Source of the DNA: a virus
Taxonomy: Duplodnaviria; Heunggongvirae; Uroviricota; Caudoviricetes
DNA length: 64,000 bases
Strand: one strand, 5' to 3'
IMG/VR virus record: IMGVR_UViG_3300050821_004987
Coordinates: 64,577 to 128,576 of that record
The position numbers were made by a program, and so were the translations under genes. Below the pieces are notes generated by a model that saw nothing but the letters and a program-made list of their open reading frames with translations, was not told the DNA's origin and searched no databases. This document shows positions 1 to 64,000 of the stretch, piece after piece. Within the stretch, counting starts at the first letter, position 1, and the number at the start of each line of letters is the position of its first letter.

Positions 1-1
1 G

Positions 2-1153
2 CATTTTCCAAAGGTAGCAGTAGCGGGAGCAATCTACTGCCACAAATCGCCACCTAGCATGCCGATGGTTTTCAGAGGTAACGGAGCCGGTCCGTACTGG
101 GATTGGAAAGTCGGAGAGGTCTTCGACATCAGTGGTATTGGCATGGGAGCTACGTTGATCAGAGTCGATGCGTTGGTCAATTTGCCCAAGCCTTGGTTTA
201 AGACGATCGACTCGGTGGAACGCTACATGGATGGGATTCCACAGGGAGATCTTTGGACAGAGGATTTGTACTTCTGTAAGCTGGTCAAAGACGCCGGGTT
301 CGATATCATAGCCGACGGTGGACTACTATGCGATCATTGGGACGCCAAGACACATACGCCCTACAATTTGCCAGCACACAGTAAGCCAATGAGACGGACA
401 GAAGTACCGGTCGGCACGAAAAGGATTGTTGATCTCGGCTCTGGTCCGATGAAGGACAGCTACAACACGCAAGAAGGAACAGTTCTAAGAGTAGATATCA
501 GAGAAGAGGTGGCACCAGATTACAGATGCGATCTGCGCTGCCTGCCATTCGGTAACAAGGAATTCGATATAGTTTTCTCCAGCCACGTACTGGAGCATTT
601 TCCAAGGAACGAAGTCGGCAAGGTACTAGACGAGTGGATCAGAATTATGAAAGACGATGGTGAGTTCCGGCTCATCGTTCCGAATCTGGCTTGGGCAGCC
701 CAGCATATCTTGAACAAAGAGATCGACAACGATGTGATGAATGTGCTGTACGGAGCACAGAGCTATGAGCACAATTATCACAAGTGTGGTTTCATCGAGC
801 AGACGATCGAACAGTTGTTGGCCGAGCGGGGGTTCAAGAAGTTTGTGTGGGATTTCAACAATTATCATATGTTCGTGCGGGCCTGGAAAGTACCACCAGC
901 TGAGTCGATAGCTCCGGGAGAGGTAGCACCGATCTCGAGAGTAGCCGCTGACAGCTTTGTAAGAACAGATGAGAATCCGATTGTACAGTTAACAGACGAA
1001 GGGGAAGAGGAACTAGAAGTACAGAAAGAGATGGATCGTGTGATGAGTGAAGTAGATCATGCGACGGTAGAGATGCCTCCGACGTTGGCGGAGTTAGTAC
1101 AAGTTGAAAAGGGACTAGTAGAAACGATGGAAGAAGTGAAAAAGGAGAGCTAA
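2..1153 (+). CDS. 5'-partial fusion protein: C-terminal part of a GT-A (family-2-like) glycosyltransferase joined to a class I SAM-dependent methyltransferase
   Basis: Reading frame is open from the window start into the ATG at 59, so the gene starts upstream. '[20 protein letters not shown]' resembles a GT2 C-terminal region. 'VDLGSGPMK...[16 protein letters not shown]' is a Methyltransf_11-like SAM-binding core. Confidence 0.55.
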
Positions 1154-1154
1154 G

Positions 1155-2039
1155 ATGAGAAAAAGAATGGCAGTGGTAGCGAGTTTGTTGATGACGTTGC
1201 TGTTGTTGACGGGCTGTCCGAATGGGACAGCATCGTTGACGAGTGTAACGCCAAGTAAGATCACAGAAGGTTCACCAGCAGTAACGTTAACGATCGTCGG
1301 AAAGAATTTCGTACAGCCGGTAACGATCGGTTGGAATGGAACGGCACAGATCGATTCGCTGGTGACAACGTTCGTCAGTTCAACAAAACTGACGGCTGTG
1401 GTGCCCGCATCTTTCTTAACAGCGCCGGGTACAGCAACGATAGTAGCTTTTCAAACGGGGCAGAATCAGACGGTGACGCAGCCGTTGACGATTACGATAG
1501 CCAGTAATGTGCCGACGCTGACCGCAATGAGTCCACAGCACATCATTTCCAATCAGACGTCGACAACGTTAACATTGACGGGAACAAACTTCACAAGTTC
1601 GTCGGTAGTAGACTGGAATTCAACAGCACTGACGACAACATTTGTCAGCTCTACACAGTTAACAGCTTCACTAGCTCAATCTCAGTTTCAGACGTCGGGA
1701 GTACAGAAGGTAACGGTAGTCAATTCCGGTGGAACATCGAATGCGCTGAACTTTACAGTCGTAGCGCCGCTGACGATCACAACAGCATCTTTGCCCGGAG
1801 GTACAGTAGCGACAGCTTATTCAGCAACACTGGCAGCGACGGGTGGTACGTCGCCATATACTTGGTCGCTATCAGCCGGTACGTTGCCGGCGGGATTGAC
1901 GTTGAGTCAATCGACAGGAGTGATCAGTGGTACGCCGACAGCAGCGGGAACGGCTTCAATCACAGTTCAATGTGTAGATTCGACCGGTACGTTGGCGATA
2001 AAGAGAATCGGTCCGCAGCCTCCGGCAAAGAAGCATTAA
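1155..2039 (+). CDS. Lipoprotein with IPT/TIG-like and 'putative Ig' repeats (surface or fibre-associated)
   Basis: RBS AAGGAGAG before the ATG. Lipobox signal 'LLLLTGC'. Repeated '[23 protein letters not shown]' Ig-like modules and '[19 protein letters not shown]' (He_PIG-like). Confidence 0.5.
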
Positions 2040-2051
2040 AGGAGAAGCTAG

Positions 2052-5000
2052 ATGAAGAAGTTTCTAATCAGACTAGCTTTAGTAGTAGCACTATGGCTGT
2101 TCGCTGGGATTCCATTGCTAGCACAGAATCAGAACGTAACGGTGCAGTATGGAATTCAAATCAACGGACAGCCAATAGTGCAGTTCAGTCCGACGAGTCT
2201 GACATTTGGAAACCAGAACATAAATACGACAAGCGCTTCGCAAGCCATCACGATGACGAATGCCGGGACAGCGACACTTACGATCACTAGTCTAGCAGCC
2301 AGTTCACAGTATGCCGAGACAGATAATTGCGTTGGTGCCTTGGTAGCCAATGGGACTTGTACGATCAATGTGACGTTTACGCCGACAGTGGCCAGTGTAG
2401 TGAGTGGTACGATAACGGTGACAGATAATGCACCGACTGGCAATCCAAATACAGTTTCGTTATCTGGCACGGGAGTCAGCCCAAACGTTACAGTACCGGT
2501 AGACGCTTACATGAATTTCGATCTAGCGACTCCATCAGCTCCCGGAACGCAGTTGACTAGCCCCATTTTGTTAAATGGGACAGCTGGTTCAGTGCTGAGT
2601 GGGTGGGGTTCTTCTGGGACAGCAGCCAACATGCAGGTCGGGTTGCACAATCCTAAATGTTTTTTGAAGAATACGTTGACAGTTGGAGGCGTTACCTACT
2701 CTCCAGGAATGACGTCGCAGTCTTTCAAGCTGATAACGACAAACAACAATACCTTTTGGACTGGGAACTACAACAGCTCGGGACATGCAAAGATTGTCAG
2801 CTCCGGTTGTCTAACGATACCGACGAACGTAACTGGTGGTCCGATGGATATAGACAATATCCAGGACGCTGGTGGATTCGTTCAGTGGCTGCAAATAAAC
2901 ACTGGTGCAACGACAATGGATGTAGAAGTATCGCCGAGTCCAGTTACGGCGAATATCAATGTCAACGCCGGAGAGTCCTATCACTTCACGATGCTTGACG
3001 ATGAAGTGAATGGGAAAGCCTGTTTCGCGGTATATCAATGGAACTATCCATATACTCAGCAAGGTCCAATCGGAACAGGTCCGGGTGGATCACAGTGTCA
3101 CACACAGACGACTTCAACGGCTATCACAGCCGTACGTCTAGGAAATGCAGAAGCTGGAACTTGTAGTGGTTGTTCCTTGTCTTTCGAGAATTTAATTTTT
3201 GATTCTACCAACGCTTTGTTCCCAGTAGTGCCGACATACTCGGCATTACCAGCGCCGATCATTCCGCCATCGCGATCGATCGATTGGACGAAGGCTGGAG
3301 TTACTGGTGGAATCCCGACGCGCACGAACGTCTGTACAACGCTTGGAACAGCCGGACAGCTTCCTGTATTCGTACAGGCTGTGACAGCAGCACAGATCAT
3401 TTCCGCTATCAATTCCTGTGGTCAGAACAATGTCGTGTTGTTGAATCCAGGAACGTACAATTTGACAGCTCAGTTGACGATTACGAATATAGCAAACGTC
3501 ACGCTGAGAGGTTCTGGAGCCGACCAGACGATTTTGGTTGGGAGTGGCATTGGCACGACTTGTGGAACCGGTCTGCCGGTGATTATATGTGTTCGAGCCA
3601 CGGATGGAAACTATTCAGGCGGACCGACGAATACAGCTAGTTGGACGGCCGGATATCTTCCGGGAACCACAACGATCACGCTTTCTGCGGTGCCAAATCT
3701 TGTCGTCGGCCATATGATTATTCTTGATCAGTTGGACGATACGAACTTCGGCTGCGATTCTGGAAAAGTATTGGTGTCCGATATCACGACAGTTTGTGGG
3801 CACGGCTCACCAGTCTCGCCTGGAATCAATGGTCCCTATGACGGAGACGGAAGTGGCGGGGGCAATAGACCACAGCGTGGTCAGATGCAAATTGTCAAAG
3901 TGACGCAATGCGATGGAAACAGCACAATCGGTCACGCTTGTTCTTCTGGAACGAATATTGGTATCAGTCCCGGCCTGTATATGTCCACTTGGAACTGGTC
4001 GCCGGGAAATAATTTGCCACAAGCGTGGTGGGCAACGGCACCGTCGCATGGTGTCGGTCTGGAAGATTTTACAGTAGATGGTTCAAACAATGGCGCCAAC
4101 ACGGATGGATGTAGTGGTGGAGTCAACGTAGCTTTCTACAATGCCTACGACAGTTGGGCGTATGGACTTCGTAGCATAGATAGCGTGAAGGCACATATCG
4201 AGTCTAACTGGTCTGCACATATCACAAGGAGAGCGAACTATCTTTATTTGACGCAGAATGCGGGTTCGACGGGTGGCACGTCGGGCAACCCGACTGGCTG
4301 TGCGTATGGGATGGAAGACTTTGCCAGTTCCGATAACTTGACAGAGAACAACATAATGCAGGCGGTAGCTACGCCGCATATTTTCAACGGGCCTTGTTCG
4401 GGTTGTGTGGATAGCTACAATTTTTCGATCTTAGACTTATATCTCGGCACACCGCTTTACAGTTCCAATGCACACAGCGATCACGGCTACACGGACATGG
4501 CGTTGATGGAAGGAAATATTGGAAACGTCGTCAACGCAGACAACACACACACGACGAGGAATCTGGAGACATTCTTTAGGAATTATTGGACGGGTCCATC
4601 GATCGGTTGGCAGAGCAGCACGGATGTAAGCACAACAGTCCGTGCAATTGCCACGGGCACCTTCGCACTTACTACTCAGAACAATTCGCCGTTCGTGATC
4701 AATTCGTTCAATCGCTTCTTTAACGTCATTGGAAATATCCTAGGCACGCCGGGAACGAATACGACGTACGAGAACAGTGGGTCGGCTCCGGTATTCGACA
4801 TTGGAAATGGAAACGCTAGCTATGGCACGGCCAACGATCCAAACGTACTAGCAACGACGATGATCTGGGGGAACTGTGATTCAGCGAACGGTTTCGCAAA
4901 TTGCCGATTCGTGAACAGCGAGGTTCCTAGTTCTCTTTCCAATCAAGGGCAGTCATTTCTGGCAAGTTTTATTCCAGTCAATCATACGCTGCCGGCGTCC

Positions 5001-5204
5001 TTGTATCTGACAGCTAAACCAAGCTGGTTTGGGACGGTGCCATTTCCTCCCATCGGTCCAGATGTTACGGGAGGAAACGTTTCCGGAGTGAATGGAACGG
5101 TGAATATGATTCCAGCCGAGGTCTGTTATCTGAATATCATGGGCGGTCCAGCCAATGGAGTGGGACCGGTACTGACGTACAGCCGTACGGCTTGTGGGTT
5201 CTAG
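2052..5204 (+). CDS. Large secreted protein with right-handed beta-helix-like region (tail spike, fibre or adhesin-like)
   Basis: Sec signal peptide 'ALWLFAGIPLLAQNQ'. Ig-like 'choice-of-anchor' N-terminal repeats. 'NIANVTLRGSGADQTILVGSG' resembles pectate-lyase-like beta-helix repeats. 1050 aa. Confidence 0.45.
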   Translation: MKKFLIRLALVVALWLFAGIPLLAQNQNVTVQYGIQINGQPIVQFSPTSLTFGNQNINTTSASQAITMTNAGTATLTITSLAASSQYAETDNCVGALVANGTCTINVTFTPTVASVVSGTITVTDNAPTGNPNTVSLSGTGVSPNVTVPVDAYMNFDLATPSAPGTQLTSPILLNGTAGSVLSGWGSSGTAANMQVGLHNPKCFLKNTLTVGGVTYSPGMTSQSFKLITTNNNTFWTGNYNSSGHAKIVSSGCLTIPTNVTGGPMDIDNIQDAGGFVQWLQINTGATTMDVEVSPSPVTANINVNAGESYHFTMLDDEVNGKACFAVYQWNYPYTQQGPIGTGPGGSQCHTQTTSTAITAVRLGNAEAGTCSGCSLSFENLIFDSTNALFPVVPTYSALPAPIIPPSRSIDWTKAGVTGGIPTRTNVCTTLGTAGQLPVFVQAVTAAQIISAINSCGQNNVVLLNPGTYNLTAQLTITNIANVTLRGSGADQTILVGSGIGTTCGTGLPVIICVRATDGNYSGGPTNTASWTAGYLPGTTTITLSAVPNLVVGHMIILDQLDDTNFGCDSGKVLVSDITTVCGHGSPVSPGINGPYDGDGSGGGNRPQRGQMQIVKVTQCDGNSTIGHACSSGTNIGISPGLYMSTWNWSPGNNLPQAWWATAPSHGVGLEDFTVDGSNNGANTDGCSGGVNVAFYNAYDSWAYGLRSIDSVKAHIESNWSAHITRRANYLYLTQNAGSTGGTSGNPTGCAYGMEDFASSDNLTENNIMQAVATPHIFNGPCSGCVDSYNFSILDLYLGTPLYSSNAHSDHGYTDMALMEGNIGNVVNADNTHTTRNLETFFRNYWTGPSIGWQSSTDVSTTVRAIATGTFALTTQNNSPFVINSFNRFFNVIGNILGTPGTNTTYENSGSAPVFDIGNGNASYGTANDPNVLATTMIWGNCDSANGFANCRFVNSEVPSSLSNQGQSFLASFIPVNHTLPASLYLTAKPSWFGTVPFPPIGPDVTGGNVSGVNGTVNMIPAEVCYLNIMGGPANGVGPVLTYSRTACGF

Positions 5205-5213
5205 GAGACGTAG

Positions 5214-6710
5214 ATGGCTACTCCGACTCTAAAGAGGTCATGGGGTTTTGTCGGAATCAGCAGTAACAATGCTGGTATTGGAAATAATTTTGTCATCAAT
5301 CTAGAAGCCAGTGGGACGCCTTGTGCGCTGGCTGCTGGAGATTGCGTGGTCGTGGCGGTGCGTTGTCCTTTCGCTCGTACGGTGACAGTGACCGATAATA
5401 AAGCCGGTGGTACCAATACCTATACCAGCCAAGTGAGTGGGCACGATGCTGGCAGCGTAAGTAAAGCAGCTATTTTTACTTCTATAGCGACTGGATTCGC
5501 TTCACAGATTACGATTACGTTCGATACGAATACCGCTGACATTCAGATCGACGCGGCTATTTTCTACAACGTAGCAGCTTCCAGCATCATTGATGGTACT
5601 TCATTTACGGCAGACATCACGCCTACGAACAACACAAATCCTAACGTCTCGGCTGGTAGTATGACGACGACAGTGGATGGGGATTTGATCTACTACATCG
5701 CTTTCGATCAGTCCTCTGCGCTTGGCATTGTCAACACGATCAATTCGACGGCTTGGGGTATTGGATACTCCGGTTTGTTCGCAGAGACAAATTTTAACGG
5801 AGCTGCGTCGCAGTATATTGTCCAGAGTTCTCACGGGGCTATCAATCCAGGAATGCTCTTTTCACAGACGACGCACGATACGTTTCTAGCTTTGGCGATT
5901 GCGATCAAGCCTGGTACAGGTGGAGCAGCTCCGACTGGTAATTTTTACATCCTACGGACGCAGCACTTTTTCAATAATGTGCAGGCGAGCGTGAATTTGA
6001 CGACAGCTTTTCCGACATCCGGAAATCTATTCGTCGCTATCAACGAAGCCGGTACGGTCGGCGTGTCCATGACTTCTGTTACCGACAGTATAAATCCTAC
6101 ATGGACAGAAGAAACTGCACATCCAGCCACGTATCCGCAAGTATTTTTTGCTCCGAATGCCACGCCTGGTAATGCCATGACGGTTACTCTGCATTTTGGC
6201 GCCGGAACGGGCCAAGACTTGGTTTGTCTGTACGACATAGTGGGCGCAGCTACAGCTCCATTGGATACCGGCGTAACGGTTCCTGGAGGGGCAGACACTT
6301 CAAACGTAACGGCCACCAACAGTGGTGCGACGAAGAACACGGGCTCGCAGGTAGGAAACGGTGGAGCTAATGCTCCACTCGACGAAGCGCCATCTATCAT
6401 TCCGACGACGGCAACGGGATTGATTATTGCCGCCTGCCAGATGGGGAATGGTCCAATAACGGGAGCCAATCAGACGTTCGATTATATGAGTGCTACCTGG
6501 TCAGCCAGTGGAGACTCACAGTCGTTTTCCAATGGTGACGGCATGGGTCACGTTTTCCAGACGAGCACTTCTAATCAGGACATTCACTGGACTTGCTCAG
6601 GGCAAAGTGTCGCGTCTTCTTGGGCGGGACTCGCTATTTCTTTCAAAGCCGCGCCAGCAGTACAAGATACGGTTTCAGAGTCTTTGGTATACAGATACTC
6701 CGGGGACTAA
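5214..6710 (+). CDS. Hypothetical Thr/Gly/Ala-rich protein, probably structural
   Basis: 498-aa ORF with RBS GGAGACG. Small-residue-rich, no enzymatic motif. Flanked by fibre-like genes. Confidence 0.4.
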   Translation: MATPTLKRSWGFVGISSNNAGIGNNFVINLEASGTPCALAAGDCVVVAVRCPFARTVTVTDNKAGGTNTYTSQVSGHDAGSVSKAAIFTSIATGFASQITITFDTNTADIQIDAAIFYNVAASSIIDGTSFTADITPTNNTNPNVSAGSMTTTVDGDLIYYIAFDQSSALGIVNTINSTAWGIGYSGLFAETNFNGAASQYIVQSSHGAINPGMLFSQTTHDTFLALAIAIKPGTGGAAPTGNFYILRTQHFFNNVQASVNLTTAFPTSGNLFVAINEAGTVGVSMTSVTDSINPTWTEETAHPATYPQVFFAPNATPGNAMTVTLHFGAGTGQDLVCLYDIVGAATAPLDTGVTVPGGADTSNVTATNSGATKNTGSQVGNGGANAPLDEAPSIIPTTATGLIIAACQMGNGPITGANQTFDYMSATWSASGDSQSFSNGDGMGHVFQTSTSNQDIHWTCSGQSVASSWAGLAISFKAAPAVQDTVSESLVYRYSGD

Positions 6711-9700
6711 ATGGCTTACGTATTCAATCAGGAATGGGCTGAGCCACTAACACAGCAAGAGGCTGTGGTAGTCGGTATCGGTTTGTTGCTGACAGATAAT
6801 CTGTCCTGGAAAGATGGTGTATCATTCTTAAAGGATGCTACACACAATCTCAATTCCGGATTGACATCACAAGCTTTGATTTCAGAAGCTTTGCCAATGG
6901 CGCAAGGCGATCAGTTGGTGATGCTTCTGGCTGTACAGTTGGTCTTGGCAGATAACGTAGCTGTTACAGCTCCGGGACCATCTGGTTGGTTGGATGAGTT
7001 CAGTTGGATGGCCCCGGGAAATAACACGACTGGACCAGCTCATCATTACAACAGCTTCGGAAACGTAGCCGAGCGGTTGCAGCAGTTCATAGATGCTCCG
7101 AAGATTGTTCTTATCGGAAATTTGTTCTTAACGTTTGCAGAGAGTTTGAATTTCTGGTTAGATCAACAGACGCCACCGATAGTAGCCGAGTGGGATATCA
7201 TCATTGGTTGTCCGCATCTGAATAACTGGCTGGATCAGCAAGTAGACTTCGCAGTTACCCCAGATCAATTTCATCTGTCTGATATTTTGACGCTGTCAGA
7301 TGGGTTCAGCAGCTTGCTCAGTTTGCCATTGACAGAAACTTTGTCAGATACGTTGACTTTGTCCGATGCGTTAGCAGTTGGTTATGGAGACGCCGTTACC
7401 GATACGATGACGATGTCGGATCAGTCGCCAACAATTACGGGCGAGTATGATCTGGTGTTGGGTTGTCCACATCTGAATAACTGGCAGGATGCCGTAACAG
7501 AGCAACTGTTAAGTGCCGGGGGACTGACAGAAAATCTTTCCGATACGTTGACGATGAGTGATGCCTTGGGCTTGGGTTATGGCGAAGGCATGGTCGAGCA
7601 GCTTACGTTGTCAGACCAGTCCAGAGTGGGCTACGGTTTCCAGATAGCCGATACATTGACGATGTCAGACGCCGATGTAGCCGTGCTGGGGATAGTTAAA
7701 CTTTTTGCAGACACGTTGACATTATCAGACGCTTTGATAATCGGATACGGTGGTGGTATCTTCGAGACACTGACAATCTCAGACGCCAACAGTCTCGGTT
7801 ATGGTTTCCAGATCACAGATACGTTGACGTTGACAGATGGATTTATCATAGAGGAGTTCGGTGGCTCGTTCATCTATGAGCTAGCGGTCGGACCGATAGT
7901 GGTTGCTACCGGGACGGCTGGTAATGAGTCGATGACGTTGACAGACGCCCTAGCTTCCCAGCTTGGGTTAGTAGCAGCATTTTCAGATACGTTGTCACTG
8001 TCAGACGCGTTGGGGATTGGATACGGAGAAGGGTTAGTAGAACAGCTAACACTTTCAGACACTTCCGGAGTTGGTTACGGATTTCAGATCACAGACATTT
8101 TGACATTGTCGGATAAGCTGGCTATCGGATATGGAGATTTGCTTACAGACACGTTGACGATGTCGGATGCTGTCAACGAATTCTTGAACCAGCCAAACTT
8201 GACGGAGACATTTTCTGATACATTGACATTGTCGGACAGTCTGATCCTTGGGTATGGAGATCAGATCACGGATAGCTTGACGTTGAGCGATCAGTTGGGA
8301 GTCGGCTATGGTGATGCGGTCAACGATACGCTCACATTGACGGATGCCTATTTGCCAGCTTTCGGATTGACAGAGAACCTTTCCGGTACACTTGCGATGT
8401 CGGATGCGTTGGGAGTTGGCTATGGGGAAGGAATAGTCGAGCAACTGACATTCAGTGACCAGTCGTTGGTCGGCTACGGTTTCCAGATCACGGACACTTT
8501 GACGTTGAGTGATGCTCTGATAGTTGGCTACGGGAACTTGGTCAACGACGCGTTGACGTTATCGGATGCCTTTTCGATACAGCCTGGATTGATAGAGCTT
8601 CTTTCCGACACGATGACGCAGTCAGACTCAGATCAGCTTGGCTATGGTCTGTCGATCCCAGAACAGCTGGTTCAGACAGACGCTTTGTTGTTGGGGTATG
8701 GAGATCTGATAGCTGAGCCACTAACTCTTTCAGATGCTTTGTTGATTGGCTATGGGGATCTGACCACAGATCAGTTGGTACTGACAGACGCCTTTGCAGA
8801 AGCAGCTGGTGGGTCAATCATTTCAGAAGCGTTATCAGACCAGTTGACTTTGTCAGATGGTCTAGCAATCGGATATGGCGATCGCGTAACAGATCAACTG
8901 GTGATGTCAGATCAATCGCCAACGATTACGACAGAGTGGGACATCGTCATCGGATGTCCTCATTTGAATAACTGGCAGGATGCTGCGAAGGTTCTAAAAG
9001 GTTTGTTAGAGAATCTGTCTGACACGATGACGATGTCGGACGCTTTCAAGATGGGGCAGCAGGTAGGCAACATCACAGATGTGATGACGCTGTCAGATGG
9101 TCTGATGATCGGCTACGGAGACGCCTTAACAGATGCATTAGCACTTTCAGACAGCTTCGGTTTTTCAGCAAATGTCATCGGACAGCAACTTTCTGATATT
9201 CTAACGTTGTTGGATGCCGTGGCTATCTTCGTCACCGTACCCGTCTTTGCAGATGATATGATAATGTCGGATGCCTTTGCCTATACGTTGGCAAATGCTA
9301 CGATCCTTTCAAAGACATTTGCAGATACGCTGACGCTTTCAGACAAGCTGAGAATCGGGTATGGCCTAGCAGTAAGCCCAGATCAGCTGGCACAAACGGA
9401 TGCTGTTGCTGAGTTCTTGTCGACGTCGAATCTACCAGAGGTGCTGGTAGACACGTTGACGATGTTGGATCAGCTGGATCATATCGGTTACGGTTTCCAG
9501 ATATCTGAATTTATTCGCGGAAGAATACAGCTGGCTTTGGATGGTTTCAACAGACCAAATGAGAACCCTATCAATACGAATTGGAAACCGACGTTACATC
9601 AGCATACTTTGATGGGGCAAGTGATTAACGATCAGTTGATAGGACAGAATGGGACTGGTAGTTTGGATTTCGTAGTCGATATGATTTACAACGGGGGAAT

Positions 9701-12341
9701 ACCCTGGCCAGAGAATCAGTATGCACAGATTACTCTTATAGATTTGGTAGCGAGCACGGATAGTACTTGGAGGCTTTCGGTAAAGTCTCACGTAAGTACG
9801 AATGGGATAGACGGGGATTCCTATTCACTATTGGTAGATGAAGGAAGTAGCGGGGGTATAGGTGCACCGAATACAGCGTCTATCATAAAGACAGTAAATT
9901 CTAGTACCATCTTTTTGACTCCAAGTGTTTCGATTACTCCGGAGGCTGGAGATGTTTTTAGACTAGAATTTGCTAGTGGTGTGCTGACAGCATTTCAGAA
10001 TGACGCACCGATTCCTGGATTGACAGCACAAGACAATTCTATCGTCGGTGGCTTCCCGGGAGTAACGATCAGCTTAGTTTCACAGTTGGGAACAGCATCG
10101 AATGTTGTCTTTGATGATTTTTCTGCTGGTGAAGTGGTCGGACTGAATGACGGTCTTGAGATCGGCTATGGTTTGTTACCTGTCGAGTTACAGATCCAAG
10201 AGATTCAGTTGGCTCAGGATACTTTCAATCGCGCGAACGAGAATCCACTAAACCCAGCAGTTTGGCAAGCAATAACACCGTTAGCTCCTTTACAAATTTC
10301 CAGTAACAGCTGTGAGTCTACAGTAATTAGTGGTTCTGGTTCTGGGGAAGCTTACGTAGGTATTCCATGGACAAAAGATCAAGCGGCTTCTGTCGTCTTG
10401 GCAGCTTCAGCTGTAGGTGGTAACTTCGACATCTTCTTGCGGTCTGGAGTTGATCTGGGAACGAATACGGTCTTCGGTTACGACTTCGGATTTACAGATA
10501 ATGGGGATGGTACGCTAGATGCTTTTCTGGCAATAGCCTCAGTTGGCGGTGGTACACAGACGTTGTGGGAACAAAAGAGTTTGCCGTTTAATGACGGAGA
10601 TGTTTTCTTGGGAGTAGCGATCGGAGAGACGTTAGCGCTTTATCAGAACGGTCAGATGGTCAGCTGGATAAACGATACGACGTATGTTTCCGGTGGAGTC
10701 GAGTTACAGATATTTGCTCCAGCCGCGCTGACAGATATGCAGCTGACGAATTTCGTCGCTTACCTACCGACTTCGGTTTTGTCAGATCAGTTGCTACTCG
10801 GCGTCGGAAGTACCTTTGCAGATTCGCTAGTGATGTCAGATGCTTCTGCTGTCGGCTATGGCGAGCTGGTAGCAGACAGTCTGGTGTTGTCAGACGCCAT
10901 AGCATTCGGTCAGCTGGGATTGCTGCTAGCTTTATCAGATCAGTTGACGCTCTTAGATGCCTTCGGGGGCATACAGTTCCCCATATTCGTAGATCAGATG
11001 GTACAGTCGGATCGGTTGGCTGGAATCGGATACGGAGATAGTCTTGTAGATCAGTTAGTACTATCAGAGCATTTGACGTTGGCTCTGTTCGGTACAACAA
11101 TTTCAATGTTCCCGTCCGATCAGTTAACACAGACGGATAGTCTCCAGATTGGCTATGGGGATTCCGTAACAGATCAGATGGTATTGTCAGAAAGATTTGT
11201 AGCAGGTCTGGTTTTAGCTTTCACAGATCAGATAACAGCTACAGATCAGCTGGCCACGGGACCGGGTATGACAGTAACGGATCAGATGGCCACACAAGCC
11301 GACGCCTTTAAGTTTACAGAAGGAATGGTAGTTCTGATTTCAGAAGCGTCTATGGTTCAGTTGGATTCACTGGCAGCCCTATTCGCGTATGGCTTGCAAG
11401 TGAATGACGTGGTTCTTTTCAGAGAGCAGATGACGTTGCTGTATGGAATGATTTTTGCTGGCGATCAGATGGCGTTGGCTGATAGTTTTGCAACGCCATC
11501 GCTGCAGACTTTGATCGAGTTGGCTTTGGCAGATGCTGAATATGCGAATTGGTTAGACTCAGTCCTAGAGATATTCGTTTATCAGCCGACAGAGATAACG
11601 CTCCATTCGTTGACAGTATTCGCCGAGTTGGTAGCTGGATTGCAAGTCAGTTCCGAAGTATCGGCAGCTTCCATATCGGTAGAATCGCAACTACAGGAAG
11701 TTACACAACCGACAGACGACTGGTTTCCAAGTGAAGAAGGAGCTTTCGTCTACGACGCTTCGACAGGAAACACCTACGGAAAGATACTTCCAACGCCGGG
11801 ATTTCAGGGAGAGGTAGCTTCCTTGTTCGCCGGAGTAACTTATAATGCTGATCACTATGTAGAATGTACGATAGCCGATTGGAATCCAGGACTTAGCTTT
11901 TCGACGCCTATGATTGGCCCAGCAGCTAGAATGTCCTTCGATGAGAATGGGTTGATAAGCTGCTATGTGATGGAAGTCAGATACGACGGGGTGTACCAGT
12001 TAGTATGGCAGACGGGAGTAAAGCCGGGAGAGATCTTCGGACCTAATACACAAAGAGGACTACTAGTACCACCCAGTGTCGGACCGGGAGTGGCCGCTGG
12101 AAATGTATTACGGATTGAAGTGAGAGGAAATCAGGTAACCGGTTTGGTCAATGGACAGATTCTTTTTGGGCCGGTAACTGACACAAGACTTTCGCAAGGT
12201 AATCCGGGTATGGAAGCCTATCCGGAAGATGTCGCGATTGCAGGAGCAATTCAGGTTTCAAACTTTGTGACTGGTACACTACCGAACGGTCAGCCACAGG
12301 CAGTCAGTTTTGCTGGTATCGGGGATCTGGTAAAGGTTTGA
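6711..12341 (+). CDS. Giant (1876 aa) repeat-built fibre-like protein
   Basis: More than 40 tandem copies of a roughly 13-aa unit '[LM][ST]D-x-[LF]-x2-GYG[DE]-x-[IVL]-x-[DE]-x-LT'. Three copies of a 'SPTIT[GT]E[YW]D[ILV]V[IL]GCPHLNNWQD' module. Duplicated 'FNRxNENP[IL]N' module. C-terminal jelly-roll-like region. Confidence 0.5.
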   Translation: MAYVFNQEWAEPLTQQEAVVVGIGLLLTDNLSWKDGVSFLKDATHNLNSGLTSQALISEALPMAQGDQLVMLLAVQLVLADNVAVTAPGPSGWLDEFSWMAPGNNTTGPAHHYNSFGNVAERLQQFIDAPKIVLIGNLFLTFAESLNFWLDQQTPPIVAEWDIIIGCPHLNNWLDQQVDFAVTPDQFHLSDILTLSDGFSSLLSLPLTETLSDTLTLSDALAVGYGDAVTDTMTMSDQSPTITGEYDLVLGCPHLNNWQDAVTEQLLSAGGLTENLSDTLTMSDALGLGYGEGMVEQLTLSDQSRVGYGFQIADTLTMSDADVAVLGIVKLFADTLTLSDALIIGYGGGIFETLTISDANSLGYGFQITDTLTLTDGFIIEEFGGSFIYELAVGPIVVATGTAGNESMTLTDALASQLGLVAAFSDTLSLSDALGIGYGEGLVEQLTLSDTSGVGYGFQITDILTLSDKLAIGYGDLLTDTLTMSDAVNEFLNQPNLTETFSDTLTLSDSLILGYGDQITDSLTLSDQLGVGYGDAVNDTLTLTDAYLPAFGLTENLSGTLAMSDALGVGYGEGIVEQLTFSDQSLVGYGFQITDTLTLSDALIVGYGNLVNDALTLSDAFSIQPGLIELLSDTMTQSDSDQLGYGLSIPEQLVQTDALLLGYGDLIAEPLTLSDALLIGYGDLTTDQLVLTDAFAEAAGGSIISEALSDQLTLSDGLAIGYGDRVTDQLVMSDQSPTITTEWDIVIGCPHLNNWQDAAKVLKGLLENLSDTMTMSDAFKMGQQVGNITDVMTLSDGLMIGYGDALTDALALSDSFGFSANVIGQQLSDILTLLDAVAIFVTVPVFADDMIMSDAFAYTLANATILSKTFADTLTLSDKLRIGYGLAVSPDQLAQTDAVAEFLSTSNLPEVLVDTLTMLDQLDHIGYGFQISEFIRGRIQLALDGFNRPNENPINTNWKPTLHQHTLMGQVINDQLIGQNGTGSLDFVVDMIYNGGIPWPENQYAQITLIDLVASTDSTWRLSVKSHVSTNGIDGDSYSLLVDEGSSGGIGAPNTASIIKTVNSSTIFLTPSVSITPEAGDVFRLEFASGVLTAFQNDAPIPGLTAQDNSIVGGFPGVTISLVSQLGTASNVVFDDFSAGEVVGLNDGLEIGYGLLPVELQIQEIQLAQDTFNRANENPLNPAVWQAITPLAPLQISSNSCESTVISGSGSGEAYVGIPWTKDQAASVVLAASAVGGNFDIFLRSGVDLGTNTVFGYDFGFTDNGDGTLDAFLAIASVGGGTQTLWEQKSLPFNDGDVFLGVAIGETLALYQNGQMVSWINDTTYVSGGVELQIFAPAALTDMQLTNFVAYLPTSVLSDQLLLGVGSTFADSLVMSDASAVGYGELVADSLVLSDAIAFGQLGLLLALSDQLTLLDAFGGIQFPIFVDQMVQSDRLAGIGYGDSLVDQLVLSEHLTLALFGTTISMFPSDQLTQTDSLQIGYGDSVTDQMVLSERFVAGLVLAFTDQITATDQLATGPGMTVTDQMATQADAFKFTEGMVVLISEASMVQLDSLAALFAYGLQVNDVVLFREQMTLLYGMIFAGDQMALADSFATPSLQTLIELALADAEYANWLDSVLEIFVYQPTEITLHSLTVFAELVAGLQVSSEVSAASISVESQLQEVTQPTDDWFPSEEGAFVYDASTGNTYGKILPTPGFQGEVASLFAGVTYNADHYVECTIADWNPGLSFSTPMIGPAARMSFDENGLISCYVMEVRYDGVYQLVWQTGVKPGEIFGPNTQRGLLVPPSVGPGVAAGNVLRIEVRGNQVTGLVNGQILFGPVTDTRLSQGNPGMEAYPEDVAIAGAIQVSNFVTGTLPNGQPQAVSFAGIGDLVKV
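7290..9540 (+). repeat. In-frame coding tandem repeat array (about 39-nt period) inside the giant protein gene
   Basis: The 'LTLSDALxIGYGD' peptide unit recurs in the translation. The nucleotide repeats are imperfect. Confidence 0.5.
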
Positions 12342-12354
12342 GCAGGGGGAAGCA

Positions 12355-12681
12355 ATGTTGCCGCCGGTAATTTATTTGTATCCTTTGAACACGCAAGTCG
12401 TACAGATCACGGAACTGCAAGATCAGGTAACGGGGCAGTTCCTTGTAAACGCCAGTGTGGTGGCGACATTGTTCGATAGGAGAGGAAATCCAGATCCGGT
12501 TTTCAATGGTATAGCTATGAGTTATGTAGTTGGAACAGATGCAACATACGAAGGGATAGTTCCAGCAGCATTCAATCCAAAGATCGGTGGTGGCTATACG
12601 CTGGTGTTGACAGCAGATCAGGCCGGGGTGCAAGCACAATGGACGATACCGGTTATCGTTCAGACGAGAGCGAATCAATGA
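12355..12681 (+). CDS. Hypothetical protein
   Basis: 108-aa ORF immediately after the giant gene. Ends in an ATGA overlap with the next gene. Confidence 0.35.
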   Translation: MLPPVIYLYPLNTQVVQITELQDQVTGQFLVNASVVATLFDRRGNPDPVFNGIAMSYVVGTDATYEGIVPAAFNPKIGGGYTLVLTADQAGVQAQWTIPVIVQTRANQ

Positions 12682-13400
12682 ACGTTGTAGATTGCATGGA
12701 TTTATATTTCGGTGGTCCCGGTTCTGGTTGTCGTGGGAATAACTGTGGACGTCCGATCGGAGCCAAGCAGTTTCAACAGATGCGACAGAAGTTGAAGAGG
12801 ACGGGAATCACGATTCCAAGAAATGCCTCGCCATGGGATGTCGTCAGAACGCACGACGCCTGGTTCCGAGGACAGAAGGAAAGAGACAGACAAGCCAAAC
12901 TAGCAAAGAAGCTGAACGAGAGGGCAAGAGGTAGGTTAAAGAAAGCGATCGCCAAAGGAAAGATGCCCAAGATCGGCAAGGGTGTTCAGAACATAAACGT
13001 TCAGCCGGTTTGGAAAGGAAGAGTCAAGCAGCAATTCACGACACCGCAAGGGCATCAGGTCACGACGCTCAAGACGCCGGGTCAGTATCAGAAGCGTGGA
13101 GATACTTGGGTCAACAAGCCCAGTGCTTACAAAGGGCAGTTTTTGGTGGACTTAGCGGAGCATAGAACTTATAATGATCCCAAGGAACGTAACTCTTTCT
13201 TCATTCATCAAGCTGCACCAGACAAAGGAGTATCAGTAGAGGTCCACAGAAATCTTGGCAGTCTGTCAGTCAACGTGATCGAACGGAAGCTAGGTGAGTA
13301 CGGAGCTATAGTCGATCATCGGGAAGTTAGTTTCAAAAACGTTGGGAGAGCTATGGGTTTTCTCAACAGAAGGTATGGGCTGACGTTTAAGATCAAATGA
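12678..13400 (+). CDS. Basic hypothetical protein with an N-terminal 'MNVV...FGGPGSGC-x5-CGR' motif shared with ORF 34075
   Basis: ATGA-coupled start. N-terminal 26 aa parallel 'MNLAVTISLLAGGPGSGCNPAVGKCGRS' of ORF 34075. Lys/Arg-rich remainder. Confidence 0.4.
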   Translation: MNVVDCMDLYFGGPGSGCRGNNCGRPIGAKQFQQMRQKLKRTGITIPRNASPWDVVRTHDAWFRGQKERDRQAKLAKKLNERARGRLKKAIAKGKMPKIGKGVQNINVQPVWKGRVKQQFTTPQGHQVTTLKTPGQYQKRGDTWVNKPSAYKGQFLVDLAEHRTYNDPKERNSFFIHQAAPDKGVSVEVHRNLGSLSVNVIERKLGEYGAIVDHREVSFKNVGRAMGFLNRRYGLTFKIK

Positions 13401-13573
13401 GCATAACAGAAGCAAGGAAGCAGTTGACAAAGAGTGAGATGGACAAGCTGACAGAGAAGGCTTTGGAGCGTGGTCCTTTCGTTGTCGAGAATGTAAGAAG
13501 GATCGGCAATCATGTCGAAGTGGAAGTTCGTTATCCAAGATCGGGAACGAGAACGACGCTCATTTCGTTGTAA
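13397..13573 (+). CDS. Small protein, weak Phd/YefM-antitoxin-like resemblance
   Basis: 58-aa ORF, ATGA-coupled. '...LERGPFVVENVRRIGNHVEVEV' resembles the Phd/YefM fold. No toxin partner seen. Confidence 0.2.
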   Translation: MSITEARKQLTKSEMDKLTEKALERGPFVVENVRRIGNHVEVEVRYPRSGTRTTLISL

Positions 13574-13583
13574 GGAGAATAGT

Positions 13584-13703
13584 ATGACGGTCTGGGTAGA
13601 TAAGAATTACCGGTCCTTGATGTTGTATGCGATGGCAGCCAAGTTACTGCTGCTTTCCATTTTGGTGGTCGTTGAGATCGTAGTCGCTTTTAGGGGGCAC
13701 TAA
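13584..13703 (+). CDS. 39-aa single-TM peptide (holin-like candidate)
   Basis: RBS AAGGAGAATAGT before the ATG. 'LMLYAMAAKLLLLSILVVVEIVVAF' transmembrane segment. Stop abuts the start of the M15 peptidase. Confidence 0.25.
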   Translation: MTVWVDKNYRSLMLYAMAAKLLLLSILVVVEIVVAFRGH

Positions 13704-14225
13704 ATGTTCGGACCAGTCAGTATGGGAAGATTGAATCTGGTACAGCCGACATTGAAAGAAATCATGATCGTGCTAGAAAGCCAGATGTCTGAGTCGATCG
13801 GTATCACACAAGGCGTCAGAACCGATCCAGAGCAGGCAGCATTATGGGCTCAAGGACGGATACCAGTCGATCAGGTGAACGCCTTGAGGAAGGCCTTGGG
13901 TTGGGCGCCGATAGATGTTTCGGATAACGTGATAGTGACAAAAGCAAAACCGGGATACAGCTGGCATAGTTTCGGCATGGCTGTTGACGTCGTACCGTTC
14001 GATTCTCAGCAACATCCAGACTGGAACGAAAACCATCCAGTCTGGCAAGAGATCGTAACAAAAGGAGAAGCACTGGGATTGGTTTCCGGGATTAGCTTTG
14101 AGGACACCCCTCATTTTCAGCTTACGGGAAGATTTCCAGTAACGCCAGATGACGAAGTAAGAGCATTAGCACAGACGGGTGGGATGCAGGCAGTATGGCA
14201 GGCGGCGAACATTCAAGCGAGGTAA
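13704..14225 (+). CDS. Peptidase M15 family cell-wall hydrolase (endolysin candidate)
   Basis: 'GITQGVRTDPEQAALWAQG' and 'SWHSFGMAVDVVPFD' match VanY/M15 zinc D-Ala-D-Ala carboxypeptidase-type signatures. Confidence 0.65.
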   Translation: MFGPVSMGRLNLVQPTLKEIMIVLESQMSESIGITQGVRTDPEQAALWAQGRIPVDQVNALRKALGWAPIDVSDNVIVTKAKPGYSWHSFGMAVDVVPFDSQQHPDWNENHPVWQEIVTKGEALGLVSGISFEDTPHFQLTGRFPVTPDDEVRALAQTGGMQAVWQAANIQAR

Positions 14226-15061
14226 TGACGATGCGAATAGCAGAAGCTCAAGTCTGGACTCGTCTCCGAGACGCGGGATTGCAACAGCAGAGAATCTCGA
14301 AAGAGAAGAAGCTGGCGATCGAACTGGCCCGGGATATCTTTGCTGAGGCAGAAGCGAGGGAAGAGCCATTTCTCTATCACACGCCAGAGACGTGGGCAAG
14401 GAAGTGGCTGCCTTCGAAGAGATTCCAGCTTGTTAGGATGCCTCTGAACGCTGCTGCCAATCCCTGTGAGCCGAAGGGAGATAATCTTGTTCTGAAAAAG
14501 ATTCACGCGATGGAGTCGAAGCCGATCGTAGTGGATTACAACAAACAACAGATCGGTAAATCGTTGCACGGTTTCGTGCCCCAGATTGTGGTCATCGATG
14601 GCAAGCACAGATTCAAGGCGGCAGCTCTCAGGGGTGAGACACATATCATGGCCTGGGTCGGCGAGGTTGCTCTGGAGCAGATGCAGGCAATGGGTTCGGG
14701 CGGGGGTGGTCCTGCTCCAGAGAGAACGACACCAGCTCCGGGAGCTGCATTGAACGCGCTCGGTCAGGTGAAGATCAAGAACAATCCGGGAATGGAAGCC
14801 GATGGGAAGAAATTGACGACGTTGAATGTGAAAAAGAAATTGACAGCGGGGGGTCCGGGATCAGGACGACGACCAGGTGGTGGTTTTACAGGTTATCACG
14901 TTGGGACGTTTGGAGAGAATCGTTCCTATCATTTGTTCCAAGGAGCTGGAAGGAATGGGGGACAATGGCAAGCAAAAGAAGCCGATTCATCCAGACCAGA
15001 GTATAAGAATTTTGACAGTCGGGCAGAAGCGGAAGACCACATTAAGAATAGCCAAGATTAA
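14225..15061 (+). CDS. ParB/Srx-like nuclease domain protein
   Basis: 'IVVIDGKHRFKAAALRGETHIMAWV' matches the ParB N-terminal (DGxHR) fold. C-terminal 'TAGGPGSGRRPGGG' Gly-rich tail. Confidence 0.5.
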   Translation: MTMRIAEAQVWTRLRDAGLQQQRISKEKKLAIELARDIFAEAEAREEPFLYHTPETWARKWLPSKRFQLVRMPLNAAANPCEPKGDNLVLKKIHAMESKPIVVDYNKQQIGKSLHGFVPQIVVIDGKHRFKAAALRGETHIMAWVGEVALEQMQAMGSGGGGPAPERTTPAPGAALNALGQVKIKNNPGMEADGKKLTTLNVKKKLTAGGPGSGRRPGGGFTGYHVGTFGENRSYHLFQGAGRNGGQWQAKEADSSRPEYKNFDSRAEAEDHIKNSQD

Positions 15062-15090
15062 GGTAAGGGAAAGGATCAGAGGAGAAATAA

Positions 15091-15858
15091 ATGCATACAG
15101 TGATCAGAGATCTATTCGCTGCAGCAAATCTGGCAATGACGAGTCCGAATCAACAGAACGATCAATCGGACTTGGACGGGCCACAGAAACCAAACTTGCC
15201 CGGGAAGCCACAGTCCGGGTTACAAGATACACAACCGCAGATGCCATCAGAAGTCCAGGCAGCGCCTTACATCGGGATGCTCACGAAGTTGGGCTACGAG
15301 TATCAGGGCTCTGACGAAGACTTGGGTGGTTCACAAATTGGAAGCACTTTCATGGGACAAGACGGCGACTCTATCTTGATCAAGCCGGATGGCAGCTGGA
15401 TCAGAAATGGTCCCGGTGCCCAGCGGTCACAAGGTAAGAGCGCAATGGACTTGGGTACCAGCCTTGTCAAAGACTCGCTGGCTCAGGGAGACGACTCGAA
15501 CCATCATGCCGCTTTGCGTAAGGCCGGCTACAACATGATCCACAAGGACGCCCAAGGCAATAAGTATTATAAGCATCCTCAGACGGGTAAGACGGTTACG
15601 GTCCAGAAGAATGGCCAATGGGGTAGTTCAGTGGGTACGGGCAAAGGCGCCAAGAAGCTGGGTGAGTTCTTGGGTAATGAGCAGATGGAAGATCAAGACC
15701 CGATGGTGCAACAGAACAAGTTGAAACAGCAACAGATGAAACAACAATCTCAGCAGCTCAAACAAGGTGCCGGTCCGGGTGGTCGTATGACGAATGGAAC
15801 TCGTGGCAGTAACGGGACGAGAGCCGGAGCCAGGATGGGTGGGCGAGGAGGTTTCTGA
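15091..15858 (+). CDS. Hypothetical Gln/Gly-rich protein
   Basis: 255-aa ORF with RBS GAGGAGA. Low-complexity Q-rich C-terminus. Confidence 0.4.
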   Translation: MHTVIRDLFAAANLAMTSPNQQNDQSDLDGPQKPNLPGKPQSGLQDTQPQMPSEVQAAPYIGMLTKLGYEYQGSDEDLGGSQIGSTFMGQDGDSILIKPDGSWIRNGPGAQRSQGKSAMDLGTSLVKDSLAQGDDSNHHAALRKAGYNMIHKDAQGNKYYKHPQTGKTVTVQKNGQWGSSVGTGKGAKKLGEFLGNEQMEDQDPMVQQNKLKQQQMKQQSQQLKQGAGPGGRMTNGTRGSNGTRAGARMGGRGGF

Positions 15859-16439
15859 TGCTGACCATTCTCGATCATTGTGCCAGTCAGGCGGTGGCGA
15901 TGGACGCGGGACGGCTAAAGAGTCTGTTAGCCGTCGCCGAGATTCACGCTGCGGTGAAGGAGAATTTCAAGGACGCTGATGGTGGTGGCCATATTTGTAA
16001 GCTCTGTGGGGAGCGAGTTCCTCATCCGAGAGCAGCAGCTGCTCATTTGGCCGTGCATCATCGGAAGGCTTTGGAGAGTGCCGGGACTTCTGAAGGTGCT
16101 ATGAAGGGATGGGACGTTCGCGGACGAAAGACTCACGAAATTTTAATCTCAAGTGGTTTTAATCATCGTGGAACAGATAATGGTATGCACAGGTATACAG
16201 GTAAGACAGACGAGGAGGACAAAGAAGGTGCGAAGGGTCGTGTAATAAATCATACTATGTGGGTGGACAAAAAGACTGGAGCATGGGCTCACGAATCTGG
16301 AGCTCATGGACTCGGTATGGCTAGAGGACGTGGGAACGGTCCTGATTACAAGTCATTAGATAAGTACATCGGATCTAACAAGTTTCATGATACGCATGCT
16401 CTTTCAAGAAATGGACCAGTTTGGAATCGGATTCAGTAG
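15858..16439 (+). CDS. Hypothetical protein with C2H2-like zinc finger
   Basis: ATGA-coupled. 'HICKLCGERVPHPRAAAAHLAVHH' has C-x2-C...H-x4-HH spacing. Confidence 0.4.
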   Translation: MLTILDHCASQAVAMDAGRLKSLLAVAEIHAAVKENFKDADGGGHICKLCGERVPHPRAAAAHLAVHHRKALESAGTSEGAMKGWDVRGRKTHEILISSGFNHRGTDNGMHRYTGKTDEEDKEGAKGRVINHTMWVDKKTGAWAHESGAHGLGMARGRGNGPDYKSLDKYIGSNKFHDTHALSRNGPVWNRIQ

Positions 16440-16481
16440 GTCCTAACTTCTAGTAATACGAATACACAAAGGAGAATCAAA

Positions 16482-16661
16482 TGAGTGACAAAGTGAAAGA
16501 CATACAAGCAGATCGACAGGCGCCGAAAGACGTACCGACGCCATTGAAGAAGCAAGAACCGACAGCATCTCAGTGGCAGCAGGGTGGAGACAAAACACCT
16601 GAAGCAGCCATCGCACGGGATAAGTCGTCAGTTCGGGCTCCAGTTCAGTGTGACAAGTAGT
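16482..16661 (+). CDS. Small hypothetical protein (59 aa)
   Basis: Missed by the 60-aa ORF track. RBS AAGGAGAATCAA before the ATG. Confidence 0.3.
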
Positions 16662-16706
16662 GAATAAAACAGCTACAGAGGGGCTACAAACGGACATAAT
16701 CTGGCC

Positions 16707-17144
16707 ATGACACAAAGTACCACAACCGTATTAGAACAGACTGCAAAAGGGCCCATACAGATTGTTTGGAACGGTGTTTTTGCGTCCGTTCAATTCAATA
16801 CGGATTGTCTGGATGCGTTACATTTGTGTCATGGCATGTGCTGTCGAAGTCGATCCGGATATTCAGTAGAGTTGGAGCCAGACGAAGTGGATTTGTATTG
16901 GCATAGACAACATCCGACGAGTAAGGTTCCGATTTTACAGACGAAGGAAGATGGGTCTTGTGTATATCTCACGGAAGAAGGAAGGTGTGGGACGTATAAG
17001 ACTAGACCAAAGATGTGCCGTCAATGGCATTGTTCCCCACACGGTCAGATGGGTGACGCCGAAATAGAACGACGTGACGCAGGGTGGATGCTACTACCCG
17101 TTCGGAAAGAGGAAGCAGATTTTGTATCATTAAGGAGAGAGTGA
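16707..17144 (+). CDS. YkgJ-family Cys-cluster (putative Fe-S/Zn) protein
   Basis: 'CHGMCCRSRSGY ... GSCVYLTEEGRCGTYKTRPKMCRQWHC' matches the CxxCxxCC...GxCxxY..RPxxCRxF pattern of PF03692. Confidence 0.5.
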   Translation: MTQSTTTVLEQTAKGPIQIVWNGVFASVQFNTDCLDALHLCHGMCCRSRSGYSVELEPDEVDLYWHRQHPTSKVPILQTKEDGSCVYLTEEGRCGTYKTRPKMCRQWHCSPHGQMGDAEIERRDAGWMLLPVRKEEADFVSLRRE

Positions 17145-17608
17145 TGGATGGTATCAGTCTTCTTGGTTCTCAGATCACGATCGGAGCCGTCACTTCCTAT
17201 TTCTTGCAGGTATTGAAGAACGCGAAGTGGTTTCCAGTGATGAAGCAAGACGGTACGAGAGTGGTGAATATTCTAGTATCGTTGGTAGCATCGGCAGCTG
17301 CGATCACGGGAATCTCGTACAAGTACAGTTCAACGGACCACACGCTTTTGTTGACGAACGTTTCTTGGATGATGGTCTTGACAGCAGCATACCATTGGCT
17401 GTCGCAGTATGTAATCCAGCACGGTTGGTACAAGCTAGCTTTCAGTGGAGCACCATCGCAAGTAGTACCGGGAACACCAGCTCCGGTTGGGACGACAGGA
17501 TCATTTGGTCCGACTGCCTTAGACTTACAGAAGCAGCAGAAGATTGATGAGGCAAAAAAGAAGTTGGAAGAGGCTCAGAAAGAGTTGGAAGACTTGCAAA
17601 AGAAGTAG
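17144..17608 (+). CDS. Membrane protein with C-terminal coiled coil
   Basis: TGATG overlap start. Three or more predicted TM segments. 'KIDEAKKKLEEAQKELEDLQKK' C-terminus. Confidence 0.45.
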   Translation: MDGISLLGSQITIGAVTSYFLQVLKNAKWFPVMKQDGTRVVNILVSLVASAAAITGISYKYSSTDHTLLLTNVSWMMVLTAAYHWLSQYVIQHGWYKLAFSGAPSQVVPGTPAPVGTTGSFGPTALDLQKQQKIDEAKKKLEEAQKELEDLQKK

Positions 17609-17622
17609 AGAGGAGAAAAAGA

Positions 17623-18396
17623 ATGAAGGGAGTGGTATTGTGTGGTGGGCTTGGAACGAGACTTCGGCCACTGACGGCAGTGGTCAACAAGCATATTTTG
17701 CCTGTGTATAACAAGCCGATGTGTTTCTATCCTTTGGAGATGCTGGCAGAGGCTGGGATAGAAGACGTTATGATCGTCGTCGGTGGGCAGTCGACGGAAG
17801 CGATCATGAAGCTGATTAAGGATGGACGACAGTGGGGTTTCAGATCTTTGTATTATGTCTATCAGGAAGGAGAAGGAGGGATAGCAGCCGCGTTAGCACT
17901 GACAGAGCAGTTCGTAAAGAAGGATACCTGCTGTGTAGTGCTTGGCGATAACATTATGTTGGGTGACTCGCTGAAACCATACACCAAAGATTATCTTCTC
18001 AGTCTGAAAGGAGCCATGGTTCTAGCAGCACAAGTTCCAGATCCACAGAACTATGGAGTACCGACGATCGAGTCCAGAAGTCAGAGTAGTCGGATTCTTT
18101 TCATCACAGAGAAGCCTGAGCACCCGGTTATTAGTCTTGGGATCATCGGAGTCTACTTTTACGACGATACAGTGTTCAGTCGCATCAAGACATGTTCGCC
18201 GTCGAAGCGTGGCGAGCTAGAGATCACAGATGTAAATAATTCCTATGCCTCAGATGGAGATTTGGCTTGGAGGAAGGTGAAAGGCACTTGGATCGATGCC
18301 GGTTCCAGCATCGAAGCCTGGATAGCAGCAGGAAAGATAGTTGAAGAGTATCAGAAGACGCACGAAGAATTCCCAGAATTGCTTAGAAAAGGATGA
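17623..18396 (+). CDS. rfbA: Glucose-1-phosphate thymidylyltransferase-like nucleotidyltransferase
   Basis: 'VVLCGGLGTRLRPLT...KHILPVYNKPMCFYPLEMLAEAGIEDVMIVV...QWGFRSLYYVYQEGEGGIAAA...VLGDNIM' aligns along its length with RmlA/RfbA. Confidence 0.85.
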   Translation: MKGVVLCGGLGTRLRPLTAVVNKHILPVYNKPMCFYPLEMLAEAGIEDVMIVVGGQSTEAIMKLIKDGRQWGFRSLYYVYQEGEGGIAAALALTEQFVKKDTCCVVLGDNIMLGDSLKPYTKDYLLSLKGAMVLAAQVPDPQNYGVPTIESRSQSSRILFITEKPEHPVISLGIIGVYFYDDTVFSRIKTCSPSKRGELEITDVNNSYASDGDLAWRKVKGTWIDAGSSIEAWIAAGKIVEEYQKTHEEFPELLRKG

Positions 18397-18400
18397 GGAC

Positions 18401-19384
18401 ATGAAAATTTTAGTAACAGGAGCATCTGGATTTATTGGCTCACATTTCATCAAGCATGTGATGGAGAAGACAAATCATTCCGTCGTAGCTTTCGTCAGAA
18501 ATTCAAATCAACGAAATATGTCTCGGCTGAGTGTTCCATCAGAAGCGGTAGATAGGGTTCGTACAGTCTTTGGGGATCTTCTGAACGATATCTCCGGGCT
18601 AACAGAAGGTTGTGATGTCGTCGTCAATTTCGCAGCGAAGACGTTTGTGGATCACTCGATCAGAGACCCGTGGCCGTTTATTGAAGCAAACATTGTTGGT
18701 ACTCACAGACTGTTGGAAGATGCAAGACGAAATAAAGTCCGCCAGTTCGTCCAAGTCTCCACAGACGAAGTCTACGGCGCGATTCTCGAAGGCGCGTATC
18801 ACGAAGATGCAAGGATTAATCCGACGAATCCGTACGCTGCGTCAAAAGCTGGAGCAGATGCGCTAGTCATTTCCTATGCTCACACGTTCGGGATGTGGAC
18901 GGCGATCACGAGAACAGAGAATAATGCCGGGCCATATCAGCACCCACAGAAAGTATTTCCAGCATTTGTGAAGAAAGCTTTAGATGGAAAGAAGCTACCG
19001 ATTTATGGAGATGGTAAACATCGACGTCAGTGGCTTTATGTGACCGATCATTGCTCAGCGATATTGAAATTACTCGAATCAGATCAAGAGTCTGGTCAGG
19101 TCTTCCACGTTGCGGGATCTCAAGAACTTGAGAATATAGAATTGGCTAGAAGAATATTAGCTTCGATGGACAGATCGGATGTAGCCTTTCCGTTGAAAGG
19201 GTGTCCATTTGAGCAGCGTGTTAGTTTTTTAGATGATCATGATGCACGACCAGGACACGATCGTCGCTATGCATTACATTGTGATAAGATGAAAGCTTTG
19301 GGATGGAAGCCAGAAGTTTCTTTAGATGTCCTGATAGAGACTACGACAGCGTGGTATCTAGCTAATCAGTGGTGGCTTCAATGA
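18401..19384 (+). CDS. rfbB: dTDP-glucose 4,6-dehydratase
   Basis: 'MKILVTGASGFIGSHF' Rossmann start. 'YAASKAGADALV' YxxxK catalytic motif. Overall SDR-extended layout like RmlB. Confidence 0.85.
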   Translation: MKILVTGASGFIGSHFIKHVMEKTNHSVVAFVRNSNQRNMSRLSVPSEAVDRVRTVFGDLLNDISGLTEGCDVVVNFAAKTFVDHSIRDPWPFIEANIVGTHRLLEDARRNKVRQFVQVSTDEVYGAILEGAYHEDARINPTNPYAASKAGADALVISYAHTFGMWTAITRTENNAGPYQHPQKVFPAFVKKALDGKKLPIYGDGKHRRQWLYVTDHCSAILKLLESDQESGQVFHVAGSQELENIELARRILASMDRSDVAFPLKGCPFEQRVSFLDDHDARPGHDRRYALHCDKMKALGWKPEVSLDVLIETTTAWYLANQWWLQ

Positions 19385-20169
19385 GGAAAGGGCAAAAGGC
19401 ATCGCCAGAACTTAGGCGAAGGTTGTCTTTGGCAGCTGATAAAAGAAATGAGTCAGCTTCGTACAGAGCTGAGCTAAGTAGACTGGCTAAAGAACGTTGG
19501 GCCGATCAGAAGTGGGCCTCAAGACAGACGTCTTTAATACAGAAAGCTTGTAAGACTCCCGAGCATCGTAGAAATCTTAGCATAGCTGTTTCAAAAGAGG
19601 CTACTTCTAAGGAAGGAAGAAAAGTAAGATCAGATAGGATTACGGCCTTATGGAGCGATCCTGTTTGGGCAGCTAATCAACGCTTAAGATTGCAAGAGGC
19701 TTGGACAGAGGAAAGATGCGAGCAAAGGAGTGAGGATATCAGTGAGCACTACAAACAACATCCAGAACGTCGCAGAAAGCTGTCCAGAAGTAGAAAGAAA
19801 TTGTTTTTGGATCCAAAGTTCGCTGAGAGACACGGTCGAAGATTCAAAGAAAGTCCTAACGCAGCTGAAAAGATTATGTTGAAATTTTTGAGAAAGCTAA
19901 AAATCGGTTTTCAGTTTCAGAAGTCAATGCTAGGTTTCTTTCCAGATTTCACGTTGCCAAGTTTGAAGATGATTATTGAGTGCGATGGGGAGTACTGGCA
20001 TTCTCCTTTGAAGGTTCGCAGAAGAGACGCCAGGAAAGATAGGTTGTTTACGAAGGCTGGTTACAAGGTGATCAGAGTATGTAGCGAAGATGTTGTAGAT
20101 AGAACAGAAGAGATATTAGATCAGTTGAAGAAGCTTATAAGAATGGAGATGAAAAAGTGCGCCTCTTAA
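19381..20169 (+). CDS. Free-standing DUF559/Vsr-like endonuclease with N-terminal basic NUMOD-like repeats (homing-endonuclease-like)
   Basis: C-terminal 'FFPDFTLPSLKMIIECDGEYWHS...RRRDARKDRLFTKAGYKVIRV' is a DUF559/PD-(D/E)xK Vsr-like core. N-terminus carries repeated 'xELRRRLSxA' helices. ATGA-coupled between rfbB and downstream genes. Confidence 0.55.
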   Translation: MRKGQKASPELRRRLSLAADKRNESASYRAELSRLAKERWADQKWASRQTSLIQKACKTPEHRRNLSIAVSKEATSKEGRKVRSDRITALWSDPVWAANQRLRLQEAWTEERCEQRSEDISEHYKQHPERRRKLSRSRKKLFLDPKFAERHGRRFKESPNAAEKIMLKFLRKLKIGFQFQKSMLGFFPDFTLPSLKMIIECDGEYWHSPLKVRRRDARKDRLFTKAGYKVIRVCSEDVVDRTEEILDQLKKLIRMEMKKCAS

Positions 20170-20588
20170 ATCCATCGCCAGGTGAAATCCTGGATCGACT
20201 AACTATCTTGGACTTGAAGATTGCAGCCGCAAGAAAGAAAGGCATAGACGAGACACACTTCGAAGCCGAGCAAGCTTCTTTGAAAGAAGTACTCCAGAAT
20301 TGGAATGATGGTGTCGTTGAAGATTGTGTGGGACGAGATGATATTTATGCACAGAAGAAAGGAGACATTGCTTCACATCTGAGCGCTTTGGCAGCAGTCA
20401 ATTCTTTGTTATGGCAGGCAGAGGATGATATCAGGGCAACGCCGGGAACAGAAGCTTTCAAGCTGGCGATACTGGTCAAGAACACAGCCCGTTGGAATGA
20501 TGCGAGAGCGAGTCACGTACGGGAGTTGGATAAGCTGTACGGAATAAAAGACGGACCAGAAAAAATCTACACGGAGAATGTTAGATGA
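20157..20588 (+). CDS. Hypothetical protein
   Basis: 143-aa ORF with no motif recognised. Confidence 0.35.
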   Translation: MRLLNPSPGEILDRLTILDLKIAAARKKGIDETHFEAEQASLKEVLQNWNDGVVEDCVGRDDIYAQKKGDIASHLSALAAVNSLLWQAEDDIRATPGTEAFKLAILVKNTARWNDARASHVRELDKLYGIKDGPEKIYTENVR

Positions 20589-21277
20589 TTAAGCTAGGCG
20601 TTGTACTTCCCAGCTTTATGTACAACGATGTACGCCGTAGCTTAGCAACGGCAGCTTTCCGTTCTCTGGCCAGAACAGAAGGGTATTGGGAACAGAAGGC
20701 AAAGCTGCTGTTGCTGGTAAAGCATGGCCATGAGAATGAGTATCCGGACATAGTCAACAGCTTGGCCGCTGGATTCGACGTAGTATTGAAGACAGACGAA
20801 GGATTGAATGGGACAGAACAGACACTGGCCTTCGGTACTCAGTGGCTACTAGATAACACGGATGTTGACTACGTGACATGGATGGGAGACGATGCGCTGT
20901 TCCACCGGATGTGGCTTTTCCATCTAGCTGGTTTGATACATCGGCATCCAACAGCAAAGAGCTGGTCGGTCTATCGTTCAGCTTATGAGTGGATTCATAA
21001 GTCATTGAGTAGTATAGAGTACGATGTGATGGTCAGATCAATCTGTGGCCACGGGATGACGTTTACGAGACAGGAATGGACGGAGTGGGGTATCAAGTTC
21101 GGGCAAGGATCATGGGAAGCGCCGGACGGAGATACGCTAGATCTCTTACACGTCTACCAGCGGCCGGGAGAACGTTGGGTAACGAGAGTAAGTTTTGTAC
21201 AACATACCGGGAAGAGTGGTGTGCATTGTAGCCCAGATACACCCGAATACGCGCGAGACTTTCAAGGAGAAGGATGA
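20585..21277 (+). CDS. Putative GT-A fold glycosyltransferase (weak)
   Basis: 'LGVVLPSFMYND' GT2-like start. 'WMGDDALFH' DxD-like motif. Confidence 0.35.
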   Translation: MIKLGVVLPSFMYNDVRRSLATAAFRSLARTEGYWEQKAKLLLLVKHGHENEYPDIVNSLAAGFDVVLKTDEGLNGTEQTLAFGTQWLLDNTDVDYVTWMGDDALFHRMWLFHLAGLIHRHPTAKSWSVYRSAYEWIHKSLSSIEYDVMVRSICGHGMTFTRQEWTEWGIKFGQGSWEAPDGDTLDLLHVYQRPGERWVTRVSFVQHTGKSGVHCSPDTPEYARDFQGEG

Positions 21278-22584
21278 TGACAACGAAGGTAGTTGAGAAA
21301 AAAGCCTGTCGAGCCTGTGGTGCCAAGTTCACGAATAAGATCCTATGGAACTTTGGCAATCAGGCGATCATAGACTTTCCAGATGAAGGAGAAGAAGACA
21401 GGGGACGAGCACCGATCCAGTTGGTCCAATGTCCGGCTTGCGATCTGATTCAGCTGAGACATACGGTAGACGCCGATACGCTGTATTCGAAATTCTTCTA
21501 CCGCTCCAGCGTCAACGAGCAGATGAGAGAAGCGTTGAGAGATGTGGTCAACTCAGCGACGAATTTGGTAGACTTATCTCACACGGCTTTCATTTGTGAT
21601 ATCGGAACGAATGATGGTGAGTTGCTTTTGAATTATCCTGAAGATGTATGGAAGATCGGATTCGAGCCAGCTGAAGACTTCGCGAGAGAAGCAGCTGGAA
21701 GATTCAGGGCAAGGAAAGATGAGAAGTTTGAGATCGTACCTAGCTATTTCAACGCAGTAGAAGCGTTGGCTTGTTCACAGATGAAGCTGTACAAGGTAAT
21801 TTCTGCCTGCGCGGTTTTCTATGACTTAGATAATCCGACCGAGTTTCTGTACGACATCAAAAGCATTTTAGCTCCGGATGGCATCTTCGTAGTTCAGATG
21901 AACTATCTGGCGCTGATGATCAAGAATTTGACATTCGATAACGTCGAGCATGAGCATCTTTGTTACTATTCGCTGACGACGCTGAAGAATTTGTTCGACA
22001 AAGTTGGCTTGGATATCTTCGACGTCGAGTTGAATGATGTCAATGGTGGTAGCATCAGGGTCTACGCTTGTCATAAGAATGCTAGACCGATTGGGCATAA
22101 CGTAATCGAGCTACTCATGCAGGAAGCAAATCAGCCACCAGACATAAAGCATTTCGGTGAGCGTGCAATTGCTACATCCAATATCTTGCTCAATTTTCTG
22201 AAAGAGTTGAAGAAGAATGACATGAAGGTTTACGCCTACGGAGCTTCGACGAGAGGTAGTATGATGCTCCAGACCATATTCCGCGAAGAGAAAGCGACAG
22301 ACTATTTGATCGCTGCCGCAGAAAGGGACGAGAGAAAGTATGGTAAGAGGATGGCTGGGTTGGACTTACCGATTATTCCGGAAGCTGAAGCCAGAGAAAA
22401 AGCGGACTACATGCTGGTGCTGCCTTACGCTTTTTGGAGATCAATCCAACAACGAGAAAAAGAATGGATGAGCAAGGGTGGTAAGTTCATTCTGCCGTTG
22501 CCATATCCGAAGGTTGTCCATCTGGAGTCGATGGGTCTAGTGGCACGGGATCTGGATGCTGTGTTAGAGGCGATACGGGTATGA
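21274..22584 (+). CDS. Zinc-ribbon C-methyltransferase family SAM-dependent methyltransferase (NDP-hexose C-methyltransferase-like)
   Basis: N-terminal 'CRACGAKF...CPACDLIQL' zinc-binding domain (Methyltransf_13-like). 'ICDIGTNDGELL' SAM motif I. Long Methyltransf_14-like C-terminal domain. Confidence 0.6.
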   Translation: MMTTKVVEKKACRACGAKFTNKILWNFGNQAIIDFPDEGEEDRGRAPIQLVQCPACDLIQLRHTVDADTLYSKFFYRSSVNEQMREALRDVVNSATNLVDLSHTAFICDIGTNDGELLLNYPEDVWKIGFEPAEDFAREAAGRFRARKDEKFEIVPSYFNAVEALACSQMKLYKVISACAVFYDLDNPTEFLYDIKSILAPDGIFVVQMNYLALMIKNLTFDNVEHEHLCYYSLTTLKNLFDKVGLDIFDVELNDVNGGSIRVYACHKNARPIGHNVIELLMQEANQPPDIKHFGERAIATSNILLNFLKELKKNDMKVYAYGASTRGSMMLQTIFREEKATDYLIAAAERDERKYGKRMAGLDLPIIPEAEAREKADYMLVLPYAFWRSIQQREKEWMSKGGKFILPLPYPKVVHLESMGLVARDLDAVLEAIRV

Positions 22585-22769
22585 AGGGAACAGTAGTCAT
22601 GAGGTTCGTTGGTAATCGGCAGGAGCCAGAAGAAGAGCCTGTTAAGACGAACGATATTCTTTTTATGCCGCCGTTGTTCGATGAGTGGTGGGAAGATTTC
22701 ATGCAAAGAGAAGTTGATAGAATGAAGATAGCTTGTGGGCTACAAGTTCCGATAGGAAAACTAGAATGA
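22581..22769 (+). CDS. Small hypothetical protein
   Basis: 62-aa ORF, ATGA-coupled at both ends. Confidence 0.25.
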   Translation: MKGTVVMRFVGNRQEPEEEPVKTNDILFMPPLFDEWWEDFMQREVDRMKIACGLQVPIGKLE

Positions 22770-23695
22770 AAAAAGCAATCGTCTTCGGAGGCTCCGGACA
22801 GATGGGATCGTATCTGGTTGAACTATTGAGAGGGAAGGGCTACTGGGTTGAGAAGCCTTCCAGACACTACATAAACTTTGACGATCTGAGCATGACGACT
22901 TTGCGGTTTTATCTAGAGCAAGAACGTCCGGATGAGATCTACAACCTAGCCGGGCTGAACTACGCTCCAGATTCCTGGCATCTTCCAGCGTTGTATATGC
23001 AGGTGAATGGCACAGCCGTGGTCCGCTTGTTGAGTCTGGTAAAAGAGATTTTGCCACAGACGAAATTCTTTCAAGCTGGATCGGCAGAGGTATTCGATAA
23101 AGGTTCCATTCAGCAGTACGAAGATACGAACCGGTTACCGGAGAATCCATACGGGCTTTCGAAGATGTTAGCCATGGAAGCCGTTCGTATTTACAGAGAC
23201 AAGTACGAGCTGTTCGCCTGTACAGGCATCTTCTTTAACGCCGAGTCACCAAGACGACAGAAGACATTCTTTGCCGAGAAGGTAGCGATGGAAGTCGCCC
23301 GGTTGGTGAAGCATCGAGAGAAAAGTTTGCCATATTTTATAGAGCTTGATCGTTTGGATGCCAGAAGGGACTGGGGTTTCGCTGGTGAGTATGCAGAGGT
23401 AGCTTGGAGAATGCTCCAAGCAGATGTTCCAACAGACTTGGTCATTGGCACCGGGGAGACCCACACTTGCAAAGAGTTCGTAATGGAAGCTTTGAAGGTA
23501 GCGGGCTTGCCAGACGTCGAGAAGAATTTCGATCTCTATGTGAAGTACGACAAGACAGAAGAGTTGGGGAATTGCATGAGAGCGATGCCAATAGCCGCTA
23601 AGATAATTCATGATTGGGAAGCGAAGTACAAGTTCAAGGACGTTGTGAAGATGCTGGTAGAAGCCGAGCTACGGATAGAGGCCCTCGTTGAGTAA
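22766..23695 (+). CDS. GDP-mannose 4,6-dehydratase family enzyme (second paralogue, possibly an Rmd-type reductase)
   Basis: 'AIVFGGSGQMGSYLVELL' Rossmann start. 'GIFFNAESPRR...RDWGFAGEYAEV...LVIGTGETHTCKEFV' parallels the Gmd core. Confidence 0.65.
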   Translation: MKKAIVFGGSGQMGSYLVELLRGKGYWVEKPSRHYINFDDLSMTTLRFYLEQERPDEIYNLAGLNYAPDSWHLPALYMQVNGTAVVRLLSLVKEILPQTKFFQAGSAEVFDKGSIQQYEDTNRLPENPYGLSKMLAMEAVRIYRDKYELFACTGIFFNAESPRRQKTFFAEKVAMEVARLVKHREKSLPYFIELDRLDARRDWGFAGEYAEVAWRMLQADVPTDLVIGTGETHTCKEFVMEALKVAGLPDVEKNFDLYVKYDKTEELGNCMRAMPIAAKIIHDWEAKYKFKDVVKMLVEAELRIEALVE

Positions 23696-24200
23696 GATCC
23701 TTTGCATGTGTCAGGGTGGGAACTCAAGATCAGTAGCTCTTGGGTTTCTGATGAAGTACAGATATGGAGAAGACGCTCTGGCTTGCTCATGGGAGAAGAA
23801 TTCTCCTGACACGTTGAAGATGCTGTTCGAGTGGGCAGATAAGATCATCGTCCTGCAAGCCCATTTCGTTCAGTACATCCCAGCCGAGTACCACGCGAAG
23901 GTGGGAGTAGTGGACGTTGGACCGGATGTCTGGTGTAATGGTCTTCATCCAGACTTGCTGAATATATTGATCGAGAAGCTTGAGCCAGAAGATCCTAAGA
24001 TTACTGTAGTAGACAAGAGAAGAATTCTACAGACGACTTGTGTTGCTTGTGGAAAAGAAATGACCTGCGATCCACAAGGAAGCTGCTGGTGTAAAGATGT
24101 TGAGCCCGTTCCAATAAATCCGGGTATGGTGGCAGCCGGTTGCTTGTGTAAATGTCCAGAGTGTCTGGAGAAGAGCCGAGTGGAGGCCCAAGTTGGCTAA
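23688..24200 (+). CDS. Low-molecular-weight phosphotyrosine phosphatase / ArsC-fold protein with Cys-rich C-terminus
   Basis: 'ILCMCQGGNSRS' matches the C-x5-R-S P-loop. TTG start inferred. C-terminal 'CVACGKEMTC...CWC...CLCKCPEC'. Confidence 0.4.
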   Translation: MSKILCMCQGGNSRSVALGFLMKYRYGEDALACSWEKNSPDTLKMLFEWADKIIVLQAHFVQYIPAEYHAKVGVVDVGPDVWCNGLHPDLLNILIEKLEPEDPKITVVDKRRILQTTCVACGKEMTCDPQGSCWCKDVEPVPINPGMVAAGCLCKCPECLEKSRVEAQVG

Positions 24201-25608
24201 GGTTTTGCTACTCGATAGTCCCAGCTGGCGGCTATTCAATCCAAAGCTGCATTGTCATTTGGGAATTTTGTATTTGGCTGGTAGCTTGAGAGCAGCCGGT
24301 CATGATGTAAAAGTGCTAGACTGCCATCGGGTAACGGGGTGGGATGGTGAACGATTGATTCTGCACAAGGAACTGATGGAGCCCTGTGACATACTCGGGA
24401 TCTCAGCGACGACCGCGAATGTAAATTGGGGAGCCGAGATGGCTCGGGATTGGCCAGCGACGTTGAAAGTGCTTGGTGGAACGCACGTAACGCATATCAT
24501 GGAAGGGCCACATGAGCGATTCAAACAGAAGAAATACTTCGAGGGTTTCGATTACCTGATAGCAGGAGAAGCGGAGGAATCCTTTGTTAAATTCTGTAAT
24601 GGTTTTCGAGATCATGCTTCGTATGCTTTTAGGGCTTCTATTGCAGGCCTTGTTTGGTTTGACAGCTTTGGCTGTCATCATAATCCTGCCGCTGATCTAC
24701 CTGATGTTCAGCAGTTACCGCCACCCGCATTCGATCTTTGGGAAGCCGGCTTTGAGAAAGGTGCATTGAGTTCAACATCGGCCCATGGGAAAGAGTTAGA
24801 CGCAAATAATCTGATGACAGCTTCGATGTATACGGCCCGGGGATGCCCTTACGGATGTACATTTTGTGCAGATGCGAGGACGAAACTACGTGAAGAGACC
24901 ATTGAGCAGATCAAGAAAGAAGCTGAGGCGCTTGCGACCATCGGCGTACAAGCCGTTAGACTCCAGGATGATACTTTCACGATTAAGGCAGAGCGTTGTA
25001 GAACGATTGCAGACAGTCTTAGCGAATCCGGAATGCACTGGAGAGCCTGTACGCGAGTTAACCTTAGAGACGCCAGTCTCTTTCAGTACATGGCTAGTAA
25101 AGGATGTACAGAACTTGGATTCGGAATCGAGCACGGATCAGCCAGGATGCTCAAAGCCATGAACAAAGGTACGACACCAGAGGCGAATGAGATCGGCGTT
25201 AAGATGGCGCAGGACGCTGGGATCATAGCCCGCGCATTCCTGATGATTGGTTTCCCGGGTGAGACAGAAGAGTCGATCGACGAGTTGGAGGAATGGGTAC
25301 TGAGAGTTCGACCCTCGTCTGTCACAGTTTCTTTGTTTCAGCCTTTTCCAGGAAGTAACGTATGGAACCAGCCAGAGAAGTATGGAGTGGAGTTGCCAGA
25401 CAACGCCTTCGATCGATTTTGGCAGCTGGGTGGGGACGGAGATCCAGAGATGATGGTTCTCAGGCTGCCCTCGATTTCGAAAGAGAGATTGTTTTATCAT
25501 CGTCAGCGGTTGATCAAGATCTTTGAAGAAGAGATCGGTAAGCTCGATAGAACTCAAGTGCATGGCAACGTGGGAACGTTCGGACCGATGGAGCAAGTGA
25601 CAGCATGA
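24193..25608 (+). CDS. B12-binding-domain radical SAM enzyme (class B radical SAM, possible methylase)
   Basis: N-terminal B12-binding-like domain ('VLLLDSP...LAGSLRAAGHDVKVLDCH'). 'TARGCPYGCTFCAD' CxxxCxxC radical SAM cluster motif. Confidence 0.75.
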   Translation: MAKVLLLDSPSWRLFNPKLHCHLGILYLAGSLRAAGHDVKVLDCHRVTGWDGERLILHKELMEPCDILGISATTANVNWGAEMARDWPATLKVLGGTHVTHIMEGPHERFKQKKYFEGFDYLIAGEAEESFVKFCNGFRDHASYAFRASIAGLVWFDSFGCHHNPAADLPDVQQLPPPAFDLWEAGFEKGALSSTSAHGKELDANNLMTASMYTARGCPYGCTFCADARTKLREETIEQIKKEAEALATIGVQAVRLQDDTFTIKAERCRTIADSLSESGMHWRACTRVNLRDASLFQYMASKGCTELGFGIEHGSARMLKAMNKGTTPEANEIGVKMAQDAGIIARAFLMIGFPGETEESIDELEEWVLRVRPSSVTVSLFQPFPGSNVWNQPEKYGVELPDNAFDRFWQLGGDGDPEMMVLRLPSISKERLFYHRQRLIKIFEEEIGKLDRTQVHGNVGTFGPMEQVTA

Positions 25609-25811
25609 GATTGCATCCAGCTCCAGATCTTGTTGACGTGTCGTATCCTTGGTATGCGTCGAGAGTAAGGGCTATGTCCTTTTCGAAGCAGTTTTATACG
25701 ACAGAGAATGGATGGACAGTAGCTTCACAGATTTGTTTCAAGTGGTTGGCGACGATTAAGGAAGAGCTTGTGACTTTCAAGATTTTGAAGTGGAAAGGTG
25801 CAGTAAGTTGA
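25605..25811 (+). CDS. Small hypothetical protein
   Basis: 68-aa ORF, ATGA-coupled. Confidence 0.2.
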   Translation: MRLHPAPDLVDVSYPWYASRVRAMSFSKQFYTTENGWTVASQICFKWLATIKEELVTFKILKWKGAVS

Positions 25812-26746
25812 AAGTAGCACACGTAGTAAATAAGAATGCAGTCTGTGGCTATGCTGAGTACGCCAGAGAGCTGGACTGGGAACTTAAAAAAGAATTCGAG
25901 TCTAGCATTGTCGAGCCGGGTCAAGAGATCGGCGATGTAGATGTTGTGATAGCCAGCTATGGTTCGACAGAGACGCTGGGACTGACGCCACACCAGACCG
26001 AGGAGTGGCGACAGCAGGGAAAGAAAGTAATCTTGCTCCACAGAGAAAGTGAAGGAGATCTGGTAGAGAATTGTACAATACCTGTGAAGCACTTTCTTGG
26101 TCACGTGGATTCGATCATAACGCATGAGCCGACGAACTATAGCGAGTTCATTCCGATTTCGTTTCCAGCAGTAGTCAGTTTGCCGGATGCCGAGCTTAGA
26201 TTGGTAATCGGTTCGGCTGGGTTTTACGATACGATGAAGCATTTTGAGGACGTGGTCGAGCTGGCCAGACGGACGGGTGGGAATGTGAATTTGTCGATAG
26301 CACACTACTGGCGATCTGATCTGAGTCATGTAAAAAGAAACATAGCCGAGATGAAGAAGAAAGAAGTAGAAGGAGACTGGATCGAGTTAGTTGATTGGCC
26401 AGTAGCGACAGTGATCAGACAGTTAGCCAGATCGACGATCAACATGTTTTGGCACTGGCCGATCAATCCTTGTTCCCAGTCAACATCAGTCGGGATGGCG
26501 ATAGCTGCAAAGCGACCGTTGATTATTTCGCCTCACAGAAGGTTCCGAGTTATTTTGGAGCAGTATGCCGACGAAGTGTACGTAGCCAGGACAGGTGATG
26601 AAGCAGTCGGGATTGTGAAAGAGGTCTGGGACGCGATTAAGAACGGACGACCGGTGCGTATCCCAGACAGACTTTACAAGGCATATAACTGGGAGACTTG
26701 TGGTGAAACATACAGAAAGCTGATTCACAAGGTGATAGGACGATGA
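25790..26746 (+). CDS. Glycosyltransferase-like protein, paralogue 1 of 3
   Basis: 'LKVAHVVNKNAVCGYAEYAREL' parallels the N-termini of the next two ORFs. GT-B or GT4-like N-terminus. Confidence 0.45.
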   Translation: MERCSKLKVAHVVNKNAVCGYAEYARELDWELKKEFESSIVEPGQEIGDVDVVIASYGSTETLGLTPHQTEEWRQQGKKVILLHRESEGDLVENCTIPVKHFLGHVDSIITHEPTNYSEFIPISFPAVVSLPDAELRLVIGSAGFYDTMKHFEDVVELARRTGGNVNLSIAHYWRSDLSHVKRNIAEMKKKEVEGDWIELVDWPVATVIRQLARSTINMFWHWPINPCSQSTSVGMAIAAKRPLIISPHRRFRVILEQYADEVYVARTGDEAVGIVKEVWDAIKNGRPVRIPDRLYKAYNWETCGETYRKLIHKVIGR

Positions 26747-27702
26747 GAGTAGGACTCATAACAAGTTTTCCACCAGAACGATGCGGGGTTGCTTCGAATG
26801 CGGTTAATTTGGTGAACAACAAAGCAGATGATGTGGAGTATAAGATCATCGAAGGTTGCTCTTGGAGAAAACCTTTTACACACGATCAAGTAATGGCTGA
26901 GTCAGAAGATTGTGATATAGTGCATCTGACCTATGAGCGATCTTTACATCTGGGTTTGTTCCCAGGAACTTTTTACGGGTTGCGTGAGAAAGGTAAGAAG
27001 ACGATCATCACGTACTACAATATCTGGCCAGGAGACTATCAAGATGCTGAGATGGTGAAAGCTTTCGATGTCGTTATCGTGCCGGATGAGGTAGAGGCCA
27101 AGGTTCGTGGATATGAGTATGTTCCACATGGCGTGATGGAAGTAACTGAGCTAGGACCGTTGGGTTCAGTACGTTCGTTAGGGACAGCAGGGTTCCCAAC
27201 ACCAGCAAAAGGTTCATTGATAATGGCCGATGTTTGTCGAGAGTTAGGGTTACACTTTTTTGTTGTAGCCCCACTTTCCAGACACGCTGATGCAGCGTGG
27301 ATGAGAACAGAGATCGAGAAGAGATGTCAGACTTGTTCATTCGTCCATGAGTTTCTGTTGCAAGAGGAGATTGTTAGAATGCTGTCGTGCTGCACGATAA
27401 CAGCTTGGTTGTATACAGCTATACCACAGCAGTCTGGATTGTCTGGTTCAATCAGATTGGGTTGTGCTGCGAAGAGACCGATGGTAGCTTCGATGATGGG
27501 AATGTACCGGGATCTGTTTCAGTATGACGACGAGATCAATTTTATACAGACAGAGACGCCAACATTTGCAACAGTTTTACCAGTCGTTCAGTACGCACTG
27601 GAGCATCCAGAGAAGAGACCAGACCGAGTTGTGAAAGAGCAGAGTTGGAATAAATGTGGACAGATGTATGCTGAGATCTATAGAAAGGTTTTAGCAGCAT
27701 GA
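26743..27702 (+). CDS. Glycosyltransferase-like protein, paralogue 2 of 3
   Basis: 'MRVGLITSFPPERCGVASNAVNLVN' is a GT4-like start. ATGA-coupled. Confidence 0.45.
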   Translation: MRVGLITSFPPERCGVASNAVNLVNNKADDVEYKIIEGCSWRKPFTHDQVMAESEDCDIVHLTYERSLHLGLFPGTFYGLREKGKKTIITYYNIWPGDYQDAEMVKAFDVVIVPDEVEAKVRGYEYVPHGVMEVTELGPLGSVRSLGTAGFPTPAKGSLIMADVCRELGLHFFVVAPLSRHADAAWMRTEIEKRCQTCSFVHEFLLQEEIVRMLSCCTITAWLYTAIPQQSGLSGSIRLGCAAKRPMVASMMGMYRDLFQYDDEINFIQTETPTFATVLPVVQYALEHPEKRPDRVVKEQSWNKCGQMYAEIYRKVLAA

Positions 27703-28616
27703 ACGTCGGAGTACTGACACACGTTCAAGAAGCTTGTGGAGTGGCTGAGTATGGGGCTGATTTGATCAGGGAGCTTGGTCGGTATTTTGAAGTTGATAAG
27801 CTTGAGAAGATAGAAGAGTATGACGTTCTCGTAGTTAATTGGCATCCAGCAAAACTGAACTTGGACGCCGATAAGATTAGACGATGGCAGTCTCATGGCT
27901 GTAAGGTGATCGTACTTATCCACAATTCAGCAGAAGGAATGGTTGTTTCTGGAATTAACGATGCTCTTGCTGTAGCAGATGCAGTTGTAGCGCACGAGCC
28001 AGTAGAGTTCCGAGGAGATATCAAAAGATTTCAGCATATCGAGCATGGGATTCCAGAGGTAGATGTAAAGAATTTGCTCTACTCGTTTTCGATCGGAACG
28101 GCTGGCTTCGCGTTCGCTCATAGACAGTTTGATATGGTGATCGACTTAGCACAACAGTTCGGGATGTTTGGAAATATTATTTGTCCGCCGTATTCTTGTC
28201 ACGTTGACCCAGATGAGCTAGAGAAAAAGTGGCGTCAAAAACTGGGCAGCCATTTGCATATGATCAAGTCGTTTATGCCGAGAGAGTTTGTGATTAAGAC
28301 GCTGGCGAGCTCTTTGATAAACGTTTTCTGGTTCGAGTCTCAGAAAGCAAACGATGATCTGGGTCAGAGTGGTTCAGTTAGAATGGGAATAGCAGCTCAG
28401 CGGCCAGTCATCTTGAACAGATCCAGAAAGTTCAGAACACTGTTTCCCTACGAAGACGAGTTGTATTTTTGTAATAATAAAGAGGAAGCGGTGGCTGCGG
28501 TAATGACGATCTTGAAGACAGATAGTCCAAAGATGCCAAAGCGAGTGATGAAAGATCAAGCTTGGTCAAAGGTAGCACTAGATTGGAAAAAGCTGATCGA
28601 GGAAGTGGCAGCATGA
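27699..28616 (+). CDS. Glycosyltransferase-like protein, paralogue 3 of 3
   Basis: 'MNVGVLTHVQEACGVAEYGADLIRELG'. Same length class and layout as the previous two. Confidence 0.45.
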   Translation: MNVGVLTHVQEACGVAEYGADLIRELGRYFEVDKLEKIEEYDVLVVNWHPAKLNLDADKIRRWQSHGCKVIVLIHNSAEGMVVSGINDALAVADAVVAHEPVEFRGDIKRFQHIEHGIPEVDVKNLLYSFSIGTAGFAFAHRQFDMVIDLAQQFGMFGNIICPPYSCHVDPDELEKKWRQKLGSHLHMIKSFMPREFVIKTLASSLINVFWFESQKANDDLGQSGSVRMGIAAQRPVILNRSRKFRTLFPYEDELYFCNNKEEAVAAVMTILKTDSPKMPKRVMKDQAWSKVALDWKKLIEEVAA

Positions 28617-29332
28617 TCTTGTCACGAGTTATGAGAGAGAAAGATTACGACGAGCTGAAAGACGAAGGCCGCGTGATCACAGAGCTACACGACGAGATCA
28701 ATATGTGGCACGATACCCAGCACCATCATAGGCTATGGGAGTATGCACTAGCTCAGAAGGCTTTGAAAGGTGTTTATGGAGACTATGGAAGTAAGATCGG
28801 TTTACGAGTAGCAGACTTCGGATGTGGTGCCGGCTATTTGAGTCCAATTCTCTACAAGCTTGGGCATCATGTGTTCATGTACGATTGCTGGACGTTTCCG
28901 AATCAAGAAGAGTTTGCAATGGAGCAGATGAGAAGGATAGAACCTACGGGTGGATCCTATGAGATGCGGAATCGTTCGCTGGGCAGTCTGGTGGAAGAAG
29001 ACAAAGGCATGGACGCAGCCTTTTGTATATCGACACTCGAGCACATTAAGGACTATCGGAAGGCTTTTCGGGATCTACTGAGTACGGTCAAGCCAAGAGG
29101 ATTGGTATTTTTGACAACAGACTTTGGGACACATGAGACAGACGACTACAAGTGGGCCAATCTGCGGGCAGGAAAGATGTTTACAGCAGATACTTACAAC
29201 GAGTTGTACGCCATTGCTAGAGGATTGAATTTCGCAACAGTTCAAGGTGCGGCTGATTGGAAATGGGACGAGAGTTGTCGTTTGGTTTCAGATTATGGAT
29301 TCGCTTCTATGGCCCTTTGGAGATTATCATGA
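28613..29332 (+). CDS. Class I SAM-dependent methyltransferase
   Basis: 'VADFGCGAGYLSPIL...HHVFMYDC' motif I and post-I region. ATGA-coupled. Confidence 0.65.
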   Translation: MILSRVMREKDYDELKDEGRVITELHDEINMWHDTQHHHRLWEYALAQKALKGVYGDYGSKIGLRVADFGCGAGYLSPILYKLGHHVFMYDCWTFPNQEEFAMEQMRRIEPTGGSYEMRNRSLGSLVEEDKGMDAAFCISTLEHIKDYRKAFRDLLSTVKPRGLVFLTTDFGTHETDDYKWANLRAGKMFTADTYNELYAIARGLNFATVQGAADWKWDESCRLVSDYGFASMALWRLS

Positions 29333-29811
29333 GTGAGTTACTGCAAGCTCAGAGAATAGCTCGTCCCATCTTGGCTCGTATATTGCGTAATCGACCAGAT
29401 GATGTAGATGATGTATTACAGACGGCCTCTCTTAGGGCATTCGACAAGATGGGGCAGTTTGAGCACCGATCGAAATTTTCGTCTTGGTTCGTACGCATAG
29501 CTATCAGATCAGCTTTGATGCATTTGCGTACGAAAGAAATAAAGCACGAGCATCAATATATTCCTGTCGATGATCTAGATAAGCTTTCTGTTTTCGATCA
29601 AGAGACTCCAGAAGACTTTGTGATTAGAAAAGAGCTAGAGGATCATAGGAGAGAACGCCTCCACAAAGCGATACGGCTTTTAACACCGAAGCGTCAGAGA
29701 ACGATTTACGCTTATCTAGAAGATAGGCATACGAATACGTCAGCAGAAAAAGGAAGGTTGCACGCAGCTCGTGTACAGTTAAAGATGATTCTTACGGGAG
29801 AGAAAGCATGA
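29329..29811 (+). CDS. ECF-like sigma-70 family sigma factor
   Basis: Region 2 'DVDDVLQTASLRAFDKMGQFEHRSKFSSWFVRIAIRSALMHLR'. Region 4 'LTPKRQRTIYAYLEDRHTNTSAEKGRLHAARVQL'. Confidence 0.65.
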   Translation: MSELLQAQRIARPILARILRNRPDDVDDVLQTASLRAFDKMGQFEHRSKFSSWFVRIAIRSALMHLRTKEIKHEHQYIPVDDLDKLSVFDQETPEDFVIRKELEDHRRERLHKAIRLLTPKRQRTIYAYLEDRHTNTSAEKGRLHAARVQLKMILTGEKA

Positions 29812-30764
29812 TGAAAGTTGCACTGATAACGGGAGCATTTGGTCAGGACGGCTCGTACCTTACAGAGCATCTACTTGGGCTAGGGTACAGAGTTTTCAAA
29901 GGAACGAGAAGGGTACTCGACACACCAGATGAGATGGCAGTGTACTGCGACGTCCGAGACGAACTCAGCATTCGATCAGCAATAAAGAAAGCATGGCCCG
30001 ATGAGATTTATAATCTAGCCGGCCAAGTCTACGTCCCGATCAGTTGGGAACAGCCAGCAGAGACGTTCGATGTGAACACGAGTGGGCTGGCCAGGATTTT
30101 GAAAGTAGTCGAGCAAGTGAAGAAAGATACAAAGGTCTATCAAGCATCCAGCTCGGAGATGTTCGGTAATCATGAAGGCACTTGTAACGATCAGACGCCG
30201 ATGAATCCGACATCGCCGTATGGAGTTTCGAAATACGCAGCTCACAGATTGGTCAGCTTGTACAGGAGTAAGGGTCTGTACGTAGTGGCGGGAATTCTTT
30301 TCAATCACGAGAGCCCACGCCGTGGACATGAGATGGTGACGAGAAAGATCGCGCATCAATGTGCTCAGTGGGCACATGGATCAAAAGATATGTTGTCGTT
30401 GGGTAATATGGACTCGAGAAGGGACTGGGGTTTCGCTGGTGAGTACGTCAAGGCAATGCAATTAATGCTCCAGCCAGAGATCGCAACCGATTACGTTCTC
30501 GGAACGGGAGAGTCACATTCTGTCGCCGATTTCCTGGACGCAGCTCGGATAGAGATGGGTCTTGACGAAGACTTTGTGAAGGGGCATACTATTACCGACA
30601 CAAGGCTCACCAGAACGCAGGAAATCTACAACATGCGGGCAGACAATACCAAAGCACGGGTTTGTCTAGGTTGGGAATCAGAGATTGGTTTCCGGGAGTT
30701 GGTGCGGTTGATGACTTGGGAGGAGTTCAATAAGTTGCTTGGAAAGGAAAAGGTGACAGCATGA
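29808..30764 (+). CDS. gmd: GDP-mannose 4,6-dehydratase
   Basis: 'KVALITGAFGQDGSYLTEHLL', 'YGVSKYAAHRLV', 'GILFNHESPRRG...RKIA...LGNMDSRRDWGFAGEYV' align closely with Gmd. Confidence 0.85.
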   Translation: MMKVALITGAFGQDGSYLTEHLLGLGYRVFKGTRRVLDTPDEMAVYCDVRDELSIRSAIKKAWPDEIYNLAGQVYVPISWEQPAETFDVNTSGLARILKVVEQVKKDTKVYQASSSEMFGNHEGTCNDQTPMNPTSPYGVSKYAAHRLVSLYRSKGLYVVAGILFNHESPRRGHEMVTRKIAHQCAQWAHGSKDMLSLGNMDSRRDWGFAGEYVKAMQLMLQPEIATDYVLGTGESHSVADFLDAARIEMGLDEDFVKGHTITDTRLTRTQEIYNMRADNTKARVCLGWESEIGFRELVRLMTWEEFNKLLGKEKVTA

Positions 30765-30931
30765 AAGACATTCTACAGCCAGTGAATACGACACAGTCGT
30801 CTTCGCCTTCGATTACTCATGCAGCAATGGAGCCAGCAAACTGGCGGGCTCAAGGTCAGACGGACGTTCAGCAAGCGGTGAAAGACAATCCGACGAAGAA
30901 TCCGATCTGTCCAAAGTCAGTGACAAAGTGA
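30761..30931 (+). CDS. Small hypothetical protein (56 aa)
   Basis: ATGA start. Ends in a GTGA overlap with the next gene. Confidence 0.25.
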   Translation: MKDILQPVNTTQSSSPSITHAAMEPANWRAQGQTDVQQAVKDNPTKNPICPKSVTK

Positions 30932-31557
30932 ATCTGGCAAACACATTACGGTTACAGAATCTGAAGGCAGCGAACGCCGGAGCACAAGCGACAGTCGCCG
31001 ACTCCAGGTCTGCGGATGAATGGGTGAAACGTTGGCTGGACGACAAGAATAGAAGGCTGAACGATTTGCGAGCACGGTTGCATAATTTGCTAGATCATCC
31101 GCCAGCTTTGGACGAGTACTTGCGTCCGGAGATAAAGGCAGCGTATCGCAATGACAAAAACAACGGACCAAAAGATCAGATGCCAGGAAGGGTTGCCGGG
31201 ACAGGAAATTGGGCTGTGGTATCTCCGGAAGGAGAAATTATCAGTCGTTGGCCAACAAAGGCTGAAGCAGATGCTGCTGCATGGCCAGCATGGAGAGGTA
31301 TCAAGCCATCAGCAACGGGGGCATCGGGCGGAGCACGAGTAGTCAGACTAAGGCGTGTATCGGCCGCAGACATCTTTGAAGATGTAGAGCATGGGGATAA
31401 GACGAGACGCAAGTTTCTGAAGAAAGATAAGCCACAGATCGTCAAGGACGCCGACATATTGAGACTCAGAGATCGAAGGCCGTCTAGTCACGGTCAGGGT
31501 TCAGCCGGTACGGGTGGAGCTGGAGCTGGTGGTGCCGGTGGCGGAGTCGGAATCTAA
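30928..31557 (+). CDS. MNLAxTI N-terminal family protein (Gly-rich C-terminus)
   Basis: GTG start giving 'MNLANTLRLQ'. C-terminus 'GSAGTGGAGAGGAGGGVGI'. Confidence 0.4.
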   Translation: MNLANTLRLQNLKAANAGAQATVADSRSADEWVKRWLDDKNRRLNDLRARLHNLLDHPPALDEYLRPEIKAAYRNDKNNGPKDQMPGRVAGTGNWAVVSPEGEIISRWPTKAEADAAAWPAWRGIKPSATGASGGARVVRLRRVSAADIFEDVEHGDKTRRKFLKKDKPQIVKDADILRLRDRRPSSHGQGSAGTGGAGAGGAGGGVGI

Positions 31558-31569
31558 AAGGAGATTAAA

Positions 31570-31770
31570 ATGGCATTTCACATAGCGCCGTTGATCAGAG
31601 AGATGGAAAACGCAAGAGTTTCTGTAGGACTGCTATCGAGTCCAAATTCGACTGGCTATACGCAGCGTGTAGCACAAGAAGGCGTGACACAGCCGACGCC
31701 TTTGGTTACTCCGAATGGTGGGATCGGGAATTTCTGGTTCGCAAATCAAAAAACAGCACCAGCACTATAG
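31570..31770 (+). CDS. Small hypothetical protein
   Basis: RBS AAAAGGAGA before the ATG. 66 aa. Confidence 0.3.
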   Translation: MAFHIAPLIREMENARVSVGLLSSPNSTGYTQRVAQEGVTQPTPLVTPNGGIGNFWFANQKTAPAL

Positions 31771-31778
31771 GAGGCTGT

Positions 31779-31991
31779 ATGGATAAGCAGCCAAAGAGAA
31801 AAGAAGGGAACTTCATCAATTTGAAAGCTCCCGGTCCGACATCAGCCGTCGGGATTCAAGATATAGCTCTGGGTTGTTGGTCTACGTTTGGCGCACATGA
31901 GAGAACGGACGTAGCCAAGAAGATAGCCGAGCAGCCCAGATTGAATCCGGTAGATCCTAAGACGCTGAAGTCGGGTGGGGAGCTATCATGA
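31779..31991 (+). CDS. Small hypothetical protein
   Basis: RBS GGAGGCTGT. 70 aa. Confidence 0.3.
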   Translation: MDKQPKRKEGNFINLKAPGPTSAVGIQDIALGCWSTFGAHERTDVAKKIAEQPRLNPVDPKTLKSGGELS

Positions 31992-32245
31992 ATCTGGCAC
32001 AGACGATCAAGGTCTACATTCCATTGCCAGAGATTCAGGCCTTCATTGTCCGGAGTGGAGACAAGCACTGCGTGAAATCACACTCCGGAAAGAACTTGGG
32101 TTGTTATCAGTCTGCTGGTGGAGCAAAGAAAAGGTTAAAGCAAGTGGAGTATTTCAAACACGTAAAGGCAGCAGACGACGATACTTACTATGGGCCAAAT
32201 TCAGGTGGTATGGGTCCATCGGAAGCGCTTGGGAGTCCGGAATGA
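31988..32245 (+). CDS. MNLAxTI N-terminal family small protein
   Basis: ATGA-coupled. 'MNLAQTIKVYIPLPEIQAF'. Confidence 0.35.
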   Translation: MNLAQTIKVYIPLPEIQAFIVRSGDKHCVKSHSGKNLGCYQSAGGAKKRLKQVEYFKHVKAADDDTYYGPNSGGMGPSEALGSPE

Positions 32246-32835
32246 ATTTAGCAACAACAATCTTGCTGGCTGAGTCTGCGATCGCTCCGACGCACAGACA
32301 TCATGCGGTGATGTCGCCACACATGCGAGAGAAAGGCGGGCATACACACAGCGAGGTCAAGAGAGAGCATGTCAAACATTCTGCTGGGCATCACAGTGGG
32401 AAGCATGGAGTCCGACATAGTGGATTGAAGCATGGGAAGCCTGGTGGGAAGGGATTGCCAATAACGCATGTGAAAGTGCATCTGGTGAAGCCACACTTCA
32501 TCAAAGCTGATGCTTCGGCCAGCGATGTAGCTAATCATCATTCGATGCAAGAGCCATCAGCTTCGGATGTACAGATGTTACATTGGAAGACGAAGAGGGT
32601 CTTCGAGAAGATCAGGAAAAGAAATCTAGATCCATACGAAGCGTTGAAGGCTTCCAAGGAGACGGGTCCTTGTGGCTGTACGTTGAAGTTGGGTGAGAGA
32701 GTGACAGTGGACGGAGTGGGACGGGGAAAGATCAAAAGCAGGAATGAGAGGATGCTGACGGTGGCGTTGGACAATGGTCGTAATAGAGTAGTTGACCAGA
32801 AGTTCGTGCATCGTATGGCATCGGCACGAAGATAG
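32242..32835 (+). CDS. MNLAxTI N-terminal family protein with His-rich segment
   Basis: ATGA-coupled ATG inside the track ORF 31975..32835. 'MNLATTILLAE...HRHHAVMSPHMREKGGHTHSEVKREHVKHSAGHHSGKHGVRHSGLKHGK'. Confidence 0.4.
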   Translation: MNLATTILLAESAIAPTHRHHAVMSPHMREKGGHTHSEVKREHVKHSAGHHSGKHGVRHSGLKHGKPGGKGLPITHVKVHLVKPHFIKADASASDVANHHSMQEPSASDVQMLHWKTKRVFEKIRKRNLDPYEALKASKETGPCGCTLKLGERVTVDGVGRGKIKSRNERMLTVALDNGRNRVVDQKFVHRMASARR

Positions 32836-32859
32836 CCGATAGAAAGCAGGAACGTTTGA

Positions 32860-33141
32860 ATGGAGTATAAGCAACAGACAAGAGAGGTACACGTTGGAGA
32901 CGTTGTCATCTATCACAATCCGGTGGCCAAGCCTTTCAAGGCTTTGGTTACCGCGGTGTGGTCGGCAGTTTGCCTTAACGTCGTCGTCATTTCAGATGAT
33001 GCAGCTAAGACAGATCCGTACGGGCGTCAGATCGAACGGTTTACATCATTGTCGTGGGGAGGTAACATGACAGTGCATGGAAACTACTGGCGCTTCGAAG
33101 ATGAAGAGCCAAATCCAATAGCGGTACCAGCAGAGAAATAA
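32860..33141 (+). CDS. Hypothetical protein
   Basis: 93-aa ORF. Confidence 0.3.
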   Translation: MEYKQQTREVHVGDVVIYHNPVAKPFKALVTAVWSAVCLNVVVISDDAAKTDPYGRQIERFTSLSWGGNMTVHGNYWRFEDEEPNPIAVPAEK

Positions 33142-33199
33142 AGGATGGCGTGAGTGGGAACCGACGAGGGACCTAAGGCTCACGCAAAGGAGATAAAGA

Positions 33200-33400
33200 A
33201 TGGCACATACGCTCGACGTGCAAAAACTTCCGCAAGTATTCGAGGCGTTGAGAGAGAATCAACATAGGTTGACGCCTTGGGAATGCGATCGACTAGAAGA
33301 ATGGGAAGTTAGATATGAGAGAGATCCAGCAAATAAAATTTTCACAGATCCAGAAAGTAAAGTGATGGAGATCATCGAGCGGATGTATCTAAAGGTTTGA
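33200..33400 (+). CDS. Small hypothetical protein
   Basis: RBS AAGGAGATAAAGA. 66 aa. Confidence 0.3.
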   Translation: MAHTLDVQKLPQVFEALRENQHRLTPWECDRLEEWEVRYERDPANKIFTDPESKVMEIIERMYLKV

Positions 33401-33401
33401 C

Positions 33402-33806
33402 ATGAACATCATTGAGACAATGTTGTTTCAGGCAAATTCGATCTCGCACCCAGATTCCGAAGACACGACAGTGTGTGTTGATTTCGACGGCGTATTGTGT
33501 GAATCGAGTGGTCCTTACAACAGAGGACATTTCGGGCCACCGATTACAGAAGGATTGAAGCTGTTGAGACTTTGTCTGGAGCACAATTACACGGTCGTTA
33601 TTCTCACAGCCAGAAAGGAAACAGATTTGGTAGCTGGTTGGCTTAGGAAGCAGGGCTTCCCACATATGTTCGTGACAAATACGAAGGTTCCAGCATCTGC
33701 GTATTTGGATGATAGAGCGATACCGTGGGCTGCAGGAAAATCGAAGGCTGATGATGCGATCAAGTTTGTGAAAGATCCAAGGGCGACGTTGGGACTTCAT
33801 GTATGA
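33402..33806 (+). CDS. HAD-superfamily phosphatase-like protein
   Basis: 'VCVDFDGVLCE' is a DxD motif I. 'VVILTARKE' is a motif II-like Thr. 'YLDDRAIPW' is a motif IV-like. Confidence 0.45.
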   Translation: MNIIETMLFQANSISHPDSEDTTVCVDFDGVLCESSGPYNRGHFGPPITEGLKLLRLCLEHNYTVVILTARKETDLVAGWLRKQGFPHMFVTNTKVPASAYLDDRAIPWAAGKSKADDAIKFVKDPRATLGLHV

Positions 33807-34078
33807 AACAATCAGTAACAAAGATCGACGAAGAGTTAAGAGCAGCTGCCCGGGATTTGAAAGTTGTCTTGATGGAGTACAAGTCCGAGCAGGCAGATCC
33901 AGACGAGTCGGCTACTACGTACAAGGTCGAGCCATACAGTTATCGTAACGGTGGTAAGACATTCTTCGGCTTCGATCAGACGGCCAGATCGATCAAGGCT
34001 TTCAAGGTGGCGAACATCGTGAACGTCAAACAAACAGACGAGACGTACAAGCCACAGTGGCCGGTGGAGTTGAAATGA
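33803..34078 (+). CDS. Hypothetical protein
   Basis: ATGA-coupled. 91 aa. Confidence 0.3.
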   Translation: MKQSVTKIDEELRAAARDLKVVLMEYKSEQADPDESATTYKVEPYSYRNGGKTFFGFDQTARSIKAFKVANIVNVKQTDETYKPQWPVELK

Positions 34079-34761
34079 ATCTGGCAGTTACGATTTCTCT
34101 TTTAGCGGGTGGTCCCGGTTCCGGATGTAATCCAGCAGTGGGAAAGTGTGGTCGTTCTGCTTCTGCTAGAGATTTTGTTAAGAGTAGTTTAAGAAAAGGT
34201 TGGAGTATTAAAGACCGAGAAGCTCTTTTGAAAGAAGCAGATAAGATAAAGTTAGATAGCAGACTATTACAAGGGAAGCTATCTGTCATTCCTTTATCCT
34301 TGAAAGAAGCACAAGATCGTGGGCAGAAAGCTTTTTTCGATAGAAGTAGTAATCCTAACAACGAGCTTCATGTTTACCCAAAGTTTACAGATACTTTTGT
34401 TCATGAATTTGGTCATTGGTTAGACAAGAATTATGTTGATTTATCTAATAAGGGAACGCCGTCGGTTTCCAGACTTGGAATAGATAAGAAAGCTCTAGTT
34501 CTTGCTAAGAACGCAGCTCATGATGAGTATGTCCGAGCTCACGATTCAGCTTATAGAACTAAAGGTTATTTTAAGAATGTCGATGACCAGATGTCACAAG
34601 CGCCCCACGGGGTTAGTTTTTATGCTTTACATAACGAAAGAGAATGGTTTGCGGAATCTTTTGCACATTATGTGGCTGGTGGATCTCAAAGATCCTATTT
34701 AAGAGATGTAGCTCCTAAAACATACGCTTTGATGAACGACTTAGCGAATGGCTTAAAATGA
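34075..34761 (+). CDS. MNLAxTI / GGPGSGC family putative zinc metallopeptidase
   Basis: 'MNLAVTISLLAGGPGSGCNPAVGKCGRS' N-terminus. 'FVHEFGHWLD' HExxH zincin motif. Confidence 0.5.
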   Translation: MNLAVTISLLAGGPGSGCNPAVGKCGRSASARDFVKSSLRKGWSIKDREALLKEADKIKLDSRLLQGKLSVIPLSLKEAQDRGQKAFFDRSSNPNNELHVYPKFTDTFVHEFGHWLDKNYVDLSNKGTPSVSRLGIDKKALVLAKNAAHDEYVRAHDSAYRTKGYFKNVDDQMSQAPHGVSFYALHNEREWFAESFAHYVAGGSQRSYLRDVAPKTYALMNDLANGLK

Positions 34762-35489
34762 ACTTAGCGGCCACAATCGAGATCTACTCGAACCGGAAGC
34801 TTCATAAACGGCTGAAGTTTCAAGGGCTGGATATCTCTGTTGAGAACAAAGCCGGTTCGACGAGACGGGGAGTAGCTCCGGGTTGGGGTCCTTGGTCGAC
34901 GAAGATGAAGTTCGACTATGGTTACATAAAAGGTTCAAAGGGAATGGATGGTGGTGGGGTTGATTGTTTCATCGGGCCTAACCCAGCAGCAAAGAATGCG
35001 TTCGTCGTACATATTTTGAAGCAACCCGATTTTAAGACATACGATGAAGATAAAGTGATGCTGGGATTCAATTCCAAGAAAGAGGCCAAAGATGCTTTTA
35101 TGGCTCATTACGATAGCCCTAAGTTTTATGGCGGGATGGATGTACTCCGGATGGGTGAGTTCAAAAGGAAAGTCCTTGAGACTGCGACTACGGGCCCTCA
35201 TAAGATAGAAGCATGGGGAGAGCCTCAGGTTTATGATGGAGGATACCAGCATATAGCCGATACGCAAGTGATGTTCCATCCGCCGAGTCTGAAGAAAGCA
35301 AAGCCAGTGCCAGTCGACGATCCCATGGAAGAAGATAACCAGTTCCTAGATGTAACAAAACGGAAAGAGAGAGCGACGAAAGCCTTCCGGGATCGACTAA
35401 CAAAGCAACACACAGATGCTAATATGAAACCCTTGAATCGTACTCTCGTTTCTGGATTTCCCGCGATTGGTGTTGGTGGGTTTGGTTGA
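34758..35489 (+). CDS. MNLAxTI N-terminal family protein
   Basis: ATGA-coupled. 'MNLAATIEIYSNRK'. Confidence 0.4.
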   Translation: MNLAATIEIYSNRKLHKRLKFQGLDISVENKAGSTRRGVAPGWGPWSTKMKFDYGYIKGSKGMDGGGVDCFIGPNPAAKNAFVVHILKQPDFKTYDEDKVMLGFNSKKEAKDAFMAHYDSPKFYGGMDVLRMGEFKRKVLETATTGPHKIEAWGEPQVYDGGYQHIADTQVMFHPPSLKKAKPVPVDDPMEEDNQFLDVTKRKERATKAFRDRLTKQHTDANMKPLNRTLVSGFPAIGVGGFG

Positions 35490-36232
35490 TGGCTAGAAAA
35501 GCAATTAGGTGTAGATTTTGTCGTAATAGATTTGTTCCATATAGACTTGCGCAGACTTGTGATGAATGTAGGAATGCGAAACCATTTTGTCGATGTGGCT
35601 GTGGTCTAAGGGTTTTGTCCATGGTAGAGCGCAAAGGGGGTAAGATAGCTAAATATTTGCCTAGTCATAATGTCAATCTTTATGCCATAGAGAAGGGTGA
35701 GCAGTTAGCACGTGGTCGAGATGCCTATTGGAAAAATTTAACAAAGAAGGAACGACTAGAAGTTAAGAAAAGAAATTCTGAGAAAACTAAGAAGGTCTGG
35801 GCTTCGGGTGCTTATGATAATCAAGCGAAGAAGCTAAAAGATAGATGGGAGAATCTTTCAGCGAAAGAACGTGAAGTTCAAGTAAGAGCAGCTAGATCTG
35901 GTGCTCGCGTCAAGCCAAATAGGGCAGAAAGAAGATTGAACGAGATTCTTAGTAATAGTTTTCCCGGTGAGTTTAGAATGAATGTTCTTGGAAAAGTTAT
36001 AGTAGATGGTAGAGTTCCAGATTTTGTGAATGTGAACGGAAAGAAAGTTCTGGTAGAGCTGTTTGGAAATTACTGGCATGGAGAAGAGCGACGTGGGCAT
36101 TCTGAAAGGGAGGAAGAGCGGGAAAGAAAGAGTCATTTTAAGAAGTGGGGTTTTAAGACAGCGATCGTTTGGGAAAGGGACTTGAAAGATGAGAAGCTAG
36201 TAGAGAAAAAAGTTCGGGCGGTGTTGGCTTGA
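35486..36232 (+). CDS. Second DUF559/Vsr-like endonuclease with zinc-ribbon and NUMOD-like repeats
   Basis: 'CRFCRNRF...CDECRN...CRCGCG' zinc ribbon. 'VNGKKVLVELFGNYWHGEERRGHSER...KKWGFKTAIVWERDL' DUF559 core. Paralogue of ORF 19381. Confidence 0.55.
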   Translation: MMARKAIRCRFCRNRFVPYRLAQTCDECRNAKPFCRCGCGLRVLSMVERKGGKIAKYLPSHNVNLYAIEKGEQLARGRDAYWKNLTKKERLEVKKRNSEKTKKVWASGAYDNQAKKLKDRWENLSAKEREVQVRAARSGARVKPNRAERRLNEILSNSFPGEFRMNVLGKVIVDGRVPDFVNVNGKKVLVELFGNYWHGEERRGHSEREEERERKSHFKKWGFKTAIVWERDLKDEKLVEKKVRAVLA

Positions 36233-36777
36233 GTCAAGACTTCGAGAAGGAACTGGACGAGCTGTTAGACGAGATCTTCGCATCAGAAGACGAGACTACA
36301 GATCCAGGTCCAGACAAGTACAACGAGAAGGACGAAGCCAGAAAAAGAGAGCTGATGCAACAGATGGCCTTCTATGCAGAAGAAGGCCCGACATGGGACC
36401 CAGAAGGAAAGTATCTTTGTGGGACTTGCTACTACAGACAGGTAATGGACTGGGCAGACCTTCCTGCTTGTTATATAGTCGAAGGAGATATTTCACTAGA
36501 GGCCGGTAGCTGTCAGTTCTACCGGCATGGGAATCCTGATTCGGAATGGAATCCGATTCCGATGAAGGAGAAGTACACGAAGGAAGCAGCGAACTATGCC
36601 GAGCGACCGAAGGAAAAAGGATTCGGTTGTTTCCCAAGATGTGAGTACGCAGCTCCAGCAGAAGGAAAAGATTCAGATGGAAGAGAGATTTGGTGTGGAG
36701 AGTTCAAGGTCCATGTTAGAGCGAAAGCCTGTTGCACTTTTGAGGACGGGAAAGATTTGGTGCAGATAAAAACATGA
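36229..36777 (+). CDS. Hypothetical Cys-containing acidic protein
   Basis: 182-aa ORF, ATGA-coupled. Confidence 0.35.
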   Translation: MSQDFEKELDELLDEIFASEDETTDPGPDKYNEKDEARKRELMQQMAFYAEEGPTWDPEGKYLCGTCYYRQVMDWADLPACYIVEGDISLEAGSCQFYRHGNPDSEWNPIPMKEKYTKEAANYAERPKEKGFGCFPRCEYAAPAEGKDSDGREIWCGEFKVHVRAKACCTFEDGKDLVQIKT

Positions 36778-37541
36778 GAAAAATATTGGTGGTCTTGCTG
36801 CTTTCGGTTTTAGCAGGGGTTGCACGGGCGCAGGCACCTGAGCCGATGTGGAACGGAACGATTCTTAGCCAATGCTCAGAATGCAGTGGCTGGACATTGG
36901 ACCAGTTGCGTTGCGGGATTGACGATCCTAAGTATGCGAATCTTACAGGAAGCGCCAGGACGACAACACCGACTGGCAAAGAAGTCGCAGGATGGCATGT
37001 GGAAGAAGACCCTAGTCGCACGGAGTATCGGCTTCATGCAGGTGGTTGGATGCCTAGTGGTATTCCTGTACCTATCTGCGTCTTAGATAAACCGCTACCG
37101 GGCAATCCAATACCAAAAGCTTCGGTCGACGTGACTCCAGATCCGCCTAAGCCTGTGATAGTTAATACGGGATGGACGCCAGACAAGCCGTGGTACAAAG
37201 ACTGGAAACCACTCTCGGTCCTTGGATTGGCAGTCGGCAGTGGGATAGCAAACATCAAAGAGACAGATGGCTGTCGTGCGCGTGTCGGCATCAGTCCTTG
37301 TAACGGTGGCTATGGAGCTTTGACAGCGCGTAACTATTTGAATTTGGGAGCATCTGTTGGCTTTGCGTTTATATCTATCTGGGGTAGACACATGGGATTC
37401 AAGGAGTGGGCGGCTCCGTCGCTAGGATTTTCTACGTATCAGACCTACGAAGCCGTTCATCAAGCTACGATCGGCTGTCCAGTGGGTCAGCATTATCTGT
37501 ACGGAACAAAATACACTTGTGTGCCGAATTACATTTGGTAA
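36774..37541 (+). CDS. Secreted protein (Sec signal peptide)
   Basis: 'MRKILVVLLLSVLAGVARAQA' signal with AxA cleavage site. Confidence 0.45.
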   Translation: MRKILVVLLLSVLAGVARAQAPEPMWNGTILSQCSECSGWTLDQLRCGIDDPKYANLTGSARTTTPTGKEVAGWHVEEDPSRTEYRLHAGGWMPSGIPVPICVLDKPLPGNPIPKASVDVTPDPPKPVIVNTGWTPDKPWYKDWKPLSVLGLAVGSGIANIKETDGCRARVGISPCNGGYGALTARNYLNLGASVGFAFISIWGRHMGFKEWAAPSLGFSTYQTYEAVHQATIGCPVGQHYLYGTKYTCVPNYIW

Positions 37542-37544
37542 TTT

Positions 37545-37552
37545 TGTATAAT
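37545..37552 (+). promoter_or_regulatory. Extended -10 box TGtTATAAT (member of the TTGTATAATG family)
   Basis: 'ttTTGTATAATGtag' sits 20 nt upstream of the aminotransferase ATG. No good -35 seen. Confidence 0.4.
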
Positions 37553-37572
37553 GTAGTAAGGAGACTAGAACG

Positions 37573-38859
37573 ATGATAGATGTAGCAGCAGATACGCGCC
37601 ACTCATATTTACTAGGTGGTTCAGTCGGTGCTTCCTCGCCCTTCACCGTAGCCAAAGCACTGGGTTCAGAGATATGGGACACGACCGGTAAGCGCTACAT
37701 AGACTGTACAGCGCAGGCTTGGAGTCTCAGTCTCGGACACAGCCATCCAAGAATCATTGAAGCTGTCTCAGAGCATCTGAAGAACTACGGACATATCAGA
37801 ACCAGTTTCGATACCGAGCCAAAATTGAAATTGGCTGAGAAGCTGCTTGAGATCGCTCCCGGAATGCAGAAGGTAGCTTTCTATCTCTCCGGTTCAGAAG
37901 CAGTAGAGGCTTCGATTAAGTTGGCTTTGAGAAATAAAAACGAGTCGTCGAGATCAAGTACTGTTGTTGCTTTGGAAGAGGGATTTCATGGGCGTACGTT
38001 CGCGACATCGGCCTTGAGTTGGGAAGGGCCAAATTATAATCCATTCAAGGCATGGATGAATCAGCCAGTGACGAGAATGAAGAGTGCCTATTGTTATCAT
38101 TGTCCAGTCGGCAAAGAGTTCAGTAGTTGCCATTATGAGTGCGTCGAGTTGGGAAACGCCGGTTATCAGCCAATAGCTTTTATCATGGAGCCGTTTCCGG
38201 GTAACGGTGGGATGATAAAGTTTCCACCAGATTATTTGAAGAAGATGCGAGAGAAAGTTGACGAGAGAGAATCGCTTCTTATTTTCGACGAGATTCAGAC
38301 TGGGATCGGTCGACTAGGTGATTGGTTTGCCTATACGAAATACAAAGTCATGCCAGATATTCTGGTGATCGGAAAAGGGTTGGGTGGTGGGTTTCCTCTT
38401 TTCGCCGTACTGACTGGGGAAAAGATTAAGAACGGGTTTCAGCCGGGAGATCATTCTTTTACGTTTGCGCATTTCTCGCCTTCGATGGTGGCTGCGTTGG
38501 AGACGATAGCCGTGATTGAAGAAGAAGAAATTTTGGATAACGTTCAGGTGATGGGTGAGCAGGTTGTTACGAGATTAGAGAAGATGAAACAGAAGTACAA
38601 GTTTATCGGAGACGTCCGAGGCGACGGTTTGATGATCGGAATCGAGATTGTGAAAGAAGGATCGAAAGAGCCAGCTCCAATCTTGACACACAAGTTGGTT
38701 GAGCGAGCAATGGAGAGGGGTGTGATCTTTGGAGAAGCCAAGTATGGTGGGTTGGGAAATATTATCAAGATCAAACCGCCGTTGAATATTTCTGATGAGT
38801 TGATGACAGAAGCGTTGGATGTATTAGAAGATATTTTCAGCAAAGTGATTCCATACTAA
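37573..38859 (+). CDS. Class III (acetylornithine/GSA/omega-type) PLP-dependent aminotransferase
   Basis: 'ILVIGKGLGGGFPL' (PLP lysine). 'LIFDEIQTGIGRLGDWFAY'. 428 aa with fold-type-I layout. Confidence 0.8.
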   Translation: MIDVAADTRHSYLLGGSVGASSPFTVAKALGSEIWDTTGKRYIDCTAQAWSLSLGHSHPRIIEAVSEHLKNYGHIRTSFDTEPKLKLAEKLLEIAPGMQKVAFYLSGSEAVEASIKLALRNKNESSRSSTVVALEEGFHGRTFATSALSWEGPNYNPFKAWMNQPVTRMKSAYCYHCPVGKEFSSCHYECVELGNAGYQPIAFIMEPFPGNGGMIKFPPDYLKKMREKVDERESLLIFDEIQTGIGRLGDWFAYTKYKVMPDILVIGKGLGGGFPLFAVLTGEKIKNGFQPGDHSFTFAHFSPSMVAALETIAVIEEEEILDNVQVMGEQVVTRLEKMKQKYKFIGDVRGDGLMIGIEIVKEGSKEPAPILTHKLVERAMERGVIFGEAKYGGLGNIIKIKPPLNISDELMTEALDVLEDIFSKVIPY

Positions 38860-38870
38860 GGACGGATGAG

Positions 38871-39542
38871 ATGATAATTCTTTGCACTTTAAGTGGGGGT
38901 TCAGACTCAGCTTACGCAGCTTACGCAGCGAAGCTGCTCTGGCCTGATGCTGAGTTTCATTCTTTGTTCGTCGAGTATGGGCAACCAGAAGTGGGTTCCG
39001 AGTTGCAAGCTTCTGTAAAGGTGCATAACAAGCTTGGGTTTGGGTCACATAGATGGCACAATGTCCGCATTCAGTGGCTATACAAGTTCGATCGAACGCA
39101 TCCAGATGATCTGAACTCTTTGTATGTTCCACACAGAAATTTAGTCATCGCCTCAGTTGGTGTCGCTTTAGCAGACCAGCTCGGAGCTGAGAAGCTGATC
39201 GTAGGTAACAAGAGTTTTAAGAAGACAGAAGGCGACTTCCTGACCTACGATGGGAATCGGGAATTCTACAAAGCGTTGGAAGCTGTCGTCCAGATGATTC
39301 AAGTGCACGGGCCAAAGCTGGAGATCGAGCCAACGCTTTCTATGGTGAATAAGTTGACGAGAGCAGATGTTTACTTCGGGCTCTGGGATCGTGGGTTTAA
39401 GTACGACGATACTTTCTCCTGTTGGTACGCTACAGTGAATGGAAAAGAGTGTGGGACTTGTAAGAATTGTGCAGAGAAGCAAGCTTTGTGGGTTAGTTGG
39501 TGTGGTAGGACTAGGGTAGGTCAGCATGCATCCACAGACTGA
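38871..39542 (+). CDS. queC: 7-cyano-7-deazaguanine synthase
   Basis: 'LCTLSGGSDSAYAA' PP-loop. 'YGQ', 'VPHRNLVIASVGVALA', 'FSCWYATVNGKECGTCKNCAEK' zinc site. Collinear with E. coli QueC. Confidence 0.85.
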   Translation: MIILCTLSGGSDSAYAAYAAKLLWPDAEFHSLFVEYGQPEVGSELQASVKVHNKLGFGSHRWHNVRIQWLYKFDRTHPDDLNSLYVPHRNLVIASVGVALADQLGAEKLIVGNKSFKKTEGDFLTYDGNREFYKALEAVVQMIQVHGPKLEIEPTLSMVNKLTRADVYFGLWDRGFKYDDTFSCWYATVNGKECGTCKNCAEKQALWVSWCGRTRVGQHASTD

Positions 39543-40230
39543 CATTGTGATTCCAGTTCACAATGCTCTGGAGTATGTCAGAGATTGTCTAGATTCTGTT
39601 TTTACAAAGACAAAAAATTTCAGATTCATTTTGGTAGATGATTTCTCGGATTTAGAAACAACAAAGCATTTGCACAGAGTTTTAGGACATCAGCCGACAG
39701 CATTGTATATTAGAACCGGGCAACAGAAGTGGTTCACGAGAGCTAGTAATCTTGGGTTGAGATTGGTCAGGACATCCAGATGTGTATTGTTGAATTCGGA
39801 TTGCGTTGTGGACGAAGGGTGGCTAGATGAGCTCTATGATGTTTGGGCTGAGGCCGAGTCAGTCATCGTTGGTAAAAGAATTGGTCTCGTTGGCTCCCAT
39901 CAAAGTATGGAAGAGCCGAGGCGTTGGGGTGAGTACGCTGAGCCAGGCTATGTTACGGGGCACTGTCTCCTACTTAGTATCCCGATTATCAGTGAGATCG
40001 CAGACAGAAGAGGAAATAGTGGCTGGTATCTTGACGAAGTGCACAGAGAAGCCTTGCACATAAATTCTGATCGCTTCCTCAGCTACGAGTTGAATCGTGC
40101 TGGCTATGCGACGGTAGCTTCTTTCAAGGCAGCTGTCGGACATCATGGTGGGAAGAGTTGGGGACATGATCTTGGGCGAATCGCCGGAGTACAGATTGGA
40201 GATCCACAGAAGGGTGAGATCTTCGGATGA
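39526..40230 (+). CDS. Family 2 glycosyltransferase
   Basis: 'DIVIPVHNALEYVRDCLDSV...FRFILVDDFSD' GT2 N-terminal and DxD region. Start overlaps the queC 3' end. Confidence 0.65.
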   Translation: MHPQTDIVIPVHNALEYVRDCLDSVFTKTKNFRFILVDDFSDLETTKHLHRVLGHQPTALYIRTGQQKWFTRASNLGLRLVRTSRCVLLNSDCVVDEGWLDELYDVWAEAESVIVGKRIGLVGSHQSMEEPRRWGEYAEPGYVTGHCLLLSIPIISEIADRRGNSGWYLDEVHREALHINSDRFLSYELNRAGYATVASFKAAVGHHGGKSWGHDLGRIAGVQIGDPQKGEIFG

Positions 40231-40234
40231 TGTT

Positions 40235-40242
40235 TGTATAAT
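40235..40242 (+). promoter_or_regulatory. Extended -10 box (TTGTATAATGAG family)
   Basis: 'tgtTTGTATAATGAGttt' lies just after the GT2 stop, roughly 170 nt upstream of the ATG at 40413. Confidence 0.4.
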
Positions 40243-40368
40243 GAGTTTGGAAGGGAAAGGGAAGCAAAGAAACGGAGGTGGCTATGCGAGGGGTTACCGG
40301 TTGTCTCGGAAAGCCCTCTAAAGAATAGTGATATCTGGTATGGCTGGATCTCACAATGTCAGCGATAA

Positions 40369-40388
40369 GGGGCTTCGAAAGAAGCCCC
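40369..40388 (+). promoter_or_regulatory. Stable GNRA-capped hairpin in 5' leader
   Basis: GGGGCTTC-gaaa-GAAGCCCC, 8-bp stem, 25 nt upstream of the ATG. Confidence 0.4.
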
Positions 40389-40412
40389 ATTAAAATTTCA
40401 GAAGGAGTCATC

Positions 40413-41051
40413 ATGGAAACAGTTTTGGGCAGAAGGCAGTTCTTTGAGATATCAGGCAAAGGAGTGTTGGGTTTGGCGGTGACGAGAGCTTTGGTTGTGG
40501 GTGGAGCTGCATTTGTAGTTGTCGGTTGTGGATTCAACATCGCAGAGATCGGCACTTGGGTCACCGTCGGTAACGGAGCGATCGGCAGTGTTCTGAATTT
40601 GTTAGTTGGCGCCGGGATTCTGGCCTGCGTAACTTGTTCCGTTTTGGCGAACGCAGCTGAAGCGGCGATCACAGCAATCGGAGTAGCTGTTACGAATTGG
40701 CAAAACGCCCCAGCAACAGACAAACAAACAACGCTTGAAAAGATTCAGCTGGCGTTGCAGGTTGGCTTGGAAGCGGCAACAGCCTTTTTTCAAAGTTTCT
40801 CAATTCCGGGAGGATCGTCGATAATCTCTTTGGTCTTGGGAATCGCTGGTTTGGTTTTGAACGCCATCGCCGGGTTCATCAGCCAAGTCGGTCTACCGCC
40901 TGCTCCGGCAGCCAAGCCAATGCTTCATGAGTATGAAGTAGCTGGTAACAAAGTGCAAGTGACGCCGACGTTGATGACAGCCAACCAGGCCAAATCCGCA
41001 CTAAACAAGTTGTTGGTGCAGTACGGTCATCCAGAATTGGTTTTGCACTAA
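40413..41051 (+). CDS. Polytopic membrane protein (small-residue-rich TM helices)
   Basis: RBS AGAAGGAGTCATC. Five or more hydrophobic Gly/Ala-rich segments. Confidence 0.5.
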   Translation: METVLGRRQFFEISGKGVLGLAVTRALVVGGAAFVVVGCGFNIAEIGTWVTVGNGAIGSVLNLLVGAGILACVTCSVLANAAEAAITAIGVAVTNWQNAPATDKQTTLEKIQLALQVGLEAATAFFQSFSIPGGSSIISLVLGIAGLVLNAIAGFISQVGLPPAPAAKPMLHEYEVAGNKVQVTPTLMTANQAKSALNKLLVQYGHPELVLH

Positions 41052-41070
41052 AATCAAGAACGAGGTTCCG

Positions 41071-42198
41071 ATGGAAGATGAGAAGAAAGCTGTTTTCGAG
41101 GTAGACATGGACCAACGACGGGGGTTCGAGCATTTACCGGGTGGTAGCTCGAAGCACATCGACCACCCGTCGCACGCTCAGCCTGGTATCCATGTCTACC
41201 CAGATAAGCTTTATGTAGTGACAGTCTTGGAGAATCCTCTCAGATGGAGATCCAGATATCGGAACTATTGGATCTTTGAGAATATGTGTAAGAAAGCCGG
41301 CGTCGAGCTTTACGTAGCCGAGATCGCGTTCGGTGGGAGAGACTTCGAGATTGCCGAGGAGGGAAATCCAAAACATTTGCGGTTGCGATCGCACGATGAG
41401 TTGCTTCACAAAGAGAATGCTTTGAACTTGCTCATCCAAAGGCTTCCAGAAGGAGCAAAAAAGATCGGAACACTGGACGCCGATATTCAGTTCGCTCGTT
41501 CAGATTGGGCACAAGAGGCCTTGCATCTGTTAGATCATTACAAAGTGTTGCAGGGTTTCAGTCATTCCATGGATCTGGGTCCACAGAATCAGCCCGTGCA
41601 GTTGCATGAAGGCTTTGTAATGCATGAGCTGGCTTATCCGCCACACAATCCGAATAAGTTGTCGAAAGACCATCGATTCAATCGGCCAAGACCAAACACA
41701 GATTTGGGTTACTACGGTGGGAAAGGAAAGTATATACTGTGGCATCCGGGACTGGTTTGGTTCTGGAGAAAGACAGCTATCAATCAGTTGGGTGGGTTGA
41801 TGGACTGGGTACTCGGTGGCTCGGCAGATCATTACATGGCGTTGGCGCTGTTCAACAAACTTTCAAGAACGAATTTGAACTTGCGAGAGTTTTCACAAGG
41901 ATACCAGCGTTCTTGTTTCGAATGGCAGGCGAGGGCAGAAAGACATATCAGAAGGAACATCGGTGTGCTGCCCGGGTTGGTGATGCATTCCTGGCATGGT
42001 CATAAAGAGAAGAGGCAGTATCTATCACGGGCACAGTTTCTGGCCAAGACGGGATTCGATCCGGCGCATCATTTGAAGAGAGATTGGCAAGGGTTGTGGC
42101 AGTTGCAAGATGACGGTTCGCTGAACTACATCATGATTCGCGATGGCCTGAGACATTTCGCCAGGCTACGCGATGAAGATGCGATGGACTTCGAATAG
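41071..42198 (+). CDS. Hypothetical protein (possible nucleotide-sugar transferase fold; weak)
   Basis: 375-aa ORF. 'IGTLDADIQF' is a DxD-like motif. No TGT/DpdA motifs recognised. Confidence 0.3.
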   Translation: MEDEKKAVFEVDMDQRRGFEHLPGGSSKHIDHPSHAQPGIHVYPDKLYVVTVLENPLRWRSRYRNYWIFENMCKKAGVELYVAEIAFGGRDFEIAEEGNPKHLRLRSHDELLHKENALNLLIQRLPEGAKKIGTLDADIQFARSDWAQEALHLLDHYKVLQGFSHSMDLGPQNQPVQLHEGFVMHELAYPPHNPNKLSKDHRFNRPRPNTDLGYYGGKGKYILWHPGLVWFWRKTAINQLGGLMDWVLGGSADHYMALALFNKLSRTNLNLREFSQGYQRSCFEWQARAERHIRRNIGVLPGLVMHSWHGHKEKRQYLSRAQFLAKTGFDPAHHLKRDWQGLWQLQDDGSLNYIMIRDGLRHFARLRDEDAMDFE

Positions 42199-42207
42199 GA
42201 GAACAAG

Positions 42208-43041
42208 ATGATCGAATATGCAAAAATGAAGTTCGGTAAGAAGCCAGCAAAGATCGATCCGAGAACCCTCAAGGTCGAGAAGTATTTCCTAGCTTCATTG
42301 GCTCCAGCGCCAGATGATTGCGATTACACTGGTGGCATTACAGAGTTTGGCATGATGTTAAACGGGCCAAACAGCTACGGTCCGCCAGTACCATCAGAAG
42401 GTCTGGGGTGTTGTACGATTTCAGCTCCCGGACATGCTGAGCAGACAGCGACGTTAGCTTCGACTGGTACGATGTGGACGCCACCAGACTCAGATATTTT
42501 GCAACGCTATACAGAATGGGATGGCTACATTCCAGGTGATGAAGGCACAGACAATGGTGGAGTTGAGATCGACGTTCTCAACGATTGGCATCAAACCAGC
42601 TTCTGGAAGCACTATCTGATGGCTTATGCCGATCCAGTTGTGACGAATCTGGATCACATCAAGAAGTCGATCTACTACTTCGGTGGTCTCTACATCGGGC
42701 TACAGTTGCCAAACACAGCGTTGAGTCAAGAGACATGGGATGTGGTTCCAGACGCAGCCACGAACTCAGACGCGTTGGCCAATCCGAACAACGGTCACGC
42801 GGTTTGGGTTCCCAAGTACCGCACGTTGGCGGATGGTTCGCTGGTACTTACTTGCATCACATGGGGCCAGTCGCTTGACATCACAGAAGCATTCTGGGTC
42901 TACACAGACGTAGACGGAAATCCTTACGTGGATGAAGCCCACGCACTTTGCCTATGCGACTTCGTCGGGAAAGCCGGTAAGGATCCAGCAGGTTTGGACA
43001 TTCCACAGATGCTGGCAGACAAGCAGCTCGTGACAGGATGA
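42208..43041 (+). CDS. Hypothetical protein
   Basis: 277-aa ORF with RBS AGGAGAACAAG. Confidence 0.35.
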   Translation: MIEYAKMKFGKKPAKIDPRTLKVEKYFLASLAPAPDDCDYTGGITEFGMMLNGPNSYGPPVPSEGLGCCTISAPGHAEQTATLASTGTMWTPPDSDILQRYTEWDGYIPGDEGTDNGGVEIDVLNDWHQTSFWKHYLMAYADPVVTNLDHIKKSIYYFGGLYIGLQLPNTALSQETWDVVPDAATNSDALANPNNGHAVWVPKYRTLADGSLVLTCITWGQSLDITEAFWVYTDVDGNPYVDEAHALCLCDFVGKAGKDPAGLDIPQMLADKQLVTG

Positions 43042-43042
43042 G

Positions 43043-43390
43043 ATGGCAGAAGAGAAAAAATTTACGTCGTTGGTTGATCTGCTGAGACAGAAAGATAGAA
43101 TCAATCTGGAAGCGGCAGCTCAAGGGCACGACGGGTTCTTTCCAGTAGCTGTGCAGGTGCCACAGTCTGATGGGAAGACAGTAACAAGAGGACAGACGAA
43201 TCCGACTCCGAAGAAAGATGGGGCATATCGGGGTCGGATTCTGTTGTTCGAGCCAACGAAAGAGCGAGTGACTATTTTGAAAGAGAGAGTCGGGCAGAGT
43301 TACCAAGGAGACTGGTTGCACGAAGTGACGACGCGAGAGGGCCATAAGTTTCTGGCAATGCAGAAGCAGTTGAAAGATCTTGTAAAATGA
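43043..43390 (+). CDS. Hypothetical protein
   Basis: 115-aa ORF. Confidence 0.35.
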   Translation: MAEEKKFTSLVDLLRQKDRINLEAAAQGHDGFFPVAVQVPQSDGKTVTRGQTNPTPKKDGAYRGRILLFEPTKERVTILKERVGQSYQGDWLHEVTTREGHKFLAMQKQLKDLVK

Positions 43391-43463
43391 ATTTCGGTCG
43401 GGTATGGTCGGGTGGTGTGGGGTTAGGTCTGGTTGGCTTAGGTAAGGTATGGTGAGGTAAGGT
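43391..43463 (+). promoter_or_regulatory. GGT-rich upstream cassette (family member 1)
   Basis: '...ggtcgggtggtgtggggttaggtctggttggcttaggtaaggtatggtgaggtaaggtATG'. Confidence 0.5.
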
Positions 43464-43823
43464 ATGGAAATGAAAGTTGTCGCAACATTCTTACTAGCAT
43501 TCTTACTAGCATTTTCTACACAAGCTCAATGCACGAAGAATGTGGATGGGAGTTCTTCTTGTAAACTTTCTTTAGCCGACGGTACGGTGTTTTCCTATCA
43601 GTCATTTACGAATGTGATATATCCGTTGGGTCTTAGTTGCGACCCGCTGGTAGGGATTATCTACACTCTACGTCCACCGACATCTGATTTGAATGCTGTG
43701 GTTTATGATCAAGACTGGATTCGTATACCAAGTGGTTGCGTGGTGGATATCCAGTCCGGGAGAATAAGTTGTGGTCCAGTAAATCAGAAAGCTACAGCAA
43801 CGTTTTCGATAACGATCAACTAG
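43464..43823 (+). CDS. Small secreted Cys-containing protein
   Basis: 'MEMKVVATFLLAFLLAFSTQAQC' signal peptide. Confidence 0.45.
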   Translation: MEMKVVATFLLAFLLAFSTQAQCTKNVDGSSSCKLSLADGTVFSYQSFTNVIYPLGLSCDPLVGIIYTLRPPTSDLNAVVYDQDWIRIPSGCVVDIQSGRISCGPVNQKATATFSITIN

Positions 43824-43836
43824 AAGGAGAAAAAGA

Positions 43837-44376
43837 ATGATGATTCGCAAGACGTTTCGCTTCGAAGCCAGTCATCTACTTCCAAAACATCCCGGAAAAT
43901 GTTCAAGGCTCCACGGGCATTCGTTTGTTTTGCATGTGGAGACCGAAGGGCGGGTCAATAAAGAGACTGGGTTTGTGATGGACTACGCCGATATGTCGGC
44001 AGCTGTCAAGCCTTTGATCGAGCGATTAGATCACAGACACTTGGGAGCTTGGGCAGTCTATCAGACTGACAGAGAGAAGCCGACAGGAGATTCTGTAAAC
44101 GACTACAGACTTTTAGCAGAGATATGGGGAGACGATGATGGCTACTACGATAATTGGAAAGTGCCTGGCCTTCCACTAGACTTCTACCCCAGCTCAGAAA
44201 ACATTTTGTTCTGGATTGGAGAACAGTTAGCAACAGCACAATTCAAGTGGTCCAAGGTAGCGCTAGAAGAAACTTGTACATCGTATTGTGAGTTAAGACT
44301 AGATGAGTTCATGGTCTACTTCACGAACAAGTATGGGCTACCAGCAGCCCAGTTTGCGTTGGCGGAGTGGCGATGA
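43837..44376 (+). CDS. queD: 6-carboxy-5,6,7,8-tetrahydropterin synthase
   Basis: 'IRKTFRFEASHLLPKHPGKCSRLHGHSFVLHVETEG' is the PTPS/QueD zinc-site signature. Confidence 0.8.
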   Translation: MMIRKTFRFEASHLLPKHPGKCSRLHGHSFVLHVETEGRVNKETGFVMDYADMSAAVKPLIERLDHRHLGAWAVYQTDREKPTGDSVNDYRLLAEIWGDDDGYYDNWKVPGLPLDFYPSSENILFWIGEQLATAQFKWSKVALEETCTSYCELRLDEFMVYFTNKYGLPAAQFALAEWR

Positions 44377-44879
44377 AGAAGAAAAAGAAGCCGCGTGGGC
44401 ATGGGAAGGGTTCTGGTTTCGAGCGTAAGATCGCCAAAGAGATCATCAAGGCCTATCGTAAGGCCGGCTTTAAGGTAAAGCAGAACGACTGTTGGCGCTC
44501 AGTTCTTTCTGGTGGACACGAGATGTCGGCTGGAGATTTGAGAATGTCCGCTCAGATGGAGAAGCTGTTTCCATACGCAGTGGAGTGTAAGTTCTACAAG
44601 AAGATTAAGCTGGAGAACTTCCTACTTGGAAATAAGAAGAGCAAGGAAATTCAGTGGCTTGTGCAGACGATGGAAGGTTCTAGAAAAAGCAATAAGCTAA
44701 CTGGTCTTTTAGTGATGAAGGCCAACAGGATGAAGATCTTAACGATGCGTTGGCTGTCTTATGCTGAGTGGAAAGGAATGGATAATTTCATTCAGACTAG
44801 GAATGGTTGCTGGGAAGTGAAGACTTGGAAAGAGTTTTTGAAGACTGTGGTTCTAGATGCGCAGGTTAGGTTCTTATGA
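44367..44879 (+). CDS. Hjc-like (archaeal-type Holliday junction resolvase fold) nuclease
   Basis: 'GKGSGFERKIAKEIIKAYRKAGFKV' parallels the Hjc N-terminal 'KGSxFERELxxxL' motif. PD-(D/E)xK-type. Confidence 0.45.
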   Translation: MAMKKKKKPRGHGKGSGFERKIAKEIIKAYRKAGFKVKQNDCWRSVLSGGHEMSAGDLRMSAQMEKLFPYAVECKFYKKIKLENFLLGNKKSKEIQWLVQTMEGSRKSNKLTGLLVMKANRMKILTMRWLSYAEWKGMDNFIQTRNGCWEVKTWKEFLKTVVLDAQVRFL

Positions 44880-45898
44880 AGCCATCAGTCGCTTGGTTGC
44901 CAGCGGGGCTCGACGGATGCGCCCTTTATCGAATGTTTTTCGCCCATCTGAGAATGGAAGGATCAATCTTTCTATTCCAACCGATGCGAATGCAGGTAGA
45001 TCTATTGAAAGACAGAAACATAGTCGTCGTCCAGAGACTATCTTCTCAGCAGAACTATGAAGCGATTCAGTTGTTCAAAAAGATGAAGCTGAAGATCATC
45101 TACGATTTGGACGACGATCTCTGGTCGGTACCGACATTCAATCCAGCCCACAGATTGATGAAGAAGTGGCTGCCGGGTTTCGAGATTTGTGCCAAGATGG
45201 CCGATATGATTACGGTCTCGACAGAGCATCTGAGAGTGATGGTTCGGAATGCTTTGGGAAAGAAATGTCCTCCAGTGGCTGTGGTCGAGAACGCCGTCGA
45301 CTTCGATTGGTTCAGACCGGTAGCTGAGAAATACAGAAAGAATAGAGACGGGAGAGTAGTTCTTGGTTGGGCTGGGACAGATACCCACTCAGGAGATGTG
45401 GAGAAAGTCTTCGCTCTGGTTCCAGCATTGCTCAAGGATAATCCTGAGTTAGATTTCGAAGTGGTCGGTACCGGGATATCAGAAGAGTTGAAGTCGTTTG
45501 GAGATAGAGTCAGACAGAAGGGCTTTGTGCCCATAGCCGAGTTTGCAGCGAATTGGGCTAGCTGGCAATGGGATATTTCACTAGCTCCAGTAGCTGAGAA
45601 TTCGTTTAATCTCTCGAAGTCGAACATCAAGATGTTGGAAGCCGCTGCGATGAAGATTCCTTGCGTAGCTTCCAGATATGGAGAGTACAAGAAATTCGCC
45701 AATCATTCCGAGTTGTTGCAGATAATTGTTCAAGCTGAGAATGCTAGGGATTGGAGAACCAGAATTCAGGCTTTGATAGATTCACCGACGTATAGAAAGA
45801 AAGCTGGAGAAGAGATGTACCGCGTGGGTCAAGAGAAATACAATATCATCCATCGAGTCTCTCAGTGGAACAAGCTATTCGAGGAAGTGTTAGCATGA
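44876..45898 (+). CDS. GT-B fold glycosyltransferase-like protein
   Basis: C-terminal 'SKSNIKMLEAAAMKIPCVAS' resembles the GT1/GT4 E-x7-E region. Confidence 0.4.
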   Translation: MKPSVAWLPAGLDGCALYRMFFAHLRMEGSIFLFQPMRMQVDLLKDRNIVVVQRLSSQQNYEAIQLFKKMKLKIIYDLDDDLWSVPTFNPAHRLMKKWLPGFEICAKMADMITVSTEHLRVMVRNALGKKCPPVAVVENAVDFDWFRPVAEKYRKNRDGRVVLGWAGTDTHSGDVEKVFALVPALLKDNPELDFEVVGTGISEELKSFGDRVRQKGFVPIAEFAANWASWQWDISLAPVAENSFNLSKSNIKMLEAAAMKIPCVASRYGEYKKFANHSELLQIIVQAENARDWRTRIQALIDSPTYRKKAGEEMYRVGQEKYNIIHRVSQWNKLFEEVLA

Positions 45899-46131
45899 AA
45901 TTACTTCTTTGGATTGTGCTCATACTTTCTGGTGGGACGTTGTTGTATTTAGGTTATATATTTCTAGCAGGTTGGTCAGCAGTGAGATCAGCTCCGAGAG
46001 CGGATATGTTTATCTGTCCAAAGGGTCACGGGCCACTTCCAGAGTCAGCCTTGATTGATTTCATGGGAGAGAAACACTGCTCAATCTGTTTCCACAATAG
46101 ACTGAAGGACGCAGAGAAGGGTAGGATATGA
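45865..46131 (+). CDS. Small membrane protein
   Basis: N-terminal TM helix 'LLLWIVLILSGGTLLYLGYIFLAGW'. Confidence 0.3.
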   Translation: MEQAIRGSVSMKLLLWIVLILSGGTLLYLGYIFLAGWSAVRSAPRADMFICPKGHGPLPESALIDFMGEKHCSICFHNRLKDAEKGRI

Positions 46132-46922
46132 AAGAGAAGCTTCTATTTATCCTGCCCGATTCACTGGAAGAGATGCTATTCGCTTCGACAGTTCTATCCC
46201 AGTATCTGATTTCTCGGATGGTCATGGGACGGGATTCAACGCATGTGACGATCGTTACCAAGCACGATGAGCTGCATAGCTATCTAAAAGCCTGCTGGGA
46301 ATTGGCTGAGATCGTTACCGAGCCGACAAGAGAGCAAATAGAGGAAGCAGATTTTATCTTCGAGTTCGATGCAGAGAGTTCCTATCGGGTAACACAAGCA
46401 GTTCAGAAGCATATAGCAGAAGCTTTTTCCATCCAGCTCGGTGTCGGGCTGATGAGATTCTTGCCACCAGTTCTGGTAGAGGACGTGAAAGAAGAGGTCG
46501 GAACAATTCTTGTGGCCGACAGAAATATAAGGGACGGTTTGGGAGAGTCTTGGGAGTGGCCTCATCTAGAAGATTTCATGGGTCAGTTGGGACAGGCAGA
46601 GATTCCAGTTGTTTGGTTGCCTGCTGAAGCTTCTTGGGAAGAGATGAGAACGGTGGTTGGGAGATCTTCTATGGTTGTTGGAGTTCGTGGATCGGCGACA
46701 TTGATCGCTGCCGCTGCAAACAGACTGGTGATGGAGCTGTCACCAAAAGACAAAGGGCACCGGGACTGGTTCCGGAAAAGAGAATGTGCAACCTACAGAA
46801 TGATCTACGGTGAGCTAAAAGATATGACACCAGCTTTCGTCTGGCAGCAGATTGAGAAGCTGATGGAAGAGTCGAAGAGAGGTAAGCCTCAGACGGCTAG
46901 ATTGGCGATGGCAGATGGGTAA
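46128..46922 (+). CDS. Hypothetical protein (weak GT9/heptosyltransferase-like features)
   Basis: 'KLLFILPDSLEEMLFAST' and 'SSMVVGVRGSATLIAAAANRLVMEL' loosely parallel GT9 motifs. Confidence 0.3.
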   Translation: MKEKLLFILPDSLEEMLFASTVLSQYLISRMVMGRDSTHVTIVTKHDELHSYLKACWELAEIVTEPTREQIEEADFIFEFDAESSYRVTQAVQKHIAEAFSIQLGVGLMRFLPPVLVEDVKEEVGTILVADRNIRDGLGESWEWPHLEDFMGQLGQAEIPVVWLPAEASWEEMRTVVGRSSMVVGVRGSATLIAAAANRLVMELSPKDKGHRDWFRKRECATYRMIYGELKDMTPAFVWQQIEKLMEESKRGKPQTARLAMADG

Positions 46923-47289
46923 CGATCCTCGTAATCCTTTATTCACTTATCTCGGACCGGGAGCAAGAAGGAAAGTCGGCTCGGATGGATTGATAACGAT
47001 CGTCTGTCGGATTTGTACGAAGCCGATATCAAGAGAGATGTATCGGGGTTTCTCAACAGCAATCTGTGCAGTTTGCCAGGGAGAAGTCGAGAGGGGTAAG
47101 ACGCCAGATGAGATACTGGCGATGGTGAAGAAAGTTGAGACAGAACAGGTGCATTCTTTGTATAATGAAATAGGACCAAGTGGTTTCCGGGCACACGGGT
47201 TTGGGCAGAGAATAAAAGATATAGTTAAGAAGGTTCGAGAAGCGGCAACAAAGCGGAGACGTTCACCGTTGTTCGCGAAGAAAGATTAG
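46915..47289 (+). CDS. Hypothetical zinc-ribbon protein
   Basis: 'CRICTKP...CAVCQGE'. Contains an internal 'TTTGTATAATGAA' box at about 47158. Confidence 0.35.
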   Translation: MGNDPRNPLFTYLGPGARRKVGSDGLITIVCRICTKPISREMYRGFSTAICAVCQGEVERGKTPDEILAMVKKVETEQVHSLYNEIGPSGFRAHGFGQRIKDIVKKVREAATKRRRSPLFAKKD

Positions 47290-47570
47290 TGATGAAATTT
47301 TCAAAGCATCAGCCGAAAGACGGAGAGACGATTTTGCATTGTGGGCATTTAGAGAAGAAGCCACATCATTTTTACGCTATAGGAGATCCAGAAAAAAGAA
47401 TTCCACAAGAGATGGATTTTAGAAGACCAGATGGTTCGGTTGGTAAAGCAAAGTGGATGGTGCTTTGCAGAGACTGTTTTCAGATCTATTCAGATAATCC
47501 GGCTGCTTGTATGCGGGCAGATGGTGAATGGATTGGAGATGCGCCGGTAGTAAAAGAAGATTTTCAGTAA
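47289..47570 (+). CDS. Hypothetical protein
   Basis: 93-aa ORF. Confidence 0.3.
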   Translation: MMKFSKHQPKDGETILHCGHLEKKPHHFYAIGDPEKRIPQEMDFRRPDGSVGKAKWMVLCRDCFQIYSDNPAACMRADGEWIGDAPVVKEDFQ

Positions 47571-47660
47571 GAGATGGGGCCATGAGCAACGCACAGGAGT
47601 TAGTGACTCCCAGCGTCTCTTCCGGAACCTGCGGGACAGCCGGTGGCCCCCACAATTTTG

Positions 47661-47814
47661 GCTAGGTATGGTAAGGAGAGGTTAGCTAAGGTCGCGTGCG
47701 GTTGGGTTAGCTCTGGTCAGGTCCGGTTTTGTATGGTTGGCTAAGGTCCGGTGGCGTCTGGTGAGGTGAGTTCGGGTTGGGTTGTGTGATGTAGGCTAAG
47801 GTGAGGAGAAAAGA
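47661..47814 (+). promoter_or_regulatory. GGT-rich upstream cassette (family member 2, longest)
   Basis: 'ggtatggtaaggagaggttagctaaggtcgcgtgcggttgggttagctctggtcaggtccgg...gtaggctaaggtgaggagaaaagaATG'. Confidence 0.5.
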
Positions 47815-48573
47815 ATGAAGAAATTTCCGATTAGCGAGACATTTGATTCAATCCAAGGAGAAGGAATATATACCGGTACCAGAATGTTTTTTATTCGGTT
47901 CGCTGGCTGCTCAGTAGGCAAGAAGTTGCCGAAAGAATTCTATGACGATACTCCAAGAGAGATAAAAGATCAGAATGCTCCGGGGGGTTATCGAATCGAG
48001 CGTTCTAAACTTCCAATCTATACAGAGCAATGTCATACATATGACGGGAGGTCATTCAACTGCGACACAGATTTCCGAACGAAGGAAGTGCTTACCGGGG
48101 AAGAGCTTATAGATCGAATTCCAAAAGGAGTTGAGCATGTTTGTTTGACAGGAGGAGAGCCCCTGAACCAGCCGCTCGCAGAGTTCATAGACTTCTTGTC
48201 CGATCTTGGCTTCATGGTTCACATCGAGACATCGGGTACGGTCAGTTTTACAGATAAGTATCCGAACTACAGCGAGCAGGATTCTCTTTCGAATCCAGAT
48301 GGTGGTTGGCTCTGGCTTACGGTCAGTCCAAAGATGGGTGTGCTAGAGGAGATGATCGGGATAGCCGATGAGATCAAACTGCTGGTCGACGATCATTTCG
48401 ATGTAGCCAAAATTCCAGAAGACATTCTAGATCACAAGCTCGTTTGGATACAGCCGATCAATGCTGAGTTTTCAGTAGACAGAAAAAATCTAGACAAGTG
48501 TATTCAGCTGTTGAAAGAGCATCCAAGTTGGAGACTCTCGACGCAAATGCACAAGATCTGGAACGTCAGATGA
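47815..48573 (+). CDS. queE: 7-carboxy-7-deazaguanine synthase (radical SAM) with non-canonical Cys spacing
   Basis: 'SIQGEGIYTG', 'FIRFAGC', 'NCDTDF', 'HVCLTGGEPL', 'HIETSGT', 'WLTVSPK', 'WIQPIN', 'LSTQMHKIWNV' are collinear with E. coli QueE. Confidence 0.8.
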   Translation: MKKFPISETFDSIQGEGIYTGTRMFFIRFAGCSVGKKLPKEFYDDTPREIKDQNAPGGYRIERSKLPIYTEQCHTYDGRSFNCDTDFRTKEVLTGEELIDRIPKGVEHVCLTGGEPLNQPLAEFIDFLSDLGFMVHIETSGTVSFTDKYPNYSEQDSLSNPDGGWLWLTVSPKMGVLEEMIGIADEIKLLVDDHFDVAKIPEDILDHKLVWIQPINAEFSVDRKNLDKCIQLLKEHPSWRLSTQMHKIWNVR

Positions 48574-48872
48574 GCAATGAGAGAGAAAGAACGTTCAAGT
48601 GTCTGGGAGAAGGTTGTGGGGCAGACGTAGTAGCAGAGATGCCAGAAGGAACGTTGATAAACAAACCAACATTCTCAGCAGTCATTCTGGTTCACCAACA
48701 AGCTACGGTTTGTCCGAATTGTGGTACGGCTTACGGGTTCGTGTTGCGGGGCTTGAATCTGAGACCACAAGATGTAGCTTGGGCACCAGTGGTCATCCAG
48801 AAGAAAGACGAACCAGATATCATCATTCCACCGACTTCGTTGACAGATTTACTAAGGAAGAGGGGAAACTGA
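48570..48872 (+). CDS. Small zinc-ribbon protein
   Basis: ATGA-coupled. 'CLGEGCG...CPNCG'. Confidence 0.4.
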   Translation: MSNERERTFKCLGEGCGADVVAEMPEGTLINKPTFSAVILVHQQATVCPNCGTAYGFVLRGLNLRPQDVAWAPVVIQKKDEPDIIIPPTSLTDLLRKRGN

Positions 48873-48873
48873 G

Positions 48874-49440
48874 ATGGAGACAGTAGGACAGAAAGAAGCG
48901 TTGCGTCAGATGGTGACAAGGCTATACGACGAGTGTGAGATTAGTGTTGAGCCACTATTCCCAAAGCTGTTGATCCGGGTACTACCGAAGTATCAGAAGA
49001 GAGGACGTATCTGGCTGCCGGATGGCATAGATCAGAACAAGCCGACGTGGGAAGCTATGGTCCTCAAGACGTACAGACCTTTCTATCAGAAGATTTATCT
49101 CTCGCAAGCTCATTGGGTTTCAGATGACCCAGATCCAGAAGTTCGCTATACTCAGAAGGTAGAGAGCTTGTACCAGCCGGGGGATCATATTTTATTTCCC
49201 CACATTGCTTACGGGGCAGTTCCGATCTGGCCATTGGACGAAGGCAAAGGAGACTATCGGCTGATTCCAGAAGAGATCATTATTGGGAAGTTGGAGTATG
49301 AGAGGCAGCCGACACTAAATTGGCTAACCGATGTGATATTCGAGACGACCCATTTCGGTTACGATACAGCACAGAATATTTTGAAGAAAGCCGACGTAAT
49401 CCGAAAGGACGTAGAGGCCAAGACGATCTCTGGCAAATAA
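48874..49440 (+). CDS. Hypothetical protein with weak GroES/Cpn10-like pattern
   Basis: 'LFPKLLIRVLPKYQKRGRIWLPDG' and 'YQPGDHILFP...DYRLIPEEIIIGKL' follow the Cpn10 'LxPxxDRVlvk...GIxLP' / 'GDxVlF...eylil.e.dIla' pattern, with a large insertion. Confidence 0.3.
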   Translation: METVGQKEALRQMVTRLYDECEISVEPLFPKLLIRVLPKYQKRGRIWLPDGIDQNKPTWEAMVLKTYRPFYQKIYLSQAHWVSDDPDPEVRYTQKVESLYQPGDHILFPHIAYGAVPIWPLDEGKGDYRLIPEEIIIGKLEYERQPTLNWLTDVIFETTHFGYDTAQNILKKADVIRKDVEAKTISGK

Positions 49441-51159
49441 ATGCCTGTTACAGCTTTCGCTCCGAAGAAGAAGACGCTATCCTCTTACGATCCGGTAATC
49501 GCAAGCGATCAGCTTAAAGCACTTCTGCTCATTAAGAATACTTTTGGAACGGAAGTATTCTGTAGAAGAGCATTTACCATCCTAGCTAAGAAGGAGATTT
49601 GGCAGAAGCAAAAGACGAGACTGGTCCCGTTCGACATGACCAGGATTCAGAAAGACTTGACGAACAGTGCCAGTGATAACAACATCACAGTAAAAGGCAG
49701 ACAGATCGGATCAACGACGTGGCATATTCTGGTCCGTCTTCTGCTGCCAGCTATCTTGGAGCCCGGGTCCTCCGGGCTTCTTATTTCTCAAACAAAGCCA
49801 TACGGAGCCCAGCACTTTAGAATTCTGCAAAGAGCTTTGAAACATTTCTGGGAAAGCGGCCAGGGACAATCTGCTGGAACCATATTGACAGTAGACGAGT
49901 TTCTCAGAAACTTATTACACACACAGTACTCAGCAAGACATGAGATCGTTTTCGACTTCTTGGATTCCAAAGTGCTGGTTGATACGGCCGAGAATCCTGA
50001 CGCCGGAACGGGGTTGACGATCAATCATCTGGTCGCGACAGAGGTCGCCTACTGGATGCGAGACCCCGAGAGCTTGTTGTCGCAAGCAAAAGAAGCTGTT
50101 CCAGCCGGTGGGACAAAAGATTACGAGTCGACGCCGAATGGTATGGGCGGTTATTTCTTCGAGGAGTGGCAACGGGCACAAGAACCGAAAGCAGAGTTCA
50201 CGTCGCATTTTTATCCTTGGTGGTGGCATGAGGAGTACGAAGAGTCTCCAGCAGCCGATCCGAAGACGATGTCTGATGAAGAAGAGAAGATGGCCAAGGA
50301 GTTCGCATGGACGATGAAGCAGTTGACTTGGAGACGTAGAAAGCAAGTCGCCTTGAGACACAAGTTTGGGGAGAAGTATCCTGAGGACTCGACAACATGT
50401 TTCTTGACATCCGGGGAACTTTACTTCGACGCCGAAGCGTTGCGATGGCTGAAGTTCGAGACTCAGAAGGTGAAGCCAATAGATTCCTACCAGAGCGGTC
50501 AGCTGAAAATTTACAAGAGGAGAATTAAAGGTAGGAGATATATTATCGGGGCTGACGTAGCAGAAGGGAAACTGATATCGTCAGAGAATACTGACTTCTC
50601 GGCATCTGTTGTACTGGATATGGATACAGGAGAGCAATGTGCTGTGTATCGTTCTCATTTGCCACCAGAAGATTATGGGCAGGATCTGGTCGATTTGGCA
50701 CAGCAGTATAACAATGCGATGTTAGCGATCGAGAGGAATGGTCCGGGTGGTTCCGTGATTTTGGCAGTACAGAAACAGCTGCTTTATGGGAACATCTATT
50801 ACCACAAGGAGTGGTACCGGGAGCGGAAGCAAGTGATACCGATGGCCGGATATCCGACAAATCAACGGACCAGACCGATAGCTTTGAACAGGGTAGCAGC
50901 GGCGATCAGGAACTCGCCTGAGTTTATCCATTCTGAAGATTTTGTGAACGAGGCGCTAACATTTATATGGCGAGCTTCCAACAAACAACAGATGGGTGGT
51001 AAACGAGTACCGCAGGGACAGGTTGGTTGCCACGACGACATAGTAATGGCAATGGCATGTGCGGAGTATTGTCGCTTGGTCACACTCGGCTACCTGGATC
51101 CAATAGAGATGCCATCAGAACGGTATGGACAGATCGACGAGGAAGAGGATGCTGCTTAG
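49441..51159 (+). CDS. terL: Terminase large subunit
   Basis: 'VKGRQIGSTTWHILV' is a Walker A-like ATPase motif. C-terminal RNase-H-like nuclease 'GCHDDIVMAMACA'. 572 aa. Confidence 0.8.
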   Translation: MPVTAFAPKKKTLSSYDPVIASDQLKALLLIKNTFGTEVFCRRAFTILAKKEIWQKQKTRLVPFDMTRIQKDLTNSASDNNITVKGRQIGSTTWHILVRLLLPAILEPGSSGLLISQTKPYGAQHFRILQRALKHFWESGQGQSAGTILTVDEFLRNLLHTQYSARHEIVFDFLDSKVLVDTAENPDAGTGLTINHLVATEVAYWMRDPESLLSQAKEAVPAGGTKDYESTPNGMGGYFFEEWQRAQEPKAEFTSHFYPWWWHEEYEESPAADPKTMSDEEEKMAKEFAWTMKQLTWRRRKQVALRHKFGEKYPEDSTTCFLTSGELYFDAEALRWLKFETQKVKPIDSYQSGQLKIYKRRIKGRRYIIGADVAEGKLISSENTDFSASVVLDMDTGEQCAVYRSHLPPEDYGQDLVDLAQQYNNAMLAIERNGPGGSVILAVQKQLLYGNIYYHKEWYRERKQVIPMAGYPTNQRTRPIALNRVAAAIRNSPEFIHSEDFVNEALTFIWRASNKQQMGGKRVPQGQVGCHDDIVMAMACAEYCRLVTLGYLDPIEMPSERYGQIDEEEDAA

Positions 51160-51230
51160 TATATACTACTAGATTACTGATGGACTGAATTTACTACCTG
51201 TATTTTTAGACAGATTTGTTAAAATAGAGC

Positions 51231-51258
51231 TTGCGTATTAGCAGGAATAAACTATACT
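51231..51258 (+). promoter_or_regulatory. sigma70-like promoter TTGCGT-N16-TATACT (module A)
   Basis: Shares 'GGAATAAACTATACTT-TCT-GTGGGGG' with the element at 58439. Confidence 0.5.
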
Positions 51259-51296
51259 TATCTCGTGGGGGGCTTTAGCCAGAACCCCACGAAAGG

Positions 51297-51320
51297 GCTC
51301 CCGAAAATGGGGGCTTTTTT
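51297..51320 (+). terminator. Hairpin plus T6 (intrinsic terminator or attenuator-like), present only in module A
   Basis: GCTCCC-gaaaat-GGGGGC followed by TTTTTT. Confidence 0.4.
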
Positions 51321-51373
51321 CACGTCTGGGCCAATGAGTTAAATTCAAGAACGAAGATCACGAGGTGAGGGCA

Positions 51374-51565
51374 ATGGCATTAGAAAATATCACGGTCAAT
51401 GGCAAGCCTTTGAAACAGTTCATCGAGAAAGAGAAGTCGGACGAGATCAGGGACTTCTATTTGTACGAGTTGAGAACACTGAGCAGTGGCGGTCGTAACA
51501 TCTTATCCTCACAGAAGTACGACTTCCGGAAGAAAGAGCCAGTGAGGAAGGCGGTGGCGAAATGA
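51374..51565 (+). CDS. Small hypothetical protein
   Basis: RBS GAGGTGAGG before the ATG, giving 'MALENITVNGK'. Confidence 0.4.
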   Translation: MALENITVNGKPLKQFIEKEKSDEIRDFYLYELRTLSSGGRNILSSQKYDFRKKEPVRKAVAK

Positions 51566-51855
51566 ACTTCTCTAATCCCGAGACCCAGCAATCGAAAGCA
51601 TCGACCGACGGGCTAACACGCTACATCATTAAACTCGCAGCTAAGACGGGACGTCGTCGAGTCCAGACCGGGTGGCTCTACATCACACAGATAACCGAGA
51701 TGGAGAACTACCAAGTCAAGGGTTATCAGTATGGACCGAACAGAGACCGCGCTCAGCGCATGGGAAAGTTGCAGGCTGAGCGGGTAGTCGAGAGCCTCAA
51801 GAAGTGGAGACGTCGTCCGGTGGAGATAGTAGCAGAGCCGGAGGTACAAGAATGA
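51562..51855 (+). CDS. Hypothetical protein
   Basis: ATGA-coupled. 97 aa. Confidence 0.35.
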   Translation: MNFSNPETQQSKASTDGLTRYIIKLAAKTGRRRVQTGWLYITQITEMENYQVKGYQYGPNRDRAQRMGKLQAERVVESLKKWRRRPVEIVAEPEVQE

Positions 51856-51968
51856 GCACGGCAGCGAAAGTGGCAGAGCACAAGCAGAAGCATCCGGAGT
51901 TGTACTGTCCCAAGTGTCTATGGAAGACGGGCGGGGGTTTTTGCCCGCGACATAGACCAAAGCAGTAG
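51852..51968 (+). CDS. Small zinc-finger peptide (38 aa)
   Basis: ATGA-coupled. 'CPKCLW...CPRH'. Confidence 0.3.
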   Translation: MSTAAKVAEHKQKHPELYCPKCLWKTGGGFCPRHRPKQ

Positions 51969-51998
51969 CAGCAAAAATTTCGCATGAGGAGACGGAGT

Positions 51999-52217
51999 AT
52001 GAAAGCGATCATTCTTTTGGAGATTGAGAACAGCAGAAGCAGTGTGGTGATCATCGAGCACAGTTACATGTCGGAGGTCGAACCGATTCGTTGCAAGTTG
52101 GCAGCGACTCCGGAAGTCAGAAAGGCAACGGTACTGGTCGCAGGTTTGACGGGTAGAGTCGTGACAGCAGAACAGCACGATTCGCCACAATCTTTGGCAC
52201 AGATCGCGAGTTGGTAA
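51999..52217 (+). CDS. Hypothetical protein
   Basis: RBS AGGAGACGGAGT before the ATG. Confidence 0.35.
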   Translation: MKAIILLEIENSRSSVVIIEHSYMSEVEPIRCKLAATPEVRKATVLVAGLTGRVVTAEQHDSPQSLAQIASW

Positions 52218-52219
52218 GA

Positions 52220-52315
52220 ATGGAAGCTATCCTTATAATAGCCGCCTTGGCGGTCGTAGTTGTCCTGGTAGCCATTCCAATCTGGGAATGGCTACTCAAT
52301 GTAGGGAGGAGATAA
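52220..52315 (+). CDS. 31-aa hydrophobic peptide
   Basis: 'MEAILIIAALAVVVVLVAIPIWEWLL' single TM. Confidence 0.25.
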   Translation: MEAILIIAALAVVVVLVAIPIWEWLLNVGRR

Positions 52316-52319
52316 CGAA

Positions 52320-52976
52320 ATGGCAACAGCAACAGTATCATTCGTCTATCCGAAACAGTTGGCTGATTGTAAATTTTGTGGGCAGAAGATCTGCTGGCAG
52401 CAGAGCTATCGTGGTCGTGGCAACTATCCAACAAACGTATCAGTCCAGAATGGGCAACCTGTTTCCAGTCGCACAGACTTCCATCATTGTTCGCAGGCCG
52501 ATCGGGACGCCTACAAGAAACGTCAGTTGGAAGCAGCCGGTCAACAGACGTTCGCGACACCAGCACTGAACATGTCGGGAGTCAACGCCCTCTTCGACAA
52601 GGCCATAGCCAATGGGCTCAAGTATCCAAAGATCAGACTACAGACACCGTCCGGGCAGCCAGTGGCGCTGGGGAGGGCCGGGGACGGTTCCAAGTATCGG
52701 GGTCAGATCATGGTCACCGACGGGGAACGGTTCGGCTGTAACCGATACTTCGGCCGGGTGACGCAGGAAGGGAACTGGGTTATCGGGAGAGAAGATCTTC
52801 CAGAAGTTCGTACCTTATTAGAGCAGCTCGGAGCCGATCCAGCCACGGTCGCTTCCCAGTACGGGAAGTTGACTGGAAATTGTTGCTTCTGCTTTCGTCG
52901 TCTTGACGATCCCAGAAGTGTATCGGTTGGATATGGGCCGAGATGCGCGACCGTCTATGGGTTACCGTGGGGATGA
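52320..52976 (+). CDS. Hypothetical protein with N- and C-terminal Cys clusters
   Basis: 'CKFCGQKICW' near the N-terminus. 'GNCCFCFRRLDDPRSVSVGYGPRCA' near the C-terminus. Confidence 0.4.
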   Translation: MATATVSFVYPKQLADCKFCGQKICWQQSYRGRGNYPTNVSVQNGQPVSSRTDFHHCSQADRDAYKKRQLEAAGQQTFATPALNMSGVNALFDKAIANGLKYPKIRLQTPSGQPVALGRAGDGSKYRGQIMVTDGERFGCNRYFGRVTQEGNWVIGREDLPEVRTLLEQLGADPATVASQYGKLTGNCCFCFRRLDDPRSVSVGYGPRCATVYGLPWG

Positions 52977-52990
52977 GAAAGGAGATCAGC

Positions 52991-53296
52991 ATGGCGAGAT
53001 CAACGATGGTGGTGAGCGTGACGAGAGCCCGACTGGGCTTCACAGTTTCAGACGCCAGTCGGGAGTGGGAGCTGGCCGTTTTTATTACACATTGGCAATC
53101 CGGTGCGTCAGCCTTTACAATAGTTCTTGCAGAAGTGGACGGCGCCTGTTACTCGAAAGGTGGTAGTGTTCTTCCAGCCGACCATACGATGTTTCAGACA
53201 AAGGTTGTCCAGACGGTCAGTAGAATTTGCCATCATTGGGACGAGATGGATCGGGAAGCGCTCAAGGCAGTCGTTCGTCGTCAGCTTTCAAAGTAA
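52991..53296 (+). CDS. Hypothetical protein
   Basis: RBS AAAGGAGATCAGC before the ATG. Confidence 0.35.
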   Translation: MARSTMVVSVTRARLGFTVSDASREWELAVFITHWQSGASAFTIVLAEVDGACYSKGGSVLPADHTMFQTKVVQTVSRICHHWDEMDREALKAVVRRQLSK

Positions 53297-53328
53297 CAGA
53301 AGCAAAATTCACTTGAGGAGACTTTAGC

Positions 53329-54336
53329 ATGACGGATAAGAAATTCGAAGTCGCAGGAAATGTCAGTATCGTTTCGACGGGCAAGACAGTCGTCTCGAAA
53401 GAACAATTCGAGACGGTCGTCGATAACGCGATCAAAGGTCCGGAGGATGTGGGAGCGGGCAGTTCTCTCACGGACATGTACGATCGGTTCTCAAAGCTCA
53501 TCTACGCGATCGACGCTTCGGGTTCGATGGGAGAGGGCATGCTCTCAGAGGACTCGATCAAGATGTACAAATGGACGCCGGATATCTTGGAGCAGTTCAA
53601 AGCTCGGATGCGAGCCGACAAAGATCTGACAGAAGAGAACTTCGACGAGATAACAGAAGACGATAACGGAAACGAAGTCATCCAGACGCAACATATCGAC
53701 GTCGACGGGATGTCGGAAGACGAACTGAAAATGTACATCATCAGTGAGCATCTGGACGACAAGTACAGCATCCGTTTGGAAATGAACTACAGCCACAACA
53801 CTCGTGGTCGTTCGAAGATGATGGCGCTCAAGGACGCAGCCAAAGACTTCGTCCACACGAGGTTCCAGAAATTCGCCGACGCAAGGGTGGGGGTTTTCTC
53901 ATTCGAAGATCATCCGAGTCAGCTCTGCGCCGCCGGAGCTGTCGAGACAGAAGTACTGGCAGCGATCAATCGGCTACCAGACAACGGTGGTGGTGGCACG
54001 AACATCTATTCAGCCGTAGATCGGGTCGTCAATGAGTGCAAACGGCGCCCATCGGAAGTTGGACTCAATCATATCGTTCTCGTCTCGGACGGGTGCGATG
54101 GTGGCGCGATGAGAGTCGAGGAGCTGGTGCCCAAGATGAAAGAACTGGGCATCGTGTTCGACTTCATTTACATGCTGGGCCTTTCGCCAGATGCTCAGGG
54201 TGAGCAGGTAGCGGCGATGATGCGCCGGGTCTGCGAAGCGACCGGGGGCGAGTATACCGTAGTCAAAACGGAACAGGACTTCGTACAGAAGTTCTTAGAG
54301 GTCAGCAAGCGCCCGATGTTGCCAGCGCCGAAATAG
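53329..54336 (+). CDS. von Willebrand factor A (vWA) domain protein
   Basis: 'IYAIDASGSMGEG' is a MIDAS DxSxS motif. 'IVLVSDGCDGG' follows downstream. Confidence 0.6.
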   Translation: MTDKKFEVAGNVSIVSTGKTVVSKEQFETVVDNAIKGPEDVGAGSSLTDMYDRFSKLIYAIDASGSMGEGMLSEDSIKMYKWTPDILEQFKARMRADKDLTEENFDEITEDDNGNEVIQTQHIDVDGMSEDELKMYIISEHLDDKYSIRLEMNYSHNTRGRSKMMALKDAAKDFVHTRFQKFADARVGVFSFEDHPSQLCAAGAVETEVLAAINRLPDNGGGGTNIYSAVDRVVNECKRRPSEVGLNHIVLVSDGCDGGAMRVEELVPKMKELGIVFDFIYMLGLSPDAQGEQVAAMMRRVCEATGGEYTVVKTEQDFVQKFLEVSKRPMLPAPK

Positions 54337-54347
54337 ACAGCAAGTCT

Positions 54348-54355
54348 TGTATAAT
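54348..54355 (+). promoter_or_regulatory. Extended -10 box (TTGTATAATGAG family)
   Basis: 'gtcTTGTATAATGAGacgg', about 20 nt upstream of the ATG. Confidence 0.4.
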
Positions 54356-54376
54356 GAGACGGACAGGAGAATGAGC

Positions 54377-54643
54377 ATGGAGCGACACGTGGTAGTTAGC
54401 TGTCGAAGAGATGAGATTCGGCGAGTGAAGATCAGTTGCCGATGTGGGCGGGTTTTCACAGCCGAGTTTCCTCAGCAGATAGCCCGGGCACTAAATTTGC
54501 ATCCGTGCCCGGGCTGTGGCGCGGGCTTCCTAATTTCCCAAGCACCAGACGGGAAGTGGAAGATCGAACGCTGTACAGAGACAGTCGAAGGCTCGGTCTT
54601 TGAACAGACTGGGCCTCCACAGAAAAAGGAATACAAGCAGTAG
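54377..54643 (+). CDS. Small zinc-ribbon protein
   Basis: RBS GGACAGGAGA. 'CRCGRVF...CPGCG'. Confidence 0.4.
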   Translation: MERHVVVSCRRDEIRRVKISCRCGRVFTAEFPQQIARALNLHPCPGCGAGFLISQAPDGKWKIERCTETVEGSVFEQTGPPQKKEYKQ

Positions 54644-54711
54644 ACGAGTTTGGCGTGGTGGGGTTTGGTCAGGTAAGGTAGTGTCAGCTGAGGTAAGGTA
54701 AGGAGAATAAA
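54644..54711 (+). promoter_or_regulatory. GGT-rich upstream cassette (family member 3)
   Basis: 'acgagtttggcgtggtggggtttggtcaggtaaggtagtgtcagctgaggtaaggtaaggagaataaaATG'. Confidence 0.5.
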
Positions 54712-54972
54712 ATGAGACAGCAACAAGTAACGGTAACGGAAGTGATTACGAAAGCGTTGGTCGACGAAGTTGGTTTGAACAAAACGCTGAGAATTCTGAA
54801 CCGGGCGATTGAGAAAGATGCAGTCAATCATCCGGGAAACAGAAATCCCGATTTCATCGGGATGGTGGCATTCGCAAAGATCTACGCAGAGAACGCTGAC
54901 ATCTGTCTTTGTGGGGATCTGGTGAACGAGAAGTGTCCAGAGCACGGAAATAAGAACGAAGGGAGCAATTGA
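54712..54972 (+). CDS. Hypothetical protein
   Basis: 86-aa ORF. Confidence 0.35.
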   Translation: MRQQQVTVTEVITKALVDEVGLNKTLRILNRAIEKDAVNHPGNRNPDFIGMVAFAKIYAENADICLCGDLVNEKCPEHGNKNEGSN

Positions 54973-56168
54973 TGCCTAGAGGATGGAGAAGAAGACAGCA
55001 TGTTCCGGGACCGAGACCAGCACCAACAACGATCGGTGGGGCTTCTGTTGGGGTTAACATACCGACCGGAGCTCCAGCAAAACAAAGGAAGCCACGGGTT
55101 CACAAACCGAAAGTTGCCAAGATACCTAGACCGAAAGGCAAAGACCTCAGGATGATGCTGAAGGGATTGCTCACAGTCTCACAGGCGAATCGGATAGCCT
55201 CTTTATCCTATGCGCTCCAGTGGTACGATCAAGCACTTCCCTACATGGTCCAGAAGGGCAAGCTGGATGCCAAGGCCAAGAAGTTGTTGGAGGTCGCCGT
55301 CAAATGCCGGAAGCAGGGCATTGGGACGGTCAACGACAATGAGAAAGAGACTTCTTTTCTCATGGCACTCAGACAGTATGAGAGGGCTTGTGTCGCTCTC
55401 AAGCCTTCTCTCGTGGACAAGTTCTACAAGCAGTTCGAACTCAGAAAGACGAAGCTGGAAGCCAAGCAGCAACGCTTGGAGAACAAGTTCGGTAACGTCA
55501 CCGACTTGCTGCAGAAAGCAATCGGGAACCGAATCAAGTTGGTAGTGGCAGACGCACAGAAGCCCTTCCAATACGACCCGGGACTGACTTCGGTTTCCTA
55601 TAACCGAGAGGCTGCCAAGGCGCTGGCTCTCAAGTACAGACAGGAAGGGATACTGCCAGTCCTACTGGATCAGCTACCACTGCTGGCTCAGCACGCAGCT
55701 TTACAGCAGGGTACGGGTGAGCAGGCCGGGACTTGGCAATACGATCCGGCAAGGCACGTGGCGATTGTGGAAGAGATGTTGGCTTCTTTCATTATCTTCG
55801 CCAGATCAGCCGACGCTCCCAAACGGTTGGTTCAGAATAGGGTCGTACGGGAACCTAAGGTCAAGGCTCCAGTAGACCCGAATGCACCGCCCGTGCAACG
55901 AGCTGCTAGGGTCTCTGCCAAAGGACCTCGATACTTGGGCTTCCTAGTACCGGGGACCGCGATTGCGACGGTCTACGAGCGGCTAATGGACGAACAAGAG
56001 CACGATATAAAGGATGTTATCGCCGGGTTGACCACGAGCGATCCAGTCGGTCGGGTCAAACAGTTGGGTCGGTACGGAGTGGAGAAGGCAGTACTGGATC
56101 TGACAATCAACGGACAGAAGGTTTCCATCAAGCACAAGCCGGGCGTGACGCCGGGGGAGAAGAAATGA
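54969..56168 (+). CDS. Hypothetical protein with basic Arg/Pro/Lys-rich N-terminus
   Basis: ATGA-coupled. 399 aa. Confidence 0.4.
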   Translation: MMPRGWRRRQHVPGPRPAPTTIGGASVGVNIPTGAPAKQRKPRVHKPKVAKIPRPKGKDLRMMLKGLLTVSQANRIASLSYALQWYDQALPYMVQKGKLDAKAKKLLEVAVKCRKQGIGTVNDNEKETSFLMALRQYERACVALKPSLVDKFYKQFELRKTKLEAKQQRLENKFGNVTDLLQKAIGNRIKLVVADAQKPFQYDPGLTSVSYNREAAKALALKYRQEGILPVLLDQLPLLAQHAALQQGTGEQAGTWQYDPARHVAIVEEMLASFIIFARSADAPKRLVQNRVVREPKVKAPVDPNAPPVQRAARVSAKGPRYLGFLVPGTAIATVYERLMDEQEHDIKDVIAGLTTSDPVGRVKQLGRYGVEKAVLDLTINGQKVSIKHKPGVTPGEKK

Positions 56169-56458
56169 GACTCTATAGACTCTCGAACAAGAACGGAAAT
56201 GGTGGCTGGGTATTTGCAGAGGATACCGAGACAGCCAAAGCGATCTTCTTTCAGGAGCATGGTGTGAAGAAGATTTCGAACATAAAGAACGTTGTCGATC
56301 AGACAGATTTCTATGCATCGTCAACGGATTTGGCAGATGTTAAAGTAGCCGGTTTGGCCTGCTTAGCCTGTTCGGTTTCAGGACCACCGAAGCGTTCATG
56401 GTGCATTTCTAGAGAGGGAAAGATAGTGAGAGACCTCTCGAAAGGTATCGGAGTTTGA
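56165..56458 (+). CDS. Hypothetical protein
   Basis: ATGA-coupled. 97 aa. Confidence 0.35.
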   Translation: MRLYRLSNKNGNGGWVFAEDTETAKAIFFQEHGVKKISNIKNVVDQTDFYASSTDLADVKVAGLACLACSVSGPPKRSWCISREGKIVRDLSKGIGV

Positions 56459-56568
56459 ATTTGGCGAGGTGATGTTAGGTGGGGTAGTGTGTGGTCTGGT
56501 TTGGTCTGGTTGGGCGAGCTACGGTGATGTATGGTAAGGTCAAAGAAAAATAGAAAAGGAGAAGAACG
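56459..56568 (+). promoter_or_regulatory. GGT-rich upstream cassette (family member 4)
   Basis: 'atttggcgaggtgatgttaggtggggtagtgtgtggtctggtttggtctggttgggcg...ggtaaggtcaaagaaaaatagaaaaggagaagaacgATG'. Confidence 0.5.
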
Positions 56569-57108
56569 ATGAGTCAAAAAGTTGAGGTCAGCATAAAAGG
56601 GCTACCGCCGGGAATCATGATGCACAGATTTCCATTGGAGCCGATCGAAGGTCTGGAAAAGAAGTCGAAGGAAGAGCAAGCTGAGTATTCGGCCTACCGA
56701 AACGTAGAGACACACGAGCTCTACATTCCGGGACCGGCAGTTCAGCAAGCTCTTGTCGCGGCTGCAACCTATTCAAAGGGAAAAGGACGTGGATCGTTGC
56801 AGAAGGTTGTGGCCGCATCGGTGTTCGTCTTGGACGGCACATTGACTCTTGGCACGAAGAAATATGAAATAGACTCACGAGCTGTTGTTGTTCCAGCCAC
56901 GGGAGGGCGGGTCGTTAGGCATCGGCCAGTCATTCTGAGCTGGGCAACAAAGTTCGAGCTGATGTATGACGAGAAACTTCTCAGCGAAGTGCAGATCAGG
57001 AAGGTCGTCGAGGAAGCCGGCAGTCTTTGTGGACTTCTCGACTACCGGCCAAACTGCAAAGGACCTTTCGGTCGGTACATGGTCACGAGTTGGAAGTTGG
57101 TCGAGTAA
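56569..57108 (+). CDS. Hypothetical protein
   Basis: 179-aa ORF. Confidence 0.4.
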   Translation: MSQKVEVSIKGLPPGIMMHRFPLEPIEGLEKKSKEEQAEYSAYRNVETHELYIPGPAVQQALVAAATYSKGKGRGSLQKVVAASVFVLDGTLTLGTKKYEIDSRAVVVPATGGRVVRHRPVILSWATKFELMYDEKLLSEVQIRKVVEEAGSLCGLLDYRPNCKGPFGRYMVTSWKLVE

Positions 57109-57117
57109 AAAGAAATT

Positions 57118-57166
57118 CGCCACGGTCGGAGTTGCTGCTGGGAGATTCGGCCGTGGCGAGTGTTTT
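57118..57166 (+). terminator. Intrinsic terminator
   Basis: CGCCACGG...CCGTGGCG 8-bp GC-rich stem (extendable with mismatches), then 'agTGTTTT'. Confidence 0.55.
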
Positions 57167-57259
57167 AAGGTTAGCTGAGGTTTGGTTCGGCGGGCTATGG
57201 TGTGGAGAGGTGGGGTCAGGTATGGTTAGCTGTGGTGAGGTAAGGTAAGGAGAAAATAA
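57167..57259 (+). promoter_or_regulatory. GGT-rich upstream cassette (family member 5)
   Basis: 'aaggttagctgaggtttggttcggcgggctatggtgtggagaggtggggtcaggtatggttagctgtggtgaggtaaggtaaggagaaaataaATG'. Confidence 0.5.
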
Positions 57260-58177
57260 ATGCCACGAGCTTTATTCACATCGAAAAACTTGATTGGTGA
57301 TGGACTTTACATCCAGCCGGCCCTCAAAGCTTGGCAACAGCTACATCCAGATTGGGATATCGATTTGCTGACAAACAACGATCATATAACCTGTCTGTAC
57401 GAAGGCATGGGGATAGATCGGATGCGGATCATCTTTGAGAGGGAGGACGTGCGTTGTTCTTTACCAGGAGAGTACGACTTCGAGCACGAGTTCCAGATCA
57501 ATAAAGCATTCGAGCTCGGAGAAAAGAAGAACTATCACATCAGCCAAGCATACTTTGAGCTACTAGATCTACCAGTGCCAGAGTATCCAGTAAAGGTAGA
57601 GTATACGCCACCAGAGGGTGAGACGGAGAAGGATCTAATTCTTTTATCCATGTTCTCGAACAGCTGCTCTTCCCGGGATGGGAAGGCACCAAACAAGATG
57701 ATTTCCTTCGCCGTCTGGCTACCTATTATTACGTTGGCCAGACAGCTGGGAAAGGTCGGGGTCTTGGGTTCCGAGAAGGATTGGGGACAGGCTCCTCTAC
57801 CGATCAGAGACGATGAGTATTACGCAGGTAGATCACTAGCAGACGTAGCTCGGCTCATGCGGGATGCCAAGCTACTCATTACGATAGATAATGGACTCGG
57901 GCACTTGGCGGCGACACAAGGGACGCCAACGATTCTTTTCTATCCCAAGTGCCTGAGACGGCATTGGATCGTACCGAGTGGCAATCCAAAGTTGTACGTT
58001 TACCAGATGGACCCATTGGATTTGACAGTGACGATCGGGACGTTGGTTGTGAGAGAAGGAATCAAATCTTTATTACAAGGAGATCAGCATGAAGAAAAAG
58101 CAACAGAAGAGCCGCCGTTCGAAGACAAAGGCCAAGTCTCCAAAGAAGAAAGTGACAGCAATAGCAGCGCCGCCTGA
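57260..58177 (+). CDS. GT9 (heptosyltransferase-like) glycosyltransferase
   Basis: 'RALFTSKNLIGDGLYIQPALKAW' and 'LLITIDNGLGHLAATQGTPTILFYPK' parallel the GT9 'lGDvl...P' / 'NDSGxMHLAAAlGxPxVaLFG' motifs. Confidence 0.5.
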   Translation: MPRALFTSKNLIGDGLYIQPALKAWQQLHPDWDIDLLTNNDHITCLYEGMGIDRMRIIFEREDVRCSLPGEYDFEHEFQINKAFELGEKKNYHISQAYFELLDLPVPEYPVKVEYTPPEGETEKDLILLSMFSNSCSSRDGKAPNKMISFAVWLPIITLARQLGKVGVLGSEKDWGQAPLPIRDDEYYAGRSLADVARLMRDAKLLITIDNGLGHLAATQGTPTILFYPKCLRRHWIVPSGNPKLYVYQMDPLDLTVTIGTLVVREGIKSLLQGDQHEEKATEEPPFEDKGQVSKEESDSNSSAA

Positions 58178-58442
58178 ATTTTACCGGGTGGAGTTGGAAG
58201 TAGTTTCCAAGGCTCAGGACAATTCGATCAGATATACGTACGCGCCGTACGGAGAGAACGTCGGGCTATCAGAGCTGGAGGCTTTGGAGAAGCAAGATGA
58301 GCTGAAGGTGCTGGGAATCGGTGGTCGCGTAGTCCATCTGGATGGGACACCAGATGGGAAAGTGATTGCGACGTGGGGCAGTATAGAGAGGACAGCTGCC
58401 GCCGAGAAGATCGAGCAAGGGGCTCTCGATAAAAGGGCTTGA
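58089..58442 (+). CDS. Hypothetical protein with poly-Lys N-terminus
   Basis: RBS CAAGGAGATCAGC before the ATG. Overlaps the 3' end of the previous ORF in another frame. Confidence 0.3.
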   Translation: MKKKQQKSRRSKTKAKSPKKKVTAIAAPPEFYRVELEVVSKAQDNSIRYTYAPYGENVGLSELEALEKQDELKVLGIGGRVVHLDGTPDGKVIATWGSIERTAAAEKIEQGALDKRA

Positions 58443-58468
58443 CTTCATTAGTGGGAATAAACTATACT
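58439..58468 (+). promoter_or_regulatory. sigma70-like promoter TTGACT-N18-TATACT (module B)
   Basis: Followed by a GGGGGA-tctcgg-TCCCCC hairpin (58477..58494) and RBS GAGGTGA. Near-identical to module A. Confidence 0.5.
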
Positions 58469-58538
58469 TTTCTTGTGGGGGATCTCGGTCCCCCAAAGGT
58501 ATTTAAGGCCAAACAAAAATCTAGCATGAGGTGACGAA

Positions 58539-58940
58539 ATGGCAACGATTACTTCCGAGCAGGTTTCAAAATTCGCAGTCCGGTCGAGGAGAATCAAACT
58601 GTTGACCGACGCACAGAAAGTGGCCAGGGAAGAGATTCTGACCGCGCTGAAGAAGGGGGCTTCCATTCCATTGGACGGCCCCTACGTAATAGATCTTTCC
58701 CAGAATGGTGGGAAGGATTTTAGCTGGGAAGACGAGTACCGCGCGCTGAGAATCTCCCAGCTCAAGGCCGACGATTACACTCAGAAAGAAGCCGAAGCGT
58801 TGGTCGCTCAAGAAATGAAAGAGAAAAAGGAAGCTGCTCCGGATAAAGAAGCCGAAGTCATCGACGGAGAATCCTACATCGGTGGAGTCAAGCTGACTCC
58901 GAAAGTGAATGCCCGTTATGGGAAGAGGGTAGCAGCGTGA
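58539..58940 (+). CDS. Hypothetical protein
   Basis: 'MATITSEQ...'. RBS GAGGTGACG. Confidence 0.4.
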   Translation: MATITSEQVSKFAVRSRRIKLLTDAQKVAREEILTALKKGASIPLDGPYVIDLSQNGGKDFSWEDEYRALRISQLKADDYTQKEAEALVAQEMKEKKEAAPDKEAEVIDGESYIGGVKLTPKVNARYGKRVAA

Positions 58941-59326
58941 GACAACAAGTCAAAGTCGAATGGAACTTCGCACCCAAGCCACCGATCGCTATGATGATCA
59001 CGCTCCGTAACGGGCAGAAGATCAAGCAGGACGTAGCCCACGAGCTGCGTCCTGAGGGTATTCCTACGAAACAGATCTGGTGTTTCGGTTGTCAGGAATA
59101 CTTTCCTAACTGGCACGCAGCTCTCTGGCGCCACGGGCTTTGCGTTCAGCCTCCGGGTGGGAAGATGCCAGAGATCAAAACAAAGCCAGTAGTGATGCCG
59201 ACGAAAAAGAAAAACGATCGGGTTCCTCTGCCAGATGGATTCGCCGATTGGTCGGTGGGTCAGATGAAGAGCTGGCTCTTTAAGCATCGTCCAGACAGCT
59301 ACAAAAAGATCTATGGGAGGGTTTAA
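58937..59326 (+). CDS. Hypothetical protein
   Basis: Overlap-coupled. 129 aa. Confidence 0.35.
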   Translation: MRQQVKVEWNFAPKPPIAMMITLRNGQKIKQDVAHELRPEGIPTKQIWCFGCQEYFPNWHAALWRHGLCVQPPGGKMPEIKTKPVVMPTKKKNDRVPLPDGFADWSVGQMKSWLFKHRPDSYKKIYGRV

Positions 59327-59328
59327 CG

Positions 59329-60357
59329 ATGGGCTTCTATCAAAAGATGGCAGCAGATCGCGCAGCAGGGAAGCTGGGAACGCCACCAAAGTACCGGGTA
59401 CTCCAGGTCGACATGCTCAAGCAGGCCGACCGAGAGAAGGCCGCAACGATAATCTCATTCGTCCAGTCCGACAGCGACGCCTACAAACTGGCGGGCCATG
59501 ACGGGTTCGCCTATAAAGATCTAGACCTCAGGCGCCGGGTCGGTGTGGTTACTTATAAGGGGGCTGAAGTAGCCCTCTTATTCAAACGAGAGGTCCTAGA
59601 ACTGGAACCAGGACCAGCAGATCCAGTCCCTGAGCGAACGATCAAGGACCCAGTCGGAGCTTGGATACAAGTCGATCTACTCAACGCCGATGCTGTCGAG
59701 ATTCGAAAGGGCATCGGGGATCGTTTATCGGCAGCAATCGCTCAGGCACAGCGTCTCCAGATGCTTTGGCAGGACGAGAAAGGAAGAAGGGAAAAACTTG
59801 AGGAGGAGGTAGCATCGAGACAGGGACTGAAAGAAGCGCTCAGGGGTTCGACAGAGAAGATAGCTCTGATGGAGGCAGAGAAAAAAGCAACTGAGAAGGA
59901 GATGGAGGGGCTCAAGAGAGATCTGCAAAAAGAAAAGGAGGCCAGGAGAAACGACAAACTGAATCTGGTGCGTGAGATGTTTCCGGTGTTTAATACCGTC
60001 TGGTTGGCTGGACTACATCGAGTCGGCGATCAACTGTACGGGATCATCCGGACTCAGCTGACAGAGGCGTTGGGAAAGATCGGTATCAAATTTGTCGAGC
60101 CCAAGGTGGGCGACACGTTCGATCCAAACTCTCACCACGCCATACACGGGCAGCCGTATCCGATGGGAGCCCGGGAGATCGGTTCCGTGATCCAAGTCCA
60201 TCGAGTCGGTTGGTCGCTGGGTTCAGCAGTAATCGAGGCAGCAGATGTTTCGGTTGGAGTTGAATCCAAGGAGGAGGTGAAGGATGGCACAGGACAATGT
60301 GGTAGTCCCGAAACTGAACCAAGAGGAGAAGCTAAAGCTGATAGAGGAGTGGCGTAG
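59329..60357 (+). CDS. grpE: GrpE-like nucleotide exchange factor with about 150-aa N-terminal extension
   Basis: 'LNLVREMFPVFNTVWLAG' resembles the GrpE 'llpvlDnleRAl' helix. 'GIKFVEPKVGDTFDPNSHHAIHG' matches 'FDPnxHeAv'. 'VIQVHRVGWSLGSAVIEAADVSV' matches 'GYxlxxRvlRpAxVxV'. Long coiled-coil stalk precedes. Confidence 0.6.
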   Translation: MGFYQKMAADRAAGKLGTPPKYRVLQVDMLKQADREKAATIISFVQSDSDAYKLAGHDGFAYKDLDLRRRVGVVTYKGAEVALLFKREVLELEPGPADPVPERTIKDPVGAWIQVDLLNADAVEIRKGIGDRLSAAIAQAQRLQMLWQDEKGRREKLEEEVASRQGLKEALRGSTEKIALMEAEKKATEKEMEGLKRDLQKEKEARRNDKLNLVREMFPVFNTVWLAGLHRVGDQLYGIIRTQLTEALGKIGIKFVEPKVGDTFDPNSHHAIHGQPYPMGAREIGSVIQVHRVGWSLGSAVIEAADVSVGVESKEEVKDGTGQCGSPETEPRGEAKADRGVA

Positions 60358-60502
60358 TTGGTATGAAAAATATTCCAAGTGGGAGGTGCTTGAAGAGCAA
60401 GATTTCGAGTCAATTTGTATCGGCTGGTGCTGTGCCAAAGGTATGACACCAGACGAGGGCTATGATTTTTATCAAGAAATGATTCCGTTGAAATTGTTCT
60501 AA
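60284..60502 (+). CDS. Small hypothetical protein
   Basis: RBS GGAGGTGAAGG before the ATG. Overlaps the grpE-like 3' end in another frame. Confidence 0.3.
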   Translation: MAQDNVVVPKLNQEEKLKLIEEWRSWYEKYSKWEVLEEQDFESICIGWCCAKGMTPDEGYDFYQEMIPLKLF

Positions 60503-60525
60503 AACTTTCGCACGGAGATCACAAA

Positions 60526-61296
60526 ATGGCATTGCTTACCGCAGAAGAGAAAGCAGCCTTAGCAAAGGAGGGTCTATGGGTCAGAGAAAAATGCGACGGA
60601 TGTAAAAAGCCAATTCTGTCGCCGGTATCATTTGTGAAGAAAGACGGTCGGGTATTTTGTGCAAGTTGTCAAAAGGGCCAGGATCTAGTTTTAGCAGATA
60701 CGAAAAAGGAGAATGAAGAAATGAAGACCAAAGCAGAAAAGAAAGCAGCTCCAAAGAAAGAAAGCAAGACGATTGCCGGACATCTACGGGAAGGAACAGC
60801 AATTGCCGACCTCTACTTGTTCTTGGAAGACGAAAAGAAACACAAGCTGGGAGACGCGAAGAAGTTGATCGCCAAATACAAGGCAGATCCAATGGGCAGG
60901 ATCTACCAGCTGGGTCGCTACGGCAAGAAAGGGCCGGAGTTCTGGGCGGTGATTGTCGACGAAGAGACGATCCAGATGAAGAAAGGAAAAGCTGCAGCGA
61001 CGGCTCCCAAGCCCAAGGCAGCCGCCAAGGAGAAGGAAGCGCCGGCAAAGAAAGCTGTATCAAAAAAAGAGCAAGAGCCTGACGAGACGGCCGCCATGCC
61101 CTCGAAGGCTCTAAAAGCGACCATGGCATTGGTTCGTCGGACTCTCAAGTCGGGGAAGGACTGGACCAAGAACAAACTAATGGAGCATCTGATCGAAGAA
61201 CACGATCAGGACCCGAAGAGAATCGCAGCCGCAGTACAGGAGGAGATCAAGGCCGGTGGTATCAAGGTCGAGGACGGGGTTCTCGAACTGGTCTAG
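60526..61296 (+). CDS. Zinc-ribbon plus histone-H1-like Lys/Ala-rich DNA-binding protein
   Basis: 'CDGCKKPI...CASCQKG'. 'KAEKKAAPKKESK ... KAAATAPKPKAAAKEKEAPAKKAVSKKE'. Confidence 0.45.
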   Translation: MALLTAEEKAALAKEGLWVREKCDGCKKPILSPVSFVKKDGRVFCASCQKGQDLVLADTKKENEEMKTKAEKKAAPKKESKTIAGHLREGTAIADLYLFLEDEKKHKLGDAKKLIAKYKADPMGRIYQLGRYGKKGPEFWAVIVDEETIQMKKGKAAATAPKPKAAAKEKEAPAKKAVSKKEQEPDETAAMPSKALKATMALVRRTLKSGKDWTKNKLMEHLIEEHDQDPKRIAAAVQEEIKAGGIKVEDGVLELV

Positions 61297-61333
61297 CGAG
61301 TTCTGGACGGCCTCGACTCCGTCCGGGATAGGG

Positions 61334-61371
61334 AGAGGGCGAGGGGGAAGTTTTCGCCCTCTTCTGATTTT
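61334..61371 (+). terminator. Intrinsic terminator
   Basis: AGAGGGCGA...TCGCCCTCT 9-bp stem with an 11-nt loop, followed by 'TCTGATTTT'. Preceded by a GGACGG...CCGTCC hairpin. Confidence 0.55.
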
Positions 61372-61388
61372 AAGAACGGAGGAACGAT

Positions 61389-61979
61389 ATGAGTTGTAAC
61401 GTGATAGTTGTTGGTCCACGAGACAAAGATATTCCAGAAGATGTAAAAGTAATTAGTACCGTGGCTAAGTCGGCCCTATGGGCAGGGTTGAGTCCATTCT
61501 TGCTTGGTCCTTGTAAGCTATGGGGTGGGCATGTTTCTAAGAATATGGAGAATGGTTGGCAGTATTCGAAGGTGTACACAGAGTATGAAGATGGTGGGTT
61601 AGGTCGGCCAACAAAGCGCTGGCTGACGTGGGCAAAGGAAGGTTGGAGTAATCCTAGAGCCATTCGATACCCGATGGGAAAGAACATAGCTCCAGAGTAC
61701 AGTTGGTGGGATGGAACATCCTATGGGTACATTCAAGCAAGAGTAAAAATTTATATTCCACTTTATGCCAAAGCAGTAGTAAGAACTGAGGCCTTCACAG
61801 AACTCCAGAAGATGTATAAGAGACAAGAAGAGCTTTGGCTTTGGGACTACGACGGCTACGATCGAAGAAAATTTAACATGACGTTGATTGATGTAATGGC
61901 AGAGCCGAGAAAAAAGATGGGTCATGCTTTTGTTTTAGCGATGTTGCTGAAGTGGGGAAAAGATTTTTGGAGATTCTAA
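61389..61979 (+). CDS. Hypothetical protein (very weak NADAR/YbiA-like pattern)
   Basis: 'FLLGPCKLWGGHVSKNMENGWQYSKV' loosely follows the NADAR 'FlSNfyPxxF...vEhyfQaxKf' pattern. Confidence 0.25.
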   Translation: MSCNVIVVGPRDKDIPEDVKVISTVAKSALWAGLSPFLLGPCKLWGGHVSKNMENGWQYSKVYTEYEDGGLGRPTKRWLTWAKEGWSNPRAIRYPMGKNIAPEYSWWDGTSYGYIQARVKIYIPLYAKAVVRTEAFTELQKMYKRQEELWLWDYDGYDRRKFNMTLIDVMAEPRKKMGHAFVLAMLLKWGKDFWRF

Positions 61980-62019
61980 GAACGAAGAGAAGTAGTTAGA
62001 ATCAAAGTGGAGTTTTGGA

Positions 62020-62361
62020 ATGGATAACAGAACAGCAAAGAAAGCATCGGCGTTACTCTCTTCGACCGGCTATCTGAGACTATCCTCAGATCTGGTCCCA
62101 GAGAAAGGGAGTTTGGTATTTATTCTCACGCCACTGCCAGCAGAAAAGCGGCTGGTGCTAAAAATCGTTACAGATCCCGTGACGGGGTCTTGCTATTATG
62201 ATCATAAAGCAAAAAGAAAAGCCCTCTATGCGAATGGAGCTTCTAGATGCCCATTGGTGGCGGTCAAATCAGCCATGAAATTCTTGGGCATCCAGCTGCC
62301 GAAGAAATCGAAAGAGTTTCCGGTCAAGAAAAGAGGAGATGTGTTGACCGTCCAGTTTTGA
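62020..62361 (+). CDS. Hypothetical protein
   Basis: 113-aa ORF. Confidence 0.35.
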   Translation: MDNRTAKKASALLSSTGYLRLSSDLVPEKGSLVFILTPLPAEKRLVLKIVTDPVTGSCYYDHKAKRKALYANGASRCPLVAVKSAMKFLGIQLPKKSKEFPVKKRGDVLTVQF

Positions 62362-62480
62362 GGCGAGGTACGGTTGTGTCTGGTGGGGTTAGGTTAGGTT
62401 AGGTGATGTGAGGTTGGGTTAGGTGATGTCGGGTAAGGTAAGGTCTGGTAGGGTTTGGAGAAATAAAAGGAGAAAAGAAA
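62362..62480 (+). promoter_or_regulatory. GGT-rich upstream cassette (family member 6; contains a GGTTAGGTTAGGTTAGG run)
   Basis: 'ggcgaggtacggttgtgtctggtggggttaggttaggttaggtgatgtgaggttgggttaggtgatgtcgggtaaggtaaggtctggtagggtttggagaaataaaaggagaaaagaaaATG'. Confidence 0.5.
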
Positions 62481-62744
62481 ATGAAGAGTTACCTAAGGTG
62501 GGTTTTTCGAACGATACTTATTCTTTCGGCGTTATACGCGCTCGATTGGTGCTTTCAAGGGATTTCAGCCAAGAGTGACTTGGCCCTCTTCGCAGGATTT
62601 CTTGGTGTTGTGACGTTAGCTTTTCTGGTGCCGTTTCTCTGGAGTATCATTTCAAAAATAGAAAAGGAGAAGAACGATGAGCGTAGGACTGAAAGTAACA
62701 CTAGTAGTCGGAGCGATAGTGTTAGTGATACTGTTGTTCGCTAG
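62481..62744 (+). CDS. Small membrane protein (two TM segments)
   Basis: 'TILILSALYALDWCF' and 'LALFAGFLGVVTLAFLVPFLWSII'. Confidence 0.35.
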   Translation: MKSYLRWVFRTILILSALYALDWCFQGISAKSDLALFAGFLGVVTLAFLVPFLWSIISKIEKEKNDERRTESNTSSRSDSVSDTVVR

Positions 62745-63612
62745 TGGTTGTACGACAATCCCACCGGGACACGTCGGGATTGTTGTCGATCAGTATGGGG
62801 CAAATCGTGGAGTACAAGACTACACAGTTTCGACAGGGAGGGTGATTTACAATCCGATTTCGAAAAGCGTAATCGAGTATCCCACTTACGTTCAGACAAT
62901 CAAGTGGACGGCGAATCCGAAGGAAGGGGGCCTGAACGACAAGCACGATCAAGGGGATTCGGCCGACGAGAGTTTCACATTTACCACATCAAAGGGAACA
63001 GCCATCAACGCCGATGTCAGTCTAGCATTCCAGTTAGACCCAGTTGGCGTTCCAGCATTCTACGTAATGTTTCGATCAGATAACTTAGAGACGTTCGTCT
63101 ATGGTTATTTGCATAACGAGACGAGAAATGCCATGAACGTTATTGGTGGCAAGTACACTGTCGAAGACGTGATGGGAGAGAAGCTTGGTCAATTCATCGA
63201 CGAAGTGGAACAGAGAATCCAGTCGCGTGTATCTCCGTATGGTGTAAAGATCGGCCAGTTTGGTTTCATTGGTCGACCAAGACCACCACAACAGATTACT
63301 GACGCTATAAACAATTCGACAGCAGCTCAATACTTAGCGGCTCAGAAACAGAATGAGTTACAGCAATCTGTTGCTGACGCAAAGAAGAGGGTAGCCGACG
63401 CTCAAGGAGAAGCAGATGCGGCTATTACCAAAGCCAAAGGACAGTCTGAAGCTAATCGGCTTCTCAACGAGTCGCTGTCAGATAAAGTTTTACAGCGATA
63501 TAGTTTAGATGTCCAGTGGCATTTGATCGACAAATGGAATGGTCAGCTACCTGTGACGTCGACGGGGCAAGGGGCCAATATGCTTTACAGTTTGACACCA
63601 CCGCCGAAGTAG
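62677..63612 (+). CDS. SPFH/band-7 (prohibitin/HflK-like) domain membrane protein
   Basis: RBS AAAAGGAGAAGAACG. N-terminal TM anchor, then 'PGHVGIVVDQYG'. C-terminal Ala/Gln-rich coiled-coil 'AAQYLAAQKQNELQQSVADAKKRVADAQGEADAAI'. Confidence 0.55.
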   Translation: MSVGLKVTLVVGAIVLVILLFASGCTTIPPGHVGIVVDQYGANRGVQDYTVSTGRVIYNPISKSVIEYPTYVQTIKWTANPKEGGLNDKHDQGDSADESFTFTTSKGTAINADVSLAFQLDPVGVPAFYVMFRSDNLETFVYGYLHNETRNAMNVIGGKYTVEDVMGEKLGQFIDEVEQRIQSRVSPYGVKIGQFGFIGRPRPPQQITDAINNSTAAQYLAAQKQNELQQSVADAKKRVADAQGEADAAITKAKGQSEANRLLNESLSDKVLQRYSLDVQWHLIDKWNGQLPVTSTGQGANMLYSLTPPPK

Positions 63613-63619
63613 TAAAAGG

Positions 63620-63653
63620 ATGGGGGCTCGAAAAAGGGTCCCCATTTTTTTTT
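63620..63653 (+). terminator. Intrinsic terminator
   Basis: ATGGGGGCTC-gaaaaa-GGGTCCCCAT stem (two G.U wobbles) followed by T9. Confidence 0.6.
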
Positions 63654-63670
63654 ATATGAAAAGGAGAAGA

Positions 63671-63823
63671 ATGATGATATTTGTCTCACTGGAGAATGAG
63701 AAGAAGGTAGCAGATGGGATTCGGAGTGTCGCGGCTTCCATCAAGCGGTTCGTCGATTTGTTGGAGAGATTGGAGAAGCTGGCGTTGAAAGAGATCGAGA
63801 AAAATAAGGCTGGACATCGTTAA
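63671..63823 (+). CDS. Small coiled-coil protein
   Basis: RBS AAAAGGAGAAGA before the ATG. 50 aa. Confidence 0.35.
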   Translation: MMIFVSLENEKKVADGIRSVAASIKRFVDLLERLEKLALKEIEKNKAGHR

Positions 63824-63852
63824 GGGAAAATAAAAGAAAAGGAGATTGAAAA

Positions 63853-64000
63853 TGGCGACATGGATTGAAGGTAAGAATGGTAACAAGTGTTCCGTGGAAT
63901 ACTTTGGAACAAAGGAATCGGCGCAAAAGGCGCTGGACAGCTTGAAGGATTGTGAGAACTGTATTAACTGCTCCCGCTGCTCCGGCTGCTCCGGCTGCTC
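63853..64000 (+). CDS. 3'-partial Cys-repeat protein (CxxC run)
   Basis: RBS AAAAGGAGATTG. '...CENCINCSRCSGCSGC' continues past the window end. Confidence 0.35.
63971..64000 (+). repeat. Tandem 9-nt repeat (gctccggct)n encoding CSG repeats, truncated by the window end
   Basis: 'tgctcccgctgctccggctgctccggctgctc'. Confidence 0.4.

What the first reader, a model, noticed from the sequence alone, without database searches (positions are those of the whole stretch)
37573..48573. Dispersed queC-queD-queE (preQ0) module wired to a class III aminotransferase and glycosyltransferases: candidate new 7-deazaguanine derivative
Seen in sequence: queC (38871..39542), queD (43837..44376) and queE (47815..48573) are present with textbook motifs and supply the complete GTP-to-preQ0 branch after folE. 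They are not adjacent. The class III PLP aminotransferase (37573..38859) stops 12 nt before queC. A GT2 glycosyltransferase (39526..40230) begins inside the queC 3' end. Downstream come a small-residue-rich polytopic membrane protein with a long hairpin-containing leader, two GT-like ORFs (41071, 44876), an Hjc-like nuclease ATGA-coupled to queD, and a weak GT9-like ORF (46128). Established knowledge: phage queCDE sets normally accompany a DpdA-type transglycosylase that places 7-deazaguanines into DNA, giving dPreQ0, dADG, dG+, dPreQ1 and methyl, formyl or carboxy variants. None of the known tailoring enzymes is a class III aminotransferase or a glycosyltransferase. Inference: this element may build a further aminated and/or glycosylated 7-deazaguanine, in DNA or another acceptor, as an anti-restriction hypermodification. 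I could not recognise a DpdA/TGT-like ORF in this window.
Basis: partly seen in the sequence, partly recalled or inferred. Interest (0 to 1): 0.8.

Follow-up and report, generated by a model that had tools for sequence, protein, structure and literature searches.

The report
Phage aminotransferase–QueC-like deazaguanine cassette
A large uncultured soil phage carries the genes for the 7-deazaguanine base, and its unusual QueC-like enzyme always sits directly after a phage-specific PLP aminotransferase (usually followed by a small glycosyltransferase), which suggests an undescribed deazaguanine derivative; the product and its target remain unknown.

Summary
All lie on the + strand of a tailed phage of at least 128 kb.

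- **Motifs.** They are not all textbook. QueC lacks two of five canonical signature motifs, and QueE has an odd cysteine spacing.
- **AT–QueC link.** Every relative of this QueC that I could inspect (5 of 5 lineages) has the same AT immediately upstream, usually overlapping by 4 nt. This includes a phage contig that shares nothing else with the window. There the pair lies in a replication module with DpdA and GTP cyclohydrolase I and has no glycosyltransferase. The phage ATs form a clade with 100/100 bootstrap support inside a cellular family found in sugar and amino-sugar operons.
- **GT2.** It follows QueC in four of the five lineages.
- **Other GTs.** They look like part of a much larger glycan toolkit (17.6–30.8 kb and beyond).
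- **DpdA.** None is found in about 80 kb of the genome. About 49 kb could not be read.

Best reading: the AT and a divergent QueC-type ligase make a non-canonical 7-substituted deazaguanine, probably for DNA.

The parts
37573..38859 (+). Class III (fold type I) PLP-dependent aminotransferase-family enzyme. It is the upstream partner in the conserved AT–QueC cassette.
   Evidence: Pfam Aminotran_3 325.6 bits. All NCBIfam hits fall below equivalog cut-offs. K268, D239, Q242 and R141 are present. Nearest PDB chains are amino-acid racemases 9wrf/9wqz and GabT. The phage clade has 100/100 bootstrap support.
38871..39542 (+). Divergent QueC-family PP-loop ATPase/ligase. It acts on 7-carboxy-7-deazaguanine or a close relative (inferred).
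   Evidence: Pfam QueC 78.6 bits. TIGR00364 61.9 bits, below the 150 cut-off. Only 8 close homologues among 5.8 billion proteins. Motif analysis. PDB hits to QueC are only about 40 bits, and to Cap9 30 bits.
39526..40230 (+). Small soluble GT-A (GT2) glycosyltransferase. It is translationally coupled to the QueC-like gene.
   Evidence: Glycos_transf_2 65 bits. It overlaps QueC in the window, L008, L010 and L098 and is absent after QueC in L012. The nearest solved sequences are polypeptide GalNAc-transferases.
40356..41051 (+). Predicted membrane protein with three hydrophobic segments. It lies in a variable insert and is probably not part of the cassette.
   Evidence: Hydropathy analysis. No family hit. 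No tblastn match in L008, L010 or L012.
41071..42198 (+). GT-A-fold glycosyltransferase-like protein with a DxD motif. It lies in a variable insert and is not a transglycosylase.
   Evidence: 3663 representative homologues. D136/D138 are invariant. AF2 pLDDT 88.1. All top Foldseek hits are GT-A enzymes. Not conserved in L008 or L010.
42208..43041 (+). Papain-like cysteine peptidase. It is unrelated to the deazaguanine pathway.
   Evidence: C69 and H197 are invariant. AF2 pLDDT 94.6. Foldseek finds xylellain and cathepsins. Homologues sit next to endolysins in phages and prophages that lack que genes.
43837..44376 (+). QueD (6-carboxytetrahydropterin synthase, PTPS family).
   Evidence: Pfam PTPS 100.2 bits. 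TIGR03367 80.1 bits against a cut-off of 89.25. phrog_2389 QueD-like. A CxxxHGH motif is visible in the sequence.
44367..44879 (+). PD-(D/E)XK nuclease (PDDEXK_15). It overlaps the queD stop, and its role is unknown.
   Evidence: PF24608 51.3 bits. It is conserved after QueD in L008 and L010.
44876..45898 (+). GT-B (GT4-like) glycosyltransferase.
   Evidence: Glyco_trans_1_4 and Glyco_trans_1_2 hits. phrog_7162 E = 3.9e-40. Conserved in L008 (77%) and L010 (56%).
46128..46922 (+). Conserved protein of unknown function. It is possibly GT9-like and is not DpdA.
   Evidence: No Pfam, NCBIfam or PHROG hit. Weak match to the GT9-like ORF 57260. hhalign against the DpdA profile gives 0.35% probability. 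Conserved in L008 and L010.
47815..48573 (+). QueE-family radical SAM enzyme (7-carboxy-7-deazaguanine synthase) with atypical cysteine spacing.
   Evidence: Five NCBIfam QueE models are the best hits, all below their cut-offs. phrog_2076. PDB QueE 6NHL and 4NJG. C32/C73/C83 are invariant.
17623..30764 (+). Context, not part of the cassette: a nucleotide-sugar/glycan cluster. It holds an RmlA-like gene, an RmlB-like gene, a C-methyltransferase, two GMD-like dehydratases, a B12-radical SAM enzyme, a methyltransferase and three paralogous GT-like ORFs.
   Evidence: Pfam hits. Paralogy of the three ORFs. No PHROG hits for those paralogues.

Best explanation
The window is part of a tailed phage genome of at least 128 kb, probably from soil. 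Its source contigs come from ENA, JGI and Logan metagenome assemblies.

The phage encodes QueD and QueE, which make 7-carboxy-7-deazaguanine (CDG) from the product of GTP cyclohydrolase I. It also encodes a divergent QueC-family ATP-dependent enzyme. That enzyme works together with a dedicated class III PLP enzyme encoded immediately upstream. In this lineage a small GT2 encoded immediately downstream may also take part.

This QueC subfamily has lost the His of YxQxHxxE and the P-D-C of YPDC, while keeping the ATP loop, VPxRN, the tyrosines and the zinc site. I therefore infer that it still adenylates CDG but does not simply make preQ0 with free ammonia.

The most likely model is that the PLP enzyme makes or presents an amine, and the QueC-like enzyme joins that amine to CDG as an N-substituted 7-carboxamide. 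This is the chemistry known for RoyL-type QueC homologues and for Cap9. In an unrelated phage the same two-gene cassette sits with DpdA and FolE, so the product is most likely inserted into phage DNA by a DpdA encoded in the unread part of this genome, as an anti-restriction modification.

What is shown: gene identities, cassette conservation, the motif changes, and the absence of DpdA in about 80 kb. What is inferred: the substrate of the AT, amide ligation, DNA as the acceptor, and any role for GT2. The remaining GTs are best assigned to the phage's separate glycan machinery.
For: - **Gene identities:**. The element is a phage: terminase large subunit and a portal gene just downstream.
- **Genome size:** contigs of 102,914 and 128,576 bp.
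- **Cassette in close relatives:** AT–QueC adjacency with a 4-nt overlap in L008, L010 and L098, and an 11-nt gap in the window.
- **Cassette in an unrelated phage:** L012/L013 carries AT (53% identity) and QueC (55%), overlapping, between DnaB/NT5C and primase. DpdA lies 4 kb downstream (phrog_887, E = 9e-30, DSGAF motif), directly followed by GTP cyclohydrolase I.
- **Discrete unit:** tblastx of the whole window against L012 finds only the AT–QueC segment. L097 has a replication module with the L012 gene order but lacks the pair at that position. The cassette therefore moves as a unit.
- **AT phylogeny:** more than 566 metagenomic AT relatives at 41-54% identity were found, and none of the 80 inspected is near a QueC or DpdA. 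The four phage ATs form an exclusive clade in 100/100 bootstraps.
- **QueC motifs:** Y36-G-Q38-P-E40-V-G-S-E44 and Y126-D-G-N129, conserved in all 8 subfamily members. Alignment to PDB QueC 2pg3 and 3bl5 puts P-E where they have R-H.
- **Literature:** the canonical QueC signature and the Cap9 variant Y/FxQ(x)5E come from PMC13329287. RoyL-type QueC homologues ligate Lys, Orn or DABA to adenylated CDG (bioRxiv 10.64898/2026.04.15.718813).
Against: - No DpdA, FolE, QueF or other insertion or tailoring enzyme was found in the window, 10 kb upstream or 5.9 kb downstream. DNA as the target is therefore extrapolated from L012.
- The residues shown by mutagenesis to be essential in E. coli QueC (Y35, R99, Y131) all have counterparts here, and Y189 is replaced by Trp. 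Ordinary preQ0 synthesis is not excluded.
- The phage ATs differ from cellular relatives at only four clade-specific positions, and those relatives sit in sugar and amino-sugar operons. The AT may simply be a sugar-pathway enzyme.
- RoyL retains the canonical Tyr/His/Glu triad, so this subfamily is not demonstrably RoyL-like.
- Only five lineages are known, and three or four of them belong to one phage group.
Confidence: 0.4

Rival explanations
1. Ordinary preQ0 pathway plus unrelated sugar enzymes. QueD, QueE and QueC make plain preQ0 (or ADG) for a DpdA encoded elsewhere. The aminotransferase and all the GTs belong to the phage's glycan system, which glycosylates the virion or modifies the host surface. 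They sit next to the que genes only through shared ancestry or co-expression.
For: - A large nucleotide-sugar cluster with RmlA-like and RmlB-like genes, two GMD-like dehydratases, methyltransferases and GT-like paralogues lies at 17.6-30.8 kb. More GT-like genes lie at 41071, 44876 and 57260.
- The class III AT is the only aminotransferase found in the window, and there is no DegT-type enzyme.
- Its cellular relatives sit with FGGY kinases, GlmS/NagB-II-like SIS proteins, M20 deacylases and sugar isomerases.
- The active-site residues of the phage ATs are unchanged.
- The nearest solved sequences to GT2 are polypeptide GalNAc-transferases.
- The essential QueC residues are retained.
Against: - In L012 the AT–QueC pair lies in a replication and nucleotide-metabolism module with DpdA and FolE, and no sugar gene is present in 17.9 kb.
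- The pair is the only thing shared with the window.
- 5 of 5 lineages keep the adjacency, mostly with a 4-nt overlap.
- The QueC subfamily departs from the canonical signature at two substrate-pocket motifs.
Confidence: 0.3
2. A free or glycan-bound deazapurine conjugate rather than a DNA base. By analogy with the huimycin and dapiramicin gene clusters, the que genes, deoxysugar genes, methyltransferases and GTs together build a glycosylated 7-deazapurine. It could be a small molecule or a decoration on a virion or host glycan, and no transglycosylase would be involved.
For: - No DpdA in about 80 kb.
- The window combines a preQ0/CDG core, RmlA/RmlB-like genes, methyltransferases and several GTs. 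This is the gene content proposed for dapiramicin A and found for huimycin (10.64898/2026.04.15.718813).
- That preprint treats 'tailoring enzymes present, nucleic-acid insertion enzyme absent' as the signature of a metabolite cluster.
- It also reports an uncharacterised Streptomyces cluster group with a preQ0 core plus PF00202 aminotransferases.
Against: - About 49 kb of the genome is unread, and the replication module, where L012 and L097 keep DpdA, has not been seen.
- The same AT–QueC cassette co-occurs with DpdA in L012.
- The sugar cluster is 7 kb or more away from the que block, separated by unrelated genes.
- No HuiC-like enzyme was identified.
Confidence: 0.12
3. Host tRNA reprogramming. 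The phage supplies preQ0 or CDG to raise queuosine levels in host tRNA during infection. The AT and GTs play no part in this.
For: - QueC, QueD and QueE are present without DpdA, FolE or QueF in the sequence that could be read.
- Host Tgt, QueF and QueA/G could complete the pathway to queuosine (established knowledge).
Against: - Cui et al. 2023 report that all viruses with 7-deazaguanine synthesis genes encode a DpdA (PMC10516641).
- The L012 cassette sits beside DpdA.
- This reading does not explain the conserved AT partner or the altered QueC motifs.
- No preQ1 riboswitch or other Rfam element was found in 36-50 kb.
Confidence: 0.08
4. Counter-defence. The QueC-like protein carries the Cap9-type motif variant. 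It would interfere with QueC-family defence systems (type IV CBASS Cap9/Cap10, or QatABCD), for example by consuming CDG or by mis-modifying the defence protein.
For: - The YxQ(x)5E variant is shared with Cap9 (PMC13329287).
- There is a weak profile hit to Cap9 9nto_B (30 bits).
Against: - Its partners are biosynthetic (QueD, QueE, AT).
- In L012 it sits with DpdA and FolE, which is the signature of DNA modification.
- No Cap10-like or QatB-like gene was found.
- The similarity to canonical QueC (about 40 bits) is higher than to Cap9.
Confidence: 0.04

Closest known systems
Phage 7-deazaguanine DNA modification pathways: DpdA with FolE/QueD/QueE/QueC, with or without Gat-QueC, QueF, DpdL, DpdM or DpdN (Hutinet 2019, PMC6884629; Cui 2023, PMC10516641)
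   Same: QueD, QueE and a QueC-family enzyme are encoded by a tailed phage. In the relative L012 the same AT–QueC cassette is next to DpdA and GTP cyclohydrolase I, inside a replication module.
   Different: No DpdA or FolE was found in about 80 kb of this genome. The QueC is non-canonical at two signature motifs. Its constant partner is a class III PLP enzyme, and usually a GT2 as well. The two papers I read mention no class III aminotransferase or glycosyltransferase among the tailoring enzymes.
RoyL-type deazapurine amide-bond synthetases (roseomycin A and peptidyl-deazapurines; bioRxiv 10.64898/2026.04.15.718813 and its reference 16)
   Same: A divergent QueC homologue is proposed to use an amine other than ammonia on adenylated CDG. 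The RoyL amines (Lys, Orn, DABA) are the kind of compound that class III aminotransferases make.
   Different: RoyL keeps the Tyr/His/Glu triad, whereas here the His is replaced by Glu. RoyL occurs in actinomycete metabolite clusters, not in phages. No sequence or phylogenetic comparison with RoyL was possible here.
Huimycin and dapiramicin-type glycosylated 7-deazapurine gene clusters
   Same: They combine a preQ0 core, glycosyltransferase(s), methyltransferases and (for dapiramicin) RmlB-type deoxysugar genes. All of these gene classes are present in the window.
   Different: They are actinomycete secondary-metabolite clusters with regulators and transporters. No HuiC or HuiG homology was tested. 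In the window the sugar cluster is separated from the que block, and the element is a phage.
Cap9 (type IV CBASS) and QatC: QueC-family protein-deazaguanylating ligases (PMC13329287)
   Same: The Cap9-type Y/FxQ(x)5E variant of the YxQxHxxE motif is present. The PP-loop and zinc cysteines are retained. There is a weak profile match to Cap9.
   Different: No Cap10/TGT-like or QatB partner is present. Cap9 has YxDC where this subfamily has YDGN. The context is biosynthetic and phage-borne.
Uncharacterised Streptomyces 7-deazapurine cluster group with PF00202 aminotransferases (same 2026 preprint)
   Same: A class III aminotransferase co-occurs with preQ0 core genes.
   Different: Those clusters also carry non-heme dioxygenases, FAA hydrolases and methyltransferases, and their products are unknown. 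Homology of their ATs to the phage AT was not tested.
Phage virion glycosylation systems (mycobacteriophage GTs) and nucleotide-sugar gene sets of large viruses
   Same: Multiple GTs and nucleotide-sugar enzymes are encoded by a phage. The closest solved sequence relatives of GT2 are polypeptide GalNAc-transferases.
   Different: Those systems have no connection to 7-deazaguanine genes. Here GT2 is translationally coupled to the QueC-like gene in four lineages.

Membership tests
Canonical QueC (preQ0 synthase, PF06508 cluster 1) | SGGxDS PP-loop | tested here: met
   S8-G-G-S-D-S13 is invariant in all 8 subfamily members.
Canonical QueC (preQ0 synthase, PF06508 cluster 1) | C(x)8CxxCxxC zinc motif | tested here: met
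   C184, C194, C197 and C200 are invariant. The first spacer is 9 residues in the window and 8-9 in relatives.
Canonical QueC (preQ0 synthase, PF06508 cluster 1) | YxQxHxxE motif | tested here: not met
   The window has Y36-G-Q38-P39-E40-V-G-S-E44, that is YxQ(x)5E. P-E aligns with R-H of PDB QueC 2pg3 and 3bl5. Motif definition from PMC13329287.
Canonical QueC (preQ0 synthase, PF06508 cluster 1) | VPxRN motif | tested here: met
   V86-P-H-R89-N90. P87, R89 and N90 are invariant.
Canonical QueC (preQ0 synthase, PF06508 cluster 1) | YPDC motif | tested here: not met
   Y126-D127-G128-N129 is invariant in the subfamily and aligns with GYPDC of 2pg3 and 3bl5.
Canonical QueC (preQ0 synthase, PF06508 cluster 1) | Score above curated family thresholds | tested here: inconclusive
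   Pfam 78.6 bits exceeds the gathering cut-off of 22. NCBIfam equivalog TIGR00364 scores 61.9 bits, below its 150.3 cut-off.
Canonical QueC (preQ0 synthase, PF06508 cluster 1) | Converts CDG + NH3 + 2 ATP to preQ0 | not testable with these tools
   This needs an enzyme assay or ΔqueC complementation.
QueD (6-carboxytetrahydropterin synthase) | PTPS fold/family with the Cys-x3-His-Gly-His catalytic motif | tested here: met
   Pfam PTPS 100.2 bits. 'CSRLHGH' is visible in the sequence. TIGR03367 scores 80.1 bits, just under its 89.25 cut-off.
QueE (7-carboxy-7-deazaguanine synthase) | Homology to QueE over the N-terminal QGEG...GC segment and the C-terminal barrel | tested here: met
   Five QueE NCBIfam models are the best hits, all below their cut-offs. 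The nearest PDB chains are QueE 6NHL, 4NJG and 5TGS.
QueE (7-carboxy-7-deazaguanine synthase) | Radical SAM cluster motif CxxxCxxC or Cx14CxxC | tested here: not met
   The invariant pattern is C32-x40-C73-x9-C83-DTDF. Three conserved cysteines exist but with new spacing.
Phage Dpd-type 7-deazaguanine DNA modification system | A DpdA (TGT-family DNA transglycosylase) encoded by the virus | tested here: inconclusive
   Absent from the window, 10 kb upstream and 5.9 kb downstream. About 49 kb of the genome of at least 128 kb could not be read. DpdA is present beside the same cassette in L012.
Phage Dpd-type 7-deazaguanine DNA modification system | Modified 2'-deoxy-7-deazaguanosine in virion DNA | not testable with these tools
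   This needs LC-MS/MS.
Class III (Aminotran_3) PLP enzymes | Family score plus the Schiff-base Lys and the Asp/Gln PLP ligands | tested here: met
   325.6 bits. K268 lies in 'IGKGLGGG', and D239 and Q242 lie in 'FDEIQTG'. All are conserved in the 80 cellular relatives. One relative, L008, has E at position 268, but its sibling contig L009 has K.
Class III (Aminotran_3) PLP enzymes | Assignment to a characterised specificity (GABA, ornithine, DABA, BioA, racemase) | tested here: not met
   All 69 NCBIfam hits fall far below their cut-offs. The Arg of the usual '...R-x-x-P-P-L' carboxylate site is Lys (K399) throughout this family. The mapping of that site is from memory.
RoyL-type deazapurine amide-bond synthetase | Amine-pocket residues Tyr41/His45/Glu48 | tested here: inconclusive
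   Equivalents of Tyr and Glu are present, and His is replaced by Glu. No RoyL sequence was available for alignment or a tree.
Huimycin/dapiramicin-type glycosylated deazapurine cluster | preQ0 core, HuiC-like O-methyltransferase, HuiG-like GT, and no nucleic-acid insertion enzyme | tested here: inconclusive
   The gene classes are present. Homology to HuiC and HuiG was not tested. The absence of an insertion enzyme is established for only about 80 kb.

The most novel reading that the evidence does not exclude
The cassette builds a sugar- or amine-linked 7-deazaguanine of a kind not yet seen in any virus. The class III enzyme, whose cellular relatives sit in amino-sugar operons, makes an amino sugar or another primary amine. 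The QueC-like ligase joins CDG to it through an amide bond. GT2 then transfers or extends the sugar. The result would be a glycosylated 7-carboxamido-7-deazaguanine, either in phage DNA through a DpdA or on a virion glycan.
Probability: 0.12. Interest if true: 0.9.

Novelty: new variant of a known kind. Interest (0 to 1): 0.62.

Why it matters
- **A possible new derivative.** Eight 7-deazaguanine derivatives are known in phage DNA. Their enzymes (DpdA, Gat-QueC, QueF, DpdL, DpdM, DpdN) are used to predict DNA modifications from sequence. A conserved, mobile aminotransferase–QueC-like cassette with altered substrate-pocket motifs would add a new enzyme pair to that list, and probably a new derivative.
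- **A link between fields.** It would connect phage DNA modification with the recently recognised amide-ligase activities of QueC homologues such as RoyL, Cap9 and QatC.
- **A testable prediction.** The QueC-like enzyme should need the AT or its product.
- **Practical consequences.** Such modifications affect restriction and CRISPR resistance, sequencing of environmental phage DNA, and the enzyme toolkit for making modified DNA.
- **If the ordinary reading is right.** The result still matters for annotation, because a Pfam 'QueC' hit next to QueD and QueE does not guarantee preQ0 synthesis.

Tried and rejected
- **No close public relatives.** Megablast of the 11-kb region and tblastn of the 1876-aa ORF against INPHARED phages found nothing. 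IMG/VR scans with QueC, with the AT alignment and with the QueC alignment also found nothing. The GTDB genome scan returned only the L013 contig again.
- **ORF 42208 as a hidden DpdA: rejected.** It has a papain-like fold and occurs beside endolysins in phages without que genes.
- **ORF 41071 as DpdA: rejected.** It has a GT-A fold.
- **ORF 46128 as DpdA: rejected.** hhalign against the DpdA profile gives 0.35% probability. Its own function remains unknown.
- **DpdA by contig length: failed.** I tried to locate the phage's DpdA through homologues of the L012 DpdA, using contig length as a tag. None of the 120 listed hits lies on the 102.9-, 128.6- or 87.9-kb contigs. P0134 turned out to be a different phage, L097.
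- **Walking along the genome: limited.** Only 10 kb upstream (L095) and 5.9 kb downstream (L001) could be obtained. Two look-ups were wasted.
- **A wider AT–QueC association: not found.** None of the 80 AT relatives at 41-54% identity has a QueC or DpdA nearby.
- **Regulatory RNA or a preQ1 riboswitch in 36-50 kb: none**. The leader hairpin is not significant. Promoter and terminator scans are at or below the shuffle expectation.
- **AT as an ammonia supplier for QueC** (like the Gat domain of Gat-QueC), or **AT converting 7-formyl-deazaguanine to preQ1:** considered. I found no evidence for either and no source of the aldehyde, so both are kept only as minor possibilities.

Full report
**What the window is.** All credible genes lie on the + strand and GC skew is positive throughout. 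ORF 49441-51159 is a terminase large subunit (phrog_2). A portal gene lies 3.5 kb beyond the window end (L001). Identical proteins occur on metagenome contigs of 102,914 bp (ENA ERZ27253773) and 128,576 bp. The 102.9-kb contig extends about 59 kb upstream of window position 1. The element is therefore a tailed phage of at least 128 kb. It has no close relative in INPHARED or IMG/VR.

**Checking the observation.**
- Pfam, NCBIfam and PHROGs confirm the following:
  - a class III aminotransferase-family protein (37573-38859, 325.6 bits);
  - a QueC-family protein (38871-39542);
  - a GT2 (39526-40230) that overlaps queC by 17 nt;
  - QueD/PTPS (43837-44376);
  - a PDDEXK_15 nuclease that overlaps the queD stop;
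  - a GT-B glycosyltransferase (44876-45898);
  - a QueE-family radical SAM enzyme (47815-48573).
- ORF 40356 has three hydrophobic segments.
- ORF 41071 had no family hit. It has 3663 representative homologues and an invariant DxD. A confident AF2 model (pLDDT 88.1) has only GT-A glycosyltransferases as its best structural matches.
- ORF 42208 is a papain-like cysteine peptidase. It has invariant Cys and His, an AF2 pLDDT of 94.6, and Foldseek matches to xylellain and cathepsins. Its homologues sit beside endolysins in phages and prophages that have no que genes.
- ORF 46128 stays unassigned. It has a weak pairwise match to the GT9-like ORF 57260 (E = 0.011) and no relation to DpdA by hhalign.
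- The 'hairpin leader' before 40356 is not more stable than shuffled sequence. Rfam finds nothing in 36-50 kb.

**The motifs are not all textbook.**
- A 2026 study defines canonical QueC by five motifs: SGGxDS, YxQxHxxE, VPxRN, YPDC and C(x)8CxxCxxC. It shows that Y35, R99, Y131 and Y189 are essential (PMC13329287).
- The window protein and its seven relatives keep SGGSDS, V-P-H-R-N and the four cysteines. They carry Y-G-Q-P-E-V-x-x-E, that is YxQ(x)5E, the variant described for Cap9. They carry Y-D-G-N in place of YPDC.
- In HMMER alignments to PDB QueC 2pg3 and 3bl5, P-E falls on R-H and YDGN falls on YPDC. The scores are only about 40 bits, and Cap9 (9nto) is also detected at 30 bits.
- The protein scores 61.9 bits against the TIGR00364 cut-off of 150.
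- QueE has three invariant cysteines spaced C-x40-C-x9-C-DTDF, not the known QueE spacings.

**The transglycosylase.**
- Pfam TGT does not hit any + strand ORF of at least 80 aa.
- Pfam is insensitive here. The DpdA of the relative L012 has no precomputed Pfam hit, yet it matches phrog_887 at E = 9e-30 and carries DSGAF.
- I therefore built an HMM from 116 homologues of that DpdA and searched six-frame ORFs of the window, of 10 kb upstream (L095) and of 5.9 kb downstream (L001). Nothing scored better than E = 0.75.
- No D-[SNT]-[GA]-[GAS]-[FYW] motif exists in any frame.
- About 80 kb is therefore free of this DpdA type, and about 49 kb is unread.
- The window also lacks GTP cyclohydrolase I and QueF.

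**Comparative evidence, which decides the matter.**
- This QueC subfamily is rare, with 8 proteins among 5.8 billion.
- In close relatives the whole order is conserved: AT, QueC, GT2, then QueD, nuclease, GT-B, the 46128-like ORF, then QueE. This holds for L008 (QueC 70% identical) and for L010/L011 (66%).
- L098 is a 2.4-kb contig that carries AT (64%), QueC (56%) and GT2 (73%). Each gene overlaps the next by 4 nt.
- The most informative contig is L012/L013, binned in a 'Patescibacteria' MAG but phage-like.
  - It carries ThyX, dCTP deaminase, DnaB, NT5C, then AT (53%) and QueC (55%) overlapping, then primase and a 5'-3' exonuclease.
  - About 4 kb further on it carries DpdA, GTP cyclohydrolase I, a T-fold protein and PolA.
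  - No GT follows QueC.
- tblastx of the whole window against L012 finds only the AT–QueC segment.
- L097 has the L012-type replication module but lacks the pair at that position.
- The AT belongs to a large cellular family. More than 566 metagenomic relatives at 41-54% identity were found. None of the 80 inspected is near a QueC or DpdA.
- Those relatives sit with FGGY sugar kinases, GlmS-isomerase/NagB-II-like SIS proteins, ArgE/DapE deacylases, KdsD-like isomerases, arabinose/sulfoquinovose-isomerase-like proteins, Zn-dependent dehydrogenases and DhnA aldolases.
- Within that family the four phage ATs form an exclusive clade in 100 of 100 NJ bootstraps.
- The phage ATs differ from the cellular enzymes at only four clade-specific positions, and all catalytic residues are kept.
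- AT–QueC is therefore a discrete, mobile two-gene unit acquired once. GT2 is a frequent third member but not an obligatory one.

**How it most likely works.**
- Shown:
  - the phage can make CDG (QueD, QueE), given a GTP cyclohydrolase I product from the host or from the unread genome;
  - it has a QueC-type ATP-dependent enzyme with an altered pocket;
  - that enzyme is inherited together with a PLP enzyme;
  - in another phage the same pair accompanies DpdA and FolE.
- Inferred:
  - the QueC-like enzyme adenylates CDG and couples it to an amine supplied by the PLP enzyme, giving an N-substituted 7-carboxamide;
  - the base is then exchanged into DNA by DpdA;
  - GT2 may act on the substituent in this lineage.
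- Precedent exists for the ligase step. RoyL-type QueC homologues attach Lys, Orn or DABA to adenylated CDG, and Cap9 attaches CDG to a protein N-terminus.
- I give this reading 0.4 confidence. It may fail in several ways. The essential QueC residues are retained. RoyL keeps the His that is lost here. The relatives of the AT point to sugars.

**Rival readings.**
- The main rival (0.3) is an ordinary preQ0 pathway, with the AT and all GTs serving the phage's glycan system.
  - For it: the 17.6-30.8 kb cluster holds RmlA-like and RmlB-like genes, a C-methyltransferase, two GMD-like dehydratases, a B12-radical SAM enzyme, a methyltransferase and three GT-like paralogues. There is no DegT-type aminotransferase. 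GT2's nearest solved sequence relatives are polypeptide GalNAc-transferases.
  - Against it: L012.
- A huimycin/dapiramicin-like free or glycan-bound deazapurine (0.12) fits the gene classes and the missing DpdA. It conflicts with L012 and depends on the unread 49 kb.
- Boosting host tRNA queuosine (0.08) and counter-defence (0.04) explain less.

**Comparison with what is known, and novelty.**
- The two phage studies I read, Hutinet 2019 and Cui 2023, name no class III aminotransferase or glycosyltransferase among 7-deazaguanine enzymes. They state that every virus with these synthesis genes has a DpdA.
- A 2026 preprint notes PF00202 aminotransferases in uncharacterised Streptomyces deazapurine clusters, and GTs in the huimycin and dapiramicin clusters. 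The general idea therefore has precedent outside phages.
- I classify the finding as a new variant of a known kind.
- Interest is 0.62. This is a concrete, testable new enzyme pair in an active field, but its chemistry is unproven and its acceptor unknown.

Noticed in passing
window 17623-30764: A large nucleotide-sugar/glycan cluster. It holds an RmlA-like nucleotidyltransferase, an RmlB-like 4,6-dehydratase, DUF4254, an NDP-hexose C-methyltransferase, two GDP-mannose-dehydratase-like genes, a B12-binding radical SAM enzyme, a SAM methyltransferase and a sigma-70-like factor. This suggests a branched or methylated deoxysugar glycan made by the phage.
   Followed up: partly
window 25790-28616: Three tandem paralogous ORFs of about 310 aa (29% identity, E = 2e-30 between the first and third). 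None has a Pfam or PHROG hit. They are possibly an undescribed GT-like family.
   Followed up: partly
window 42208-43041; L005 3981-4787; L007 10001-10753: A widespread family (294 hits at E ≤ 0.001; phrog_19005, 'unknown function') is a papain-like cysteine peptidase by structure. It usually sits next to endolysin genes in phages and in Acidobacteriota prophages, so it may be a lysis-associated protease.
   Followed up: yes
window 47815-48573: The QueE family member has an invariant, unusually spaced cysteine triad (C32-x40-C73-x9-C83-DTDF) with a 40-residue insert.
   Followed up: partly
L008 1475-2764 versus L009 3-494: One assembly of a related phage has Glu at the PLP-binding lysine of the aminotransferase (IGEGLGGG). 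A second assembly of the same phage type has Lys. This is either a polymorphism, an error or an inactive allele.
   Followed up: partly
window 19369-20169 and 35486-36232: Two DUF559/Vsr-like endonuclease genes with basic repeat-rich N-termini are weakly related to each other. One lies inside the sugar cluster and one upstream of the que block. They look like homing-endonuclease-type insertions.
   Followed up: no
window 34057-35489: An ATLF-like metallopeptidase domain protein is followed by an InPase (PF18823) protein. The InPase gene is conserved upstream of the AT in L010/L011.
   Followed up: no
window 6711-12341: A 1876-aa ORF in the structural region has no tblastn match in 50,697 phage records. 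It was not scanned against Pfam or any other family library. Its neighbours carry Ig-like domains (He_PIG, HYDIN/ASH).
   Followed up: no
window 52320-63612: A set of host-like accessory genes lies between the terminase and the portal: a DUF6011 protein, a VWA-domain protein, a GT9-like heptosyltransferase-like ORF (57260-58177), a GrpE homologue (59329-60357) and an SPFH/Band 7 protein (62677-63612).
   Followed up: no
L019, L020, L033 (about 5.8-14.2 kb in each): The cellular relatives of the AT lie in a conserved operon: ECF transporter ATPase and T component, FGGY kinase, AT, GlmS-isomerase/NagB-II-like SIS protein, ArgE/DapE M20 deacylase and KdsD-like SIS protein. It looks like an uncharacterised amino-sugar or glycated-amine catabolic pathway.
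   Followed up: partly
window 23688-24200: A 170-aa ORF has an N-terminal 'CMCQGGNSRS' motif that resembles the low-molecular-weight phosphatase/ArsC P-loop, and a Cys-rich C-terminus. It has no Pfam or PHROG hit. The resemblance was judged from sequence and memory only.
   Followed up: no
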